This document shows, one piece after another, positions 1 through 64,000 of a stretch of 64,000 nt of DNA (positions are counted from its first letter, which is position 1; each line of letters opens with the position of its first letter). The notes beneath the pieces were generated by a model, which was given only the letters and a program-made list of their open reading frames with translations, was not told where the DNA came from and searched no databases. This DNA comes from Stutzerimonas stutzeri (lineage in GTDB: Bacteria > Pseudomonadota > Gammaproteobacteria > Pseudomonadales > Pseudomonadaceae), in assembly GCA_024451105.1 (NCBI GenBank), contig JANGEY010000010.1, positions 13,006-77,005 on the forward strand. The letters run 5' to 3'. The translations under genes and the position numbers were made by a program.

Positions 1-571
1 TGTGCGCCAGCTTGGTCGAGCAGAAGCTGAACAGCCAGTCGCCGTCGCTGAGCAGCGCATTGAACACGCCAAGGCCACGGTACTCGGCGCAGGCCGCGAC
101 CAGCACCGGCAGCAGCCGCTGCACCGCCACCGGCTCGGGAAAGGCGTCGCGCACGCGGTTGAGCAGGTCGCAGAAGGCCGCCTCGCTGTCGGTATCGCCG
201 ACCGGGCGATAGAAGCCCGGCGACGGCGCGAAGCCGGCCAGTTGGCCGTTGTGGGCGAAACACCAGTTGCGCCCCCACAGCTCGCGCACGAAGGGGTGGG
301 TATTGGCCAGGCCGACCCGGCCGACATTGGCCTGGCGGATATGGCCGATCACCACCTCGCTCTTGATCGGATAGCGCTGCACCAGACGCGCCACCTCCGA
401 CTCGCTGCTCGCCTGCGGATCCTGGAACAGACGCAGGCCGCGCCCCTCGTAGAAGGCGATGCCCCAGCCGTCGCGGTGCGGCCCGGTGCGCCCGCCGCGC
501 TGCATCAGCCCGGTGAAGCTGAACACGATGTCGGTCGGCACGTTGGCGCTCATGCCCAGCAGTTCGCACAT
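1..571 (-). CDS. class II (Ntn) glutamine amidotransferase, YafJ-like; 3' end truncated by window edge
   Basis: Reverse-strand translation from ATG (571..569) gives MCELLGMSANVPTDIVFSFTGLMQRGGRTGPHRDGWGIAFYEG..., with the N-terminal Cys nucleophile and Ntn-hydrolase layout typical of YafJ-type GATase. No stop before position 1. Confidence 0.75.
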   Translation of the reverse strand, partial: MCELLGMSANVPTDIVFSFTGLMQRGGRTGPHRDGWGIAFYEGRGLRLFQDPQASSESEVARLVQRYPIKSEVVIGHIRQANVGRVGLANTHPFVRELWGRNWCFAHNGQLAGFAPSPGFYRPVGDTDSEAAFCDLLNRVRDAFPEPVAVQRLLPVLVAACAEYRGLGVFNALLSDGDWLFSFCSTKLAH

Positions 572-593
572 CCTCGATCCTCCCTGGCGATTA

Positions 594-1022
594 CTACGGC
601 TGCGGCTCGCGACGTCCGTCAGCCTGCCGCGCGAGCACCTCGGCCAGCGTCGGCTCGCGCGGCGCCTCGGCCTGAGCCCTGGCGGCCCTTCTGCGACGCG
701 CGAGCGGCCAGCGCACGGCGGCGAACAGGAAGTACAGAGCGAAGGCCGCCATGCCGACGGTGGCCAGGTCGGTGACCGCACGCCAGACGTTGCTGCCGGT
801 CTTGAACAGCAGATCGAGCGCGGTGATGGCAATGGCCGGAGCGTAGAGATCGCGCGCAGGATCGACCAGGGTCGGGGTGAACAGCAGCACCGCCATGAAC
901 ACCCGCAACGGCTCGCGCAGGGCGCGCCACATCCAGCCGGTGATGCAGAAGCCGACCGCCAGAGCCGACAGTGCGGCAATCCCGTATACGGCCCAGGCGA
1001 GAAGATAGTCTTGTTCGGTCAT
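594..1022 (-). CDS. hypothetical small integral membrane protein (about 4 TM helices)
   Basis: 142-aa ORF with hydrophobic segments and an Arg-rich C-terminal tail. It lies 22 nt upstream of the GATase gene on the same strand, so the two are probably co-transcribed. Confidence 0.5.
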   Translation of the reverse strand: MTEQDYLLAWAVYGIAALSALAVGFCITGWMWRALREPLRVFMAVLLFTPTLVDPARDLYAPAIAITALDLLFKTGSNVWRAVTDLATVGMAAFALYFLFAAVRWPLARRRRAARAQAEAPREPTLAEVLARQADGRREPQP

Positions 1023-1106
1023 CGGTGCATGGCTGCGGCGGAATCAGGCCGCTTATCATAGCGGCTTTTCCCCGGAGCCGCGCGCCAGACGCAGCTGGAG
1101 TAGCCG

Positions 1107-3152
1107 ATGTCCACCACCCCACCCATCGCTCGCCGCCAGGCCGGTGCCGATCCCTACGCCTGGCTGGAGCAGCGCGACGACGCCGAAGTGCTCGCCCACC
1201 TGCACGCCGAGAACGCCTGGCTGGAGGAACAGCTGGCCGACACCGCCGAGCTGCGCGAACAGCTGTTCGAGGAGATCCGCGGCCGCATCCGCGAGACCGA
1301 CCTGTCGCTGCCCACCCCCTGGGGGCCCTGGCTGTACTACCAGCGCACCACGGCCGGCGAGGAGTACCCGCGCCACTACCGCTGTCCGCGCCCGGCCGAC
1401 GGCTCGCTGGCCGTCGACGCAAGCCGCGAGGAGCTGCTGCTCGACCCCAACGCGCTGGCCGAGGGCGGCTACCTGTCCATCGGCGCCTTCAGCATCAGCC
1501 CCGACCACAGCCGCCTGGCCTACAGTCTGGACACCCAGGGCGACGAGATCTACCAGCTGTTCGTCAAGGAGCTGGCCAGCGGCGAAGTGACCGCCCTGCC
1601 CTTCGAGGACTGCGACGGCAGCCTGACCTGGGCCAACGACAGCTGCACGCTGTTCTTCGGCGAGCTGGACGACACCCACCGCCCGCACAAGCTGTACCGT
1701 CACCGCCTGGGCGAGGACGGCGCCGAGCTGGTGTTCGAGGAGTGCGACGGGCGCTTCTTCCTCGGCTGCCACCGCACCAGCTCCGAGCGCCAGCTGATCC
1801 TGCTGCTGGCCAGCAAGACCACCAGCGAAGCCTGGGTGCTGGACGCCGAACAGCCCGAAGGCGAATTCCAGTGCCTCGCCCCGCGCGAGGAAGGCCACGA
1901 ATACTATCCCGACCACGGCCAGGTCGACGGCCAGTGGTGCTGGGTGATCCGCAGCAACCAGAGCGGCATCAACTTCGCCCTGTACCGCGCCGAGGAAAGC
2001 GCACCAAGCCGCGCGCACTGGCAGGAGCTGGTCCCCCACCGTCCCGCGCTGATGCTCGAGGAGGTCAGCCTGAACGCCGGCGCCCTCACCCTCGGCCTGC
2101 GCGACAACGGCCTGCCGGTGATCGAGGTGCTGCCACGCGACGCCGCGCCCTACCGAGTGCAGTTGCCGGACGCCGCCTACAGCCTGCACGTCTACGACCA
2201 TCTGGAATTCGACAGCCCGGTGATCCGCCTGCGCTACGAGGCGCTCAACCGCCCGGCGCAGATCCGCCAGCTGGAACTGGCCAGCGGCGCGCAGACGGTG
2301 CTCAAGCAGACCCCGGTGGAGGGCCCGTTCGACGCCGACGCCTACGAGAGCCGGCGCCTCTGGGCCAGCGCGCCCGACGGTACCCGGGTGCCGATCAGCC
2401 TGGTCGGTCGCCGCGAGGTGCTCGAGGGCCGGCTCCCCGCGCCGCTGTACCTGTACGGCTACGGCGCCTACGGCGAGAGCCTCGACCCCTGGTTCTCCCA
2501 CGCGCGACTGTCCCTGCTCGAGCGCGGTTTCCTGTTCGCCATCGCCCACGTGCGTGGCGGCGGCGAGCTGGGCGAGGCCTGGTACCTGGCCGGCAAGCTG
2601 GCGCACAAGCAGAACACCTTCGACGACTTCATCGCCTGCGCCGAGACGCTGATCGCCGGCGGCTACACCACGCCGGGACAGCTGGCGATCAGCGGCGGCA
2701 GCGCCGGCGGCCTGCTGATCGGCGCAGTGCTCAACCAGCGGCCGGAGTTGTTCGCCGCGGCCATCGCCGAGGTGCCGTTCGTCGACATCCTCAACACCAT
2801 GCAGAACCCCGAGCTGCCGCTGACGGTGACCGAGTACGACGAGTGGGGCGATCCGAACGAACCCGAGGTGCATGCGCGGATCGCCGCCTACGCGCCCTAC
2901 GAGAACGTCAGAGCCCAGGCCTACCCGGCGATCCTCGCGGTGGCCGGCTACCACGACAGCCGAGTGCAGTACTGGGAGGCGGCCAAGTGGGTGGCCAGGC
3001 TGCGCGAACGCAAGACCGACGCCAATCCGCTGCTGCTCAAGACCGAGTTCGACGCCGGCCACGGCGGCATGAGCGGCCGCTATCAGGCGCTCAGGGACGC
3101 CGCGCTGGAGTACGCTTTCCTGCTCAAGGTACTGGACCTGCCGCGGACATGA
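1107..3152 (+). CDS. ptrB: oligopeptidase B (protease II), S9A prolyl oligopeptidase family
   Basis: 681-aa protein with an N-terminal beta-propeller region and a C-terminal alpha/beta hydrolase. Catalytic-Ser motif GGSAGGLL is present, and GGAG lies 8 nt upstream of the ATG. Confidence 0.9.
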   Translation: MSTTPPIARRQAGADPYAWLEQRDDAEVLAHLHAENAWLEEQLADTAELREQLFEEIRGRIRETDLSLPTPWGPWLYYQRTTAGEEYPRHYRCPRPADGSLAVDASREELLLDPNALAEGGYLSIGAFSISPDHSRLAYSLDTQGDEIYQLFVKELASGEVTALPFEDCDGSLTWANDSCTLFFGELDDTHRPHKLYRHRLGEDGAELVFEECDGRFFLGCHRTSSERQLILLLASKTTSEAWVLDAEQPEGEFQCLAPREEGHEYYPDHGQVDGQWCWVIRSNQSGINFALYRAEESAPSRAHWQELVPHRPALMLEEVSLNAGALTLGLRDNGLPVIEVLPRDAAPYRVQLPDAAYSLHVYDHLEFDSPVIRLRYEALNRPAQIRQLELASGAQTVLKQTPVEGPFDADAYESRRLWASAPDGTRVPISLVGRREVLEGRLPAPLYLYGYGAYGESLDPWFSHARLSLLERGFLFAIAHVRGGGELGEAWYLAGKLAHKQNTFDDFIACAETLIAGGYTTPGQLAISGGSAGGLLIGAVLNQRPELFAAAIAEVPFVDILNTMQNPELPLTVTEYDEWGDPNEPEVHARIAAYAPYENVRAQAYPAILAVAGYHDSRVQYWEAAKWVARLRERKTDANPLLLKTEFDAGHGGMSGRYQALRDAALEYAFLLKVLDLPRT

Positions 3153-3195
3153 AGAAGGGGCGCCCGCAGGCGCCCTTCTTGCGTACGGCCGTCGA

Positions 3196-4599
3196 TCAGG
3201 ACAGCTCGCGCGCCATCGCCCGCGCGCTGTGCTGCACGCCGTAGCGACGGCGCGAGTAGGCGTAGAGCAGCAGGCCGATGGCCATCCAGGCGACGAACAG
3301 CGCCCACTCCACCGGCACCAGCGCCGACGGGCTGAACGGCAGGTACATGGCCACCATGGCCAGGCTCAGCAGCACCGCCGCGACGCCGACCGGCATCCCC
3401 GAACGCACCTTGAACGGGCGCGGCATGTCCGGCTCGCGCAGGCGCAGCACCACGAACGACAGGGCGACGAACAGGTAGGCGATGACGATGGCCAGGCTGC
3501 CGGCGTCGACGAACCACACCAGCGCCTTGCGCCCCAGCAGCGGCGCGGCGGTGCTGAGCATGCCGATCAGCAGGATGGCGTTGGTCGGCGTCCTGTAGCG
3601 CGGGTGCAGCTTGCCCAGGAAGGCCGGCAGCATGCCGGCGTGGGCCAGCGCGTAGATCGCCCGGCTGCCGCCGATGTAGAAGGCGTTCCAGCTGGTGACG
3701 ATGCCGGCCAACCCCGCCATGATCATCAGCTTGGCCGCCCAGGGCGCGCCGTAGATGGCCTGCATGGCCTGCGGCACGCTCAGCACCTCGGCACTGATGG
3801 CGCCGGACGGGATCGCCAGGCCGACGCCGAAGATGATCAGCGAGTAGAAGGCCACGGCCATCACCACCGAGAAGATCAGCATCTTGCCGATCTCGCGCGG
3901 CGGCAGATCGACCTCCTCGGCCGCCTGCGGGATCACGTCGAAGCCGACGAACATGAACGGCACCATCATCAGCACGGTGAGCACGCCGGCGCTGCCGCCG
4001 ACCAGCAGCGGGTCCATGTTGCCGGTCTCGCCCTCGAACAGCGCGCCGGTGATGAACATCACGCCGACGGCGAGGATCAGCACGGTCACCACCTTCTGGA
4101 TCAGCGAGGCGGTCTGCACGCCGAAGTAGTTGACCGCGGTCATGGCGATCGAACCAAGCATGCCGACCGCCACCCAGGAGGCCATCACGTCCCAGCCGGC
4201 CACCGTCCACAGGTAGCCGACCTGGTAGCCCGGGATCAGGTTGTCGAGCACGGTGGGCAGCGCCACCGCCTCGAAGGCCACCACCGAGACGTAGCCCAGC
4301 ACGATGGCCCAGGTGCAGACGAAGGAGGCGAAGTGGCCGAGCGCGCGATAGCTGTAGACGTGCTCGCCGCCCGACTGCGGCATGGCGGCGGCCAGCTCGG
4401 CGTAGGTCAGGCCGATCAGCACGATGGCCACGCCGCCGAGCAGGAAAGCGAGGATCGAGCCGAGGCTGCCGGCCGACTGGATCCAGCCGCCGGTCAGGAC
4501 GATCCAGCCCCAGCCGATCATCGCTCCGAACGACAGGGCCAGGACTTCCTTGCGCCCGAGCACGCGGGCAAAGCTGGTTTGAGTGGATGAGACGCTCAT
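3196..4599 (-). CDS. APC-superfamily amino-acid/polyamine permease
   Basis: 467-aa polytopic membrane protein with 12 predicted TM segments and APC-family signature regions. Confidence 0.85.
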   Translation of the reverse strand: MSVSSTQTSFARVLGRKEVLALSFGAMIGWGWIVLTGGWIQSAGSLGSILAFLLGGVAIVLIGLTYAELAAAMPQSGGEHVYSYRALGHFASFVCTWAIVLGYVSVVAFEAVALPTVLDNLIPGYQVGYLWTVAGWDVMASWVAVGMLGSIAMTAVNYFGVQTASLIQKVVTVLILAVGVMFITGALFEGETGNMDPLLVGGSAGVLTVLMMVPFMFVGFDVIPQAAEEVDLPPREIGKMLIFSVVMAVAFYSLIIFGVGLAIPSGAISAEVLSVPQAMQAIYGAPWAAKLMIMAGLAGIVTSWNAFYIGGSRAIYALAHAGMLPAFLGKLHPRYRTPTNAILLIGMLSTAAPLLGRKALVWFVDAGSLAIVIAYLFVALSFVVLRLREPDMPRPFKVRSGMPVGVAAVLLSLAMVAMYLPFSPSALVPVEWALFVAWMAIGLLLYAYSRRRYGVQHSARAMARELS

Positions 4600-4900
4600 T
4601 GTTTTCTGCTACCTCTGCGGTTGGCGTTGCATTATTCGAACGTCAAATTAAATGCACGAAGCGTTCCATATCCCGCACAAGCCTGTAAAAAAGAACCTCC
4701 ACCCGGTCTGTCCCGCGCAGACCGGACGCGGAGCGGCACAAATCGGGGAAAAACCGACGGAAAAGCGTGCCCTGCAGCGTACCGGGTTGTTACCGGCAGT
4801 GACATGGGCGTGCAGAATGACTACACGCCGCGCACGAAATCTCGCACACAGGAAGCACTAGCCGCCGAATTTCGTTCGATTAAATGCACGATTGCCGTGC

Positions 4901-4937
4901 AGAAAAAGAAAAAGGCTCCATGCCGGGGCATGGAGCC
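4901..4937 (-). terminator. rho-independent terminator after the metallopeptidase-like gene
   Basis: Perfect 11-bp stem GGCTCCATGCC/GGCATGGAGCC (4914-4937) with a 2-nt loop, followed on the minus strand by a U-rich tract (reverse complement of AGAAAAAGAAAAA at 4901-4913). It lies 29 nt after the stop codon at 4966. Confidence 0.65.
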
Positions 4938-4965
4938 TGTTCGAGATCCGCAACGCGGCGCGCGC

Positions 4966-6189
4966 TCAGCGCAGCAGACGGGTATCCAGCACCTTCGACG
5001 GTCCGCCCAGCACGTTCTCGCTGATCTGCACGAAGTCCCGGGTACTGACCTTCTTCAGGCGCATCAGGCCGCGGGTTACGTCGTCCAGCGAGCGCCGATT
5101 GCCGCTGGCCTTGCGGATCTCGGCGTCCAGATCCTGCAGCAGCAACACCGCGCGCGCCGTCACCGGACCGCTGGCCCGCTCGCCGCGCAGCGTGGTGACC
5201 TTGCGGCTCCAGCGGGTCAGCTGCTCGCGGATCTTCTGGTAGCGATCCTCGCTAAGCCCTCCGGCGCGACGCATCAGCTCGATGGCGTAGTACTCGGCGA
5301 TGCCCTCGGTGATCCAGTCGCTGCGGTCGGTGTCGCTGATCCGGCTGAACACGTGAACCAGCTCGTGGACCAGCGAGCTGGTACCATTCTCGCTGACCAG
5401 CGGGCGATCGCGGTGCATGTACAGCGAATTGGGCGCCGACAGACCGCCGCGCCACATCGGATCGCCGGCGCCGACGATCAGCAGCTTGCCCGGCTCGCGC
5501 GGGAATACCGCCTGGGCGTGCGGCCAGACGAAGGTCAGCAGGGTGAGGATGTCCATGCGCCGCACGCCCTCGCCGACCGGGGCGGCGACGGTCACTTCGG
5601 TCTTGCCCAGGGTGGCACGCCGGGTACCGAGCTTGCCGGCGATGATCCAGCCGGTTGGCCGGTCGAACAGCCGCTCGGGGTTGTCGATCCGGAAGCGATG
5701 CTTGCCGATCCGCGGCCAGCCGGTTTCCACCGCCGTCCAGCCTTCGGGCAGCTCGAACTGCAGACGACTGACCAGCTCGACGCCCGTCTCGAGGGCGACC
5801 TTCGCCGCTGGCACCAGATCGTCGCCGCGCAGCAGCGCCCAATCGGGGGTCATGCGCGCATCGAAGCGACCGTTGTCGCGCTGGTGGCTGACCTTCACTC
5901 GGTAGCTGAGCTGCGCCTTGCCCGCCTGCGGTCGCCAGACGCCCCGCCCCGGAGCAGTCTGCTCCCACTCGCCCTCGGCGAGGAAATCGCTGTACTGGCC
6001 CTCCGCGCCGAGCCCGAAGTCGAGATAGCGCAACGCCTCGCCACGCGCCAGGGTCAGGACGACCTCGGCCTGGTCGCTGTCGGGCAGGAAGCGCACCCGG
6101 TAATCGAGGTCGACCCGCTGCGTGGCCAGCAGCGGTGCGGACAATCCCAGCAGCAAGGCGGCCAGCGGCAGCCTGAAACGTTGAAACAT
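4966..6189 (-). CDS. secreted/lipoprotein HExxH zincin-like metallopeptidase-domain protein, function unknown
   Basis: Start chosen at internal Met (MFQRFRLPLAALLLGLSAPLLA is a signal peptide) with SD AGAGGAGAA upstream. HELVH zinc-binding motif at SLVHELVHVF. The longer ORF-track start at 6249 lacks an RBS. Confidence 0.6.
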   Translation of the reverse strand: MFQRFRLPLAALLLGLSAPLLATQRVDLDYRVRFLPDSDQAEVVLTLARGEALRYLDFGLGAEGQYSDFLAEGEWEQTAPGRGVWRPQAGKAQLSYRVKVSHQRDNGRFDARMTPDWALLRGDDLVPAAKVALETGVELVSRLQFELPEGWTAVETGWPRIGKHRFRIDNPERLFDRPTGWIIAGKLGTRRATLGKTEVTVAAPVGEGVRRMDILTLLTFVWPHAQAVFPREPGKLLIVGAGDPMWRGGLSAPNSLYMHRDRPLVSENGTSSLVHELVHVFSRISDTDRSDWITEGIAEYYAIELMRRAGGLSEDRYQKIREQLTRWSRKVTTLRGERASGPVTARAVLLLQDLDAEIRKASGNRRSLDDVTRGLMRLKKVSTRDFVQISENVLGGPSKVLDTRLLR

Positions 6190-6238
6190 GGCAGGTTCTC
6201 CTCTGCTGCGGGGTTGGATCGGCGGCCGGCCGACAGGT

Positions 6239-6688
6239 TCAGCCGGCACGAAAAATCAGATGCTCCTCCCAGTCGGCATCGGCGACGCTGGTCTCGCTGA
6301 GCATGCGCCCGGCCTGGGAGATGCGCGCCTCGTGCACGGCCCGACGGTCGCCGCAGACCAGATGGTGCCAGGGCAGCAGGTCCTTGCCCTCGGCGACGAG
6401 ACGATAGGCGCAGGTCGGCGGCAGCCAGCGGAACTGGTCGGCCTGCTCGGGCGTGAGCCGGATGCAGTCGGGCACGAAGCGCTGGCGCTCGGCATAGTTG
6501 CTGCAAAGACAGCTGTCGAGGTCGAGCAGCTTGCAGGCGATGCGCGTGTAGTAGACGCTGCCGTCGTCCTCGTCCTCGAGCTTCTGCAGGCAGCACAGGC
6601 CGCAGCCGTCGCACAGCGACTCCCATTCGTCGCGGTCGAGCTGGGCGAGGGGCTTGCGTTTCCAGAAGGGTTCGGTCTTGGCAGCCAT
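6239..6688 (-). CDS. ycgN: YcgN/UPF0260 family Cys-rich protein
   Basis: [36 protein letters not shown]... carries the conserved CxxCGxCC block of UPF0260. Start at ATG 6688; the upstream in-frame extension is an ORF-finder artefact. Confidence 0.8.
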
Positions 6689-6773
6689 GACGGGACTCCG
6701 TGCGAGGGGGCGGCAGTCTAGCCGCAGGCCGGGCGGCGGCCAAGCGCCGCCGCGACCGGCGGAAGGGTGGCAC

Positions 6774-7067
6774 TCAGACCGGATCGTTGCGGCGCAGCAG
6801 CTCCTCGGGCAGGTGTTCGATGTACTCCTCCTCCGGCGGCGGCATCTGCAGGTGGAAACCCTGCGTCTCGATGTTCTCCAGCACCTTGGCCACGTCCTCG
6901 CGGGCCAGCTTGCGCTCGGGAGTGAGCAGCAGGTCGAAGACATGCTGCGGGGCGCCGAACACGTTGAGCAGTGCCTCGGGCACGCGACTCAGCGCCTCGC
7001 GCTTGTCGACGTACAGGTACATCTCGCGCTTGCGCGGACTCTTGTAGATGGAGCAGATACGTTTCAT
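6774..7067 (-). CDS. ycgL: YcgL-domain protein
   Basis: 97-aa [38 protein letters not shown]... matches the YcgL family. It sits just downstream of rnd, as in enterobacterial ycgL-rnd neighbourhoods. Confidence 0.8.
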
Positions 7068-7069
7068 CG

Positions 7070-8194
7070 TCAGTCTCGGGACAGGGTGTCGAGCAGCGCC
7101 TGGCCCATCAGGGCACGACGCCAGCCACGCAGGGAATCGGGCAGAAAATAGGGGCCGGAGGGATAACCGGTCTTGAGCAGGGCCTCGAGCACCTTCTTGC
7201 GCAGCATCAGTTCGGGAACGATCTGCAGGCGCTCGGCCTCGCGCTGACCGACCGCGCGCAGCTTCTTGAGCAGCGGCGAGACCTCCAGCGGCAGCGGCTC
7301 GGGCAACTGCCCAGGCCACTGCTCGGGCGGCAGCGCGGCAGCCTCGGCGATCAGGCGCAGGAGCGTCTCGCCGTCCTGGCGCACGGTGCGCGGGTGCATG
7401 TCCTCGATGCGCGCCAGGGCCACCGCATCGCGCGGCTGGGTGCGCGCCAGCGGCCACAGCGAGCGCTCGCGCAGGATGCGGTTGCGCGGCTGGTCACGCA
7501 GGCGCGCCTGCTCCTCGCGCCAGGCGCACAGCGCGCGCAGCACGGCCAGCTGCTGGCCGTTCAGGCGCCAGGCCAGCTTGACCTCGCGCCAGGCTTCGGT
7601 GGGATCCTGCACCTCGCGCTGGGCGGCGACCAGCTCGGCGCCGTCCTCCAGCAGCCAGGCGCGCTTCTCCTCGCTCAGGCGCGCCTCCAGCTCGCGATAG
7701 AGTTCCCAGAGATGCTGCACGTCCTCGGCGGCGTAGCGCACCTGCATGTCGCTGAGCGGCCGCTGCAGCCAGTCGGAACGGGTCTCGTCCTTGGGCAGCT
7801 CGAGGTCGAGCAGTTCCCTGACCAGCCGCGAGTAGCCCATGGAAAAGCCGATGTTCAGGTAACCGGCGGCCAGCTGGGTGTCGAACAGCGGCTGCGGCAG
7901 GCTGCCGGTCAGACGCTGGAACACCTCGAGATCCTCGCTGCAGGAGTGCAGCACCTTGACCACCGACGGCTCCTCCAGCAGCGCGGCGAACGGCTGCCAG
8001 TCCGCGATGCGCAGCGGATCGATCAGCCAGGCCGTCTCGCCGTCGCCCACCTGGACCAGCGCAGCGATCGGATAGAAGGTGTCGACCCGCATGAATTCGG
8101 TATCCAGGGTGACGAACGGCCGCATGCGCCACTCACGGCAGCGCGCGGCGAGGGTCGCATCATCCTGGATCCAGCGGATATCGATAGCGGGCAC
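7070..8194 (-). CDS. rnd: ribonuclease D
   Basis: 374-aa protein with a DEDDy 3'-5' exonuclease domain (FVTLDTEF...[11 protein letters not shown]) plus HRDC domains. GTG start at 8194 is preceded by AGGAGAG. Confidence 0.85.
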
Positions 8195-8332
8195 GGGGCT
8201 CTCCTGAGAAAAAGCGCAGTATACCGCGCAGCGTGGCGAATCGTCCGGACTCCCCTGCGCGCCAGCCGCGGCGCGCGGTAAGCTGTACCGATCGGCGGGC
8301 ACACCCGGCCCGCCCCGCAAAGGAGCCACCGG

Positions 8333-9187
8333 ATGTCGCTCGCCCACCTGATCACCGCCGAGGAGCTGGCCCTGCGCCTGGGCCAGTCGAACCTGAGGAT
8401 TCTCGACTGCCGCTTCGCCCTCGAAGACCCCGGCTACGGCCGGCGCGTCCACTCCGCCGGGCACCTTCCCGGCGCCTGCTTCGCCGACCTCGAGGCCGAC
8501 CTGTCCGCCCCGATGGTTGCCGGGCGCAGCGGTCGCCATCCGCTGCCCGACGCGCAGCGTCTGTGCCAGCGCCTGCGCCAGTGGGGGGTGGACGACGACA
8601 GCGAGATCGTCCTCTACGACGACGGCCCGGGCGCCTTCGCCGCGCGCGCCTGGTGGCTGCTGCTGTGGCTCGGCAAGCGCGAGGGGGTGTATCTGCTGGA
8701 CGGCGGGCTGAACGCCTGGCGTGCCGCCGGACTGCCGCTGGAGAACGGTGCGCCCCTGCCGACGCCCGGGAACTTCGCCGGGCAGCCGGATGATGGCCTG
8801 GTGATCGAGAGTTCGGAACTGCTGCACCAGTTGGCCGATCCGGCACTCATCCTGATCGACGCCCGCGGATTACCGCGCTTCCGCGGCGAGGTCGAGCCCA
8901 TCGACCCGGTGGCCGGACACATCCCCGGCGCCCAGTGCGCCCCCTTCATCGACAACCTCGACGACCGGGAGCGTTTCCTGCCCGCAGAGGCGCTGCGCCA
9001 GCGCTTCTCCAGCCTGATCGGCTCGAGATCGCCGCAGCGGCTGGTCGCCTACTGCGGCTCGGGAGTCACCGCCTGCCACAACCTGTTCGCCCTGTGTCGG
9101 GCCGGCTATCCGCTGGGCCGTCTGTATGCCGGCTCGTGGAGCGAATGGATCACCGACCCGAGCCGACCGGTGATTCGCGACTGCTAA
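8333..9187 (+). CDS. sseA: 3-mercaptopyruvate/thiosulfate sulfurtransferase (tandem rhodanese)
   Basis: 284 aa with two rhodanese domains. Active-site Cys lies in CGSGVTACHN. SD AAGGAG is upstream of the ATG. Confidence 0.85.
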   Translation: MSLAHLITAEELALRLGQSNLRILDCRFALEDPGYGRRVHSAGHLPGACFADLEADLSAPMVAGRSGRHPLPDAQRLCQRLRQWGVDDDSEIVLYDDGPGAFAARAWWLLLWLGKREGVYLLDGGLNAWRAAGLPLENGAPLPTPGNFAGQPDDGLVIESSELLHQLADPALILIDARGLPRFRGEVEPIDPVAGHIPGAQCAPFIDNLDDRERFLPAEALRQRFSSLIGSRSPQRLVAYCGSGVTACHNLFALCRAGYPLGRLYAGSWSEWITDPSRPVIRDC

Positions 9188-9217
9188 TGGCGTCGGTGCG
9201 CCGCAAAAAACGCAGAC

Positions 9218-9250
9218 AAAAAAAAGGGCGGGGTATGACCCCGCCACTCT
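9218..9250. terminator. bidirectional rho-independent terminator shared by sseA (+) and the RsmZ-like sRNA (-)
   Basis: 7-bp GC stem GGCGGGG/CCCCGCC (9227-9245) with loop TATGA. A8 run at 9218-9225 gives U8 on the minus strand; CTCTTTGTT follows on the plus strand. Confidence 0.7.
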
Positions 9251-9336
9251 TTGTTCCCTCTCACCGTCCTGATGGATCGCCTCCGGCGATGTCCCTACCG
9301 GCCTCCGTGCCGGCTGCGTCACTCCCTGTGCGCAAG
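9218..9336 (-). ncRNA. rsmZ: RsmZ-family small RNA (CsrA/RsmA-sequestering, GacA-dependent)
   Basis: The minus-strand transcript carries at least 6 GGA motifs (CAGGGAG, CACGGAGG, UAGGGACA, CCGGAGGCG, CAGGACGG, GAGGGAACA) and ends in a strong terminator. The core GGGACAUCGCCGGAGGCGAUCCAUCAGGACGGUGA closely resembles Pseudomonas RsmZ as I recall it. Location downstream of rpoS matches Pseudomonas. A TAATAT -10 box lies at 9346..9341 and a GacA UAS upstream. Confidence 0.8.
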
Positions 9337-9340
9337 AGTG

Positions 9341-9346
9341 ATATTA
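9341..9346 (-). promoter_or_regulatory. -10 element (TAATAT) of the rsmZ promoter
   Basis: Minus-strand TAATAT lies about 7 nt upstream of the inferred transcription start of the GGA-rich sRNA. Confidence 0.55.
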
Positions 9347-9506
9347 GCGTCGCCCGGCGCGCCTGCAAGCGCCCCATCCGCCCGTGCAACGCCGGCAGGA
9401 GCTCCTGCCGACAGAAAATAATCCTTACAAAACAACAAGTTGAAAAAACCACTCGAAGAACATGCAAATCGGCCGGCAGGTTTTCCAGCCACCGTCCTAC
9501 ACGGCT

Positions 9507-9524
9507 CGTAAGTCATGGCTTACA
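9507..9524. promoter_or_regulatory. GacA-box upstream activating sequence (TGTAAG-N6-CTTACA type palindrome)
   Basis: CGTAAGTCATGGCTTACA matches the consensus of GacA-dependent sRNA promoters. It lies about 165-180 bp upstream of the inferred rsmZ start, as reported for rsmZ. Confidence 0.7.
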
Positions 9525-9581
9525 CGCACTTGCGAGAATCGAGCGGAACCTGACGAACGCTGCCGGAACCCCAACAACGCG

Positions 9582-9603
9582 AAACCCGGCCAGAGCCGGG
9601 TTT
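9582..9603 (-). terminator. probable rpoS transcription terminator/attenuator hairpin
   Basis: Perfect 9-10 bp stem AAACCCGGC-CAGA-GCCGGGTTT lies 44 nt after the rpoS stop. The 3' tail is only moderately U-rich (UUGUUGGGGUU). Confidence 0.45.
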
Positions 9604-9646
9604 CGCGTGGAGAATCGAACGCTGATCGACAGCGGAAGCCGCGCAC

Positions 9647-10654
9647 TCACTGGAACAGGGCGTCGCTGGACAATCCGTTGTTTTCCAGAATCTCGCGCAG
9701 ACGCTTGAGCGCCTCGACCTGGATCTGCCGCACCCGCTCGCGGGTCAGACCGATCTCCCGGCCCACTTCCTCGAGGGTGCAGCTCTCGTGCCCGCGCAGG
9801 CCGAAGCGGCGGATCACCACCTCGCGCTGCTTCTCGGTCAGATCCGAAAGCCACTGGTCGATGCTGTGGCTGAGATCTTCGTCCTGCAGCAGTTCGCAGG
9901 GATCGGTGGGATGGTCGTCGGTAAGGGTGTCCAGCAGGGTCTTGTCCGAGTCCGGACCGAGCGCCACGTCCACCGAGGTCACCCGCTCGTTCAGGCCGAG
10001 CATGCGCTTGACCTCGGCCACCGGCTTCTCCAGCAGCAGGGCGATTTCCTCGGCAGTCGGCTCGTGGTCGAGCTTCTGGGTCAGCTCCCGCGCCGCACGC
10101 AGGTAGACGTTGAGTTCCTTGACCACGTGGATCGGCAGGCGGATGGTGCGGGTCTGGTTCATGATCGCCCGCTCGATGGTCTGGCGGATCCACCAGGTGG
10201 CGTAGGTGGAGAAACGGAAGCCGCGTTCGGGGTCGAACTTCTCCACCGCCCGGATCAGACCCAGGTTGCCCTCCTCGATCAGGTCGAGCAGGGTCAGTCC
10301 GCGATTGACGTAGCGCCTGGCGATCTTCACCACCAGGCGCAGATTGCTCTCGATCATCCGCTTGCGCCCGGCGGCCTCGCCGCGACGGGCCATGCGTGCG
10401 TAGTGGACCTCCTCCTCGGGACTGAGCAAGGGGGAGAAGCCGATCTCGTTGAGGTACAGCTGGGTGGCATCGAGCGCGCGACTGTAGTCGACGAACTTGT
10501 GCTGACGTCCCGCGCCGACACCGACCGCGCCAGCGAATGCCTCTCCACCGCCCTCGTCCATCTCGGACGCGAGCATCTCCGGAGCGACGTCTATCTCCAG
10601 CAGGAGTACCCCATCGTCGCTGTCAAACTCCGGCGTTGTTTTTGTAATGGCCAT
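9647..10654 (-). CDS. rpoS: RNA polymerase sigma factor RpoS (sigma-38)
   Basis: 335 aa, near-identical in conserved regions to Pseudomonas RpoS ([25 protein letters not shown]..., [22 protein letters not shown]...). Start at [11 protein letters not shown], not at the upstream in-frame extension. Confidence 0.95.
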
Positions 10655-10754
10655 CGTTTCTGTCCCTTTGCTGGTTCGATAACAGGCCCGGCGGCAGCCT
10701 CGGCTGCTCGGCACGGTGACCCGTCTACTCACGCTATCGGCAAAGGGTGACAGT

Positions 10755-11597
10755 TCAACGTCGCGGCAGATACTGCAGCGGGTCGACTGGTTTGCCCTGT
10801 CGGCGAATCTCGAAATGCAGTTTCACCCGATCGGTCCCTGTCGCCCCCATCTCGGCAATCGTCTGGCCGGCCTTGACCTGCTGCCCCTCCCGAACCAGTA
10901 GCCTGCGATTATGACCGTAGGCACTGACGTAAGTGTCGCTATGCTTGATGATAACGAGCTCGCCGTATCCCCTGAGTCCACTTCCGGCGTACACCACACT
11001 ACCGGCAGACGCCGCCATTACAGGCTGGCCCAATTCTCCGGCTATATCAATGCCTTTGTTCAAACTGCTGTTTGACGAAAACAGCGCGATCACCTGCCCC
11101 TCGGCCGGCCATGTCCAGCCCCCGGCAGACACGAGCGGCGTGGCCGGCTTGCCGGCAACGGGGGGAGCGGCCACCGCCGCCTGGGCTCGCGCTGCGCCGG
11201 TCGCCGGCGGCGTCACTGCCGTCGAAGCGGCAGGCGCTCGAGTCGCCGCCACGACCGGCCCTGCCCCTGAGAAGCGGATCACCTGACCGACCCGGATGGT
11301 GTAGGGGGCAGGGATGCCGTTGTGCTGGGCAAGCGCCCGCCAGTCCCAGCCGTGGCGGGTAGCGATCGAGTAGAGGGTGTCGCCGCGGGCTACCCGGTAC
11401 TGACCCTGGGTGACCGGCTGGCGCGCCGTCGCGGCGACCGTGCGGCTGTCCAGGCTTTCGCTGGTTCCGCTGGAGGTCGCACAACCGCCCAGCCCCCCGA
11501 GCAGCAGCGCCAGCCCCAGCGCCGCCAGCGGATGGCGGAGCGCCAAAGCCGCCGGACGAGCGCCGCGCTCATGTCTGCCGATAGCCTTGCTCGCCAT
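10755..11597 (-). CDS. nlpD: murein hydrolase activator lipoprotein NlpD (LysM + M23 peptidase domain)
   Basis: Lipobox LGGC, a LysM motif ([17 protein letters not shown]) and a C-terminal M23 domain. SD AGGAGG is present. The gene lies immediately upstream of rpoS, as is universal. Confidence 0.9.
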
Positions 11598-11598
11598 C

Positions 11599-12537
11599 TC
11601 AGGCCTCCTGTCCGGACTGACGCTGCTGCCGCCTGGCCACCCACTCCAGCCCCAGCACCAGCCCGACGCCGCCCAGCGCCAGCAGAACGGCCAGCAGCAG
11701 CTGCGGGTCCTGGCCGGTCAGCTCGGCATAACCGCCGGGCAGCAGGTTGCTCTGCTGCAGCGGCTGCAGTTCGCCGTGACGGTCGGTGCGCCAGGTCAGG
11801 GTCTCCTTCCATGGCCAGACCTTGTTCAGCGAGCCGAGCATCAGGCCGGCAAGGAAGGCCAGGGTCAGGTTGCGCAGATGGCCGAGCAGCCAGCTGAGCA
11901 GGCGGGCGAAGCTCAGCAGCCCGCAGACGCAGCCAGCGGCGAACACCGACAGCACCGCCAGATCGAGCCCCTTGACCGCATCGAGGACGAAACCGTAAAG
12001 CCCCATCAGCACCAGCAGGAAACTGCCGGAAATGCCTGGCAGGATCATCGCGCAGATGGCGATGGCGCCGGCGAAGAACAAGCTCAGCGGATCGTGCCCC
12101 CACTGCATGGGCGCGGCCACGGTGATCCACCAGGCGAACAGCACACCGAGGGCGAAACTCAGCCAGGTCGGCCAGTTCCAGCGGCGGATCTCGCGACCGA
12201 CCAGCCAGGTGGAGACCACGATCAGCCCGAAGAAGAACGACCAGATGGCGATGGGCTGGTGCTCGAGCAGCCAGGTGATCAGCCGCGCCAGACTGAAGAT
12301 GCTGGTGAGGATGCCAGCGAACAGCACCAGCAGGAAGGTGCCGTTGGCGACCTGCCAGGCCTGGCGCGGTCGGCGGCGCAGCAGCTCGCGCAGCGCCGCC
12401 GGCACGCTGGCGATCGAGCGCAACAGTTCGTCGTAGATGCCACTGATGAAGGCGATGGTGCCGCCGGAAACTCCGGGGACCACATCGGCCGCGCCCATGG
12501 CCATGCCCTTGGCGAACAGCAGGAAAGGATTTTGCAT
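11599..12537 (-). CDS. DUF368-family integral membrane protein
   Basis: 312-aa polytopic membrane protein inserted between pcm and nlpD. Confidence 0.75.
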   Translation of the reverse strand: MQNPFLLFAKGMAMGAADVVPGVSGGTIAFISGIYDELLRSIASVPAALRELLRRRPRQAWQVANGTFLLVLFAGILTSIFSLARLITWLLEHQPIAIWSFFFGLIVVSTWLVGREIRRWNWPTWLSFALGVLFAWWITVAAPMQWGHDPLSLFFAGAIAICAMILPGISGSFLLVLMGLYGFVLDAVKGLDLAVLSVFAAGCVCGLLSFARLLSWLLGHLRNLTLAFLAGLMLGSLNKVWPWKETLTWRTDRHGELQPLQQSNLLPGGYAELTGQDPQLLLAVLLALGGVGLVLGLEWVARRQQRQSGQEA

Positions 12538-12568
12538 CGTTTTTTCCGTAAAACAGAGGGAGTGCGAC

Positions 12569-13204
12569 TCAGAATATCGAACCGCTCAGCAGCGGGACGA
12601 AGCGCACCGAATCCAGGACCTGGCGACTGAAACCGGCGCCCTCGCGGACGATCAGCATCAGTTGCTGCTCGTCGCCACTGCCGACCGGAATCACCAGGCG
12701 GCCGCCGGGCGCCAGTTGGTCGAGCAGGGCCTGAGGTACCTGGGCGGCAGCGGCGGTGACGATGATGCCGTTGTACGGCGCCAGCGCCGGCCAGCCTTCC
12801 CAGCCATCGCCCCAGCGGAAGACCACATTGCGCAGGTTGAGTTCGAGCAGACGCTCCTTGGCGCGGTCCTGCAGCGACTGGATGCGCTCCACCGAGAACA
12901 CCCGCTCGACCAGTTGGGCCAGCACCGCGGTCTGGTAGCCGGAGCCGGTACCGATCTCCATGACCTTGTCCAGCGGCCCGCCGGCCAGCAGCAGCTCGGT
13001 CATCCGCGCGACCATGAATGGCTGGGAGATGGTCTGGTTGTGGCCAATCGGCAGCGCGGTGTCCTCGTAGGCGCGGTGCGCCAGCGCCTCGTCGACGAAC
13101 AGGTGACGCGGGGTGCGGCGGATCACCTCGAGCACCTCGGCATTGGACAGCCCCTCCTCGTACAGGCGCTGGATCAGCCGCTCGCGGGTACGCTGGGAGG
13201 TCAT
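12569..13204 (-). CDS. pcm: protein-L-isoaspartate O-methyltransferase
   Basis: 211 aa with the SAM-binding motif [16 protein letters not shown] and conserved ISQPFMVA. Confidence 0.95.
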
Positions 13205-13236
13205 GCCGATCCCTCGGCGCTGCAGGTCGTCCCTTA

Positions 13237-13983
13237 TCACAGCAGGTTCTCCAGAATGCTCAGACCGCGGAAGGCTTCGTGGAAGGTGCGGTCCAGCTGC
13301 AGCGGGGTGATCGACACGTAGCCCTGCATCACCGCGTGGAAATCGGTACCCGGCCCGCCGTCCTCGGCATCGCCGGCCACCGAGATCCAGTAGCCTTCCT
13401 TGCCGCGCGGGTTGACCGACTTGACCGGCGCCGCAGCGCGCGCCCGATGGCCGAGACGGGTCAGCTGTACGCCGCGGATGCGCTCCAGCGGCAGGTTGGG
13501 AATGTTGACGTTGAGCACGGTGCGCGGCGGCAGCTCGAGCCTGTCGTGCGCCTCGACCAACCGCCGGGCGATGTGTGCGGCCGCCGGCAGGTTGTCCGGC
13601 TGGCGCGACAGCAGCGAGAAGGCGAACGCCGGCTTGTCGAGGAAGCGGCCTTCCAGGGCCGCCGCCACGGTGCCGGAGTACAGCACGTCGTCGCCCAGGT
13701 TGGCACCGAGGTTGATACCCGACACCACCATGTCCGGGGTGTGCTCGAGCAGGCCGTTGAGTCCCAGGTGCACGCAGTCGGTGGGCGTGCCGTTGATGCT
13801 GATGAAGCCGTTGTCCAGGCGCTGCGGATGCAGCGGCCGATCGAGGGTCAACGAACTGCTGGCGCCGCTGCGGTCGGCATCCGGGGCGATCACCACGCAC
13901 TCGGCGTAGTCGGCCAGCGCTGCGTGCAGCGCAACTATCCCGGGGGCGTATACGCCGTCGTCGTTGGCGATCAATAAGCGCAT
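13237..13983 (-). CDS. surE: 5'/3'-nucleotidase SurE
   Basis: 248 aa starting [16 protein letters not shown], with the DDG motif. It overlaps the truD 3' end by 13 nt. Confidence 0.95.
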
Positions 13984-15041
13984 GGGGTTTCCGTAGTTTC
14001 GCTCGGCATCAGCCGGACGAGCTCGCGCACCACCACGGTGGCGAAGCAGCCGGCCGGCAGGACGAACTCCAGTTGCAGGGTATCGGTGGCGGGATAATGC
14101 CACGTCAGCCCGCCGATGGGGAGGCGCAGGATGCGCCGCTCCTGTTGCAGGTCGGCATTTGCCAGCCAGTTCACCAGCACCGCCTGCTCGACCTGCAGCT
14201 GCATCTCCAGCGCCCGTGGCGCGCCTTCCGTTTCCAGCTCGCCGACGCCGAACAGCGGCCCGCTGGGATGCAGGTCCAGCGCAGCCAGGCGCGGGTCGCT
14301 GCACTCGGCCTCGCCGGCAAGGAAATGGCTGCGGCTGTCGGTGAAGGCCAGCCGGTCGCCGGGCAGCGCGCGGTTCCAACAGCCTTCGGCGACCCGCGCA
14401 GCCAGCACGCGATTGAACAGGTAGCTGCGCGCCGCCGAGAGCACCCGCGAGCGGCGGTTGCGCTGCTCGGGCAGGCTGCCCAGTCCGGCCCAGTGGTGCG
14501 CCTCGTGCAGGTTGCCGCCGTCGAAGCCGAAGCGCTGCAGGCCGAAGTAGTTGGGCACGCCGCCGCCGGCGATCTGCCGCAGGCGCGACTCCAGCGCCGC
14601 GCGGTCGGCCTGCAGGGCGGTCAGGCGGATGACGAAGCCGTTGGCCGCATGGGCGCCGCGCTGCAGCTTGCGCGAATGGCGGGTGCGCTCGAGGATGCAC
14701 AGGTCGTCGCCCTCGGCGGCAGAGAGGTCGGGGTCGGCCTTGCCCGGCAGGTGCAGGCTGAACCACTGGCGGGTCAGCGCCTGGCGGTCCTTGAGACCGG
14801 CGTAGCTGATCGCCCTGGCCGGCACCCCGGCGGCGCGGGCGATGCGCCGCGCCGCGTCCTCGGTGTTGAGATTGCGCTTCTCCACCCACAGCCACAGATG
14901 CTCGCCGGCTCCGGACAGCGGGATATCGAGCACCTCGTTGACCTGGAAGTCCTCGGCGCTGTGCTTGAGCACCGCCGTGCCGCACGGCTCGCCCCAGGCG
15001 GTCGGCCCGAGCAGGGCCGGTTCGTCGAGCACGGCACTCAT
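13971..15041 (-). CDS. truD: tRNA pseudouridine(13) synthase TruD
   Basis: 356 aa of the TruD family ([24 protein letters not shown]). The position between ispF and surE is conserved. Confidence 0.9.
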
Positions 15042-15511
15042 CGCGGCAGCAGCAGGGCCACCGCATGCACGGCGATGCCCTCCTCGCGACCGGCGAAGCC
15101 GAGCTTCTCGGTGGTGGTGGCCTTGACGTTGACCTGATCCGGCTCGACCTGCAGGTCGGCGGCGATGTGCGCGCGCATGCTCTCGATATGCGGGGCCATC
15201 TTCGGCGCCTGGGCGACGATGGTGGCGTCGACGTTGCCGACCCGCCAGCCCTTGTCCTGCACCAGGGCGACCACGTGGCGCAGCAGCACGCGGCTGTCGG
15301 CCCCCTTGAACTGCGGGTCGCTGTCCGGGAAGTGCCGACCGATGTCGCCGAGCGCCGCGGCTCCGAGCAGCGCGTCGCTCAGCGCGTGCAGCAGCACGTC
15401 GCCGTCGGAGTGGGCAACCAGCCCGAACTTGTGGGGAATACGCACACCGCCGAGGGTGATGAACTCGCCCTCGCCGAAGCGGTGCACGTCGTAGCCGTGG
15501 CCGATACGCAT
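15038..15511 (-). CDS. ispF: 2-C-methyl-D-erythritol 2,4-cyclodiphosphate synthase
   Basis: 157 aa starting [12 protein letters not shown], with ...HSDGDV... conserved. Confidence 0.95.
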
Positions 15512-15512
15512 G

Positions 15513-15540
15513 GAAAAACGCCCTGAAGGAATTCAGGGCG
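15513..15540 (-). terminator. rho-independent terminator of frmB, abutting the ispF start codon
   Basis: 9-bp stem CGCCCTGAA/TTCAGGGCG with GGAA loop, followed on the minus strand by UUUUUCC and then immediately the ispF ATG (15511). Confidence 0.6.
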
Positions 15541-15573
15541 CGATTCTACAGGACTGGCCGGCCGCCAGGCGCG

Positions 15574-16419
15574 TCAGCCGTGCAACGCCGCCGCATGATG
15601 GCGCAGGTGGTCGTCGATGAAGCTGGCGATGAAGTAGTAGCTGTGGTCGTAACCCGGCTGCAGGCGCAGGGTCAGCGGATGGCCGACTGCCGCCGCTGTG
15701 GCGCGCAGCACCTCGGGCTTGAGCTGCACCTCGAGGAAGCTGTCGGCCTCGCCCTGGTCGACCAGCAGCGGCAGGCGTTCGCGGGCCGCGATCAGCAGGG
15801 CGCAGGTGTCCCACTCGCGCCAGGCGTCGCGATCCTCGCCCAGATAGCGGGAGAAGGCCTTCTCGCCCCACGGGCAGGCGCTCGGATTGCTGATCGGCGC
15901 GAAGGCCGATACCGAGCGGTAACGCCCCGGATTGCGCAGGGCGCAGACCAGCGCGCCATGCCCGCCCATCGAGTGGCCGCTGATGCTGCGCCGGTCGCTG
16001 ACCGGGAAGTTCGCCTCGACCAGCGCCGGCAGCTCGAGCACCACGTAGTCGTGCATCTGGTAGTGCTGCGCCCAGGGCTGCCGGGTGGCATTCAGGTAGA
16101 AGCCGGCGCCGAGGCCGAAGTCCCAGGCACCATCCGGATCGCCCGGCACATCCGGCCCGCGCGGGCTGGTGTCCGGCGCCACCAGCACCAGCCCCAGCTC
16201 GGCGGCCAGGCGCTGGGCGCCGGCCTTCTGCATGAAGTTCTCGTCGCTACAGGTCAGGCCGCTCAGCCAGTACAGCACCGGCAGTTGCGCGCCATCCTGC
16301 GCCTGCGGCGGCAGGTAGACGGCGAACGTCATGTCGCACTTGAGGGTGGCCGAGTGGTGACGGTAGCGGTTGTGCCAGCCGCCGAAGCTCTTCTGGCTGG
16401 AAAGCAGTTCGAGGCTCAT
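15574..16419 (-). CDS. frmB: S-formylglutathione hydrolase (esterase D family)
   Basis: About 281 aa with GHSMGGHGA catalytic-Ser motif and strong family similarity. The ATG at 16419 is used because the ORF-track start is TTG. Confidence 0.9.
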
Positions 16420-16503
16420 GGGCAAATCCTTGAACGATGTCCGGAAACGGCGCGCCCACGCAGGGGCGTGGGCGCGATCATCGAGGGCAGTGCGTCATCC
16501 GCG

Positions 16504-17697
<1,194 letters not shown>

Positions 17698-17731
17698 TCA
17701 GAATGGCGAGTAATCGGCCCGCGAACAAAAT

Positions 17732-17753
17732 ATTATTGCCGTACAGGGATAAT
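17732..17753. promoter_or_regulatory. LysR-type regulator binding dyad (ATTAT-N12-ATAAT) in the frmA/lysR divergent region
   Basis: ATTATtgccgtacagggATAAT lies 13 nt upstream of the lysR ATG and about 115-135 nt upstream of frmA. This is the classic T-N11-A LTTR box architecture. Confidence 0.55.
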
Positions 17754-17765
17754 CGAGGAATCGCC

Positions 17766-18662
17766 ATGCACCGCTGGGAAGGTCTCGACGAATTCGTCGC
17801 CGTCGCCGAGTGCGGCCAGTTCACCGCCGCCGCCGAACGCCTCGGCGTGTCCTCCTCGCACGTCAGCCGCCAGGTCGCCCGCCTCGAGGAATGCCTGCAG
17901 ACCCGCCTGCTGTATCGCAGCACCCGCAAGGTCAGCCTGACCGAGGCCGGGCAGACCTTCCTGCAGCACTGCCGCAACCTGATCGACGCCCGCGACGAGG
18001 CCTGGCGCGCGGTCAGCGACCTGTCCGCCGAGCCCAAGGGGCTGCTGCGCATGACCTGCGCGGTGGCCTACGGCGAGCGCTTCGTGGTACCGCTGGTCAA
18101 TGCGTTCATGGCGCTGCATCCGCAGCTCAGCGTCGACATACAGCTGACCAACCGCCCGCTCGACCTGCTCCACGAGGGCCTCGACCTGGCCATCCGCCTC
18201 GGCCGCCTGGGCGACGAGCGCCTGGTGGCCACCCGCCTGGCGCCGCGCGAGATGTACCTGTGCGCCGCGCCCGCCTACCTGGCACGTGCCGGCACGCCGC
18301 AGAGCCTCGCCGAGCTGGCGCGGCACAACTGCCTGGTCGGCAGCAGTGACCTATGGAGCTTCGCCGAGGGTGACGGGGAAACCCAGCTGCGCGTACAGGG
18401 CAACTGGCGCTGCAACAGCGGTACGGCAGTGCTCGACGCCGCCCTGCGCGGCTTCGGCCTGTGCCAGCTGCCCGACTACTACGTGCAGGAGCATCTGCAG
18501 AGCGGCGCGCTGGTCGCCCTGCTGGACGACCGGCGCCCACCGAACACCGCGGTGTGGGCGCTGCATCCGCCGCAGCGCAACCTGTCGCCCAAGGTGCGCC
18601 AGCTGGTGGACTTCCTCCGGCAGCGCCTCGGCGAACTGCCGGAGTACCGCGACGCCGGCTGA
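17766..18662 (+). CDS. LysR-family transcriptional regulator (likely formaldehyde-detox locus regulator, GfnR-like)
   Basis: N-terminal HTH (FVAVAECGQFTAAAERLGVSSSHVSRQVARLE) and a C-terminal LysR substrate-binding domain. It is divergent from frmA-frmB. Confidence 0.85.
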   Translation: MHRWEGLDEFVAVAECGQFTAAAERLGVSSSHVSRQVARLEECLQTRLLYRSTRKVSLTEAGQTFLQHCRNLIDARDEAWRAVSDLSAEPKGLLRMTCAVAYGERFVVPLVNAFMALHPQLSVDIQLTNRPLDLLHEGLDLAIRLGRLGDERLVATRLAPREMYLCAAPAYLARAGTPQSLAELARHNCLVGSSDLWSFAEGDGETQLRVQGNWRCNSGTAVLDAALRGFGLCQLPDYYVQEHLQSGALVALLDDRRPPNTAVWALHPPQRNLSPKVRQLVDFLRQRLGELPEYRDAG

Positions 18663-18667
18663 TCCCG

Positions 18668-19372
18668 TCACTGCGCCTGCTGCACCTGACGCTCCAGCTC
18701 GCTGCGCAGCGCCGGATCCAGGCGCAGCTGGCGGGCCAGCTCGTCGAGGTAGGCGCGCTCCATGAAGTTCTGCTCGTCGACCAGCAGCAGGCTGGCCAGG
18801 TACATCTCGGCAGCCATCTCCGGGGTCTGCGCGGCGCGCGCCACCGCCGCCGGGTCGAGCGGCTGATGCAGTTCGGCATCGATCCACTGCAGCAGCTGCG
18901 GATCGCCGCTGAGCTTGGCCACCTCGGCGTCGATCAGTTCGCGCTCGCGCGCGTCGATATGCCCGTCGGCCTTGGCCGCGGCGATCAGCGCACGCAGGAT
19001 CGCATGGCTGTGCTGCTCGGCCTGCGGCGGCGGCAGGCGGTCGACGGTCTGCGGCGCGGCCGCGGCCGGGGCGCCCTGCTGCTGTTGCCAGTTGCCATAG
19101 GCCTTGTAGGCCATCACTCCGAGCGCGGCCAGACCGCCGTAGGTCAGTGCCTTGCCGCCGTACTTGCGCGCCTTCTTGTTGCCCAGCAGCAGGCCGATGG
19201 CGCCGGCGGCCAGCGCGCCGCCGGTGGCGCCGGAGAGCAGGCTGCCGAGGCCGCTGTCCTTGCCGGCCGGACGTTCGTCCTTGTGCGGTTTAGCTTGGTT
19301 GCCGGCGTTGCCGAGCAGGCCGGGGGCGGCCTTGAGCAGCTGGTCGAGCAGACTGCGGGTATCCATGTTCAC
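18668..19372 (-). CDS. DUF533/YebE-like inner-membrane protein with C-terminal TerB-like domain
   Basis: 234 aa with a Gly-zipper hydrophobic N-terminal region, a Gln/Ala/Pro linker and a TerB-like C-terminal helical domain (AILRALIAAAKADGHIDARERELI...). Confidence 0.75.
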   Translation of the reverse strand: MNMDTRSLLDQLLKAAPGLLGNAGNQAKPHKDERPAGKDSGLGSLLSGATGGALAAGAIGLLLGNKKARKYGGKALTYGGLAALGVMAYKAYGNWQQQQGAPAAAAPQTVDRLPPPQAEQHSHAILRALIAAAKADGHIDARERELIDAEVAKLSGDPQLLQWIDAELHQPLDPAAVARAAQTPEMAAEMYLASLLLVDEQNFMERAYLDELARQLRLDPALRSELERQVQQAQ

Positions 19373-19445
19373 GCTCCTGTGGGGGTATTCCTGAAAGTGA
19401 GGGAAACCGCGACCGGGACACGTGCCGGCCGCGGCTGACGGGCGC

Positions 19446-22398
<2,953 letters not shown>

Positions 22399-22528
22399 CG
22401 GGTCGGTCGGCTCGGAAACGAAGCCGGCAAGCATACAGCAATGCGCGAAGCGCTGCGGTCGGGATCGGGCCGCGCCGGGTTTGCTGGTAACTTATGCCCA
22501 TCCTCAGCTTCCGCGACAAGGAACCGCC

Positions 22529-23278
22529 ATGAGCCGCCTGCTCCTCAACTGCGACATCGGCGAAAGCTTCGGCGCCTGGACCATGGGCCTCGACGCCGAG
22601 GTCATGCCGCACATCGACTGCGCCAACATCGCCTGCGGCTTCCACGCCGGCGACCCCTCGACCATGCGCCGCACCGTGGCGCTGGCGGTGCAGCACGAGG
22701 TGCGCATCGGCGCCCACCCCGCCTATCCCGACCTGGTCGGCTTCGGCCGCCGCTCGCTGGCCTGCAGCGCGCAGGAAGTCGAGGACATGCTGCTCTACCA
22801 GATCGGCGCGCTGGACGGCATCTGCCGCGCCGAGGGCAGCCGGGTCGGCTACGTCAAGCCGCACGGCGCGCTGTACAACGACATGATGCGCCAGCCCGAA
22901 CTGCTGCGCGCGGTGCTGCGCGCGGTGCGCCTGTACGATCCTTCCCTGCCGCTGATGCTGATGTCGGTGCGCGACAACCGCGCCGCCGAGGCGCTGGCCG
23001 CCGAAGAGGGTCTCTCGCTGTGGTTCGAGACCTTCGCCGACCGTGCCTACGACGGCGACGGCTTCCTGCTGCCGCGCAGCCAGCCCGGCGCGGTGCATCA
23101 CGACAGCGCGCAGGTGATCGCCCAGGCGCTGGCATTGGCCGGCGGCCAGCCGCTGACCGCCAGCGACGGCAGCGCCCTGCTGCTGCGCGCCGACAGCCTG
23201 TGCGTACACGGCGACAACGCCGGCTCGGTGGCCGCGGTACGGCGCATCCGCGCGGCGCTGGACGGGCTGCCGGCATGA
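22529..23278 (+). CDS. pxpA: 5-oxoprolinase subunit A (LamB/YcsF family)
   Basis: [43 protein letters not shown]... is typical of PxpA. ATG at 22529. Confidence 0.85.
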
Positions 23279-23976
23279 ACCTGCGCATCGAGGTCGTCGC
23301 GGTCGACTGCCTGATGCTGCGCCTGTTCGACGCCATCGACGAGGCGCACATGCCTTGGCTGCTGGCCGCCACCCAGCGGCTGCGCGCGGCCTTCGGCGCG
23401 GCGCTGGTCGACCTGGTGCCGTCCTACACCACCCTGATGCTGCACTACGATCTCGAACGGCTCGACGACGGCCAGGCCCGCGCACTGATCCGCCAGGCGC
23501 TGCACGATCTCGAGCCGGCCAGCAGCGAAGGCACCGCCCTGCACCGCCTGCCGGTGTGGTACGACGCCGCGGTCGGCCCGGAGCTGGCGCTGCTCGCCGA
23601 GCGCAGCGGGCTGGGCGTCGCCGGGCTGATCGAGCGGCACAGCCGCCACGAATACCGGGTATTCGCGCTGGGATTCGCGCCCGGCTTCGCCTATCTGGGA
23701 CTGGTCGACCCCGCACTGGCCGCACCGCGCCTGGCCACCCCGCGGCAGCGGGTGCCCGCCGGCAGCCTGGGCATCGCCGACCGGCAGACCGCCGTATATC
23801 CCGCCGTCTCCCCCGGCGGCTGGAACCTGATCGGGCGCATGCCGATCCCGCTGTTCGACCGCGAGCAGGGCCGCAGCCTGCTGCAACCGGGCGACCGGGT
23901 GCGCTTCGAGCCGGTCGAGCGCGCCGAATTCCTCCGCCTCGGCGGCGACGACACGCCCTTCGCGGTGCAGCCATGA
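23275..23976 (+). CDS. pxpB: 5-oxoprolinase subunit B (KipI / allophanate hydrolase subunit 1 family)
   Basis: 233 aa. Its ATGA overlaps the pxpA stop. Cyclophilin-like PxpB fold motifs are present. Confidence 0.85.
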
Positions 23977-24887
23977 GCCTTGTGATCGAACGCCAGGGCC
24001 TGCTGGCCAGCCTGCAGGACGCCGGCCGCTTCGGCGTGCGCCACCTCGGCGTCGGCCAGGGCGGCGGCGCCGACTGGATCGCCCTGCGCTGGGCCAACTG
24101 GCTGCTCGGCAATACGCCGGACGCCGCGGTGATCGAGATCACCCTCGGCGGCTTCAGCCTGGTCGCCGAGCAGGACGTCTGCCTGGCCCTGTGCGGCGCC
24201 GACCTGGACGCGCGCCTCGACGACGCGCCGCTCGCCCCCTGGCGCAGCTTCGTCGTGCGCCGCGGCCAGCGCCTCAGCCTCAACCAGGCGCGCCTAGGCG
24301 TGCGCGCCTATCTGGCCGCGCCCGGCGGCTTCGTCGCGCCGCCGGTGCTGGGCAGCTGCGCCACCGTGCTCCGCGAGGGACTCGGCGGCCTGCACGGCGA
24401 CGGCCGGCCGCTGGCGGGCGGCGAGCGCCTGCACTGGCACGGCGGCTCGCCGGCGCCGCGGGCGCTACCGGCCGCGCTGATTCCCGACCTGAGCAGCCAC
24501 GCGCCGCTGGCCGTGGTGCTCGGCGCGCAGATCGGCGACTTCGCCGGGCAGAGCCTGTTCGACGCCTTCAACCGCGACTGGACGGTGGACAACCGCGCCG
24601 ACCGCATGGGCGTGCGCCTGCTCGGCCCGCGCCTGGAGTGCCGGCGCGGCGAGATGATCTCCGAGGGCATCCCGCTGGGTGCCATCCAGGTGCCGGCCGA
24701 CGGCCAGCCCATCGTCCTGCTCAACGACCGCCAGACCATCGGCGGCTACCCGCGCCTCGGCGCGCTGACGCCGCAGGCGCTGGCCCGGCTAGCGCAGTGC
24801 CCGCCCGGCGCGACGCTGCGGCTGGCGCCGCTGGGCCTGGAAGCGGCGCAGCGCCAGCAGCGGACATTGCTGGCGCACTGGCGCTGA
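23973..24887 (+). CDS. pxpC: 5-oxoprolinase subunit C (KipA / allophanate hydrolase subunit 2 family)
   Basis: 304 aa. Its ATGA overlaps the pxpB stop. Confidence 0.85.
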   Translation: MSLVIERQGLLASLQDAGRFGVRHLGVGQGGGADWIALRWANWLLGNTPDAAVIEITLGGFSLVAEQDVCLALCGADLDARLDDAPLAPWRSFVVRRGQRLSLNQARLGVRAYLAAPGGFVAPPVLGSCATVLREGLGGLHGDGRPLAGGERLHWHGGSPAPRALPAALIPDLSSHAPLAVVLGAQIGDFAGQSLFDAFNRDWTVDNRADRMGVRLLGPRLECRRGEMISEGIPLGAIQVPADGQPIVLLNDRQTIGGYPRLGALTPQALARLAQCPPGATLRLAPLGLEAAQRQQRTLLAHWR

Positions 24888-24935
24888 CGATGCAGGCGCC
24901 AGCACCTGGCGGCACCGCCCGCCGGCGCCGGGATG

Positions 24936-25478
24936 TCAGCCGCGCTCGCCGAGCAGCCACTCCACCGGCAGCTCGTGCTGGCCGCGCTCGTCGGTGACGA
25001 ACAGGGTGCCCTCGCTGATCATCACGCTCCAGGAGAGCGAGCGCGGCAGGTCGCGGGCCAGCTCGGCCAGCGGCTCCTGCGGCAGCGCGGCGATGTTGAG
25101 GTTCTTCAGGCTCTTCACCGCGCCCACCACCTTGTCCTGCCACACGCGCAGGCCGCCATAGGCCAGCACGCTGACCCGCTCGGCGCGCCGCGAGCACCAG
25201 GTCATGCGGTCGGCGTCCGGCTGGCCAACCTCGATCCAGTGCAGCACGCGGTCGTCGAGACTCTTCTCCCACAGCGCCGGCTCGTCGACGTCGGACAGGC
25301 CACGGCCGAAGGCGACCTGCTCGTCGTACCACAGCGCGTAGGCCAGCAGGCGCACGGCCAGGCGCTCCTCGGTTTCCGAGGGGTGCTTGGCGACGGTGAA
25401 GCGCAGGTTCTGGTAGACGCCGCGATCGAGGTCGGTGAGGTTGAGTTCGACTTTGTAGGGGGTGGACTGCAGGGCCAT
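24936..25478 (-). CDS. yaeQ: YaeQ-family protein (PD-(D/E)xK-like fold)
   Basis: 180 aa from MALQSTPYKVELNLTDLDRGVYQNLRFTVAKHPSETEERL... matches YaeQ. The ORF-track N-terminal extension starts at GTG without an RBS. Confidence 0.8.
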   Translation of the reverse strand: MALQSTPYKVELNLTDLDRGVYQNLRFTVAKHPSETEERLAVRLLAYALWYDEQVAFGRGLSDVDEPALWEKSLDDRVLHWIEVGQPDADRMTWCSRRAERVSVLAYGGLRVWQDKVVGAVKSLKNLNIAALPQEPLAELARDLPRSLSWSVMISEGTLFVTDERGQHELPVEWLLGERG

Positions 25479-25597
25479 GGGGCGTTCCGGCGGGGATGGA
25501 AAAGGCCGGCAGTGTAACCGAAAGCGCCCGCCGCCCCGCACTCGTGGCGGCTGCGGCAGGCGCGCGGCTCCGCCAGGTTCGGCGGCACCAGCCGTCC

Positions 25598-28500
25598 TCA
25601 GCCCGGCAGCTCCTCGGCCTTGCCATCGCGCTCACGCGCGCGGCGCAGGCCCAGCTCGCGCATGTCGCGGGACAGTTCGTGCAGGTGCTTGTGGATGCGC
25701 AGGCCGATATCGCCCTTCTTCTCGATGGTCTGGATCAGCGGCAGGAAGCTGGCCTGCAGCGACTGCGCCAGTCCCTCGAGCAGCGCGGCGAAGTCCGGCT
25801 GCGGCGGCGCCGCCACTTGGACGCGCGGGCGCTGCTCGGCCAGCGCCTGCAGGCGCGCCAGCAGCTCCGCCCAGGGCACCGGCGCGGCGACGCCGAGGCC
25901 CTGCACGGCGTCGGCGAGGTCGCGCAGCTGGGCGACCACGCGCACGCCGACGTCGGCCTCGCTGCCGCCCATGGCCTTGGCGCGGCGGAAGTCGGCGCGG
26001 ATCTGTTCCCAGCGCGCCGCCTGCTCGGCCGTCAGGTTGCCGCGCAGCTCGGCGAGCTTGAGCAGGTTCTCCTCGGCGCCGGTGGTGAGCAGCTGCGCCT
26101 CACCCTGGTAGTGGTCGGCGATCAGCTGCAGCAGCTCCTCGTCGTTCATCACCGCGCTGATCTTCTCGGCCATCTTGTTCATGTTGCGGTAGCTGCCCTG
26201 CAGCTTGAACGGCGGCTCGCTGCGGTACTGGTCGGCCTGGGCGGCGCTGGCGATGTACTGCTGGTTGACCCGCAGCACCACGTCGCGCACCTGCATCAGG
26301 CGCTGCAGGGTGGCGGTGATCTCGTCCAGCTCGGCGCCGCTGTAGGCGTGCGAGAGCTGGTTGGCGGAGAACTCGCGGCCCTCGGCCCTAGCCACCAGGC
26401 GGTAGAGGTCGGCCATCTCGCGGGTGGCCAGCGGCGCCAGCACCGGGTTGGAGGTCAGCGCGTTCTCGATGTAGCTGAGCGCGAAGGCCTCCTGCATGCC
26501 GCCGAGGGTGTCGCCGAGGTTGTAGATGTCGGCGCGGTTGGCCAGCATGTCGGGAATCCTGAACACCTCGCCGGACTCGGTGTAGGGGTTGCCGGACATC
26601 ACCACGCAGAACTTCTTGCCGCGCATGTCGTAGGTGCGCGTGCGGCCCTTCCACACCCCCTCGATGCGCCGGGTGCCGTCGCACAGCGAGATGAACTTCT
26701 GCAGGAACTCCGGGTGGGTGTGCTGGATGTCGTCGACGTAGAGCATCACGTTGTTGCCCATCTCCAGCGCCAGGTTGAGCTTCTCCAGCTCCTGGCGGGC
26801 GGTGGCGTCGGGCGCCTGCGCCGGGTCGAGCGAGCGCACCTCGTGGCCGAGCGCCGGGCCGTTGATCTTCATGAAGATCAGCCCCAGGCGGTGGGCGACG
26901 TACTCCATCAGGGTGGTCTTGCCGTAGCCGGGCGGCGAGATGAGCATCAACAGGCCCATCAGGTCGCTGCGCTTGTTCTCCCCGGCGCTGCCCATCTGCT
27001 TGGCCAGGTTGTCGCCGATGAAGGTCAGGTAGACGTCGTTGATCAGCTTGTTGCGCACGAAGGAGCTGAGCGGGCGGGCCTTGAACTCGGCCAGGCGCAG
27101 CGCGGCGCGCTCGCGGGCGATCACCGCCTGGCGCAGCGCCTGGTAGCGGGTCAGGCCCGGCAGGTAGTGCTCGCGGTGCGCGCGCAGGCGGGCGAACAGC
27201 TCGTCCAGCGCCAGCTCCAGCCGCTGTTCCTGGATGCGCGGGTGCTCGCCGAGCAGGCCCTCCACCGTGAAGCGCAGGTCGACCTCGGTGACCCGCCGCG
27301 GCAGGTCCTCGCCGAGCAGTTCGAGCGCCGCCGCCTCGGGCGCGTAGGCGGCCAGCGCGGCGAACTCGGCCTGGCCGCACAGGCCGTGCAGCCAGTCGAG
27401 CGCCAGCCTCCACTGCGCCGCCGGACGCTCGCCCAGCCGGGCCAGCGCCTGGCGGTAGTCGTCCCACATGCGCGCCTCGGTCAGCCGCACGCGCAGGGCG
27501 TCCTGCAGCTGGCGGGCGTACTTGCTGAAGGTGAACTCGATGCGCTCGGCGGCCAGCTCCTGCACCAGGTACTCGGCGGCCTCGGCCACCAGCGCCGTGT
27601 CCAGGTCCAGCGGCTGTTCGGCGAGGAAGGCCTGCAGCGCGGTGGCGATCTCGCCCTGCAGGCTGCGCAGGCCGTCGTCGCGGCCGAACAGCTGGCGGAT
27701 GTGCCGGCTGCTGCGCGCGCGCTCCGGCCACTGCGCCGGCTGCTCCCGGTGGCGCAGGCGCTCCCAGCACAGGCAGGCGAAGGCGCGCGGCAGCGGCGCA
27801 TGGCGCAGCAGCCCGGCGCTGGCGGTCAGCGGCAGCAGGCGGGCGAGGATCGCCGCGGCGTCCTGGTCGTGGATGCCCTTCTCGTAGCCTTCCTTGTAGC
27901 GCGGCGCGGCGAACTCGCGCACCGCGCGCACCAGCGCCTCGGGCTGGGCCAGCAGCAGCCTGAGGCGGTCCAGATCGAGGCCGCCCTCGCCGCGCTCGGC
28001 GGCGGCCAGCACCTCACCGGCCAGGTATTCGCCGCGGTACAGCTCGGCCGACTCCGACTCCAGGCTGGCCTGCCAGAACGCACGCAGCGCCTCCAGCTCG
28101 GCATCGACCAGCGGCTCGATGAAGTCGGTGCCGGTCAGGTGCAGGCACAGCTGCTCGCCGCGCGGCAGCAGGGTCAGGTCCAGTTCCTGGCTGTTGACGC
28201 TGAAGCGGTGGCGGCCGAGGCGGATCAGGTTGCCGCCGGCCTCGAACAGCTCGCTCTTGTCGCGCAGGGCGCGCACCGCCTGGTCGCGGGCGCCCTTGAG
28301 ACGCGCCTCGAGGTCGTCGGCCTTGACGCTGTCCTTCAGCTCGCGCAGGCGCTCGGCCAGGTCGCGCAGCTTGAGGATCAGCGGGTCGGCGGCGAAGAAG
28401 GCGTTGAGTTCCTCCATGCTCGCCAGGCGCGCGGTGCGCCGCGCCAGGCTGTCGAGGATGCGCCGCGCCGCCTCCTGCAGGCCCTGGGCGCGGCGCTGGC

Positions 28501-30820
28501 GCTCGTCGAGCAGCGCCTGCTTGTGGGTCTCGAAGGTCTCCAGCAGCTCCTCGCGCTTGGCGAGGATGTCGGCGAGGAACTGCTCCTGCTCGCCGAAGCG
28601 GCTTTCCAGCTCCTCCAGCTGCAGCAGCAGACGCGCCAGCTGCTCGTCGCAGCGCTCGGGGTCGCTGGCCTGGCCGAGGGCGCTGGTGATGCCCTGGCCG
28701 AACAGCTTGAACTGGGCGCCGAACTGGGCGACCGTCTCCGCCGAGCCGAGGCCCTTGCGGCGCTGCTCGGCGCGGGCGCGCGCCTGGTTGAGGCGCGCGT
28801 ACAGCTCGGAGATCGCCTCGACGATGCGCGTGCGCTCGGTGGCGTCGTCGATCGCCAGGCTGGCCATCAGGTTGGACAGCATGTCCAGATCGGCGGCCAT
28901 CGCCTGCAGGCCGGCCAGCGGCTCGGCCAGCTGGGCGACGCTGGCCGCCTGCTGCGCCGCGCCGTCCAGCGCGGCCAGGCGCTCGGCGTAGGGCGCCAGC
29001 GCCCGCTCGCCGGCGAGGAAGCGCGCGGTGGCCGCGGCGACCCACGCCTGGGCGTCGAGCAGCGCCGCCTCCATGGCGTCGATGCGCGCCACGTCGATGT
29101 AGCGGTAGTCGCGGATGGTCAGCAGCAGGCCGCGCTGGGCGGTCAGCGCGTTGAGCGCCTCGACGAAGGCCGCCACCGCGTCCCAGCTGTCGACGTGCAG
29201 GCCGGCGAGCAGCGCCTGCTGGCGGGTCTCGGCCTCGGCCATCACGCGCGCCGACTGCTGGCGGATGCTCTCGACCTTCTCGAACTCGTCGAGCACCCGC
29301 TCGGCGGTGGCGGCGATCTCGCGCAGCAGCGGCGCCAGCTCGCCGAGCTCGGCGGCGCCCAGCCAGTGGTGGGCGTCGAACAGCCGGCGCACGCTCTGGC
29401 ACAGCTGGCCGTAGCGCTGCACCGACACCGCCCGGGCGTCGATCTCGCGGCACAGGTTGCGCAGCTCGGACACCCCGCGCACCAGCTCGGCGTTGCCGAT
29501 GCGGCCGAGGAAGCCGCTGCGCGGCGGCTGGCGGGCGGCGAACTCGGCGCTGGCGAACGGCGTCTGCCAGATCTGCATCGGGTGGATGCGCGTCGGCTCG
29601 GCGCCCTCGGCGGCGAAGATCACCATGCGCCCGTCCTCCAGGCGCGCGTAGCCGTGGCCGAAGATCGGGCTGTGCAGCTGGCGCTCGATCAGGTTGTAGG
29701 TGAACAGCGCGGAGCGGCCCTCCTCCGGCTGGTAGAACACGTAGAGCACGTCCTCGCCGTTGGGCGAGCGCAGCGCGCGCTTGAAGCGCATGCCGGCCAT
29801 CGGCTGGTCGAAGGTCCGGTAGTCGCCGTTCTGCAGGTAGTAGCCGCCGGGGAAGATGATGCCGTGGTCCTCGGGCAGCTGCACGCAGGCCAGGCCGATG
29901 GCGTCGATGCGCTCGACCTGGCGGGTCAGCGTGTTGAACACCAGGTAGCGCCACTGCTCCTCGCGGTACGGCAGCACCTTGAGCAGCAGCAGGCTGCCGA
30001 GACGGGCGAACTCGATCTGCGCATCGTCGAGCGACTGGGTCTTGTCGACCACCGGCTCGCGGTAGATGCCCAGGCCGTCCTCGGTGTTGTTCTCGACCTT
30101 GATGGTCAGGTCGCCGCCGATGGTCTCGACGAACAGGGTGTCGAGGATGTTGACGTGCGGATGGCGGCCGTTGACCGTCATCTCGCGGCTGGTCTTCTGC
30201 CACTCGAAGTCGTAGGGCGCCGGCAGGGCGATGTCGCGCTCGCCGCGGTTGTCGAGGTAGCGCACCTCGCGGCCGTCGACGGAGATCGACCAGCGGAACA
30301 CGCGGATGTCGCTCAGCCGCTCGCCGATCTGGAAGCTGGCCAAGAGCTTGCCGTCGCGCACCACCAGCTGCAGCAGGCGGGTGTTCTTGTAGTAGGTGTA
30401 CAGCTCGCGGAAGTCTTGCACGAAGCTGGCCTGGCCGAGGAAGCTGTCCGCCAGCGGCTGCGGCTCGGCCTCGTAGCCTTCCTCGGTGTGGTTCAGCCGG
30501 TACAGGGAGAATACGTCCTCGACGCGGGTTTCCTGTTTGAGGCCGAGGAACACGTTGTAGCCGAACAGCAGGCAGTCGCCGACCTGGACGATGTCGCGGG
30601 CGATGCAGTTGTTCTCGCTGCGGATGCGCACCCGGCCGAGCACCGCCATCTCGCTGCTGCCGAACTCGGCCAGGCGCTGCGCGTTGAGGGCGTCGACGCC
30701 CTGGCGCAGGCGCTGGCCCTGCTCGGCCAGCCGGCGCTGCAGCACCTCGTAGGCGCCGCCCTCGGCGACCGCCTGATCCACCCTGTCCTGTTCGCGGCTG
30801 GCGTCCTGGGCATCCGACAT
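25598..30820 (-). CDS. giant (1740-aa) multidomain protein: N-terminal beta-rich domain, long coiled-coil/helical middle, C-terminal AAA+ ATPase; 'DNA-repair ATPase'-annotated family, function unknown
   Basis: Single uninterrupted ORF with SD AGGAAG 9 nt upstream of the ATG. Walker A LISPPGYGKTTLMEY is encoded at about 26912-26930. Walker B VMLYVDDIQH is encoded at about 26727-26750. A sensor-like CVVMSGNPYT and a conserved ...DMLANRADIYNLGD motif are also present. Confidence 0.85.
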   Translation of the reverse strand: MSDAQDASREQDRVDQAVAEGGAYEVLQRRLAEQGQRLRQGVDALNAQRLAEFGSSEMAVLGRVRIRSENNCIARDIVQVGDCLLFGYNVFLGLKQETRVEDVFSLYRLNHTEEGYEAEPQPLADSFLGQASFVQDFRELYTYYKNTRLLQLVVRDGKLLASFQIGERLSDIRVFRWSISVDGREVRYLDNRGERDIALPAPYDFEWQKTSREMTVNGRHPHVNILDTLFVETIGGDLTIKVENNTEDGLGIYREPVVDKTQSLDDAQIEFARLGSLLLLKVLPYREEQWRYLVFNTLTRQVERIDAIGLACVQLPEDHGIIFPGGYYLQNGDYRTFDQPMAGMRFKRALRSPNGEDVLYVFYQPEEGRSALFTYNLIERQLHSPIFGHGYARLEDGRMVIFAAEGAEPTRIHPMQIWQTPFASAEFAARQPPRSGFLGRIGNAELVRGVSELRNLCREIDARAVSVQRYGQLCQSVRRLFDAHHWLGAAELGELAPLLREIAATAERVLDEFEKVESIRQQSARVMAEAETRQQALLAGLHVDSWDAVAAFVEALNALTAQRGLLLTIRDYRYIDVARIDAMEAALLDAQAWVAAATARFLAGERALAPYAERLAALDGAAQQAASVAQLAEPLAGLQAMAADLDMLSNLMASLAIDDATERTRIVEAISELYARLNQARARAEQRRKGLGSAETVAQFGAQFKLFGQGITSALGQASDPERCDEQLARLLLQLEELESRFGEQEQFLADILAKREELLETFETHKQALLDERQRRAQGLQEAARRILDSLARRTARLASMEELNAFFAADPLILKLRDLAERLRELKDSVKADDLEARLKGARDQAVRALRDKSELFEAGGNLIRLGRHRFSVNSQELDLTLLPRGEQLCLHLTGTDFIEPLVDAELEALRAFWQASLESESAELYRGEYLAGEVLAAAERGEGGLDLDRLRLLLAQPEALVRAVREFAAPRYKEGYEKGIHDQDAAAILARLLPLTASAGLLRHAPLPRAFACLCWERLRHREQPAQWPERARSSRHIRQLFGRDDGLRSLQGEIATALQAFLAEQPLDLDTALVAEAAEYLVQELAAERIEFTFSKYARQLQDALRVRLTEARMWDDYRQALARLGERPAAQWRLALDWLHGLCGQAEFAALAAYAPEAAALELLGEDLPRRVTEVDLRFTVEGLLGEHPRIQEQRLELALDELFARLRAHREHYLPGLTRYQALRQAVIARERAALRLAEFKARPLSSFVRNKLINDVYLTFIGDNLAKQMGSAGENKRSDLMGLLMLISPPGYGKTTLMEYVAHRLGLIFMKINGPALGHEVRSLDPAQAPDATARQELEKLNLALEMGNNVMLYVDDIQHTHPEFLQKFISLCDGTRRIEGVWKGRTRTYDMRGKKFCVVMSGNPYTESGEVFRIPDMLANRADIYNLGDTLGGMQEAFALSYIENALTSNPVLAPLATREMADLYRLVARAEGREFSANQLSHAYSGAELDEITATLQRLMQVRDVVLRVNQQYIASAAQADQYRSEPPFKLQGSYRNMNKMAEKISAVMNDEELLQLIADHYQGEAQLLTTGAEENLLKLAELRGNLTAEQAARWEQIRADFRRAKAMGGSEADVGVRVVAQLRDLADAVQGLGVAAPVPWAELLARLQALAEQRPRVQVAAPPQPDFAALLEGLAQSLQASFLPLIQTIEKKGDIGLRIHKHLHELSRDMRELGLRRARERDGKAEELPG

Positions 30821-30985
30821 CGTTGTTCTTCCTGAAGATTGCGCGGGAAATGGGGGCTCGCGGTAGGTTCCCCCCCACTCGCGACTGCTCGCGAATGGGG
30901 GGCATCTCCCGCGCAGGCCTCCGTTGGTGGGCTAAAGCCCAGCCTACGGGCGGGCAGCAGGCGGCCCCGGACGGGGCCGCCACGC

Positions 30986-33031
30986 TCAGGCCGGGGTCTT
31001 GTCGACCGCTGCCGGCACGCTCTTGGCCTCGGCGCCCTTGCCGGCCATCAGCCGGCCCAGCACTTCCTGGACCACCGGGCTCTTGCCGACCACGCCCTCG
31101 ATGGCCTTGCCCACCGACAGCGACTTGGCGAAGGAGTTGAAGAAGTCGCCCTCGCCGCCGACGATCTCGATCTTCGCCTTGGACAGCGCGGCGGACAGCA
31201 CCTCGGCCTGCTCCTTGGCGATTTCCTGGTTGGCGGCGATACCGGCCATCGAGGCCTCGAAGTCCTTCTCCAGCTGCATGCGGAACTCCTCGTGCTGGCG
31301 GGCGCTGTCGCTGAGTTCGTCGAGCGCGCCGAACTTCTTGCCCAGGCCCTCGGCCTCGGCATTGAAGCGCTGCAGCAGCACCTCGGCCTCGGCCAGGCCG
31401 AGGTCCTTGGTGGCCTTGGCCTTGGCGCTGCCCAGCTGTTCCTCGCCGCGCGCCTGGGCGCCGAGCTTCTCCTCGAGCACCCGGGCCTCGGCCAGGCCGT
31501 CCTTCTCCTTGGCCGCCGCCTGCGCCTCGATGATCCGCGCCTGGGCCAGGCCCTTCTCCTGCTCGCCGCGGGCCTCGGCGGCCAGCTGTTCGGCCAGCAC
31601 GCGAGCCTCGGCCAGCCCCTCCTTCTCCTTGGCCGCCGCGGTCACCTCGCGCACCCGCGCATCGGCCAGGCCCGGCGCGGCGCGCTCGGCCTCGATGCCC
31701 TCGGCCAGCTTGCGCTTGGCCTCGGCCTGCTTGGCCGCCGCTTCCAGCTCGGCCTGGGCCATGACGTTGACCTCGACCGCCTTGTGCTTGGCGCGCGTCT
31801 CGTCGGCCTCGGCCTGCTTGACCTGGCGCACCAGCTCCTGCTCGGCCTCGGCCTGGGCGTTGAGCACGGCGACCTGCTTGAGCCGTTCGGCCTCGGACAC
31901 CTCGCGCACTTCCTTGATGCGCTCCTCCTCCTGGGCCACGGTCTTCTCCACCGCCACCCGCTCGCGGATCACGTTGGCGATGTTCTTGCGCTGCTCTTCC
32001 AGCGCCTTCTCCTTCTCGATGCGCTGCAGCTCGACCTCGCGCTCGCGGGCGACGATCTCCAGCTCGCGGGCGCGGGTGACCTTCTCCTCCTCGATCACCA
32101 CCGCGCGCTGGCGGTTCTGCTGCGCCACCTCGACCTCGCGCTGGTGGTTCTCGGCGCGGATATCCAGCTCCTGCTGGGTCTGGATGCGCGCCTGCTCGGC
32201 CTTGAGGCGCTCCTCCTCCTGCACCTTGAGGGTCTCGGCCTGCTCGCGGGCGCGCAGGGTGGCGATCTCACGCTGCTGGCGCGCCTCGGCGTCGGCCTGC
32301 TGGCGCTCCAGGGCCAGGGTCGCCTCGCGGGTCTCGACGTTCTTCTTCTTGATCGCCAGTTCCTCGTTGCGCTCCAGGTCGTTGGTGATCACGTTCTGCG
32401 CCGCGGTCAGTTCGGTGATCTTGCGGATGCCCTGGGCGTCGAGGATGTTGGTCGGGTCCAGCGAGCTCTTCGGCGTCTGCTCCAGGTAGTCGATGGCCAC
32501 GTCCTCCAGCACGTAGCCGTTGAGGTCGTTGCCGATCACCTCGACGATGCGGTCGCGGAAGTTCTGCCGCTCCTCGAACAGCTGAACGAAGTCGAAGCGC
32601 TTGCCGACGGTCTTCAGCGCCTCGGAGAACTTGGCGTTGAACAGGTCGTTGACCGCCGCGCGGTCGGAGGCGCGTTCGGCGCCGATGGCCTTGGCCACCT
32701 TGAGCACGTCCTGCTGGGTCTCGTTGACGCGCAGGTAGAAGGCCACGGTGATGTCGGCGCGCAGGTTGTCCTGGCAGATCAGGCCGTCCTTGCCGCGGCG
32801 GTCGATCTCCAGGGTGATCAGGGAGATCTTCATGAACTCCTTCTTGTAGATCACCGGGTAGACCAGCGCGCCGGTGAAGTGCACCTTGGGCTGCGCCGAC
32901 ATGTCGTTGACGATCAGCGCGGTGCCCTGCGGCACCTTGATGTAGAAGGCCTTGAACAGCACGAAGAAACCGAGGATCAGCAGGAAGACCACGCCGACGC
33001 CGGTCGCGAAGGGCATCAGAATCTCGAACAT
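30986..33031 (-). CDS. flotillin-like SPFH/band-7 protein (YqiK-like), unusually long (681 aa)
   Basis: N-terminal TM helix, an SPFH domain, and a very long Glu/Ala/Arg/Lys coiled-coil region containing a 40-aa tandem duplication. Confidence 0.9.
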   Translation of the reverse strand: MFEILMPFATGVGVVFLLILGFFVLFKAFYIKVPQGTALIVNDMSAQPKVHFTGALVYPVIYKKEFMKISLITLEIDRRGKDGLICQDNLRADITVAFYLRVNETQQDVLKVAKAIGAERASDRAAVNDLFNAKFSEALKTVGKRFDFVQLFEERQNFRDRIVEVIGNDLNGYVLEDVAIDYLEQTPKSSLDPTNILDAQGIRKITELTAAQNVITNDLERNEELAIKKKNVETREATLALERQQADAEARQQREIATLRAREQAETLKVQEEERLKAEQARIQTQQELDIRAENHQREVEVAQQNRQRAVVIEEEKVTRARELEIVAREREVELQRIEKEKALEEQRKNIANVIRERVAVEKTVAQEEERIKEVREVSEAERLKQVAVLNAQAEAEQELVRQVKQAEADETRAKHKAVEVNVMAQAELEAAAKQAEAKRKLAEGIEAERAAPGLADARVREVTAAAKEKEGLAEARVLAEQLAAEARGEQEKGLAQARIIEAQAAAKEKDGLAEARVLEEKLGAQARGEEQLGSAKAKATKDLGLAEAEVLLQRFNAEAEGLGKKFGALDELSDSARQHEEFRMQLEKDFEASMAGIAANQEIAKEQAEVLSAALSKAKIEIVGGEGDFFNSFAKSLSVGKAIEGVVGKSPVVQEVLGRLMAGKGAEAKSVPAAVDKTPA

Positions 33032-33061
33032 TTTCTTTTCATCTCCTTATGGACGTACGGC

Positions 33062-33700
33062 TCAGAGGCCCTTGAATTCGTCTTCGCCGACCACCCGGTA
33101 GGCGTGCTCGCCCTCCAGGTACTGCAGCAGCACCACGCGGTCGCCACGGCGGAAGCCCGCCGACTCGTCGGCGCGGATGCGCAGGATCAGCCCGGCGCCC
33201 TGGTCGTCCAGGTCGGCCTCGCCGAAGCGCGGGCTGACCGTGCCGCTGCGCACCGTCGCCACCTGGCCGAGCAGCGAGCGCGCCGAGGGCGCCTCGACCT
33301 TGCGGAACAGCCGGCGCAGCGGCCGGCACAGCGCGCCGGTCAGCGGCACCGCCGGCAGCAGGGCCACCGCCATCACCGCCAGGCCGAGCGGATAGCGCAG
33401 CCAGCCGAGCGGCAGGTGGCGCAGCAGCAGCAACTCGACGAAGTAGCTGGCGAACCAGGCGAAGAACACCAGCAGGGTCAGCACCAGGGTCACCGGCACG
33501 CCACCCAGGCCGAGCTTGAGCAGCAGGCCAGCCAGCCCCTCCAGTTCGAGGCCCTCGCCGTCCGGGCCGAAGTCGCCGTCGAGCACGTCGATCTCGAGAA
33601 TGCCCAGCGCGGCGATCAGCCAGTAGAGGATCGCCAGGCACAGCAGGAAGCTGAACAGCACGGTGGGAAACGCCAGGGCGCTGTGCAGGAAGAGTTCCAT
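33062..33700 (-). CDS. NfeD-like / YqiJ-like inner-membrane protein (flotillin partner)
   Basis: 212 aa with 3-4 N-terminal TM helices and a C-terminal soluble beta-rich (OB-like) domain. It lies 30 nt upstream of the flotillin gene on the same strand. Confidence 0.75.
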   Translation of the reverse strand: MELFLHSALAFPTVLFSFLLCLAILYWLIAALGILEIDVLDGDFGPDGEGLELEGLAGLLLKLGLGGVPVTLVLTLLVFFAWFASYFVELLLLRHLPLGWLRYPLGLAVMAVALLPAVPLTGALCRPLRRLFRKVEAPSARSLLGQVATVRSGTVSPRFGEADLDDQGAGLILRIRADESAGFRRGDRVVLLQYLEGEHAYRVVGEDEFKGL

Positions 33701-33773
33701 CGTGTTCCGTCCGTGAAACCGTAGAGACCGCGCCCAGGCAAGGCCTGGGCGCGGCGAGGATTGCCGGGCAGTC

Positions 33774-34475
33774 TCAGCTTGCGCCCTGCGCCGCCCTGTC
33801 CTTCAGGCGCGCCAGCACGCTGGCGGCGCTGCCGTTGTCGGGAACGATGCCGGCAGCGCGCAGCTTGCTGTCCAGACTCGCCTCCGGCTGCTCGGCGGCC
33901 AGCTCGGCCTCGGCCTCCAGGCGCGCCGCACGTTCGGCCTGGCGCTGCTTGATGCGCTCCAGCGACTCCACCGCGGTGTGCAGCCTGGCCTGCGAGCCGC
34001 CGTGGCGTTGCGCCACCGCCAGCTGGGCGCGCTGCACGCTTTCGGTGGCCTTGACCGTGTCGACCTGCTGCTTGAGACGGCGGATGTGCCCCTCGGCCTG
34101 ACTGACCGCCTGGCGCAGGCGCGCCACGCTGGCGGCGAAACCCGCCGCCTGCTCGCGGTCGGCGGCCAGCTCGGCTTCCAGGGTGGCGATCTTCTCCGCC
34201 ACTTCGGTGGCCAGCGTCTCGTTGTCGGCGGCCAGCGCCTTGAGGGCGTACTGCTCGTACTCGGCGACCTTGACCTCACCCTTGCCCACCCGCTCGCTGG
34301 CCAGTTTCTGCCTGGCCATGATCTGTGCCAGCGCCTCGCGCGACTGGCGCAGCTCCTGGTCTGCGTCGCGGATTTCCTGGTCGAGGATGCGCAGCGCCTG
34401 GCTGTCCACCAGCGCCTCGCCCACCTCGTTGGCGCCGCCGCGCAGGGCGGTCAGCAGCTTGCTCCAGACGTTCAT
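33774..34475 (-). CDS. PspA/IM30 (Vipp1, bacterial ESCRT-III-like) family protein, YjfJ-like
   Basis: 233 aa, all-helical coiled coil starting MNVWSKLLTALRGGANEVGEALVDSQALRILDQEIRDADQ, with PspA-family heptads. The size matches E. coli YjfJ. Its start overlaps the upstream gene's stop (ATGA). Confidence 0.85.
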   Translation of the reverse strand: MNVWSKLLTALRGGANEVGEALVDSQALRILDQEIRDADQELRQSREALAQIMARQKLASERVGKGEVKVAEYEQYALKALAADNETLATEVAEKIATLEAELAADREQAAGFAASVARLRQAVSQAEGHIRRLKQQVDTVKATESVQRAQLAVAQRHGGSQARLHTAVESLERIKQRQAERAARLEAEAELAAEQPEASLDSKLRAAGIVPDNGSAASVLARLKDRAAQGAS

Positions 34476-35104
34476 GCGCGGCTCTCCTCGACAGCGGGAA
34501 GCAGGAACTCCTCGTAGGCCTCGGTGGCCTTGATCACGTTGTCGGCGAGGGTTTCGATCTCGCAGACCACGTCGGCCAGGCTGGCGGCGGCGCTCAGCGC
34601 GCCGAACATCAGGTAGCAGGAGCGACCGTCGGGGAGGGTCTCCAGGCCGATGCTGGAGAGCGGGAACAGCTTGTGGGTGCGCAGCACCTGCTCGTTGAAG
34701 GCCGCCGCATCGCGCACGTCGGCCTGCGGCCAGAGCAGCGCCTCGACCAGGATCTGCTCGCCGACCACGGCGACGAACAGCGGCAGGTCGCCGTAGTCGT
34801 GCAGGGTCAGGTGCAGGCTGGGGTCGGCGCCCTGCAGCAGCTCCATGCTGGCGCGCCCGGCGCGCAGCAGCTCGACGTTGGCCAGCGCTTCGTACAGCTC
34901 GCCGGTGCTCCACAACCTGGGCATGTGCATACCCCCCTCCTCCGTTGAGGCCAAGCCCGCAGCGGGCTGGCGCAGTTTCCGTTCCATGACCGCGAGCGCG
35001 GCGGCGTGCTCGGGCCGAATCCACACTTCCTTCTTCACCAGCCCCTGCTCGCGCAGGCGCTGGCGGTACAGGCGCTGGTAATGGGCCGACGATTTGCTGT
35101 CCAT
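34472..35104 (-). CDS. DUF2170/YjfI-like protein (first gene of module); true start possibly internal (M59/M61)
   Basis: ORF of 210 codons. A strong SD GGAGGAGGGGGG precedes internal ATGs at 34930/34924, giving a 150-152 aa product typical of YjfI. The annotated longest start (35104) has poor SD spacing, yet the N-terminal 58 aa look protein-like. Confidence 0.55.
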   Translation of the reverse strand: MDSKSSAHYQRLYRQRLREQGLVKKEVWIRPEHAAALAVMERKLRQPAAGLASTEEGGMHMPRLWSTGELYEALANVELLRAGRASMELLQGADPSLHLTLHDYGDLPLFVAVVGEQILVEALLWPQADVRDAAAFNEQVLRTHKLFPLSSIGLETLPDGRSCYLMFGALSAAASLADVVCEIETLADNVIKATEAYEEFLLPAVEESRA

Positions 35105-35258
35105 GCCTCGAGGCTAGAGCATCACATGTGTGAAAACCATGTCTTACATGTGGGGTTTTCGCCAAGCCGCGCACAGAATCGACACGAGGCCTCGGTCCCC
35201 TCGCCGCGCCGCGCGCAATCGCCTAGGCTTGGCCATCCCATCGCCCCACGGAGTCGCC

Positions 35259-36458
35259 ATGTCCCTGCCCGTCAAACCCCTCGCCGGCCTCAAGGTCATC
35301 GAGCTCGGCACCCTGATCGCCGGCCCCTTCGCCGCGCGGATCTGCGCCGAGTTCGGCGCCGAAGTGATCAAGATCGAGTCGCCCGACGGCGGCGATCCAC
35401 TGCGCAAGTGGCGCAAGCTGTACGAGGGCACCTCGCTGTGGTGGTTCGTGCAGGCGCGCAACAAGCAGTCGCTGACCCTCAACCTCAAGCACCCCGAGGC
35501 GCGCGAGATCCTCGAACAGCTGGTGACCGAGGCGGACATCGTCATCGAGAACTTCCGTCCCGGCGTGCTGGAGAAGCTCGGCCTCGGCTGGGAACGGCTG
35601 CACGCGCTCAACCCGAAGCTGGTGATGGTACGCCTGTCCGGCTTCGGCCAGAGCGGACCGCTGAAGGACCAGCCGGGTTTCGGCGCGGTCGGCGAGTCGA
35701 TGGGCGGGCTGCGCTACATCACCGGCTTCGCGGACCGCCCGCCGGTACGCACCGGCATCTCCATCGGCGACTCGATCGCCGCGCTGTGGGGGGTGATCGG
35801 CGCGCTGATGGCGCTGCGCCACCGCGAGGTCAACGGCGGCCGCGGCCAGGTGGTCGACGTGGCGCTGTACGAGGCGGTGTTCGCCATGATGGAGAGCCTG
35901 GTGCCGGAGTTCGACGTGTTCGGCTTCATCCGCGAGCGCACCGGCAACATCATGCCCGGCATCACCCCCTCCTCCATCCACACCAGCGCCGACGGCAGGC
36001 ACGTGCAGATCGGCGCCAACGGCGACGCGATCTTCCGGCGCTTCATGCTGGCGATCGGCCGCCACGACCTGGCCGAGGATCCGTCCCTGGCCGACAACGC
36101 CGGGCGCGATGCGCGGCGCGACGAGCTGTACGGGGTGATCGACCGCTGGGTGCAGTCGCTGCCGCTGGATACGGTGCTGGCGGTGCTCGCCCAGGCCGAG
36201 GTACCGGCCAGCCGCATCTACAGCGTCGAGGACATGTTCGGCGACCCGCAGTTCCTCGCCCGCGACATGCTGCAGAAGGCGAAGCTGCCCGATGGCCGGG
36301 AATTTCGCATGCCCGGCATCGTGCCGAAACTCTCCGAGACGCCCGGCGGCACCGAATGGATCGGCCCGCAGCTGGGCGAGCACACCGCGGCGATCCTCGA
36401 ACGGCTGGGCTACGATGCCGGACGCATCGCCGCGCTCAAGGCGGCCGGCGCGGTGTAG
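35259..36458 (+). CDS. CoA-transferase family III (CaiB/BaiF) protein
   Basis: MSLPVKPLAGLKVIELGTLIAGPFAARICAEFGAEVIKIE... is the canonical family III N-terminus. The conserved catalytic Asp region is present. Confidence 0.85.
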   Translation: MSLPVKPLAGLKVIELGTLIAGPFAARICAEFGAEVIKIESPDGGDPLRKWRKLYEGTSLWWFVQARNKQSLTLNLKHPEAREILEQLVTEADIVIENFRPGVLEKLGLGWERLHALNPKLVMVRLSGFGQSGPLKDQPGFGAVGESMGGLRYITGFADRPPVRTGISIGDSIAALWGVIGALMALRHREVNGGRGQVVDVALYEAVFAMMESLVPEFDVFGFIRERTGNIMPGITPSSIHTSADGRHVQIGANGDAIFRRFMLAIGRHDLAEDPSLADNAGRDARRDELYGVIDRWVQSLPLDTVLAVLAQAEVPASRIYSVEDMFGDPQFLARDMLQKAKLPDGREFRMPGIVPKLSETPGGTEWIGPQLGEHTAAILERLGYDAGRIAALKAAGAV

Positions 36459-36459
36459 T

Positions 36460-37623
36460 TCAGGCCAGCCCGGGGCGCGGCTGGCGGCGCACGGTTGACC
36501 AGCCGTGGCAAGCCGGGCACTGCCAGTACAGCTGGCGGGACTGGAAGCCGCAGTGATGGCAGCGGTAGGCCGGCGCGCTGGCCAGCAGACTGGCCAGCGC
36601 CTCGCGCAGCGGCGACAGCTGGGCCCGGCACGCCTCCGGCGCGCGGTCGCGCTGGTAGTCGAGCAGACGCAGCATCAGCGGCAGCGACGGCTGGCGGGCC
36701 AGGCACTGCTGCAGATGCTCGATGGCCGCCGTGCTGCCCAGGCGCTGGGCGATCAGCTCGGCCAAGGCCAGCTGCAGCGGATCGGCGCGCCGGGCGTCGA
36801 AACGCTCGAGGATCGCCCCGAGCACCTGTTCGAGGCGCAAACGCGCCTCGTCGCCTGCGGCGTACTGCAGCAGCTGCGGCAGGGCCTCGGGAAACAGCTC
36901 GGCATCCTGCTCCACCACCTGCAGCAACTGGCGGATGGCCGCATCGGTGCGCCCCGTCTGCCAGTCGAGGCGGGCGAGGATCAGGCTGGCGCGCACGCAG
37001 GCCGGATCGCGACGCAGCGCGCGCTGCAGCAGCGGCCGCGCCGCCTCGGCCTCGCGTCGACGCAACTGCTGCTCGGCCAGCTCGCAATGGTAGTGGGCGG
37101 CGGCCACCCGCACGGCCGGCTCCAGCTCGCTGAGGCGGATGCCGACCTCTACGGCCTTCTGCCACTCGCGCTCGCGCTCATAGATGCGCTGCAGGCTGCG
37201 CAGGGCCTGCGGGGTGACCGCGGCGGCGCTGTCGACCAGATTCTGCAGCAGGGGTTCGGCACGCGACAGCTCGCCGGCGGAGAGGAAGTCGTTGGCCAGC
37301 TCGAGCTGCGCGCGCTCCTGCTGGGGACGCCCCAGCTCGGGGCGGGTCAGCAGGTTCTGGTGCACCTCGGTGGCCTTGGCCAGCTCGCCGCGCAGGCGGA
37401 ACTGGCGACCGACGCCGAGGTGAGTCTCGAAGGTCTCGTTGCTGACCTCCAGCGCCTCGACCAGGCGCTGCAGCACGGCGTCGGGCTGCTCGTCGAGCAG
37501 ATGGTTGTTGCTGATCGCCACGGCGGCACGACGCTGCAACAGCGGCTGGCGCTCCCGCCGCCCGAGCCACCAGCCACAGCCGATGGCCAGCATGAACAGG
37601 ACGAGCCAGAGCAGCTCGTGCAT
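36460..37623 (-). CDS. lapB: lipopolysaccharide assembly protein B (TPR + C-terminal rubredoxin-like CxxC pairs)
   Basis: N-terminal TM helix, TPR repeats, and C-terminal CHHCGF...CPACHGW metal-binding motifs, as in LapB/YciM. Confidence 0.85.
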   Translation of the reverse strand: MHELLWLVLFMLAIGCGWWLGRRERQPLLQRRAAVAISNNHLLDEQPDAVLQRLVEALEVSNETFETHLGVGRQFRLRGELAKATEVHQNLLTRPELGRPQQERAQLELANDFLSAGELSRAEPLLQNLVDSAAAVTPQALRSLQRIYEREREWQKAVEVGIRLSELEPAVRVAAAHYHCELAEQQLRRREAEAARPLLQRALRRDPACVRASLILARLDWQTGRTDAAIRQLLQVVEQDAELFPEALPQLLQYAAGDEARLRLEQVLGAILERFDARRADPLQLALAELIAQRLGSTAAIEHLQQCLARQPSLPLMLRLLDYQRDRAPEACRAQLSPLREALASLLASAPAYRCHHCGFQSRQLYWQCPACHGWSTVRRQPRPGLA

Positions 37624-37626
37624 GGA

Positions 37627-37932
37627 TCAGGATTCCTTGCGGGCCAGCTGCTCGCGCAGGCGGTCGAGCTCCTTGCGGCAGCGCCCCAGCTCGCTGCGGT
37701 TGCGCGCCAGGGCGAACTTGAGACGGGCGCGCAGGTAGAGACTGAGCAGCACGCCGGCCAAGCCACCGGCAACAAAGGCCAGGGCGACGAAGAAGGCCAC
37801 CGGCAGCTCCGGCGTCTGCAGGGTCATGAACTGCAGACGCGCCTGGCCCTGGTTCTCGAGGACGAACACCAGGGTGATCGCCGCCACCAGCAGCGCGGCG
37901 GCGGCCACCAGGATGCGTTTGATCCAGTACAT
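37627..37932 (-). CDS. lapA: lipopolysaccharide assembly protein A
   Basis: 101-aa protein with two TM helices, immediately upstream of lapB. Confidence 0.8.
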   Translation of the reverse strand: MYWIKRILVAAAALLVAAITLVFVLENQGQARLQFMTLQTPELPVAFFVALAFVAGGLAGVLLSLYLRARLKFALARNRSELGRCRKELDRLREQLARKES

Positions 37933-37980
37933 GCGGTACTCCTCGGACAGGACTTCGGCGATCAGCCCAGCGCGGATCGC

Positions 37981-38265
37981 TCAGTGCAGCTCGTTGACCC
38001 GGTCGCGCAATTCCTTGCCCGGCTTGAAGTGGGGCACGAACTTGCCGTCCAGATGCACGGATTCGCCGGTCTTCGGATTGCGCCCGACCCGCGGCGCGCG
38101 ATAGTGCAGCGAGAAACTGCCGAAACCGCGAATCTCGATGCGATCGCCGGCGGCCAGCGCGTGCGTCATCTGCTCCAGCATGGTCTTGATGGCCAGCTCG
38201 ACATCGCGGGACGAAAGCTGCCCCTGGTGGGTGACGATGCGTTCGATCAACTCCGACTTGGTCAT
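37981..38265 (-). CDS. ihfB: integration host factor subunit beta
   Basis: 94 aa starting [10 protein letters not shown], with [22 protein letters not shown], highly conserved. Confidence 0.95.
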
Positions 38266-38453
38266 GGTTTTCCCTTGTGTTTCAAGCGGCTAGATCAGTT
38301 CCTAGTGGTTTTAGCACGGCCGGAGGGGTTTGACCAGCCTGCCGCTATTGACAGTACCGGACGATTGTGAAAATGCGTGTCGCGGGTCTGCCGGACGCTT
38401 GTGGCCGGCACGGACGGCGATTACCGTGGGGGCCATCGGACTGGAGACTCCTC

Positions 38454-39119
38454 ATGCGTATTGCCCCCGTACTCGCCCTGGGCCTGCTCCCCCTGCTGGA
38501 AGGCTGCCAGTGGCTGCCCTGGTCGTCCGCCACCCCGCAACCGGCGCCACTGCGCGTGCAGGGCGAACTGAGCCGCGCCGGCGAGCTGCTGATGCTCACC
38601 CCGTGCGGCGAGGAGCGCCACCTGCTGCTGCTCGACGCCGGCGGACTGGATATGGAGGCAAGCGCCGCGCGCCTGCAGGGCGACGCGGAACGGACGCTGT
38701 TCGCCGACCTCGGCGGCCAGCTGGACGCCAGCCCGAGCGGCGACGGCCTGTTCGCGGTCGAGCGCCTGTATCGCCTGCAGGCCGAGGGGCCTGGCTGCGG
38801 CGAGGCGGAGTTCAAGCAGCTGATCGTGCGCGCCAGCGGCAACGAGCCGGCCTGGGCGCTGCGCGTCGGCGCGCGCGGCATGCTGCTGGAGCGACCGGGA
38901 CAGCCACCGCTGGCCCTGCCCTATCTCGAGGAGAGCCTGCCGGACGGCAGCCTGGGCTTCTCCAGCACGGCGGACGGTCAGCGCCTCGAGCTGTGGCTGG
39001 CGCCCGGGCGCTGCGAGGACAGCATGAGCGGTACGCTCAGCCACCTGCAGGCGCAGCTGCGGCTGGGCGATGCGCCGCCGCTGGCCGGCTGCGCGGCGCT
39101 GGGCGGCGCGCGCAACTGA
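38454..39119 (+). CDS. hypothetical lipoprotein
   Basis: MRIAPVLALGLLPLLEGC is a signal peptide with lipobox. SD GGAG is upstream. No confident family assignment. Confidence 0.55.
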   Translation: MRIAPVLALGLLPLLEGCQWLPWSSATPQPAPLRVQGELSRAGELLMLTPCGEERHLLLLDAGGLDMEASAARLQGDAERTLFADLGGQLDASPSGDGLFAVERLYRLQAEGPGCGEAEFKQLIVRASGNEPAWALRVGARGMLLERPGQPPLALPYLEESLPDGSLGFSSTADGQRLELWLAPGRCEDSMSGTLSHLQAQLRLGDAPPLAGCAALGGARN

Positions 39120-39138
39120 CCGGCAGGCGTGCTGCCGA

Positions 39139-39471
39139 TCACTCCTGCCAGGGCTTGCCGCGGGTCCGCTCCCAGGCGGCGAGCTTCTGCTGCATGGCCG
39201 CCTTGGCCAGCATGTGTGCGCTGACCGGTGCGGTGATGAACAGGAACAGGGTGATCAGCAGCTCGTGCAGGCTGAACGCCTCGCGGTGGAAGTTGAAGAA
39301 CAGCAGCGAGCCGACCAGGATGCCGCCCACCCCGAGCGTGGTGGCCTTGGTCGGCCCGTGCAGGCGGGTGAAGAAGTCCGGCAGACGGTACAGACCGATC
39401 GAGCCGATCAGAGCGAACAGGCTGCCAAGCAGGAGAAACAGCGCGATCAGCGCCTCGATCCAGATGTTCAT
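39139..39471 (-). CDS. mnhG: monovalent cation/H+ antiporter subunit G
   Basis: 110-aa membrane protein of the MnhG/PhaG family, at the end of the mnh operon. Confidence 0.8.
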   Translation of the reverse strand: MNIWIEALIALFLLLGSLFALIGSIGLYRLPDFFTRLHGPTKATTLGVGGILVGSLLFFNFHREAFSLHELLITLFLFITAPVSAHMLAKAAMQQKLAAWERTRGKPWQE

Positions 39472-39481
39472 CGCACGCTCC

Positions 39482-39751
39482 TCACTCGATGATGTCGCCG
39501 CGCAGCAGGTACTTGCTGAGCGCCACGGTACCGACGAAGCCCATCACCGCGATCAGCAGGGCCGCCTCGAAGAACAGGTCGCTGGCCAGCCACAGGCCGA
39601 ACAGCACCAGCATGGCGATGGCGTTGATGTACAGGGTGTCCAGCGCCAGGAAGCGGTCGGGAAGGTCCGGCCCCCTGAGCAGACGCGCCAGGTTGAGCAG
39701 CATCGCCACGGCGATCAGCACCAGACACAGGGGGATCACGTAACCTAGCAT
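39482..39751 (-). CDS. mnhF: monovalent cation/H+ antiporter subunit F
   Basis: 89-aa membrane protein of the MnhF/PhaF family. Confidence 0.8.
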   Translation of the reverse strand: MLGYVIPLCLVLIAVAMLLNLARLLRGPDLPDRFLALDTLYINAIAMLVLFGLWLASDLFFEAALLIAVMGFVGTVALSKYLLRGDIIE

Positions 39752-40242
39752 GCGAAGATCTCCTTCAGCGGCGCCTCGTAGCGGCTCTTGATCTCGGCGA
39801 TCAGCGCCTGGTCGTCGCCGCTGTGCAGGGCATGCACCAGCAGGCGACGACGATCGACGCTCAGCGAGGCCGCCACGGTGCCGGGGGCCAGGGAAATGGA
39901 GCTGGCCAGCAGGAAGATCGCCAGCTCGTGCTCGAGCTCGATCGGCACCTCGACGAAGGCCGGCTGCAGGCGCTCGACGGGACCGAGCACCAGACGGGCG
40001 ACGTCCAGGTTGGCCCGCGCGATGTCGCCGAACAGGCGCAGGACGTAGCGCAGCAGCTTCAGCGGATGACGGATGCGCCACGGCCGATTGCGCGGGTCGC
40101 GGACGACCTGCGGGATCGCCAGGGCGAGCAGCCCGCCCAGCAGCCAGTGACCGAGGGAGAAGTCGTTGACCAGCAGCGGCCAGACCAGCAGCAGGCCGAT
40201 GCTCAGGAAGGGATAGGGCAGCACGCGGTCGAGCAGGCTCAC
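39745..40242 (-). CDS. mnhE: monovalent cation/H+ antiporter subunit E
   Basis: MnhE family. GTG start overlaps the mnhD stop (GTGA). Confidence 0.75.
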   Translation of the reverse strand: MSLLDRVLPYPFLSIGLLLVWPLLVNDFSLGHWLLGGLLALAIPQVVRDPRNRPWRIRHPLKLLRYVLRLFGDIARANLDVARLVLGPVERLQPAFVEVPIELEHELAIFLLASSISLAPGTVAASLSVDRRRLLVHALHSGDDQALIAEIKSRYEAPLKEIFAC

Positions 40243-41738
40243 AGGCCACCTCCGGAAACGGTCTGCAGATAGGGCGCCAGGTCGAGCAGCTGGGCGGCGG
40301 TGGCGCCGGCGAAAGCCAGCGCCGGCTGGGCGCCGAGCACCAGCAGCGGGCTGGCCAGCAGCAGGCAGGCGCAGGCCAGCACCGACGGCGGATCCAGGTC
40401 GGCGCTGTCCAGCTGGTGCTGGCCGACGTGCCAGAACAGCTGGCTGCCGGCACGACTGAGCGCCACCAGCGTGACCAGACCGCCGATCAGCAGCACCGGC
40501 CACAGGGCCACCGCCGCCAGGCCGGGCGTCGCCTTGAGCAGCAGCAGCTTGCCGAGGAAACCGGAAAACGGCGGCAGCCCGGCCACGGCGATGGCGCCGA
40601 GGAAGAACAGCCCGCCCAGCAGACGCGGACTCATCAGTGCCGGCCCCTGCACCAGCGCGCAACCCTTGTCGCCACGCTGGCGGGCGACCAGATCGGCGAG
40701 CAGGAACAGCCCGCCGGCCACCCAGGTGCTGTGGATCAGGTAGTAGAGCGCCGCGGTCAACGACTCCGGGGTGCCCAGCGACAGGCCGGCGAGCAGGGTG
40801 CCCACCGACACCACCACCAGGTAGGCCAGCAGCCCCTGCAGGGTCACCGCGGCCAGGGCGCCGATGGCGCCGACCGCCAGGGTCAGCAGAGCCAGCGGCC
40901 AAAGCCAGTCCTGGGCCAGGCCGGCCAGTTCGCCGGCGGCGCTGCCGAACACCAGGGTGTAGACGCGCAGGATGGCGTAGAGGCCGACCTTGGTCATGAT
41001 CGCGAACAGCGCCGCCACCGGCGCGCTGGCCGCCGCATAGGCGCGCGGCAGCCAGAAGTACAACGGCAGCAGCGCCGCCTTGAGGCCGAACACCACCAGC
41101 AGCAACAAGCCGGCGGCCCCCAGCAGCCCGACCTGGTCGCCCCGCGCCGCCGCCACCCGCGCGGCCAGGTCAGCCATGTTCAGGGTGCCCGCCACGCCGT
41201 AGAGGATGCCCGCAGCGATCAGGAACAGCCCCGAACCGAGCAGGTTGAGCACCACGTAGTGCAGCGCCGAGCCCAGACGCTGCGCACCGCCGCCGTGCAC
41301 CAGCAGGGCATAGGAGGCGATCAGCAGCACCTCGAAGAACACGAACAGGTTGAACAGGTCGCCGGTGAGGAAGGCGCCATTGATGCCCAGCAGCTGGAAC
41401 TGGAACAGCGCATGGAAGTTGCTGCCGCGCTCGTCGTCGCCGCGCACCGCGTAGAGCAGCGCGAAGCAGGCCAGCAGCGCGGTCACCGCGAGCATCAGCG
41501 CGCTGAGCCGGTCGAGCAGCAGGACGATGCCGAACGGCGGCGCCCAGTTGCCCAGCGCGTAGACCCGCAGGACGCCCTCGTCGGCCAGCAGCAGCAGCCA
41601 CAGGCTCAGCGGCAGCAGCAGCCAGGTGGCCAGCAGCGACAGGGCCCGCTGCAGGCGCAGCCGGTCGCGCCCCAGGCAGAGCAGCAGGCAGCCGGCGAAC
41701 AGCGGCAGGAGGATCGGCAGGATCGGGGCGTGGATCAT
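40239..41738 (-). CDS. mnhD: monovalent cation/H+ antiporter subunit D (NuoN/NuoM-like)
   Basis: 499-aa polytopic protein of the complex I antiporter-like family. Confidence 0.9.
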   Translation of the reverse strand: MIHAPILPILLPLFAGCLLLCLGRDRLRLQRALSLLATWLLLPLSLWLLLLADEGVLRVYALGNWAPPFGIVLLLDRLSALMLAVTALLACFALLYAVRGDDERGSNFHALFQFQLLGINGAFLTGDLFNLFVFFEVLLIASYALLVHGGGAQRLGSALHYVVLNLLGSGLFLIAAGILYGVAGTLNMADLAARVAAARGDQVGLLGAAGLLLLVVFGLKAALLPLYFWLPRAYAAASAPVAALFAIMTKVGLYAILRVYTLVFGSAAGELAGLAQDWLWPLALLTLAVGAIGALAAVTLQGLLAYLVVVSVGTLLAGLSLGTPESLTAALYYLIHSTWVAGGLFLLADLVARQRGDKGCALVQGPALMSPRLLGGLFFLGAIAVAGLPPFSGFLGKLLLLKATPGLAAVALWPVLLIGGLVTLVALSRAGSQLFWHVGQHQLDSADLDPPSVLACACLLLASPLLVLGAQPALAFAGATAAQLLDLAPYLQTVSGGGL

Positions 41739-42079
41739 CGGCGTTCGCCCTCCTCGTCGTCGGCCCGGCCATCGACGTGGTCGCTGCCGAGGGCAGCCTG
41801 GCCGCGCAGCGCCAGGGCGACCACGTAGGCGGTCATCGCGAAGCCGATGACAATGGCGGTCAGCACCAGCGCCTGCGGCAGCGGATCGGTATAGCTTTCG
41901 GCCGCACCGATCACCGCCGGCTTGCCGGTATGCAGGCGCCCCATGGCGAACAGCAGCAGGTTCACCGCGTAGGACACCAGGGTCAGGCCGAGCACCACCG
42001 GAAAGGTGCGCGCGCGCAGCAGCAGGTAGACCCCGCTGGCGGTCAGGATGCCGATGGCGACGGCAAACAGTACTTCCAT
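41735..42079 (-). CDS. mnhC: monovalent cation/H+ antiporter subunit C (NuoK-like)
   Basis: MEVLFAVAIGILTASGVYLLL... is NuoK-like. Start at ATG 42079. Confidence 0.85.
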   Translation of the reverse strand: MEVLFAVAIGILTASGVYLLLRARTFPVVLGLTLVSYAVNLLLFAMGRLHTGKPAVIGAAESYTDPLPQALVLTAIVIGFAMTAYVVALALRGQAALGSDHVDGRADDEEGERR

Positions 42080-42080
42080 C

Positions 42081-44873
<2,793 letters not shown>

Positions 44874-45077
44874 TGCATCCCCCATCAGTTCCCGAACCGC
44901 CCGCCAGGGGCGGGCAGTGGCCAAATTCCAGCTTCGCGGGCCGGAGCGCGGCAGGGCACGACCCAGCCATCGCTCATCCGGCACACGCTTTTAGCACGAG
45001 ACGTGCCAGCAGGCCGCAAAGCGCCGGACAGCATAATGCCATTTGCGTCTAGCGCTGAGGTCTAAATGTTTGCAAAG

Positions 45078-45120
45078 GTTTTAAAAACAAAGGCCTGCAC
45101 CGGTCGTCGCCGGTGCAGGC
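45078..45120 (-). terminator. rho-independent terminator of the slyB-like gene
   Basis: Perfect 11-bp stem GCCTGCACCGG/CCGGTGCAGGC (45093-45120), followed on the minus strand by UUUGUUUUUAAAACC. Confidence 0.65.
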
Positions 45121-45157
45121 TGGTGCATGCGGGCGAGAAACGCCCCGCAAGGGAGCA

Positions 45158-45619
45158 TCAGTGCGCGACGCGACTGGTGCCGTTGACGGTCAGGATCCGC
45201 ACGCGGTCGCCGACGCGGAAGATCTCGCCCTCAGAGACGGCCTGGACATAGGCGCGCATGACGCCGTCGTCCTCGCGCACGGTAATCTCCACGCCCTGGG
45301 TGCGGGTCAGCCCCTCCTCGGCGGCCGCGCCGAGCATGCCGCCGGCCACCGCGCCGATCACCGCCGCCACGGCGCTGCCGCGCCCGCCGCCGACGCCGCT
45401 GCCGCCGATGCCGCCGACCACCGCGCCGGCCCCGGCGCCGATCGGCGTCTTGGTGCCCTCGATACGCACCGGGCGCAGGGAAACGATGTTGCCCATGCGC
45501 ACCGTCTGCACGGCGCGCGCCTCACCGCGGGTGTAGACATCGCCGCCGAGGTTCGAGGCGCAGCCGCCTACGGCCAGGGCCGCGGCGGCCAGACTCAGGA
45601 ATACTGCCGTTCTACGCAT
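45158..45619 (-). CDS. SlyB-like outer-membrane lipoprotein (glycine-zipper 2TM)
   Basis: MRRTAVFLSLAAAALAVGGC is a lipoprotein signal. Gly-zipper GAGAGAVVGGIGGSGVGGG follows. SD GGAGAG is upstream. Confidence 0.8.
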   Translation of the reverse strand: MRRTAVFLSLAAAALAVGGCASNLGGDVYTRGEARAVQTVRMGNIVSLRPVRIEGTKTPIGAGAGAVVGGIGGSGVGGGRGSAVAAVIGAVAGGMLGAAAEEGLTRTQGVEITVREDDGVMRAYVQAVSEGEIFRVGDRVRILTVNGTSRVAH

Positions 45620-45716
45620 GACTGCTCTCCAGTTCGCCCGTCGTCCCATGCGACTCTCCGGCGCTTTCCCGCTCCCCGCCAATCGGCTAGGGTAGGCGCG
45701 CGACACGGAGCCCGAC

Positions 45717-45956
45717 ATGGACTATTTCATCATCTTCGTTACCACTGTAACCGGATTGTACTTCCACTGGTGGCTGTACCGGCGCATCCAACGCTGGACG
45801 GACCGCGATCTCGCCCTGTCGTTCGCCGGCGACGATCCGGTCAAACGCGACTACATGCTGGCCAGCCTGGAGGAAGCCCGGACCCGGCGCGTCAGGCGCA
45901 AGGCCCTGGAACAATGGCTGGCGCAGGCCGCCGCGCAGTACCCGGGCGACCGCTGA
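45717..45956 (+). CDS. small hypothetical membrane protein (79 aa)
   Basis: N-terminal TM helix (FIIFVTTVTGLYFHWWLY) then a charged tail. Codon usage is consistent with the genome. It is divergent from the slyB-like gene. Confidence 0.4.
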   Translation: MDYFIIFVTTVTGLYFHWWLYRRIQRWTDRDLALSFAGDDPVKRDYMLASLEEARTRRVRRKALEQWLAQAAAQYPGDR

Positions 45957-45963
45957 AGGCGCA

Positions 45964-46611
45964 TCAGGGGGCCAGACGCTCGCGGACCCAGGCACCGTCG
46001 ACCAGCCGGTAGTTGAGGCGGTCATGCAGCCGGCTGGGCCGCCCCTGCCAGAACTCGATGCGCTCGGGCAACAGCCGGTAGCCTCCCCAGTGCTCGGGGC
46101 AGTGCGGCGCGCTGTCCATGAAGTGCGCCTCGGTCTCGGCCAGCAGGCGCTCCAGCTCGTCGCGTCCGTCGATGACCCGACTCTGCGGCGATGCCCAGGC
46201 GCCCAGTCGGCTACCCAGCGGGCGCACCTGGAAGTAGGCGTCCGACTCCTCGGCGGAGACCTTCTCCACCCGCCCCTCGATGCGCACCTGGCGCTCCAGA
46301 GCCGGCCAGAAGAAGGTCATCGCGGCGCGCGGATTGCGCAGCAGCTGGTCGCCCTTGGCGCTGTCGTAATTGGTGAAGAAGGTGAAGCCACGCGCATCGA
46401 GCGCCTTGAGCAGCAGCACGCGGCAGTGCGGCTGCCCCTCGGCATCGACGGTGGCCAGGGTCATGGCGTTGGCTTCCACCGGCAGTTGCTCGGTCTCCAC
46501 CGCCTCAGCAAACCAGCGGTGGAACAGGGCGAGCGGCTCGGCGGGCGCCCGATCCTCGGACAGGCCGTCCCGGGTGTAGTCGCGACGCATGTCGGCAAGC
46601 GACTGGCTCAT
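45964..46611 (-). CDS. pdxH: pyridoxamine 5'-phosphate oxidase
   Basis: 215 aa, alignable with E. coli PdxH (…[18 protein letters not shown]…, [14 protein letters not shown]). Confidence 0.9.
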
Positions 46612-46699
46612 GGCAGAACTCCTTGGGCAAATTGACCCCGCTACCTTAACCAGCGGCCGGCCCTGCCGTCACTGACCGCAGGCAAGACCGGCACGAACA

Positions 46700-47470
46700 T
46701 CAGCGCTCGCTCTGCGCCAGCAATGCCGAAAGGCTGTCGCGGCGGGTCAGCAGCATCTCGACCCGGCGGTTCTGCTCGCGGCCGCTGACGCTGTCGTTGG
46801 TCGCCCGTGGGCGATCCGCGCCGAGACCGCGCAGGACCAGGCGGTCGCCCTTGAACCCGCTCATGCGGAAGATCGACGCCACCGCCTGCGCACGCTCCAG
46901 GCTGAGCTTGCGGTTGAGCGCGGCATCGCCGCTGCTGTCGGCATGCCCGAGCACCAGCACCGCATTGTGCGGATCGCCTTCCACCAGCTTGGCGATCCGG
47001 CTCAGCGGGCCCAGGGTGACCGGCAGCAGCATGTGCGGGCGATCCTTGTTGAACGAGGGATCGACCGGCGCGACCACCACCAGCACGTCGCCACGCCGCT
47101 CCACCTCGAACTTGCTGCCGGCCACCGCTTCGCGCAGGCGCTTCTCGTGCTCGTCCAGCCAGGCCTGGCTGACCCTGGCGACCTCCACCGGCTTGCTCGA
47201 CCGGGCCTCGCCGGACGGCTTCTCGGTCTTGGCCTTGCCGCCGAACGGCCACCAGCCCTTGCCCCCCTTCTCCGCCTCGACGGCGACGCCCTGCCCGACG
47301 TCGGCGGCCGCGACCTTCCCGGCCGGCGCCTTCGCCGGCTCGGCGCGCACGACTGCGGCGGCGGGCTTGTCCGCCGCCGCCTTGCCGGCGACGGGAGTCG
47401 ATTCGGTCTTGCCGGCACAACCGGCCAAGGCCACACAGACGAACAAAGCTGCAGGTTTCACGAAAGACAT
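46700..47470 (-). CDS. OmpA-family lipoprotein (peptidoglycan-associated)
   Basis: MSFVKPAALFVCVALAGC lipobox, an Ala/Lys/Pro-rich linker, and a C-terminal OmpA_C domain (VLVLGHADSSGDAALNRKLSLERAQAV). Confidence 0.85.
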   Translation of the reverse strand: MSFVKPAALFVCVALAGCAGKTESTPVAGKAAADKPAAAVVRAEPAKAPAGKVAAADVGQGVAVEAEKGGKGWWPFGGKAKTEKPSGEARSSKPVEVARVSQAWLDEHEKRLREAVAGSKFEVERRGDVLVVVAPVDPSFNKDRPHMLLPVTLGPLSRIAKLVEGDPHNAVLVLGHADSSGDAALNRKLSLERAQAVASIFRMSGFKGDRLVLRGLGADRPRATNDSVSGREQNRRVEMLLTRRDSLSALLAQSER

Positions 47471-47655
47471 GATCAATTCCAGTTGTAGGACGAATACCGC
47501 AGTGGGTGCGGCCCCATCGGGGCCGCCAACTGCCCGCGCCCCTCGCCCGGCGGCCGCCGCACCCGCCGGCGGGACGGCCACTGAACCAAGCATAGGCGGC
47601 ACGGAAAAATCGGGAGGGAATACTGCCGCAGGCGGCCTGCCGGCGTCCATGCGTT

Positions 47656-48363
47656 TCAGCGTCGCGACCAGCGCTGGCGCAGCCACTCCAGATCCTCGGG
47701 ACGGGTGATCTTCAGGTTGTCGGCGCGCCCCTCGATCAGCCGCGGGGCGAATCCCCCCCACTCCAGCGCAGAAGCCTCGTCGGTGATGGCGACGCGCGAC
47801 ACCAGGGCATCGGCCAGGCAGCGGTGCAACTGGCCGAGACGGAACATCTGCGGGGTGTAGGCCTGCCAGATCACGCTGCGATCGACGGTTTCGCAGACCC
47901 TGCCATCCTTGCCGGCGCGCTTCAGGGTGTCGCGCGCCGGCACGCCGAGCAGGCCGCCGACCGGGTCTTCGGCCAGTTCGCCGAGCAGCAGATCGAGATC
48001 CTGGCGCGACAGGTTGGGCCGCGCCGCGTCGTGCACCAGCACCCAGTCGTCCTCGCCGGCGCCCAGGCCGCGCAGATGCAGCAGACCGCCGAGCACCGAG
48101 TCGGCACGCTCGCAGCCACCTGGGGCGCGCTGCACGCGCGGATCGCGAGCGCAGGCCAGGGTCGGCCACCAGGGATCGTCCTCGGCCAGGCAGACCACCA
48201 GCCCCCTGAGGGCGGGGTGGCCGAGGAAGCAGTCGAGGGTATGCTCGAGCACCGTGCGCTCGCCGAGGCGCAGGTACTGCTTGGGACGGTCGGCGCGCAT
48301 GCGTGCGCCCACCCCGGCCGCCGGAATGACGGCCCAGAACTCGGGAAGGGGGGTCAGGCTCAT
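47656..48363 (-). CDS. ispD: 2-C-methyl-D-erythritol 4-phosphate cytidylyltransferase
   Basis: 235 aa with AVIPAAGVGARM nucleotide-binding motif. It overlaps ftsB by 4 nt. Confidence 0.9.
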   Translation of the reverse strand: MSLTPLPEFWAVIPAAGVGARMRADRPKQYLRLGERTVLEHTLDCFLGHPALRGLVVCLAEDDPWWPTLACARDPRVQRAPGGCERADSVLGGLLHLRGLGAGEDDWVLVHDAARPNLSRQDLDLLLGELAEDPVGGLLGVPARDTLKRAGKDGRVCETVDRSVIWQAYTPQMFRLGQLHRCLADALVSRVAITDEASALEWGGFAPRLIEGRADNLKITRPEDLEWLRQRWSRR

Positions 48364-48638
48364 TGGCTCAGCAGATAGAGGGTTTCGCCTTCCTTGACCA
48401 TGCCGAGTTCGTGGCGGGCACGCTCCTCGACGGTCTCCATACCGCGCTTGAGCTCCACCACCTCGGCCTCGAGGATGCGGTTGCGCTCCAGCAGTTGCTC
48501 GTTCTCGGCCTTCTGCGCCTCGATCTGCTCCTGCAGCTGACGGTTGCGGGTGACGCTGCCGTCGCCGTACCAGAGACGGTACTGCAGGCCGCCGAGGACC
48601 AGCAGGAGAACGAGGATGAGCCAGTGGGCCCTTTGCAT
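48360..48638 (-). CDS. ftsB: cell division protein FtsB
   Basis: 92 aa with an N-terminal TM segment and a coiled coil. It lies between eno and ispD, the conserved position. Confidence 0.85.
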   Translation of the reverse strand: MQRAHWLILVLLLVLGGLQYRLWYGDGSVTRNRQLQEQIEAQKAENEQLLERNRILEAEVVELKRGMETVEERARHELGMVKEGETLYLLSQ

Positions 48639-48707
48639 CCGAGTCAGCCCTCAGTGCGCGATAGGCGCTGCCGGCCGGCCAGGACGGCCGGACCGGCAAC
48701 GGACAGC

Positions 48708-50093
<1,386 letters not shown>

Positions 50094-50117
50094 CTACTTT
50101 ACCGGAACCGGACCGCC

Positions 50118-54028
<3,911 letters not shown>

Positions 54029-54128
54029 GGAGCGAGGCTCCAGCACGCAAGGGGGAACGCGAAGCAGGGCGGAAGATCGCTGCGCGAGTCTTCCACCCTG
54101 CGTACTCAGACCAGCATAGCTGCGCGGA

Positions 54129-55079
54129 TCAGACCGCGCCGTAGCTCATCAGGCGCTCGTAGCGACGCGCCAGCAGGGCCTTGGTGTCGAGCTTGCCGAG
54201 CTCTTCCAGCTGTTTGCTCAGCGACTGGCGCACGGCTTCGGCCATGGCCGCATGGTCGCTGTGCGCGCCGCCCAGCGGCTCGGGGATCACGGTATCGACG
54301 ATGCCGATTTCCTTCAGACGCTCGGCGGTGATGCCCATCGCCTCGGCGGCTTCGGGAGCCTTCTCGGCGGTGCGCCAGAGGATCGAGGCGCAGCCCTCCG
54401 GGGAGATCACCGCGTAGGTGGAGTACTGCAGCATGTTCAGCTGGTCGCACACGCCGATGGCCAGCGCGCCGCCCGAACCGCCTTCGCCGATCACCGTGGC
54501 GATGATCGGGGTCTGCAGGCGCGCCATGACCCGCAGGTTCCAGGCGATCGCCTCGCTCTGGCCGCGCTCCTCGGCATCGATGCCCGGGTAGGCACCGGGG
54601 GTGTCGATGAAGGTGAGGATCGGCAGCTTGAAGCGCTCGGCCATCTCCATCAGGCGGCAGGCCTTGCGGTAGCCTTCCGGGCGCGGCATGCCGAAGTTGC
54701 GGCGGACCTTCTCGCGGACCTCGCGGCCCTTCTGGTGGCCGATGACCATCACCGGCTTGTCGTCCAGACGGGCCACGCCGCCGACGATGGCGGCGTCGTC
54801 GGCGAAGTGCCGGTCGCCGTGCAGTTCGTCGAACTCGGTGAAGATGTGCTCGATGTAGTCCAGGGTGTAGGGACGGCGCGGATGACGGGCGAGACGGGCG
54901 ATCTGCCAGCTGGTCAGGTTGCTGAAGATGCTCTGGGTCAGCGACCTGGTCTTGTCTTGCAGGCGGGCAATCTCTTCGCTGATGTTCAGCTCGTTGTCGT
55001 TGCCCACCATGCGCAGGCCTTCGATCTTGGCTTGCAGGTCGGCGATCGGCTGTTCGAAATCCAGATAATTCGGGTTCAT
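54129..55079 (-). CDS. accA: acetyl-CoA carboxylase carboxyltransferase subunit alpha
   Basis: 316 aa starting [23 protein letters not shown], highly conserved. Confidence 0.95.
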
Positions 55080-55185
55080 GCAGGCATCCGTGGTGAGCGG
55101 GTTACTGTTCGGCTCAGGAAAACAGGCGCCCGACTTTACGGGATCGGACGCCGCCGGTCGAGCCTGGCGGGGGACAGGCCCCGCC

Positions 55186-58704
<3,519 letters not shown>

Positions 58705-58774
58705 GGCAATTCCGTGGACTCGAACGACAAGGCCCGGAATTGTACCGGGCCTCGCGGCGAAGGACAGGAGGGAT

Positions 58775-60199
58775 TCAGTCCTTGCCGCCCGGCTCCCAGA
58801 TACCCGGAGCTATCCTCTCGCGAATCTCCGGGTAGTCGCGCACGTCGAAGGTCGGCAGCCTGCCGGAACGGCGCTGGCGGTCGTAGTCGGCGGCCAGCCG
58901 GAACGCCAGACCGGAGAGCAGCAGGATGGCGATCAGGTTGGTGATCGCCATCAGCCCCATGGACACGTCGGCGAGGCTCCAGACGAACGGCAGGGACGCC
59001 AGCGCGCCGAACATCACCATGGCCAGCACCAGCAGACGGAAGACCAGCAGGCCGGCCGGATGGTTGTGCTCGAGGAACACCAGGCAGTTCTCCGCGTAGA
59101 AGTAGTTGGCGACGATGGAGGTGAAGGCGAAGAACAGGATCACCACGGCGAGGAAGTAGCGCGCCCAGCCGCCCACCTCGGCGCTCAGCGCGTTCTGCAC
59201 CAGTTGGGCGCCCTGCGCCTCGCCGACCGGCACGCCGGAAAGCAGGATGATCGCTGCCGAGGCGGTGCAGATCAGCAGGGTGTCGATGAAGACCCCGGCC
59301 ATCTGCACGTAGCCCTGCGAGGCCGGATGCGGCGGGTGCGGCGTGGCCGAGGCGGCGGCGTTGGGCGCCGAGCCCATGCCCGCCTCGTTGGAGAACAGCC
59401 CGCGCTTGAAGCCGTTGAGGATCGCCGCGCCCAGGCCGCCTGCGGCGGCCTCCTCGAGGCCGAAGGCGCTCTTCACGATGGTCGCCAGCACGCCCGGCAG
59501 CTCGCCGAGGTTGGTGAGGATGACGAACAGCGCCATCGACAGGTAGGCCAGCGCCATGAAGGGCACCGCCAGTTCGGAGAAGCGGGCGATGGAGCGCAGG
59601 CCGCCGAAGACGATCAGCCCGGTGAGCAGCACCACGACGGTGCCGCTGATCCAGGTGTCGACACCGAAGGCGCCCTGCATGGCGCCGCTGATGGTGTTGG
59701 CCTGCACCGAGTTGAACACGAAGCCGAAGGCGATGATCAGGAAGACCGAGAACAGCACCCCCATCCAGCGCGCGCCCAGACCGCGCTCCATGTAGTAGGC
59801 CGGTCCGCCGCGGAACTGCCCCTGGTCGTCGCGGATCTTGAACAGCTGGGCCAGGGTCGCCTCGACGAAGGCGGTGGCCATGCCCACCAGGGCGATCACC
59901 CACATCCAGAAGATCGCCCCCGGCCCGCCGAGGGTGATGGCCACCGCCACTCCGGCGATGTTGCCGGTGCCGACCCGGGCCGCCAGCGAGGTGCACAGCG
60001 CCTGGAACGAGGAGATGCCTGCCGCATCGCTGCGCCGGCTGCCGCGCAGCACGCTGAACACATGGCCGAAGTGGCGGAACTGCAGCGCGCCGAGGCGCAG
60101 GCTGAAGTACAGGCCGACACCGACCAGCAGCCAGATCAGCACCTTGCCCCAGATCAGGCCGTTGAGCAGGTCGACGACCTGGTTGGCGAAGTCCTGCAT
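58775..60199 (-). CDS. alanine/glycine:cation symporter (AGCS family)
   Basis: About 474-aa polytopic transporter. ATG at 60199 is preceded by GGAGGTG. Confidence 0.85.
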
Positions 60200-60278
60200 A
60201 CGCACCTCCGACTGTCGACGATGGCCACGCCGCGGACAGCGCCGCGGGCTTTAGCAACGGACAGTGTAGACAGACGGA

Positions 60279-60875
60279 TCAGTCTGCGAGCAGCGCGCGC
60301 ACCGGAGCGAAGGAGCGCCGATGGATCGGCGTCGGCCCCAGACGCCTGAGCGCCTCGAGATGCGCCGGGGTCGGATAGCCCTTGTGGCCGGCGATGCCGT
60401 AGCCGGGATAGACCCGCTCCAGCTCGGCCATCTCGCGGTCGCGACTGACCTTGGCGAGGATCGAGGCGGCGGCGATCGCCGGCACCTTGGCATCGCCCTG
60501 CACGACCGGAGCGCAGGGCACCGCCAGCTTCGGACAGCGGTTGCCGTCGATCAGCGCCAGGCGCGGCTGCACGGCCAGGCCCTCGACGGCACGCTGCATG
60601 GCCAGGAAGGTGGCCTGGAGGATGTTCAGACGGTCGATTTCCTCGACCTCGGCGCGACCGATGCACCAGGCCAGCGCCTTGTCGCGGATCTCGTCGAACA
60701 GCCGCTCGCGACGTGCTTCGGAGAGTTTCTTGGAGTCGTTGAGCCCGTCGATCGGCCGCAGCGGGTCGAGAATCACCGCCGCGGTGACCACCGGCCCGCA
60801 CAGCGGTCCACGACCGACCTCGTCGACTCCGGCGACCAGCTCCTCGACCAGGGCGAAGTCCAGGCCCAGTTGCAT
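60279..60875 (-). CDS. rnhB: ribonuclease HII
   Basis: 198 aa with [15 protein letters not shown] active-site motif. Confidence 0.9.
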
Positions 60876-62008
60876 CAGGCGCGCCCCAGCAGCTGCAGCA
60901 CCGCCTCGGCGGCACGCTCCGAGGCGCCGCGGCGCAGGGCGCGATGGATGGCGTCGAAGCCCTCGGTCTGCACCGCGCCGTCGTCGAGCAGCGGTGCCAG
61001 AGCGGCGGCCAGCGCGTCGGGGGTCGCCGCGTCCTGGATCAGCTCAGGCACCAGCAGACGCCCGGCCAGCAGGTTGGGCAGCGAGACGTAGGGACTCCTC
61101 ACCAGACGGCGAAGGATCCGGTAGGTCAGCGGTGCCACCCGATAGGCCACCACCATCGGGCGCTTGAACAGCAGCGCCTCGAGGGTCGCGGTGCCCGAGG
61201 CGATCAGTACCGCGTCGCAGGCGGCCAGCGCCTCGTGGGAACGCCCGTCGAGCAGGGTCACCGCCAGTTCGCGGCCGACCAGCATGGCCTCGAGCTGGGC
61301 GCGCCGCTCGGCGCTGGCGCAGGGCAGCACGAAGCGCAGCCCCGGACGCAACGCGCGCAGGCGCTCGGCGGCATCGAGGAACAGGCTGCCGAGGCGCTCC
61401 ACCTCGCCGCCGCGGCTGCCGGGCAACAGGGCGACCACGCCGCCGCGCTCGGGCAGACCGAGCGCCGCGCGCGCTGCGGGGCGGTCTGCTTCGAGGGGGA
61501 TGGCGTCGGCCAGCGGGTGGCCGACGAAGCACACCGGCACCTGCTGCTCTTCATAGAAGCGCGCCTCGAAGGGGAACAGGGTGAGCATCAGGTCGCAGGC
61601 CCGGCGGATCTTCAGCACACGCTTCTGCCGCCAGGCCCACACCGAGGGACTGACGTAGTGCACGCTGCGGATCCCGGCCTGGCGCAGCTTCAGCTCGACA
61701 CCGAGGTTGAAGTCCGGCGCATCGATGCCGACGAACACGTCCGGCCGTTCGTCGATCAGGGTGCGGATCAGCCGGCGGCGGCGGCCGAGCAGTTCGGGCA
61801 GGCGGCCGAGCACCTCGACCAGGCCCATCACCGCCAGACGCTCCATGGGGAAGTAGGAATCCAGGCCCTCGGCCTGCATGCGCGGCCCGCCGACGCCGAT
61901 GAAGCGGGCATCGGGATGGCGGGCCTTGATGGCCTGCATCAGGCCGGCGCCGAGGATGTCGCCGGACGCCTCGCCGGCGACCAGGGCGATCTTCAGGGGA
62001 CGGCTCAT
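60875..62008 (-). CDS. lpxB: lipid-A-disaccharide synthase
   Basis: 377 aa starting [23 protein letters not shown]. Confidence 0.9.
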
Positions 62009-62012
62009 GGCG

Positions 62013-62789
62013 TCAGCGGGTGATGCCGCGGGTCGAGCTGCGCACCGACTCGCAGAACAGCGCCACCTCGGGGTGCTGCGCCGCCTCGTCGGCCAGTTCG
62101 TGCAGGGCCTCCTCGACGGTCAGCCCCTTGCGGTACATGACCTTGTAGGCACGGCGCAGGGCCTGCATCGCCGCGTCGCTGAAGCCGCGCCGGCGCATGC
62201 CCTCGAAGTTCATGCTGCGCGCTTCGGCCGGGCTGCCGAACACGGTGACGAAGGCCGGCACGTCCTTGCCGATCGCCGTGCCCATGCCGGAGAAGCTGTG
62301 CGCGCCGATGCGGCAGAACTGGTGAACCAGGGTGAAGCCGGAGAGGATCGCCCAGTCGCCGACGTGCACGTGGCCGGCCAGCGCGGTATTGTTGACCAGG
62401 ATACAGTGGTCGCCGATCACGCTGTCGTGGCCGACGTGCACGTAGGCCATCAACAGGTTGTGGCTGCCGATGGTGGTCTCGGCACGATCCTGCACGGTGC
62501 CGCGATGGATGGTCACCCCTTCGCGGATCACGTTGTGGTCGCCGATCACCAGCCGGGTCGGCTCGCCCTTGTACTTCAGATCCGGCGTGTCCTCGCCTAC
62601 CGAGGAGAACTGGTAGATGCGGTTGTGCCGGCCGATCACCGTCGGGCCCCTGACGATCACGTGCGGGCCGATGATCGTACCCTCGCCGATTTCCACGTCC
62701 GGCCCGATGATCGACCAGGGGCCGACCTCGACATCGGCAGCCAGTCTGGCACTCGGATCGATGATGGCGCGAGGGTCGATCGAACTCAT
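62013..62789 (-). CDS. lpxA: acyl-ACP--UDP-N-acetylglucosamine O-acyltransferase
   Basis: Start at [16 protein letters not shown] (internal Met of the track ORF, matching Pseudomonas LpxA N-terminus), with hexapeptide repeats. It overlaps the fabZ 3' end. The start coordinate is approximate within a few nt. Confidence 0.9.
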
Positions 62790-63226
62790 TTCTTCTGTTC
62801 CGCACAGATGATTTCGCCCGAGCAGACCGCCTTGCCGTCGACGCTGGCCTGGCACTCGAACTTCCACAGCCCGCGCTTGCTGCTGAGCACACGAGCCTCG
62901 AGGATCAGTTGGTCGCCCGGGGTCACCGGCGAGCGGAAACGCAGGTTATCGGAGCCGACATACAGGTACAGGGTGTCGGCGGCGGCCTTGGCGCCCATGA
63001 TGCTGAAGCCGAGCAGGCCGGCTGCCTGGGCCATGGCCTCGATGATCAGCACGCCCGGCATGATCGGATGGCCCGGGAAGTGGCCGTTGAAGAACGGTTC
63101 GTTGATGGTGACGTTCTTGTAGGCGCGGATGCGCTTTTCCTCGAGATCCATCTCCACCACCCGGTCCACCAGCAGGAACGGGTAGCGGTGCGGCAGGAGT
63201 TCGCGAATCTCGTTGATATCCATCAT
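62786..63226 (-). CDS. fabZ: 3-hydroxyacyl-ACP dehydratase FabZ
   Basis: 146 aa starting [23 protein letters not shown]. Confidence 0.95.
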
Positions 63227-63271
63227 GGTGTGGGAGCCTTGGTCAAAAAAGGGAACACGGGGATGCGTGCT

Positions 63272-64000
63272 TCACGCATCAGATGAGTCATCCCCGCTCC
63301 GGGTCACGGCGGCAAGCTGCTTTTCCAGCTGCTGCAGGCGCTTGGCCATGTCGTCGAGCTGGCGCAGGCGCGCGGCGCTCTTCTTCCATTCGGCCGCCGG
63401 CTGCATGGCGGTCCCCGAGGAGTAGGCACCCGGCTCGGTGATCGAGCGGGTGACCATGGTCATGCCGGTGACGAACACGTGGTCGCACACCTCGATGTGG
63501 CCGACCATGCCGACGCCGCCGGCGATCATGCAGTGCCTGCCGATCTTGGTGCTGCCGGAAATGCCGCAGCAACCGGCCATGGCGGTGTGATCGCCGACCT
63601 GCACGTTGTGGGCGATCATGATCTGGTTGTCGAGCTTGACGCCGTTGCCGATGAGCGTGTCGCTCAGCGCACCGCGGTCGATGGTGGTGTTGGCGCCGAT
63701 CTCGACGTCGTCGCCGATGGTCACCCCACCGATCTGGGCGATCTTGATCCACACGCCCTTGTCGTTGGCGAAGCCGAAGCCCTCGCCGCCGATCACCGCG
63801 CCGGACTGGATCACCACCCGTCGGCCGATGCGTACGTCGTGGTACAGAGTCACCCGCGGGGCCAGCCAGCCATCGTCGCCGATCGTGCTGCGCGCACCGA
63901 TCACGCAGTGCGCGCCGAGGCTCACTCGCGCCCCGATCACCGCGCCGGACTCGATCACCACGCCGGGGCCGACCGAGGCGCTCGGATCGACCACCGCATC
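63272..64000 (-). CDS. lpxD: UDP-3-O-(3-hydroxyacyl)glucosamine N-acyltransferase (5' end beyond window)
   Basis: C-terminal left-handed beta-helix hexapeptide repeats plus a C-terminal coiled-coil. The ORF continues past the window edge. Confidence 0.9.

Follow-up and report, generated by a model that had tools for sequence, protein, structure and literature searches.

The question raised by this locus is what lies between rpoS and the convergently transcribed gene that follows it. The window, by which we mean the whole 64-kb stretch of DNA that was analysed, has a G+C content of 69.3% on average and contains the following arrangement:

8333-9187, plus strand: gene of a two-domain rhodanese sulfurtransferase (two stretches matching Pfam Rhodanese), convergent with rsmZ
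9188-9646: intergenic region of 459 bp between the stop of the rhodanese gene and the stop of rpoS
9218-9334, minus strand: rsmZ small RNA of 116-117 nt, whose predicted start is 9334 (UGCGCAC...) and which ends within the U8 tract at 9225-9218
9647-10651, minus strand: rpoS, located upstream of rsmZ and co-oriented with it, with an open reading frame extendable to 10732

The earlier note had proposed that the gap, taken there as about 460 bp, is not empty and carries a complete RsmZ locus downstream of rpoS. The gap indeed holds rsmZ together with its promoter, and all the claimed elements were found in the sequence at the places given. RsmZ is a well-known small RNA of Pseudomonas that sequesters the translational repressor RsmA. 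Our answer, to which we assign a probability of roughly 0.93, is that the feature is an rsmZ orthologue, that is, an untranslated small RNA of the Gac/Rsm pathway serving as a protein sponge. It is a known RNA family at a known locus, an ordinary copy of something already known.

The RpoS protein matches the NCBIfam equivalog NF004207 with 516 bits (cutoff 394) and contains the Pfam domains of the sigma-70 regions 1.2, 2, 3, and 4. A gene for NlpD is found upstream of rpoS in the window, and rsmZ starts 312 nt past the rpoS stop on the same strand. On the other side, the rhodanese gene fills the place that fdxA takes in most pseudomonads. A flanking sulfurtransferase gene had been claimed and is present, but the name sseA given to it is loose, the protein reaching 140 bits against the NCBIfam model of 3-mercaptopyruvate sulfurtransferase, which is under the cutoff of 250. 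Public sources speak of a sulfurtransferase, and the protein is 100% identical to the NCBI entry 'sulfurtransferase [Pseudomonas stutzeri]'.

An Rfam match to RsmZ had been predicted for the minus strand at about 9218-9336. The scan returned PrrB_RsmZ (RF00166) at 9219-9334 on the minus strand with 78.7 bits (gathering threshold 44, E 3.6e-16). The alignment spans model positions 1-133 of 133, and the GGA-rich minus-strand RNA, for which about 117 nt had been estimated, is a full-length member of the family. RF00166 is the sole Rfam match at gathering level in the whole 64 kb, in a scan that gives only the best family per clan; RsmY, RsmX, and RsmZ together belong to clan CL00106. With 78.7 bits the window has the lowest score among 13 rsmZ genes (the other 12 loci score 80.9-129.5 bits) because of a deletion of 16-18 nt and a drift in G+C. 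A covariance model built in this analysis, called R1, scores the window RsmZ with 92.5 bits.

The sequence of rsmZ on the RNA strand is UGCGCACAGGGAGUGACGCAGCCGGCACGGAGGCCGGUAGGGACAUCGCCGGAGGCGAUCCAUCAGGACGGUGAGAGGGAACAAAGAGUGGCGGGGUCAUACCCCGCCCUUUUUUU. Its minimum free energy (MFE) structure has -50.4 kcal/mol (z -3.64), none of 200 shuffled sequences folds equally well, and the fold consists of four stem-loops and a terminator with the GGA motifs distributed as follows:

9315-9334, minus strand: stem-loop SL1 (RNA positions 1-20), loop AGGGA with GGA number 1 (RNA position 10)
9297-9314, minus strand: SL2 (RNA positions 21-38), 6-bp stem and hexaloop ACGGAG with GGA number 2 (position 29)
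9292-9294, minus strand: GGA number 3 (RNA position 41) in the SL2-SL3 junction
9276-9290, minus strand: SL3 (RNA positions 45-59), AUCGCC-GGA-GGCGAU with GGA number 4 (position 51)
9262-9274, minus strand: SL4 (RNA positions 61-73), CAUC-AGGAC-GGUG with GGA number 5 (position 66)
9255-9257, minus strand: GGA number 6 (RNA position 78) in the single-stranded stretch GAGAGGGAACA ahead of the terminator
9218-9252, minus strand: intrinsic terminator of rsmZ, a G+C stem at 9227-9245 (8 pairs, 7 of them G-C) with an A-U extension, followed by U8 at 9225-9218

Six or more GGA motifs had been announced, and the RNA strand contains exactly six. All six, including number 3 in the junction, are unpaired in both the MFE and the consensus structure, four being located in hairpin loops and two in linkers. 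The opposite strand of the same region has one GGA. Over the window the mean is 1.5 GGA per 116 nt, and six are reached in only 0.44% of the 116-nt windows. Against dinucleotide-preserving shuffles of the RNA itself the count is not significant (mean 4.6, with six or more in 1307 of 5000 shuffles). Therefore, the evidence rests on the placement of the motifs and not on their number. In SL1, the Rfam alignment has two non-standard pairs; seven pairs are formed instead in a register in which one A is bulged. SL2 is the high-affinity RsmE site in the RsmZ of P. protegens (PMC12047976), and the J2/3 site of P. aeruginosa, which is the equivalent of GGA number 3, binds RsmA (bioRxiv 10.1101/2022.11.16.516715). 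Most other rsmZ genes have an extra 16-18 nt with two GGA motifs in the segment from SL4 to the last GGA.

The terminator corresponds to the GC stem with U8 that had been described, the tract being read as eight T at 9225-9218. When both strands were scanned for terminators, the same hairpin was also found on the plus strand, where its tail is ACTCTTTGTT. In this direction it follows the sulfurtransferase stop by 40 nt, and no other terminator-like structure is present at this place. It is plausible that the hairpin of rsmZ also terminates the convergent sulfurtransferase transcript and thus acts as a shared bidirectional terminator. The T-tract that follows the hairpin on the plus strand is not continuous (ACTCTTTGTT), and termination of the sulfurtransferase transcript at this site may therefore be inefficient.

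The fold was compared with those of other RpoS loci. Relatives of RpoS were taken with one genome per species, which gave 80 loci. Of 16 loci scanned with Rfam, 12 have rsmZ 200-400 nt past rpoS and in the same orientation. The R1 model, built from the Rfam-found rsmZ loci plus the window, finds rsmZ after rpoS at 44 of the 80 loci, each of them Pseudomonas-like (L001-L055), and finds none among the Endozoicomonas, Cellvibrionaceae, Marinobacter, and similar RpoS loci of the 80. The comparison set comprised the 44 rsmZ loci downstream of rpoS and two clade relatives that were retrieved separately, and the structure alignment contains 46 hits, namely 45 rsmZ sequences and one spurious weak match in L028. 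In these 46 rows, whose fitting to the R1 model favours the structure, 97.5% of the alignment cells form standard pairs and 27 of the 33 pairs have changes on both sides. The observed values were reached by none of 500 shuffles, and slid partners pair at 43-58%. A separate MAFFT/RNAalifold run gave compensatory changes in 20 of the 33 pairs. By helix, such changes were found in five of the six pairs of helix 1 (SL1), in all six of helix 2 (SL2), in all five of helix 3 (SL3), and in nine of the 12 pairs of helix 5 (the terminator), and helix 4 (SL4) is 100% paired over the alignment. Each helix of the window RNA has its counterpart in the alignment with the rsmZ genes found after rpoS.

The remainder of the intergenic region belongs to the promoter of rsmZ and to the end of rpoS, and the elements are, in the order of increasing distance from the RNA:

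9341-9346, minus strand: -10 element TAATAT (-12 to -7), as read from the sequence
9363-9368, minus strand: -35-like TTGCAG, separated from the -10 element by 16 nt and agreeing with TTGACA at three of six positions
9400-9470: A+T-rich spacer of 38-45% G+C with an IHF-like TTTCAACTTGTTG at 9445-9433 (minus strand), about -111 to -99
9496-9501, minus strand: third GacA-type half-site TGTAGG, 5 bp promoter-proximal to the upstream activating sequence (UAS)
9507-9524: GacA box (UAS), CGTAAGTCATGGCTTACA, which reads TGTAAGCCATGACTTACG on the rsmZ strand
9577-9608, minus strand: terminator-like hairpin of rpoS, a 14-bp stem CGCGAAACCCGGCU...GCCGGGUUUCGCG followed by UUGUUGGGG

The TAATAT that had been pointed out lies at 9346-9341 on the minus strand, six bases 5' of the predicted RNA 5' end. 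An alignment of 380-400 nt of promoter sequence from 13 loci consists of islands of conservation amid a free-running spacer. Invariant in it are the T, A, A, and T of TA.TAT and the TTG at -34 (T233, T234, G235), and TA(A/G/C)TAT is present in 44 of 45 loci. A scan for consensus sigma-70 promoters reported no promoter at 9000-9800, because the -35 hexamer matches at three of the six positions only. Phylogenetic conservation points to a promoter of a weak sigma-70 type.

The GacA box departs from TGTAAGN6CTTACA at a single position, and the expectation for sites with up to two mismatches is 0.18 per window. Relative to the 5' end of the RNA the box extends from -173 to -190 with the centre at -181; the distance of 165-180 bp claimed for the palindrome holds if counted from the -10 element. 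The box aligns with the boxes of the 12 other rsmZ promoters, and in 43 of 45 rsmZ loci the best GacA box is centred at -168 to -182. Scanning 45 to 47 rsmZ promoters, we found the RNA, TA(A/G/C)TAT, TTG, and the GacA box kept in register. Between box and promoter the G+C content falls to 38% (9400-9459), and nearly every locus has an A+T-rich trough at -110 to -130. Within this A+T-rich stretch AA-N5-TG is conserved over the 13 promoters, and an IHF-like core at -110/-111 is present in 12 loci. In the window, TTTCAACTTGTTG has one mismatch to the IHF consensus WATCAANNNNTTR.

The third half-site recurs as well. In the alignment of 13 promoters it shows up as a conserved GTA.G element directly behind the GacA box. 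Of 46 rsmZ promoters, 44 carry YGTARG on the promoter side of the UAS at a distance of 4-5 bp, at a background of 0.001 per position. The literature searched gave no description of this half-site, which may already be described in the primary promoter papers. For the other elements, the promoter layout in the window agrees with the published descriptions. The 18-bp UAS is essential for activation by GacA and is located at -196 for rsmZ in P. aeruginosa and near -75 for rsmY, MvaT/MvaU bind the A+T-rich region of the rsmZ promoter in P. aeruginosa, and two IHF sites are known in the A+T-rich rsmZ region of P. protegens (PMC4950607). Both the 18-bp UAS and the gene order rpoS-rsmZ-fdxA have been published (PMC4353343, PMC1488887).

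Upstream of all these elements, the hairpin of rpoS (-43.2 kcal/mol, z -3.3) separates rpoS from the rsmZ promoter. Its T-tract is imperfect and it was not flagged by the terminator scan. A CCCGGC...GCCGGG hairpin after rpoS is kept in most of the aligned loci. With this conserved hairpin at 9577-9608, rsmZ is therefore a separate transcription unit.

The window RsmZ is special in its length and in its downstream neighbour. It is the shortest among the loci of the scan for box distances (L081, which was added later, has 114 nt) and lacks 16-18 nt, including two GGA motifs, from the segment that joins SL4 to the last GGA. A short RsmZ of 114-118 nt with the same deletion is common to the window, L001 (a soil MAG), L081 (Geopseudomonas aromaticivorans MAP12), and L082 (Pseudomonas sp. 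GCM10022188). Downstream of rpoS, at least 54 of the 80 loci carry fdxA-mutS. Convergent fdxA, then mutS, is a common neighbourhood for the family but no defining trait of it, and tblastn with the L007 proteins found neither fdxA nor mutS in the window. The order rnd, rhodanese gene, rsmZ, rpoS, nlpD, pcm is found in L081, L082, and the window, and L001 also has the adjacency of rhodanese gene, rsmZ, and rpoS. The relatives of the rhodanese in MAP12, GCM10022188, and Zestomonas share 78%, 75%, and 72% identity with it, respectively. In Zestomonas, the rhodanese gene adjoins rnd but sits away from rpoS. Based on the shared gene order, the short RNA, and the layout in Zestomonas, one rearrangement and one deletion in the RNA therefore mark the clade, and the breakpoint of the rearrangement is just beyond the rsmZ terminator. 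The four clade members have preserved the RNA via compensatory substitutions, and those in SL3 read AUCGCC/GGCGAU versus AUCAC/GUGAU versus CACCGC/GCGGU.

A deletion and a breakpoint could also be the signs of a gene in decay. If the window rsmZ were a non-functional relic at the breakpoint that had lost 16-18 nt and two GGA motifs, this would fit its Rfam score, the lowest of the rsmZ genes scored, and the broken synteny immediately downstream. However, the short form has been retained in four diverged genomes, in which the neighbouring rhodanese is just 75-78% identical, the helices persist through compensatory changes, and the UAS, the third half-site, the TTG, and TAATAT are intact. The RsmZ of P. 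aeruginosa functions with six GGA sites (bioRxiv 10.1101/2022.11.16.516715). That RNA and promoter have been kept since the rearrangement, with compensatory changes, argues against decay, which we regard as improbable. A mix-up within the RNA clan is slightly less probable still. RsmY and RsmX share with RsmZ the architecture of GGA loops, the GacA box, and the Rfam clan CL00106, of which the scan shows the best family only. This best family is PrrB_RsmZ over the full length, though, and the position directly after rpoS is that of rsmZ (PMC1488887). In addition, the GacA box at -181 is placed as in rsmZ and not near -75 as in rsmY (PMC4950607), and the RNA aligns helix for helix with those rsmZ genes that follow rpoS.

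About as improbable as a confusion with RsmY or RsmX is that the RNA derives mainly from read-through and processing of the rpoS mRNA, as a small RNA of the 3'-UTR, instead of from its own promoter. The orientation of rsmZ is that of rpoS at a distance of just 312 nt, RsmW of P. aeruginosa is an Rsm RNA derived from a 3'-UTR (PMC4950607), and the imperfect T-tract of the rpoS hairpin together with its absence from the terminator scan would suit such an origin. Against it stand the strong 14-bp stem of this hairpin, the conserved -10 and -35 elements and the GacA box at a fixed distance, all between hairpin and RNA, and the own GacA-dependent promoter of rsmZ in other pseudomonads (PMC4950607). 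The chance that the region codes for protein is next to nil. The mechanical list of open reading frames does contain 9261-9467 (68 aa, minus strand), 9319-9516 (65 aa, minus strand), and 8935-9708 (257 aa, plus strand), but a window of 69% G+C yields overlapping spurious reading frames everywhere. The indels of the relatives in this region are not multiples of three, conservation is limited to the RNA and the promoter motifs, and the RNA model accounts for it fully. An rsmZ orthologue transcribed from its own promoter is thus the reading that we follow.

A second Rsm-type RNA in the window was considered and rejected. The only other site resembling a GacA box (35131-35148, two mismatches) adjoins minus-strand sequence dense in GGA (34907-35055) in a layout like that of rsmY, but this sequence forms the beginning of a coding reading frame (MDSKSSAHYQRLYRQRLREQG...), and no Rsm family was detected at 34300-35700 in an Rfam scan with permissive settings. 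The roughly 25 other stretches merged from GGA-dense 116-nt windows are all inside long reading frames and have no Rfam match.

By homology to rsmZ of P. protegens and P. aeruginosa, transcription of the window rsmZ would depend on GacA, and phosphorylated GacA would bind the box at 9507-9524. Bending of the A+T-rich spacer by IHF and/or H-NS-like MvaT/MvaU may then enable GacA to switch on the promoter when cell density is high: the bendable spacer would bring phosphorylated GacA to the weak sigma-70 promoter, and the RNA would accumulate. The conserved GGA loops and the homology suggest that the RNA binds RsmA/RsmE via its GGA motifs. These sites would pair into clamps, each taking up one RsmA/RsmE homodimer. 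In P. aeruginosa RsmZ, six sites correspond to three clamps and three RsmA dimers (bioRxiv 10.1101/2022.11.16.516715). The six GGA sites of the window RNA may likewise accommodate about three dimers, as in the RsmZ-RsmA3 complex. P. protegens RsmZ (127 nt) has eight GGA, of which four are in loops and four single-stranded, and takes up four to five RsmE dimers (PMC12047976). RsmA would thereby be titrated off the ribosome-binding sites of its target mRNAs, and translational repression would be relieved. A tblastn search with gacA and rsmA queries gave no match in the 64-kb window, and the presence of the RsmZ partners is therefore assumed.

A doubtful extension, which we mention as a joint proposal of two parts, is that YGTARG reflects a larger GacA assembly or a second regulator, and that the shared hairpin couples sulfur metabolism to the Rsm output. 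If the proposal were true, a GacA assembly above the dimer or a second regulator recognising the same hexamer would explain how rsmZ, unlike rsmY, is driven from -180. In the Geopseudomonas-like clade, read-through past the shared hairpin from either side would then produce antisense RNA against the other gene.

The locus is of little importance beyond the correct annotation of rsmZ. Region 9188-9646 should be read as an RNA gene with a long promoter, and neither as an empty spacer nor as overlapping spurious reading frames. The organism, a relative of Geopseudomonas with 69% G+C that was deposited as Pseudomonas stutzeri, almost certainly uses a post-transcriptional switch of the Gac/Rsm type. 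The short RsmZ with six GGA and the junction of rpoS-rsmZ with the rhodanese gene are useful lineage markers, and the conserved third half-site offers a cheap hypothesis for studies of GacA binding.

Compared with known systems, the window locus resembles the rsmZ of P. protegens CHA0 and P. fluorescens in its location directly behind rpoS in the same orientation, the rho-independent terminator, the GGA in the loops of SL1-SL4 and in the SL2-SL3 junction, and the promoter with an 18-bp GacA UAS about 180 bp upstream, an A+T-rich spacer containing an IHF-type site, and TA.TAT (PMC4353343, PMC4950607, PMC12047976). It differs in being shorter (116 nt versus 127-133 nt), in having six GGA versus eight or nine, and in lacking the segment from SL4 to the last GGA with its two single-stranded GGA. 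Its G+C content is 64% versus about 50%, and its downstream neighbour is the rhodanese gene and not fdxA. By published description, P. aeruginosa PAO1 RsmZ is alike in its six GGA sites and three RsmA-dimer clamps (bioRxiv 10.1101/2022.11.16.516715) as well as in being flanked by rpoS and a convergent gene and in having a distant GacA box and an A+T-rich spacer (PMC4950607; PMC1488887). The sixth site, likened by description only, is in the loop of SL5 in P. aeruginosa whereas it is predicted to be single-stranded in the window, and the downstream neighbour is again fdxA and not the rhodanese gene. RsmY (RF00195) and RsmX are GacA-activated, GGA-rich sponges for RsmA/RsmE of the same Rfam clan, but they are found at other genomic loci, differ in details of the fold, and in the case of rsmY have the box near -75 (PMC4950607). 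The more distant CsrB and CsrC of Enterobacteria have no sequence homology to RsmZ, belong to a different Rfam family, are about 250-370 nt long with 9-22 sites, and have no link to rpoS. Nevertheless, they work in the same way, in that multiple GGA loops sequester CsrA dimers and that their transcription is driven by UvrY/BarA, of which UvrY is the orthologue of GacA (PMC1488887).

The upstream region of rsmZ, the Gac/Rsm small RNA gene on the minus strand downstream of rpoS, contains two further elements in addition to its 18-bp GacA box, and one sequence resembling this box is found elsewhere in the window:

9496-9501, minus strand: third GacA-type half-site YGTARG (TGTAGG in the window), from the promoter comparison
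9433-9445 (about -111 to -99), minus strand: IHF-like sequence TTTCAACTTGTTG within the A+T-rich spacer
within 35100-35160: GacA-box-like sequence CACATGTGTGAAAACCATGTCTTACATGTG with two mismatches, flanked by ACATGTG repeats

In the comparison of the window with the rsmZ promoters from the RpoS loci L001-L055, L081, and L082, YGTARG is present 4-5 bp promoter-proximal of the GacA box in 44 of 46 rsmZ promoters, while its background in the remainder of the same upstream regions is 0.001 per position. Many rsmZ promoters also keep the CAA-N4-TTG core of the IHF-like sequence at an unchanged distance. The GacA-box-like sequence CACATGTGTGAAAACCATGTCTTACATGTG is located about 30 nt upstream of a minus-strand ORF starting at 35103 (MDSKSSAHYQRLYRQRL...). 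Because an Rsm RNA was not found at this site (35100-35160), CACATGTGTGAAAACCATGTCTTACATGTG is probably an operator for some other regulator.

The Pseudomonas typographi rsmZ (L054, 5203-5326) scores only 40.6 bits with R1, the covariance model built from the Rfam-detected rsmZ loci and the window, and is not reported by the Rfam family PrrB_RsmZ (RF00166) at the gathering threshold. It contains five GGA motifs, and a recognisable GacA box was not found in the 320 nt searched. Given the low score, the five motifs, and the missing box, this gene may have degenerated or been rewired. In the loci L008 and L018, rsmZ is found 1.6 kb and 0.86 kb past rpoS, respectively, so the two genes have an insert between them. 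Seven further Pseudomonas loci (L013, L019, L020, L026, L027, L029, and L049) have neither rsmZ nor fdxA nor mutS within 4 kb past rpoS.

In the window, synteny is interrupted immediately past rsmZ (8333-9187 and upstream), where a rhodanese sulfurtransferase gene and rnd take the place of the usual fdxA-mutS, neither of which was found across the whole 64 kb. The rhodanese neighbour is shared with the soil MAG L001, Geopseudomonas aromaticivorans MAP12 (L081), and Pseudomonas sp. GCM10022188 (L082), and in the latter two rnd adjoins the rhodanese gene. In Zestomonas thermotolerans the rhodanese gene is close to rnd and distant from rpoS. In L082, the heptamer CTTCCTG is repeated in a long tandem array (about 3870-4040) that occupies the gap separating the rhodanese gene from the rsmZ terminator.

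The whole window has a G+C content of 69.3%, and its RpoS shares only 82-83% identity with RpoS of Stutzerimonas species. Its sulfurtransferase nevertheless shows 100% identity to a protein that NCBI labels Pseudomonas/Stutzerimonas stutzeri. Judged from these sequences the source genome is probably misnamed, because the closest relatives are Geopseudomonas-like.

What the first reader, a model, noticed from the sequence alone, without database searches (positions are those of the whole stretch)
25598..35104. Five-gene, same-strand membrane module: YjfI-like + PspA/IM30 (ESCRT-III-like) + NfeD/YqiJ-like + long flotillin + 1740-aa AAA+ giant
All five genes are on the minus strand, with an ATGA overlap (yjfI-like/pspA-like) and short gaps of 73, 30 and 165 nt. 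In E. coli the yjfIJ pair and the yqiJK (NfeD-flotillin) pair are separate loci of unknown function. Here they are fused into one unit and followed by a giant protein with a C-terminal AAA+ ATPase. PspA/IM30/Vipp1 proteins are ESCRT-III homologues that polymerise on membranes. Flotillin with NfeD organises membrane microdomains. A large AAA+ ATPase encoded alongside an ESCRT-III-like polymer is reminiscent of Vps4-type remodelling. The module could therefore be a membrane-repair or envelope-stress, or a membrane-targeted abortive-infection-type defence system. A PD-(D/E)xK-like YaeQ gene lies immediately downstream on the same strand. I recall, but cannot verify here, that a PspA-homologue-containing four-gene 'biofilm-associated cluster' has been described in P. 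aeruginosa. The mechanism, and the role of the giant ATPase, are to my knowledge uncharacterised.
Basis: partly seen in the sequence, partly recalled or inferred. Interest (0 to 1): 0.85.

Follow-up and report, generated by a model that had tools for sequence, protein, structure and literature searches.

The report
Known Pseudomonas bac membrane-stress operon
This five-gene cluster is the already published Pseudomonas "bac" operon, which pairs a PspA-type membrane-repair protein and a flotillin scaffold with a giant ATP-driven motor; how it works is still unknown, and the motor follows the flotillin, not PspA.

Summary
Five minus-strand genes at 25598-35104 have spacings of -4 (ATGA), 73, 30 and 165 nt. 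They encode a YjfI/DUF2170 protein (the NCBIfam equivalog model for BacA), a YjfJ-type PspA, a 3-TM YqiJ/NfeD-like protein, a YqiK-type flotillin and a 1740-aa DUF3686-DUF7902-AAA+ protein.

This is not new. It is the orthologue of P. aeruginosa bacABCDE (PA3732-PA3728). That cluster was shown to be one transcript by RT-PCR and is co-regulated (Wallart 2024), and the same neighbourhood is described by Ravi et al. 2024.

What I add:
- In 80 species the giant sits next to the flotillin in all 77 evaluable loci. The PspA pair is present in only 48. The trio also occurs in Bacteroidota and Planctomycetota.
- The ATPase fold is of the dynein/midasin/MoxR class, not the Vps4 class.
- YaeQ is not part of the module. 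The real sixth gene in P. aeruginosa is an HKD phospholipase D, which is absent here.
- BacA carries a conserved basic N-terminal module that the PAO1/PA14 annotation leaves out. Paired ACATGT palindromes lie upstream of bacA, and there is no sigma-54 site.

I found no evidence for an anti-phage defence role. The mechanism remains inferred.

The parts
35105..35160 (-). Promoter/operator region upstream of bacA. Two ACATGT palindromes sit at 35124-35129 and 35146-35151, 22 bp apart. A -10-like TAGCCT follows, about 8 nt before the ATG.
   Evidence: Sequence. At least 2 ACATGT copies lie within 130 nt upstream of bacA in 39 of 46 loci, against 0.012 expected; the spacing is mostly 22-24 bp, and the last copy starts 24-27 nt before the start codon in 35 loci. 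No sigma-54 consensus within 2 mismatches lies in this region.
34472..35104 (-). bacA: YjfI/DUF2170 CesT-like chaperone domain (residues 65-201) preceded by a conserved basic N-terminal module (residues 1-46) and a variable linker.
   Evidence: Pfam DUF2170, 170.6 bits. NCBIfam BacA equivalog, 327 bits against cut-off 300. The N-module is the best conserved part across 33 homologues. 27 of 31 N-modules weakly match NCBIfam UrfF 'plasmid repression protein F'. 33% identity to E. coli YjfI, which lacks the module.
33774..34475 (-). bacB: PspA/IM30 (ESCRT-III-like) protein of the YjfJ subfamily. Its ATG overlaps the bacA stop (ATGA).
   Evidence: Pfam PspA_IM30, 174.2 bits. 37% identity over 227 aa to E. 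coli YjfJ, E 4e-35.
33062..33700 (-). bacC: 3-TM YqiJ/short-NfeD-like inner-membrane protein with a soluble C-terminal domain of about 80 aa.
   Evidence: TM segments at 14-32, 63-81 and 107-125. hhalign against E. coli YqiJ: 93.3% probability, E 2.7e-7. Only weak Pfam YqiJ_N hits, in 7 of 26 homologues. Named DUF1449/OB-fold protein by NCBI.
30986..33031 (-). bacD: flotillin of the YqiK type, with an N-terminal TM helix, an SPFH/Band-7 domain, a long Ala/Glu/Lys-rich coiled coil and a C-terminal region.
   Evidence: TM at 8-26. Band_7, 30.4 bits on residues 32-180 when scanned alone, with 27 of 27 homologues matching. hhalign against E. coli YqiK: 99.9% probability, E 1.1e-31, 31% identity.
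30821..30985 (-). bacD-bacE spacer. It holds two strong GC-rich hairpins with no T-run, so it is probably a transcript-stabilising or attenuating structure rather than an intrinsic terminator.
   Evidence: MFE -99.2 kcal/mol, z -6.78 against shuffles. Sequence. No terminator-like site was called here.
25598..30820 (-). bacE: 1740-aa cytoplasmic giant. It consists of a beta-rich DUF3686 (38-485), helical regions including DUF7902 (607-689), a conserved middle domain, and a dynein/MoxR-class AAA+ module whose alpha/beta domain spans about 1290-1435. Motifs: Walker A GYGKTT at 1298-1303, Walker B DD at 1363-1364, sensor-1 N1411, R1429. A helical C-terminal region follows.

Best explanation
The region is the orthologue, in a Pseudomonas of the P. 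linyingensis group, of the published P. aeruginosa bac operon (bacABCDE = PA3732-PA3728). It lacks the sixth gene, bacF (an HKD phospholipase D). It is a chromosomal inner-membrane stress and maintenance module.

Shown here or in the cited papers:
- the gene identities;
- one transcript and co-regulation in P. aeruginosa;
- induction by osmotic shock and by phage infection;
- obligate linkage of the giant ATPase with the flotillin/NfeD-like pair across phyla;
- a dynein/MoxR-class AAA+ fold.

Inferred mechanism:
1. BacD (flotillin) and BacC (YqiJ/NfeD-like) build an SPFH scaffold on the cytoplasmic face of the inner membrane.
2. BacB (PspA, ESCRT-III-like) polymerises on stressed membrane.
3. 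BacA holds BacB through its CesT-like domain. Through its conserved basic N-terminal module it probably also represses the operon at the paired ACATGT operators.
4. BacE, a soluble giant, uses ATP to assemble, disassemble or reshape the flotillin/NfeD assembly and, where PspA is present, to couple it to the PspA polymer.
For: Identity:
- NCBIfam BacA equivalog above its cut-off.
- The P. aeruginosa giant is 77% identical.
- P. paraeruginosa locus L008 has the same gene order, with 63-86% identity for each protein.

Published evidence:
- Four-gene bac cluster; PA3731 mutant defective in biofilm, swarming and virulence; osmotic induction (PMC2587700).
- RT-PCR across all junctions from bacA to PA14_16200, and 6-13-fold co-accumulation of BacB-F in a bacA::Tn mutant (PMC10948618).
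- PA3728-PA3732 up-regulated in all phage-infected samples (PMC12041424).
- Predicted BacA-BacB complex (PMC13092808).
- The same neighbourhood described by comparative genomics (PMC11237479).

Linkage:
- Flotillin adjacent to the giant in 77 of 80 loci, the NfeD-like gene in 74 of 80, and the PspA pair in 48 of 80.
- The same trio in Flavobacterium, Sphingobacterium, Planctomycetota and unclassified MAGs.
- Accessory genes are all membrane- or lipid-related: rhomboid in 26 loci, PLD in 33, TelA-like in 20.

ATPase:
- Walker A, Walker B, sensor-1 and the arginine are invariant in 75 sequences.

Topology: BacC has 3 TM segments, BacD has 1, BacE has none.

Regulation:
- ACATGT pairs in 39 of 46 loci, and none upstream in loci that lack bacA.
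- The N-module is conserved and resembles a small plasmid repressor family.
- E. coli YjfI lacks both the module and the motif.
- The clade with the variant operator (TTTCATGTAAG...CTTACATGAAA) also has variant residues at positions 7-10 of the module.
Against: - No biochemical function is known for any Bac protein. The published phenotypes (biofilm, rhamnolipid, swarming) are indirect, and deleting the flotillin (PaFlo3) lowered biofilm by only about 20% (PMC13086221).
- The N-terminal third of the giant could not be modelled. The single-sequence AF2 run gave pLDDT 37, and no internal repeat was found. Its binding partner is therefore unknown.
- Walker B is DD rather than the usual DE, so hydrolysis kinetics may be unusual.
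- The BacA-repressor idea rests on weak family matches (20 bits against a cut-off of 100) and on co-occurrence. The up-regulation seen in bacA::MAR2xT7 could be transposon read-through.
- The published proposal of a sigma-54 promoter conflicts with my sigma-70/operator reading, and neither has been tested by transcription start mapping.
Confidence: 0.8

Rival explanations
1. BacE is the bacterial counterpart of Vps4. Its main job would be to disassemble or turn over the ESCRT-III-like BacB/PspA polymer, with flotillin and NfeD acting only as a platform.
For: PspA and the giant share an operon in 48 of 80 proteobacterial loci and in Bacteroidota and Planctomycetota. Ravi et al. compare bacterial PspA-AAA+ linkages with Snf7/Vps4, though for other AAA+ families (PMC11237479). 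All five genes are co-induced (PMC10948618, PMC12041424).
Against: - About 26 complete loci (Stenotrophomonas, Xanthomonas, Xenorhabdus, Pragia, Longimicrobium and others) keep NfeD-flotillin-giant without any adjacent PspA.
- In locus L089 the PspA gene next to the giant is followed by its own classical AAA gene.
- No MIT or Vps4_C domain was found.
Confidence: 0.2
2. The module is an anti-phage (abortive-infection type) defence system that acts on the membrane.
For: PA3728-PA3732 are up-regulated in all phage-infected P. aeruginosa samples (PMC12041424). Some versions carry an HKD/PLD-family protein, a fold also used by defence nucleases.
Against: - PADLOC gives only E of about 1e-3 coiled-coil matches to LmuB and JetC.
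- The locus sits at a fixed chromosomal position next to the same CoA-transferase gene in 12 other species of Pseudomonas and allied genera.
- The surrounding genes are ordinary chromosomal genes (LapB, carboxyltransferase).
- Proteins are 55-79% identical across orders, and the P. aeruginosa cluster holds 3222 near-identical sequences. That pattern fits a conserved chromosomal gene, not a patchy defence island.
- Induction by phage is what a 'phage shock' envelope response does anyway.
Confidence: 0.05
3. The giant is a DNA-repair ATPase, as databases name it. Its position next to membrane genes would then be incidental, and it would be functionally tied to YaeQ and RecJ downstream.
For: The Pfam DUF3686 description and NCBI name it 'DNA repair ATPase'. 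RuvB is the top Foldseek and sequence hit for the P-loop region. YaeQ follows here, and RecJ follows YaeQ in P. paraeruginosa.
Against: - The RuvB similarity is generic to AAA+ proteins: target-normalised TM-score (TMt) 0.37 against 0.58-0.60 for NorQ and CbbQ.
- No nucleic-acid-binding domain was detected.
- YaeQ adjacency occurs in 16 of 80 loci, at offsets of roughly 0.7-8 kb, with rhomboid, PLD or GGDEF genes in between.
- Linkage to flotillin/NfeD holds in every evaluable genome and across phyla.
- I found no paper giving experimental support for the name.
Confidence: 0.03

Closest known systems
P. aeruginosa bac (biofilm-associated cluster) operon bacABCDEF, PA3732-PA3727 / PA14_16140-16200 (Mace 2008; Wallart 2024)
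   Same: Same five families in the same order and on the same strand. The giant is 77% identical, the flotillin 86%, PspA 71%, NfeD-like 67% and BacA 63%. The same divergent CoA-transferase neighbour and the same ACATGT pair lie upstream of bacA.
   Different: The window lacks bacF, the 235-aa HKD/PLD protein that directly follows the giant in P. paraeruginosa. It also lacks the rhomboid gene found in many other Pseudomonas. YaeQ therefore abuts the giant. The published BacA work used a form that starts at an internal Met and lacks the conserved N-terminal 46 residues.
CesT/Tir-PspA + band-7/flotillin + YqiJ/YuaF + novel AAA+ neighbourhood of Ravi et al. 2024 (mSystems, PMC11237479)
   Same: Exactly this gene set. 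That paper also notes the optional PLD and the abbreviated operons without PspA, both of which I re-found independently.
   Different: That paper gives no ATPase clade, no quantified co-occurrence and no regulatory element. It describes the N-terminus as coiled coil plus beta-propeller, which I could not verify.
E. coli yjfIJ and yqiJK loci
   Same: BacB/YjfJ 37% identity; BacA C-terminal domain/YjfI 33%; BacD/YqiK profile match at 99.9%; BacC/YqiJ at 93%.
   Different: In E. coli the two pairs are about 1.2 Mb apart. yjfIJ continues into polyamine-related genes (yjfKLMC). There is no giant ATPase. YjfI lacks the N-terminal module, and there is no ACATGT pair upstream.
MoxR-class AAA+ remodellers (CbbQ-CbbO, NorQ-NorD, RavA-ViaA), dynein and midasin AAA modules
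   Different: No VWA/MIDAS partner gene is present in the operon. About 1290 extra N-terminal residues and more than 300 further C-terminal residues are present. Walker B is DD. The partner proteins are a flotillin and an NfeD-like protein.
ESCRT-III / Vps4
   Same: A polymerising ESCRT-III-fold protein (PspA) is encoded with an AAA+ ATPase, and a membrane-remodelling logic is plausible.
   Different: The ATPase belongs to a different AAA+ clade and has no MIT domain. It is retained where PspA is absent.
HflK/C-FtsH (SPFH cage enclosing an AAA+ machine)
   Same: An SPFH-family scaffold is genetically and functionally coupled to an AAA+ ATPase at the inner membrane.
   Different: FtsH is a membrane-anchored classical-clade AAA protease, and the HflK/C bulk is periplasmic. 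BacE is soluble and has no detected protease domain, and the BacD bulk is predicted to be cytoplasmic. The analogy rests on general knowledge and was not tested here.

Membership tests
bac operon of Pseudomonas (bacABCDEF) | BacA orthologue (NCBIfam equivalog NF050185) as the first gene | tested here: met
   327.1 bits against a cut-off of 300, covering residues 1-201 of 210.
bac operon of Pseudomonas (bacABCDEF) | Gene order YjfI-like, PspA, NfeD-like, flotillin, giant ATPase on one strand, orthologous to PA3732-PA3728 | tested here: met
   Same order and 63-86% identity for each protein in P. paraeruginosa L008. The giant is 77% identical to the P. aeruginosa protein.
bac operon of Pseudomonas (bacABCDEF) | Sixth gene bacF (PA14_16200) downstream of the giant | tested here: not met
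   The gene after the giant in L008 is a 235-aa HKD/PLD protein. tblastn finds it in 33 loci but not in the window. The window therefore holds a five-gene version.
bac operon of Pseudomonas (bacABCDEF) | Co-transcription as one mRNA | not testable with these tools
   Shown by RT-PCR only in P. aeruginosa PA14 (PMC10948618). Here I can say only that the spacings are compatible, that no terminator was called, and that hairpins without a T-run lie in the 165-nt spacer.
PspA/IM30 (ESCRT-III superfamily) | Full-length match to the PspA_IM30 profile | tested here: met
   174.2 bits, residues 2-229 against model positions 1-219 of 220. 37% identity to E. coli YjfJ.
PspA/IM30 (ESCRT-III superfamily) | Polymerisation on membranes and membrane remodelling | not testable with these tools
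   Known for PspA and Vipp1 from the literature. Not shown for BacB.
Flotillin / SPFH (YqiK type) | SPFH/Band-7 domain after an N-terminal membrane anchor | tested here: met
   TM at 8-26. Band_7, 30.4 bits against cut-off 23.6 on residues 32-180, with 27 of 27 homologues matching.
Flotillin / SPFH (YqiK type) | Homology to a named bacterial flotillin through the coiled-coil region | tested here: met
   hhalign against E. coli YqiK: 99.9% probability, E 1.1e-31, 402 columns, 31% identity. No solved-structure match by sequence.
NfeD / YqiJ (DUF1449) | Multi-TM N-terminal part plus a soluble C-terminal OB-like domain, encoded directly upstream of an SPFH gene | tested here: met
   Three TM segments plus a tail of about 80 aa. 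Lies directly upstream of the flotillin in 74 of 80 loci. hhalign against E. coli YqiJ: 93.3% probability, E 2.7e-7.
NfeD / YqiJ (DUF1449) | Significant match to the Pfam NfeD or YqiJ models | tested here: inconclusive
   The window protein has no hit. YqiJ_N matches 7 of 26 homologues (best E 0.0019) and NfeD matches 2 of 26 (E 0.24). The OB fold was not modelled.
Vps4-type (classical/meiotic clade) AAA ATPase | N-terminal MIT domain and C-terminal Vps4 oligomerisation domain | tested here: not met
   Pfam finds only DUF3686, DUF7902 and AAA_5/AAA (P-loop part).
Vps4-type (classical/meiotic clade) AAA ATPase | ATPase fold closest to Vps4, spastin or katanin | tested here: not met
MoxR / dynein-related AAA+ (Pfam AAA_5) | Near full-length AAA_5 match, with Walker A, Walker B, sensor-1 Asn and arginine in the AAA_5 layout | tested here: met
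   AAA_5, 24.9 bits against cut-off 22, model positions 2-125 of 139. GYGKTT, DD, GNP and ANR are invariant in 75 sequences. Walker B is DD instead of DE.
MoxR / dynein-related AAA+ (Pfam AAA_5) | Structural neighbours are MoxR-class proteins | tested here: met
MoxR / dynein-related AAA+ (Pfam AAA_5) | Cognate VWA-domain partner encoded nearby | tested here: not met
   No VWA family appears among the operon proteins or the listed neighbours in the window or in six distant loci.
Known anti-phage defence systems (PADLOC-DB v2) | Significant match of any component to a defence-system model | tested here: not met
   Only LmuB and JetC coiled-coil matches at E 3e-4 to 2e-3.
Classical Psp system (pspF-pspABC, sigma-54 dependent) | PspF, PspB and PspC partners and a sigma-54 promoter | tested here: not met
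   No such genes are in the cluster. No TGGCAC-N5-TTGCW within 2 mismatches lies upstream of bacA in the window, nor within 3 mismatches on the coding strand of L008 between 5579 and 6250.

The most novel reading that the evidence does not exclude
Two linked ideas.

1. BacE is a dedicated ATP-driven remodeller of bacterial flotillin/NfeD (SPFH) assemblies. It would be a dynein/MoxR-class machine, with PspA as an optional client or effector. This would give bacteria an energy-dependent flotillin cycle that has not been described.

2. BacA is a bifunctional repressor-chaperone. Its overlooked N-terminal module would bind the paired ACATGT operators, and its CesT-like domain would bind BacB. Sequestration of PspA at damaged membrane would then switch the operon on, a partner-switch analogous to PspA-PspF but built from unrelated parts.
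Probability: 0.3. Interest if true: 0.7.

Novelty: already known. Interest (0 to 1): 0.35.

Why it matters
The locus itself is an orthologue of a published operon, so finding it is not news. It still matters as a system for two reasons. No ATPase is known to drive bacterial flotillin or PspA dynamics; a 2025 review states that a Vps4-like ATPase appears absent in bacteria (PMC7619361). And bac mutants of P. aeruginosa are impaired in biofilm formation, swarming and virulence.

Four points from this work redirect experiments on an existing model system:
- The giant follows the flotillin/NfeD pair rather than PspA.
- Its motor is of the dynein/MoxR class.
- The studied BacA lacked its most conserved segment.
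- The promoter carries conserved palindromic operators rather than a recognisable sigma-54 site.

These points do not establish a new kind of system.

Tried and rejected
- Single-sequence AlphaFold of giant residues 1-520 gave pLDDT 37 and was discarded. This used one of the two prediction jobs, so the N-terminal domain stays unmodelled.
- An hhalign self-comparison of residues 50-440 found no internal repeat, so the beta-propeller description could not be confirmed.
- Profile searches against PDB sequences with the giant, flotillin, flotillin N-terminus, NfeD-like and BacA N-module alignments found nothing significant.
- Full-length Pfam and NCBIfam scans missed the flotillin entirely. Scanning the N-terminal 240 aa alone solved this.
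- Pfam on the isolated BacA N-module gave nothing.
- The sigma-54 consensus search gave chance-level counts and no site upstream of bacA. I therefore do not adopt the published sigma-54 proposal.
- The sigma-70 and terminator scan found no promoter and no terminator inside the operon.
- PADLOC gave only coiled-coil noise, so the defence reading was rejected.
- Literature searches for DUF3686 and for UrfF returned nothing usable.
- YaeQ as a module member was rejected on synteny.

Full report
**1. Observation**

The spacings are -4 (ATGA), 73, 30 and 165 nt. A further 56 nt separate the giant from a YaeQ ORF at 24936-25541.

Pfam and NCBIfam give these assignments:
- First gene: DUF2170/YjfI, 170.6 bits. 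It also passes the NCBIfam equivalog model 'biofilm formation regulator BacA' (327 bits, cut-off 300).
- Second gene: PspA_IM30, 174 bits.
- Giant: DUF3686 (38-485), DUF7902 (607-689) and AAA_5/AAA (1291-1414).
- Downstream ORF: YaeQ, 213 bits.

The 681-aa and 212-aa proteins gave no hit when scanned whole. For the 681-aa protein this is an artefact of the Ala/Glu/Lys-rich coiled coil (66% A/E/K/R/Q over residues 221-620).
- Its first 240 residues alone match Band_7/SPFH above the cut-off, as do 27 of 27 homologues.
- Its profile matches E. coli YqiK at 99.9% probability (E 1e-31).

The 212-aa protein has three TM segments. Its profile matches E. coli YqiJ at 93% probability (E 2.7e-7). Direct Pfam YqiJ_N and NfeD matches are weak.

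The exact protein sequences exist in NCBI as MCQ4348451-55. There they are named DNA repair ATPase, flotillin family protein, DUF1449 family protein, PspA/IM30 family protein and YjfI family protein.

**2. What it is**

The BacA equivalog hit led to the literature.
- Mace et al. 2008 (PMC2587700) defined the P. aeruginosa 'biofilm-associated cluster' PA3729-PA3732. The PspA-like PA3731 is induced by osmotic shock, and its mutant is defective in biofilm, swarming, rhamnolipid production and virulence.
- Wallart et al. 2024 (PMC10948618) showed RT-PCR products across every junction from bacA to PA14_16200. All five downstream proteins, including PA14_16190 (BacE) and PA14_16200 (BacF), rose 6-13-fold in a bacA transposon mutant. 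They renamed the unit bacABCDEF.
- Ravi et al. [quoted passage not shown] They noted a PLD in some Proteobacteria and abbreviated versions without PspA.
- Later papers name the flotillin PaFlo3 and its partner a short NfeD, and find only about a 20% biofilm drop on deletion (PMC13086221).
- Another predicts a BacA-BacB complex (PMC13092808).
- Another finds PA3728-PA3732 up-regulated in all phage-infected samples (PMC12041424).

The window's giant is 77% identical to the P. aeruginosa protein. P. paraeruginosa locus L008 shows the same order, with 63-86% identity for each protein. The finding is therefore an orthologue of a published operon. Its closest genome in the collection is P. linyingensis (93% identity for the giant).

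**3. Is the giant really linked?**

I scanned one genome per species for relatives of the giant and obtained 80 loci. They come from Pseudomonadales, Xanthomonadales, Enterobacterales, Orbales, Cellvibrionales, Burkholderiales and Longimicrobium. Counts:

| Gene next to the giant | Loci (of 80) | Comment |
|---|---|---|
| Flotillin, directly upstream | 77 | the 3 misses are contig ends |
| NfeD-like | 74 | |
| YjfI-PspA pair | 48 | absent in e.g. Stenotrophomonas, Xanthomonas, Xenorhabdus, Pragia, Limnobaculum, Longimicrobium |
| YaeQ | 16 | Pseudomonas-type genera only (Pseudomonas and genera recently split from it), roughly 0.7 to 8 kb downstream |

Distant relatives of the giant (28-35% identity) were traced through a representative search and a second homologue search. 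Their neighbourhoods were:
- Flavobacterium litorale: CesT_Tir_1 - PspA - 212 aa - 686 aa - 586 aa - giant.
- Sphingobacterium deserti: CesT_Tir_1 - PspA - DUF4177 - 227 aa - 703 aa - giant.
- A Planctomycetota MAG: PspA - PspA - YqiJ_N - 662 aa - giant.
- An unclassified MAG: CesT_Tir_1 - 239 aa - 219 aa - 722 aa - giant, followed by DUF4178, a 242-aa protein, DUF350 and a spermine synthase.
- A metagenomic contig: 212 aa - 647 aa - giant - TelA.
- Another contig: 268 aa - 687 aa - giant - PspA - a separate classical AAA protein.

The constant partner of the giant is the NfeD-like/flotillin pair, and PspA is a frequent but dispensable addition. The family is moderately large: 930 clusters at 50% identity with E <= 1e-3, mostly 1600-1900 aa.

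**4. Downstream genes**

In P. paraeruginosa the gene that starts two bases after the giant's stop codon encodes a 235-aa HKD/phospholipase-D protein, and YaeQ and RecJ come after it. BacF is therefore the PLD, not YaeQ.

| Gene class downstream of the giant | Where found |
|---|---|
| HKD/PLD | 33 of 80 loci; not in the window |
| Rhomboid-family protein, about 185 aa | directly after the giant in 26 loci; not in the window |
| TelA-like protein plus a coiled-coil protein | 20 loci of the Xanthomonadales clade, and locus L083 |
| GGDEF protein | P. linyingensis (L001) |

The window has none of these, so YaeQ abuts the giant by default. All of the accessory genes are membrane- or lipid-related, which argues against the database name 'DNA repair ATPase'. 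I found no experimental basis for that name.

**5. The giant**

It has no TM segment. A single-sequence AlphaFold run on residues 1-520 failed (pLDDT 37). No internal repeat was detectable, so the N-terminal fold remains unverified.

I then built a 75-sequence alignment that includes Bacteroidota and Planctomycetota relatives. With it, residues 841-1740 modelled at pLDDT 85.5 and pTM 0.72.

| Method | Hit | Score |
|---|---|---|
| Foldseek | NorQ and CbbQ | highest target-normalised TM-scores, 0.58-0.60 |
| Foldseek | RuvB | 0.37, despite the best E-value |

The motif layout (GYGKTT, VDDIQH, GNPYT, ANRAD) follows the AAA_5 pattern and is invariant in all 75 sequences. Walker B is an unusual DD. 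A beta-hairpin directly before the sensor-1 strand appears in the model.

The motor is therefore of the dynein/midasin/MoxR class and not a Vps4-type classical AAA. MoxR-class ATPases are known as remodellers or maturases that usually work with VWA partners (general knowledge). No VWA gene is present here.

**6. Regulation (not part of the original finding)**

Upstream of bacA the window has two ACATGT palindromes, at 35124 and 35146.
- The same pair occurs in 39 of 46 evaluable loci from Gamma- and Betaproteobacteria. The usual form is YYACATGTRA, spaced 22-24 bp, with the last copy starting 24-27 nt before the start codon.
- The background is 0.088 per kb, which gives 0.012 expected per stretch.
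- A -35-like TTGACA or TTGATT often lies between the copies, and a TAnnnT hexamer lies about 7-10 nt before the ATG. This suggests an operator-controlled sigma-70 promoter with a very short leader.
- Loci without bacA have no ACATGT upstream of the NfeD-like gene.
- I found no sigma-54 consensus upstream of bacA in the window or in P. paraeruginosa. This is at odds with the putative RpoN site proposed in the two bac papers.

BacA itself begins with a 46-residue basic segment (KSSAxYQRxxRxRLREQGLVKKEVWILPE...).
- It is the most conserved part of the protein across 33 homologues.
- It is absent from E. coli YjfI.
- It weakly but consistently resembles the NCBIfam family 'plasmid repression protein F' (27 of 31 members, best E 2e-6, far below the cut-off).
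- The clade with a variant operator (TTTCATGTAAG...CTTACATGAAA) also has variant residues at positions 7-10.
- In Bacteroidota, where the chaperone lacks this segment, a divergent XRE-type HTH gene sits next to the operon in 3 of 3 loci.

The P. aeruginosa literature treats PA3732 as a 16-kDa protein, and 139 residues were crystallised. This corresponds to a start at an internal Met near residue 58 of the 206-aa ORF in L008. The segment has therefore apparently not been studied.

My inference is that BacA is both the operon's repressor and the chaperone of BacB. One caveat applies: the up-regulation seen in bacA::MAR2xT7 could be transposon read-through.

**7. Mechanism and rivals**

Best-supported reading (identity firm, mechanism inferred):
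- It is a chromosomal inner-membrane stress and maintenance module.
- BacD and BacC form an SPFH scaffold on the cytoplasmic face of the membrane.
- BacB forms an ESCRT-III-like polymer.
- BacA chaperones BacB and probably autoregulates the operon.
- BacE supplies ATP-driven remodelling, aimed primarily at the flotillin/NfeD assembly.

Rivals:
- The Vps4-like reading (BacE dedicated to PspA) is weakened by the PspA-less loci, by the locus where PspA has its own AAA protein, and by the AAA+ clade.
- The defence reading has no support. PADLOC is negative, the chromosomal position beside the same CoA-transferase gene is fixed in 12 other species of Pseudomonas and allied genera, the neighbours are ordinary chromosomal genes, and conservation is high. 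Phage induction is expected of an envelope-stress response.
- The 'DNA repair' reading rests on a name only.

**8. Verdict**

The novelty class is already known. The system is still mechanistically open, so it keeps some interest. That interest belongs to an existing, named model system, not to a discovery in this window.

Noticed in passing
window 35105-35160 (minus strand); ACATGT at 35124-35129 and 35146-35151; also loci L001-L077 upstream of bacA: A pair of palindromic YYACATGTRA motifs about 22 bp apart lies immediately upstream of bacA. It is conserved in 39 of 46 loci across Gamma- and Betaproteobacteria (expected 0.012 per stretch) and is absent where bacA is absent. The layout looks like an operator-controlled sigma-70 promoter with a near-leaderless transcript. 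No sigma-54 consensus is present, despite the published proposal.
   Followed up: yes
window 34967-35104 (BacA residues 1-46); L008 5722-5895: BacA starts with a highly conserved basic module that is missing from E. coli YjfI. It also appears to be missing from the PAO1/PA14 gene model (16 kDa; 139 residues crystallised), which seems to start at an internal Met. The module weakly resembles the NCBIfam 'plasmid repression protein F' family. The idea: a DNA-binding autorepressor fused to the chaperone.
   Followed up: partly
window 25542-25597; L008 15243-15950; L002 15253-15810; L026 downstream of the giant; L001 15311-16549: The 3' end of the operon varies between genomes: HKD/PLD (bacF) in 33 of 80 loci, a rhomboid-family protein in 26, TelA-like plus a coiled-coil protein in 20, and a GGDEF protein in P. 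linyingensis. The window has none of these, so YaeQ follows the giant after 56 nt.
   Followed up: partly
window 30821-30985 (minus strand): The 165-nt bacD-bacE spacer folds into two very stable GC hairpins (MFE -99.2 kcal/mol, z -6.8) with no T-run. This could set different levels of flotillin and giant ATPase from one transcript. In other Pseudomonas the spacer is about 150-950 nt.
   Followed up: no
window 26729-26734 (BacE D1363-D1364): Walker B of the giant is DD rather than the usual DE, and this is invariant in 75 homologues down to about 40% identity. It is a family hallmark that may mean slow or regulated hydrolysis.
   Followed up: no
L089 12454-14941: In one metagenomic locus the giant is followed by a PspA gene and a separate 579-aa classical AAA (PF00004) protein. 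PspA seems to bring its own ATPase there.
   Followed up: no
L082 127-891, L087 1798-2571, L088 1923-2579: In three of three loci of the CesT_Tir_1 type (two Bacteroidota, one unclassified MAG), a divergently transcribed XRE-type HTH gene sits next to the CesT_Tir_1-PspA start of the operon. One of these carries a Peptidase_S24 domain. It is a candidate regulator that would replace the BacA N-terminal module.
   Followed up: no
whole window (GC 0.66-0.75); window 25598-35104: The exact proteins are deposited under 'Stutzerimonas stutzeri' (MCQ4348451-55). The closest relatives, however, are P. linyingensis, Geopseudomonas sagittaria and Pseudomonas sp. AN-1, and the window's GC is about 69%. 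The source assembly may be mislabelled or may be a bin.
   Followed up: partly
window 30986-33031: Method note: full-length Pfam, NCBIfam and PDB searches return nothing for the flotillin because of its long low-complexity coiled coil. Scanning the N-terminal 240 aa alone recovers the SPFH domain.
   Followed up: yes
window 35262-36458 (+), 36460-37623 (-), 20113-23976 (+): The neighbours are ordinary chromosomal genes: a family III CoA-transferase divergent from bacA (conserved in 12 other species of Pseudomonas and allied genera), LapB (TPR plus rubredoxin-type zinc ribbon), and an ORF with a carboxyltransferase C/D domain. No mobile-element or defence-island signs were seen.
   Followed up: partly

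Follow-up and report, generated by a model that had tools for sequence, protein, structure and literature searches.

BacE of Stutzerimonas stutzeri: a giant AAA+ ATPase linked to a flotillin and a putative remodeller of membrane scaffolds

Introduction

The bacE gene of Stutzerimonas stutzeri encodes a 1740 amino acid, apparently soluble AAA+ ATPase. It is the last gene of a predicted bacA-bacB-bacC-bacD-bacE envelope-stress operon in the 64,000 nucleotide stretch of contig JANGEY010000010.1 analyzed here (the window). The protein is the S. stutzeri orthologue of Pseudomonas aeruginosa BacE (PA3728) and is not a DNA-repair enzyme. On balance, and with modest confidence, we lean towards BacE being an ATP-driven remodeller of a flotillin/NfeD scaffold under envelope stress. 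The existence, architecture and genomic context of BacE are already in the literature: the gene was named bacE in 2024, Ravi et al. (2024) gave a computational description of architecture and context, and the flotillin-BacE association is a published prediction (PMC11237479). The present work is a consolidation with a sharper, testable mechanism, and not a discovery.

The bacE gene and its product

The bacE open reading frame is at positions 25598..30820 (− strand, stop codon included) and has an ATG start. It is a genuine gene, as the earlier note on this DNA had assumed: the GC contents of the three codon positions in its own frame are 0.74/0.42/0.98 (GC3 0.98), and a Shine-Dalgarno sequence, AGGAAG, lies about 8 nt 5′ of the ATG. 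An open reading frame of 1779 aa on the opposite strand (25496..30835, +) was rejected as a gene. Its codon-position GC contents are inverted (0.97/0.43/0.74) and its translation is Ala/Gly/Arg/Leu-rich nonsense, i.e. it is the antisense shadow of bacE.

The translated sequence is 100% identical to an NCBI entry from P. stutzeri named "DNA repair ATPase", and displays 77% identity over 99% coverage with P. aeruginosa BacE (PA3728/PA14_16190). It has no hydrophobic segment (maximum KD19 = 1.40) and is predicted to be soluble and cytoplasmic, with no transmembrane segment. Chain lengths in the family range from 1,600 to 2,000 residues. Across pseudomonads and Xanthomonadales bacE is a core gene in conserved synteny, with 66–79% identity. 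The AAA+ module is isolated in sequence from other AAA+ families, since just 955 representatives among 1.84 billion proteins match it at E ≤ 1e-3. A scan of the protein against NCBIfam gave no significant match, and the search of literature full texts found no paper that refers to DUF3686, its N-terminal Pfam domain, by name. The family had been called essentially uncharacterised. This holds for its biochemistry, but the orthologue is named BacE and is co-transcribed within a bac/Psp-flotillin operon; in strain PA14, RT-PCR shows co-transcription from bacA to PA14_16200 (PMC10948618).

Domain architecture

Pfam DUF3686 spans residues 38–485 of BacE (E = 5e-206). The core of this region, residues 59–419 (29564..30646, −), is modelled by AF2 as an all-beta domain of about 28 strands, or approximately seven blades by strand count, and is probably propeller-like. 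The beta-rich N-terminus first noticed in the bare sequence is thus confirmed. Residues 443–858 (28247..29494, −) consist of 11 helices of 20–51 aa in spectrin-like bundles, and include Pfam DUF7902 (607–689). They are followed by a small conserved beta domain at residues 865–903 (28112..28228, −; AF2 strands), in which G869, F873, N876 and H894 are invariant. A second all-helical domain, with pLDDT >90 in the C-terminal AF2 model, is at residues 930–1168 (27317..28033, −). It is less conserved and the indel profile places the hot spots here; its invariant residues are Y979, G982, H984, D985 and D987. AF2 also shows a small beta sheet at residues 1175–1204. The C-terminal tail, residues 1640–1740 (25601..25903, −), is helical, variable and of low confidence (pLDDT 40–80), and the alignment beyond residue 1640 has a gap fraction of 0.3–0.55 with large insertions.

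The structural models were built in parts, with pLDDT of 84.4 and 83.7, from an alignment cut to 45 sequences out of the 104–116 full-length ones. The pTM is about 0.6, and the arrangement of the domains relative to one another is therefore uncertain.

A helical or coiled-coil centre of about 700 aa had been proposed, acting as a lever. The centre is helical, but a continuous coiled coil is rejected, as neither the heptad scan nor the structural model agrees with it: there are helical bundles with two small beta elements, and no 700-residue heptad coil that could serve as a coiled-coil lever. An architecture of sensor, lever and ATPase is speculation. Residues 21–940 and 1180–1640 are almost gap-free in alignments across phyla. 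The arm N-terminal to the AAA+ module is about 1,240 residues long, and the near freedom of its helical centre from indels argues for a rigid machine and against a flexible spacer.

An arm that is long, rigid and indel-free could also belong to a structural, coat-like lattice protein in which the AAA+ domain is just an oligomerisation hub. The longest Foldseek alignments are to proteins that combine a propeller with a helical solenoid (IFT-A, Nup and the clathrin terminal domain plus linker), and flotillins themselves form domes. However the TM-scores of these alignments are 0.07–0.19, which reflects a similar order of secondary structure types and no more, and the BacE helices are long helices of the spectrin bundle type and do not form a solenoid. 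The invariance of all catalytic ATPase residues, described below, favors an enzyme over a passive hub. A purely structural role thus seems quite improbable.

The AAA+ module

The alpha/beta core of the AAA+ module encompasses residues 1258–1434 (26519..27049, −). C-terminal to it, at residues 1443–1616 (25973..26494, −), come a helical lid and further helices beyond the lid. The module superposes on solved AAA+ structures. The Walker A motif SPPGYGKTT is at residues 1295–1303 (K1301; 26912..26938, −), with GYGKT beginning at residue 1298, and in the AF2 model the P-loop follows a strand at 1289–1294. The Walker B motif MLYVDDIQH is at residues 1359–1367 (D1363 and D1364; 26720..26746, −), with YVDD beginning at residue 1361, on the strand 1358–1363. 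The segment 1408–1436 (26513..26599, −) carries N1411 (in GNPYTESG) and R1429 (in PDMLANRADIYNLG), and the NRADIY motif begins at residue 1428. N1411 comes right after the strand 1404–1409, at the end of beta4, and R1429 right before beta5 (strand 1430–1434). From AAA+ topology, N1411 would be sensor 1 and R1429 the arginine finger. The lid region contains the sequence QGSYR, where R1545 is a candidate sensor 2.

Conservation of these motifs was assessed across 239 homologues that represent at least five phyla. No sequence deviates at Walker A, Walker B, sensor 1, R1429 or QGSYR (239/239), and the three motifs named in the earlier note, PPGYGKTT, LYVDDIQ and NRADIY, are likewise present and invariant (239/239). 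The second acidic residue of Walker B is Asp and never Glu, i.e. DD and not DE, in every one of the 239 sequences. This might point to slow hydrolysis or to a switch-like behaviour.

AAA_5 is the sole Pfam model that aligns over the whole core. The nearest solved structures are the MoxR ATPases CbbQ and NorQ, and the next are midasin and dynein. Searches of the PDB by sequence (phmmer and profile searches, starting from the full-length chain, from the family profile or from the AAA module alone) gave matches confined to a Walker A segment of about 40–60 residues in p97 and RuvB; sequence searches therefore cannot place the clade. The structural comparison suggests that the module belongs to the MoxR/midasin/dynein class.

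With the MoxR proteins CbbQ, NorQ and RavA, BacE shares the AAA_5 match over its whole core and a beta-hairpin in the pre-sensor-1 position (residues 1385–1398; AF2 strands 1385–1390 and 1393–1398, between alpha3 and beta4). The BacE motifs hhhhD[DE]I[NQ][RH] and N-P-x-x-E-x-G...[LI]-P-[DE]-x-x-L-x-R resemble the MoxR motifs DEINR and QNPxExEG..LPEAxLDR, a resemblance that we treat as a lead. MoxR proteins are about 300–500 aa in length and have a separate VWA/MIDAS partner. BacE differs in its 1,740 aa chain length, its fused arm and its DD Walker B, and no VWA gene was found among the conserved neighbours in the window or in the 80 related and seven distant loci. The helix-2 beta-hairpin insert is absent from the AF2 model, where beta2 (1315–1320) and alpha2 (1339–1354) are joined by a loop of 18 residues that makes two short helical turns. 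The lack of these two MoxR hallmarks, the insert and the VWA partner, counts against a MoxR system. Dynein and midasin (Rea1) have six AAA+ modules per chain, whereas BacE has one and must oligomerise, and it has neither a stalk/MTBD nor a MIDAS domain.

The bac genes in the window

The bac genes are co-directional, with spacings from a 4 nt overlap to gaps of 165 nt. The first, bacA (34472..35104, −), encodes a DUF2170/CesT-Tir-like chaperone-regulator (PF09938, E = 2e-50) and its product matches the NCBIfam equivalog "biofilm formation regulator BacA" above the cut-off (E = 3.6e-98). Four nucleotides are shared by the bacA stop and the start of bacB (33774..34475, −), whose product is a member of the PspA/IM30 family (PF04012, E = 3.9e-51). 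A 212 aa membrane protein with three hydrophobic segments, resembling short NfeD/YqiJ proteins, is encoded by bacC (33062..33700, −); proteins of this type have been termed "short NfeD" (PMC13086221). The bacD gene (30986..33031, −) encodes a flotillin/SPFH protein of 681 aa that has a single membrane segment, at its N-terminus (TM 1–35), and the P. aeruginosa counterpart is PaFlo3 (PMC13086221).

BacD and BacC have no match at all in Pfam or NCBIfam and were identified by direct BLASTP against YqiK and YqiJ of E. coli K-12. BacD displays 28% identity to YqiK over 453 aa (E = 7e-40). BacC matches YqiJ with E = 8e-5 and the neighbour of the Planctomycetota homologue with E = 3e-11. The E. coli yqiJ-yqiK pair is homologous to and co-linear with bacC-bacD, however there is no adjacent bacE, and YqiK is far more distant from BacD than the BacD-type flotillins found beside BacE, which are 45–50% identical even across phyla.

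The 165 nt spacer between bacD and bacE (30821..30985, −) contains three GC-rich hairpins, with an MFE of −104.9 kcal/mol (z = −6.8 relative to shuffled sequences). It is not repeated elsewhere within the window, and a search of it against Rfam gave chance sub-threshold matches only. The comparable spacer in other genomes has a median length of 149 nt and is structured (z < −3) in 20 of 59. The sigma-54 consensus TGGCAC-N5-TTGCW, with up to two mismatches allowed, is absent upstream of bacA and shows no enrichment, and a sigma-70 scan of positions 24800–35400 found no site.

Downstream, recJ is about 3 kb from bacE, and yaeQ is also among the bacE neighbours in the window. The gene order from bacA to bacE and then recJ matches that of PA3732...PA3725. 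The P. aeruginosa bacABCDEF locus has the orthologue, the same upstream genes bacA to bacD and the same neighbourhood as far as recJ. The PLD-like and rhomboid genes are missing from the S. stutzeri locus: P. aeruginosa and its relatives have a PLD/HKD-like gene after bacE, most likely the published bacF, and many pseudomonads have a rhomboid gene. An assignment of YaeQ as BacF was dropped, as in P. paraeruginosa a PLD-like gene separates bacE from yaeQ.

Conservation of the flotillin and NfeD-like partners

The neighbours of BacE carry most of the functional information. A flotillin gene is directly upstream of the bacE-type gene in 77 of 80 related loci and an NfeD-like gene is present in 74; in both cases the missing ones are cut contigs. 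The full order bacA-bacB-bacC-bacD-bacE occurs in 48 of the 80, including P. paraeruginosa. The flotillin is also upstream of the bacE-type gene in six of seven distant genomes. It is of the BacD type and directly adjacent in Planctomycetota, Verrucomicrobiota, Bacteroidota and Sumerlaeota, and S. stutzeri BacD is 46% identical to the Planctomycetota neighbour. The BacE homologue of Aureibacter (Bacteroidota) has no flotillin within 7 kb. PspA, rhomboid, PLD and TelA occur as accessories that vary from locus to locus, and being membrane-linked they add to the membrane theme of the locus. From this linkage, the flotillin (SPFH) subtype and the short NfeD/YqiJ-like protein appear to be obligate genomic partners of BacE, and the family appears to have co-diverged with a single flotillin subtype in Proteobacteria, Bacteroidota, Planctomycetota, Verrucomicrobiota and Sumerlaeota.

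These partners bear on the database label, by which BacE would be a DNA repair ATPase similar to SMC, Rad50 or SbcC. Pfam describes DUF3686 as "ATPase involved in DNA repair", in line with the NCBI name; there is a weak match to the SMC-like PADLOC model LmuB over the helical region (E = 3e-4); recJ is nearby, and a PLD/Nuc-like gene follows bacE in many genomes. The domain topology contradicts this reading. Walker A and Walker B occur in one and the same C-terminal alpha/beta domain, 60 residues from each other, and are not split by a coiled coil, no Pfam or NCBIfam match to SMC_N, AAA_23 or Rad50 and no ABC signature was found, and the helical region forms bundles and not an antiparallel SMC arm. 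The recJ and yaeQ neighbours are found only in pseudomonads (14–16 of 80 loci) and at a variable distance. All conserved partners are membrane proteins. The earlier view that the module is of the AAA+ type and not the SMC/ABC type, and that the label is unsupported, agrees with these results, and we give the SMC-like reading almost no credence.

Expression and phenotypes reported in P. aeruginosa

In a bacA::Tn mutant, the bac transcripts co-accumulate 6–13-fold (PMC10948618). PA3728–PA3732 are induced together on phage infection in all infected samples (PMC12041424) and are also induced in a stressed mutant (PMC13637947). In PA14, deleting paFlo3, which encodes the partner flotillin, lowers biofilm by about 20% and has no strong phenotype (PMC13086221). 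The bacE gene is recurrently mutated in cystic fibrosis isolates (PMC8190622).

The up-regulation on phage infection is compatible with a module for anti-phage or abortive-infection defence, formed by the flotillin, NfeD and BacE with PLD and rhomboid proteins and triggered by membrane perturbation. The accessory PLD-like and rhomboid genes resemble effector modules, GmrSD_N and AAA_23 genes come after the Hymenobacter locus, and defence systems often include large ATPases. However ordinary Psp stress responses are themselves defined by their induction by phage, and PADLOC gives no significant match for BacE (LmuB as above; mad8, E = 0.63). The synteny, level of identity and almost indel-free alignment of bacE are unlike the patchy, fast-evolving genes of defence islands, and the copy in the window has neither the PLD nor the rhomboid gene. 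Defence is thus an improbable function.

A Vps4-like ATPase that disassembles the PspA/IM30 polymer, with flotillin and NfeD as just a platform, is a more serious alternative, although we regard it as unlikely. PspA and the DUF2170 chaperone are encoded in the same predicted operon here, PspA is present in 48 of the 80 related loci, and it is also adjacent to the bacE homologue in Hymenobacter and in a Verrucomicrobiota genome. The PspA and BacE genes are co-induced. The likeness to Vps4 and ESCRT-III would be that of an AAA+ ATPase linked genomically to PspA, a member of the ESCRT-III superfamily, and predicted to remodel membrane-bound polymers; Ravi et al. (2024) suggest ESCRT-like roles for PspA-associated AAA+ proteins. 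Against this, the flotillin-BacE pair occurs with no adjacent PspA in 32 of 80 loci (Stenotrophomonas, Xanthomonas, Xenorhabdus, Longimicrobium and others) and in four of the seven distant genomes. MoxR-class structures outscore Vps4 in comparisons with the AAA+ module (15.4 versus 10.6), no MIT domain was detected in BacE, and the Verrucomicrobiota locus has a separate 559 aa AAA protein next to PspA.

Proposed function of BacE

In the preferred reading, in which the flotillin/NfeD scaffold is itself the object of remodelling, BacE would oligomerise by means of its AAA+ modules, presumably as a hexameric ring. The propeller-tipped arms would contact the flotillin/NfeD assembly in the cytoplasm or the clients of this assembly. 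ATP would be spent to assemble, open or disassemble the membrane scaffold at the stressed inner membrane, where any one direction is a matter of conjecture. BacE would then do for flotillin what FtsH does in HflK/C cages or Vps4 does on ESCRT-III. HflK/C-FtsH, an SPFH-family scaffold with a dedicated AAA+ hexamer, is a precedent in the bacterial inner membrane. However FtsH is a membrane-anchored AAA protease of the classical clade, located inside a periplasm-facing cage, whereas BacE is predicted to be soluble and of the MoxR class, has no protease domain and is paired with a flotillin-type SPFH protein.

A more specific form of this proposal is that BacE, its flotillin and the NfeD-like protein are a self-contained machine, in which a hexameric hub of the MoxR class carries six rigid, propeller-tipped, spectrin-like arms that open, close or strip flotillin domes mechanically, and that the PspA polymer, in loci that have it, receives the damaged membrane patches. 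In this detail the model is distinctly unlikely to be correct as it stands. If true, bacteria would have an analogue of the coat/uncoating or ESCRT-III/Vps4 cycles, and an SPFH scaffold would, for the first time, be known to have a non-proteolytic AAA+ remodeller of its own.

Thousands of database entries carry the "DNA repair ATPase" annotation, which misleads and is due for replacement. BacE is the obvious candidate for the motor that opens or recycles SPFH domes, and for the dedicated ATPase of a PspA/ESCRT-III-like system.

Gene call and annotation

The G+C content of the window is ~69%, and two very long overlapping open reading frames are found at the bacE site, i.e. 25598..30820 (-) of 1740 aa and 25496..30835 (+) of 1779 aa. 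The minus-strand frame has codon-position GC values of 0.74/0.42/0.98 and is therefore the gene. The plus-strand frame displays the mirror image (0.97/0.43/0.74) and its translation is meaningless and rich in Ala, Gly, Arg and Leu; thus it is an antisense shadow, typical of high-GC DNA, that spans the whole gene and that a naive gene caller could mis-call.

The BacE aa sequence is 100% identical to the NCBI entry 'DNA repair ATPase [Pseudomonas/Stutzerimonas stutzeri]' and has thousands of homologues, including a P. aeruginosa protein at 77% identity. In Pfam, positions 38-485 match DUF3686 (E=5e-206), which carries the description 'ATPase involved in DNA repair', and positions 607-689 match DUF7902; AAA_5/AAA matches are weak. 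NCBIfam and PADLOC scans of BacE add nothing to these. A hydrophobicity scan detects no hydrophobic segment, and BacE is a soluble protein, presumably cytoplasmic.

Predicted structure

Two overlapping AlphaFold2 models, made from 45-sequence alignments covering 28-78% identity, have pLDDT values of 83.7 (residues 1-950) and 84.4 (residues 930-1740). The predicted order is a helix (residues 23-53), an all-beta domain of about 28 strands (59-419), eleven helices of 20-51 residues each (443-858), a small beta domain (865-903), an all-helical domain (930-1168), a small beta sheet (1175-1204), a long helix (1205-1241), the AAA+ alpha/beta core (about 1258-1434), a helical lid with extra helices to residue about 1616 and, after residue 1640, a helical tail of low confidence.

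The all-beta domain agrees with the beta-rich N-terminus described in the earlier note. Foldseek searches with it return propeller proteins exclusively (probability 0.9-1.0, TM <=0.32); the domain thus resembles a propeller, and no solved structure is closely related to it. Searching the PDB by sequence with BacE matched the Walker-A segment only. The 'coiled-coil lever' proposed in the same note for the centre is not supported, as a crude heptad scan gives stretches of only about 40 residues; the centre thus consists of bundles, as in the model, and not of a 700-residue coiled coil.

The assignment of the ATPase to the AAA+ and not the SMC/ABC type is borne out by the modelled AAA+ core and by invariant motifs, and the motifs quoted for it are in place, i.e. 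GYGKT at 1298, YVDD at 1361 and NRADIY at 1428. BacE is certainly not an SMC/Rad50-type ATPase. The annotated role in DNA repair is contradicted by the domain topology and the genomic context and can virtually be dismissed. In the model, the AAA+ core has a beta-hairpin in the pre-sensor-1 position, and the structural placement that this work adds is next to CbbQ and NorQ. BacE would work like a MoxR/dynein-class AAA+ remodeller, but it is not a canonical MoxR family member: it is without a VWA partner, no hairpin insert in helix 2 is visible in the model, it is larger by a factor of four to five and its Walker B motif is DD. BacE is modelled as a MoxR-class AAA+ module with a rigid arm that ends in the propeller-like domain.

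Conservation of the family

When 1.84 billion cluster representatives were searched exhaustively by HMMER with residues 1180-1740, just 955 proteins came out at E<=1e-3, of which 412 had E<=1e-30; the ATPase module is therefore isolated in sequence from mainstream AAA+ families. Full-length members have 1,590-2,036 aa and the ATPase is invariably at about 1140-1650, thus the domain layout does not vary. Starting from a Bacteroidota member, a further homologue search recovered this three-Pfam arrangement in Bacteroidota, Verrucomicrobiota, Planctomycetota and Sumerlaeota.

Across 239 aligned sequences, indels are nearly absent from residues 21-940 and 1180-1640 and cluster near 945, 1025-1075 and 1145-1165 and after 1640. 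This near-absence of indels across phyla, over about 1,400 residues, is new here, as is the absolute invariance of the DD Walker B and the other motifs. Present in 239/239 are SPPGYGKT, D1363-D1364-I-Q-H (Walker B always DD), G-N1411-P..E..G, P-D-M-L-x-N-R1429-x-D-x-Y-N-L-G and Q-G-S-Y-R1545, and because of this the AAA+ module is predicted to be catalytically active. A mainly structural, coat-like role for BacE is highly improbable, since catalytic residues are invariant and TM-scores to coat proteins are negligible.

The beta domain displays conserved clusters at residues 221-246, 312-332, 352-357 and 410-421 (window about 29558-30160), including LPEDHG and NGED. Near-invariant polar residues across five phyla are H222, D227, E232, D237, K241, E243, N245 and T246; N354, E356, D357, H413 and Q416 are further ones. 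These exceed the needs of a passive scaffold and hint at a specific ligand-binding or catalytic surface on the propeller-like domain.

The bac locus

The locus is the bac locus of P. aeruginosa. Upstream of bacE and on the same strand are the DUF2170 gene bacA, whose product scores above the cut-off of the NCBIfam equivalog 'biofilm formation regulator BacA', and bacB (PspA/IM30). The bacA stop and bacB start share 4 nt (ATGA, 34472..34475), an overlap implying probable translational coupling of this chaperone-PspA dyad. BacC (33062..33700, minus strand) is an NfeD-like membrane protein; it has three hydrophobic segments and is a homologue of E. coli YqiJ (BLASTP E=8e-5). BacD (30986..33031, minus strand) is a 681-aa flotillin with one N-terminal membrane segment, homologous to E. 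coli YqiK (BLASTP, 28% over 453 aa, E=7e-40). Neither BacC nor BacD has a Pfam or NCBIfam match even at E<=10, and standard domain annotation misses this flotillin subtype. Genes called upstream of bacE in distant loci are likewise without Pfam assignment.

The 165-nt bacD-bacE spacer (30821..30985, minus strand) holds three GC-rich hairpins (MFE -104.9 kcal/mol, z = -6.8), with no repeat copy in the window and no Rfam match. In other genomes it is also long (median 149 nt), with significant structure in 20/59, and a role in setting the ratio of flotillin to ATPase expression is possible. yaeQ (24936..25478, minus strand) follows bacE across a 119-nt spacer with a GC-rich hairpin and a short T-run; its true start is the ATG at 25478, where the ORF list has a GTG at 25541. 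A sigma-54 promoter has been proposed for P. aeruginosa bacA. The 154-nt divergent region between bacA and a CoA-transferase gene (35105..35258) shows no sigma-54 site (TGGCAC-N5-TTGCW, <=2 mismatches) and no sigma-70-like site; inverted repeats of the ACATGT type (CACATGTAAGACATG...CACACATGTG) within it are a possible regulator site.

Past the CoA-transferase gene, 1.3 kb upstream of the operon, a gene at 36460..37623 (-) encodes TPR repeats and a C-terminal LapB-type rubredoxin zinc ribbon and is therefore LapB/YciM-like, which we take to be a regulator of envelope and LPS assembly. Its position here is probably synteny without relation to the operon.

In P. aeruginosa, bacA to PA14_16200 form one transcript by RT-PCR, PA14_16190 has been named bacE, and all bac products build up 6-13-fold in a bacA mutant (Wallart et al. 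2024, PMC10948618). A 2026 survey lists PA14_16180 as 'PaFlo3' and PA14_16160 as 'short NfeD' (PMC13086221). PA3728-PA3732 are induced jointly by phage infection (PMC12041424) and in a stressed mutant proteome (PMC13637947), and PA3728 (bacE) appears in a list of genes hit repeatedly by mutation in CF isolates (PMC8190622). Thus the family is not as uncharacterised as first described: the orthologue is named, the operon mapped, and the architecture and flotillin/PspA context published, from computational work (Ravi et al. 2024). The description holds for biochemistry, as our literature search found no paper giving BacE an activity or structure, and none in full text with 'DUF3686'.

Genomic context

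A scan with one genome per species found a relative in at least 589 species, and 80 loci were kept for tblastn with the window's proteins. Flotillin is directly upstream of bacE in 77/80 and the NfeD-like gene is present in 74/80, the exceptions being contigs cut off. The core unit is NfeD-like protein, flotillin and BacE. BacA and PspA are found in 48/80; YaeQ (16/80) and RecJ (14/80) occur in pseudomonads only, at variable distance. That BacE is a Vps4-like disassemblase for PspA is unlikely, since many loci are without PspA and the structural similarity to Vps4 is lower. That the module is a defence system is more improbable still: PADLOC gives no significant match, and bacE is a syntenic, slowly evolving core gene.

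Other same-strand neighbours are a gene for a rhomboid protease, which overlaps with the stop of bacE (26 loci), a downstream PLD/HKD-like gene (33-45 loci) and, in Xanthomonadales without BacA/PspA, a downstream 253-aa coiled-coil protein with TelA (18-20 loci). None of the four has a tblastn match in the 64-kb window. The TelA pair occurs exactly in genomes without upstream BacA/PspA, which suggests a functional TelA-for-PspA substitution, new here. In P. paraeruginosa (L008 13258-13941) bacE and yaeQ are separated by a PLD gene; what has been published as bacF (PA14_16200) therefore most likely encodes a PLD protein, not YaeQ, a probable identity also new here. The S. stutzeri locus, unlike that of the P. 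aeruginosa group, is without this gene after bacE.

Six of seven distant genomes (Planctomycetota, two Verrucomicrobiota, two Bacteroidota and Sumerlaeota) have, immediately upstream of bacE, a flotillin of the BacD type that shares 45-50% identity with that of the window, usually together with a YqiJ-like gene of 213-241 aa; in Aureibacter, the seventh, bacE stands alone. E. coli YqiK, which has no BacE partner, is just 28% identical to BacD. Thus flotillin and ATPase diverge in step, as expected for physical partners, and this co-divergence of a dedicated flotillin subtype is new here. One Verrucomicrobiota locus (L084 151-2750) has PspA and a separate 559-aa AAA protein, divergent, adjoining the triad; in Hymenobacter (L085 11094-13801) the triad is with PspA, then defence-like GmrSD_N and AAA_23 genes.

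Possible function

SPFH proteins build large membrane-attached domes, and one SPFH assembly, HflK/C, has an AAA+ machine inside it. MoxR ATPases, for their part, are remodelling chaperones that work as hexamers. From these precedents and the invariant MoxR-class module with its rigid arm, a mechanism is proposed: BacE would form a ring via its AAA+ modules and make contact through its arms with the flotillin/NfeD assembly or clients of it, and ATP would be spent to assemble, open or dismantle the scaffold under envelope stress. PspA, rhomboid, PLD or TelA may be lineage-specific helpers. Of these elements, the linkage of the genes, the invariant motifs, the assigned folds and the co-regulation are results; ring formation, the flotillin contact and the direction of the reaction belong to the proposal.

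That the protein is a BacE orthologue, of the MoxR class of AAA+ and part of a membrane-stress module rather than of DNA repair, is very probable. Flotillin remodelling as the specific mechanism is tentative, at somewhat under an even chance, while identity, class, module and mechanism combined are slightly favoured. The protein, its architecture and its context are already known; its biochemical function is testable, and for this reason BacE is of moderate interest.
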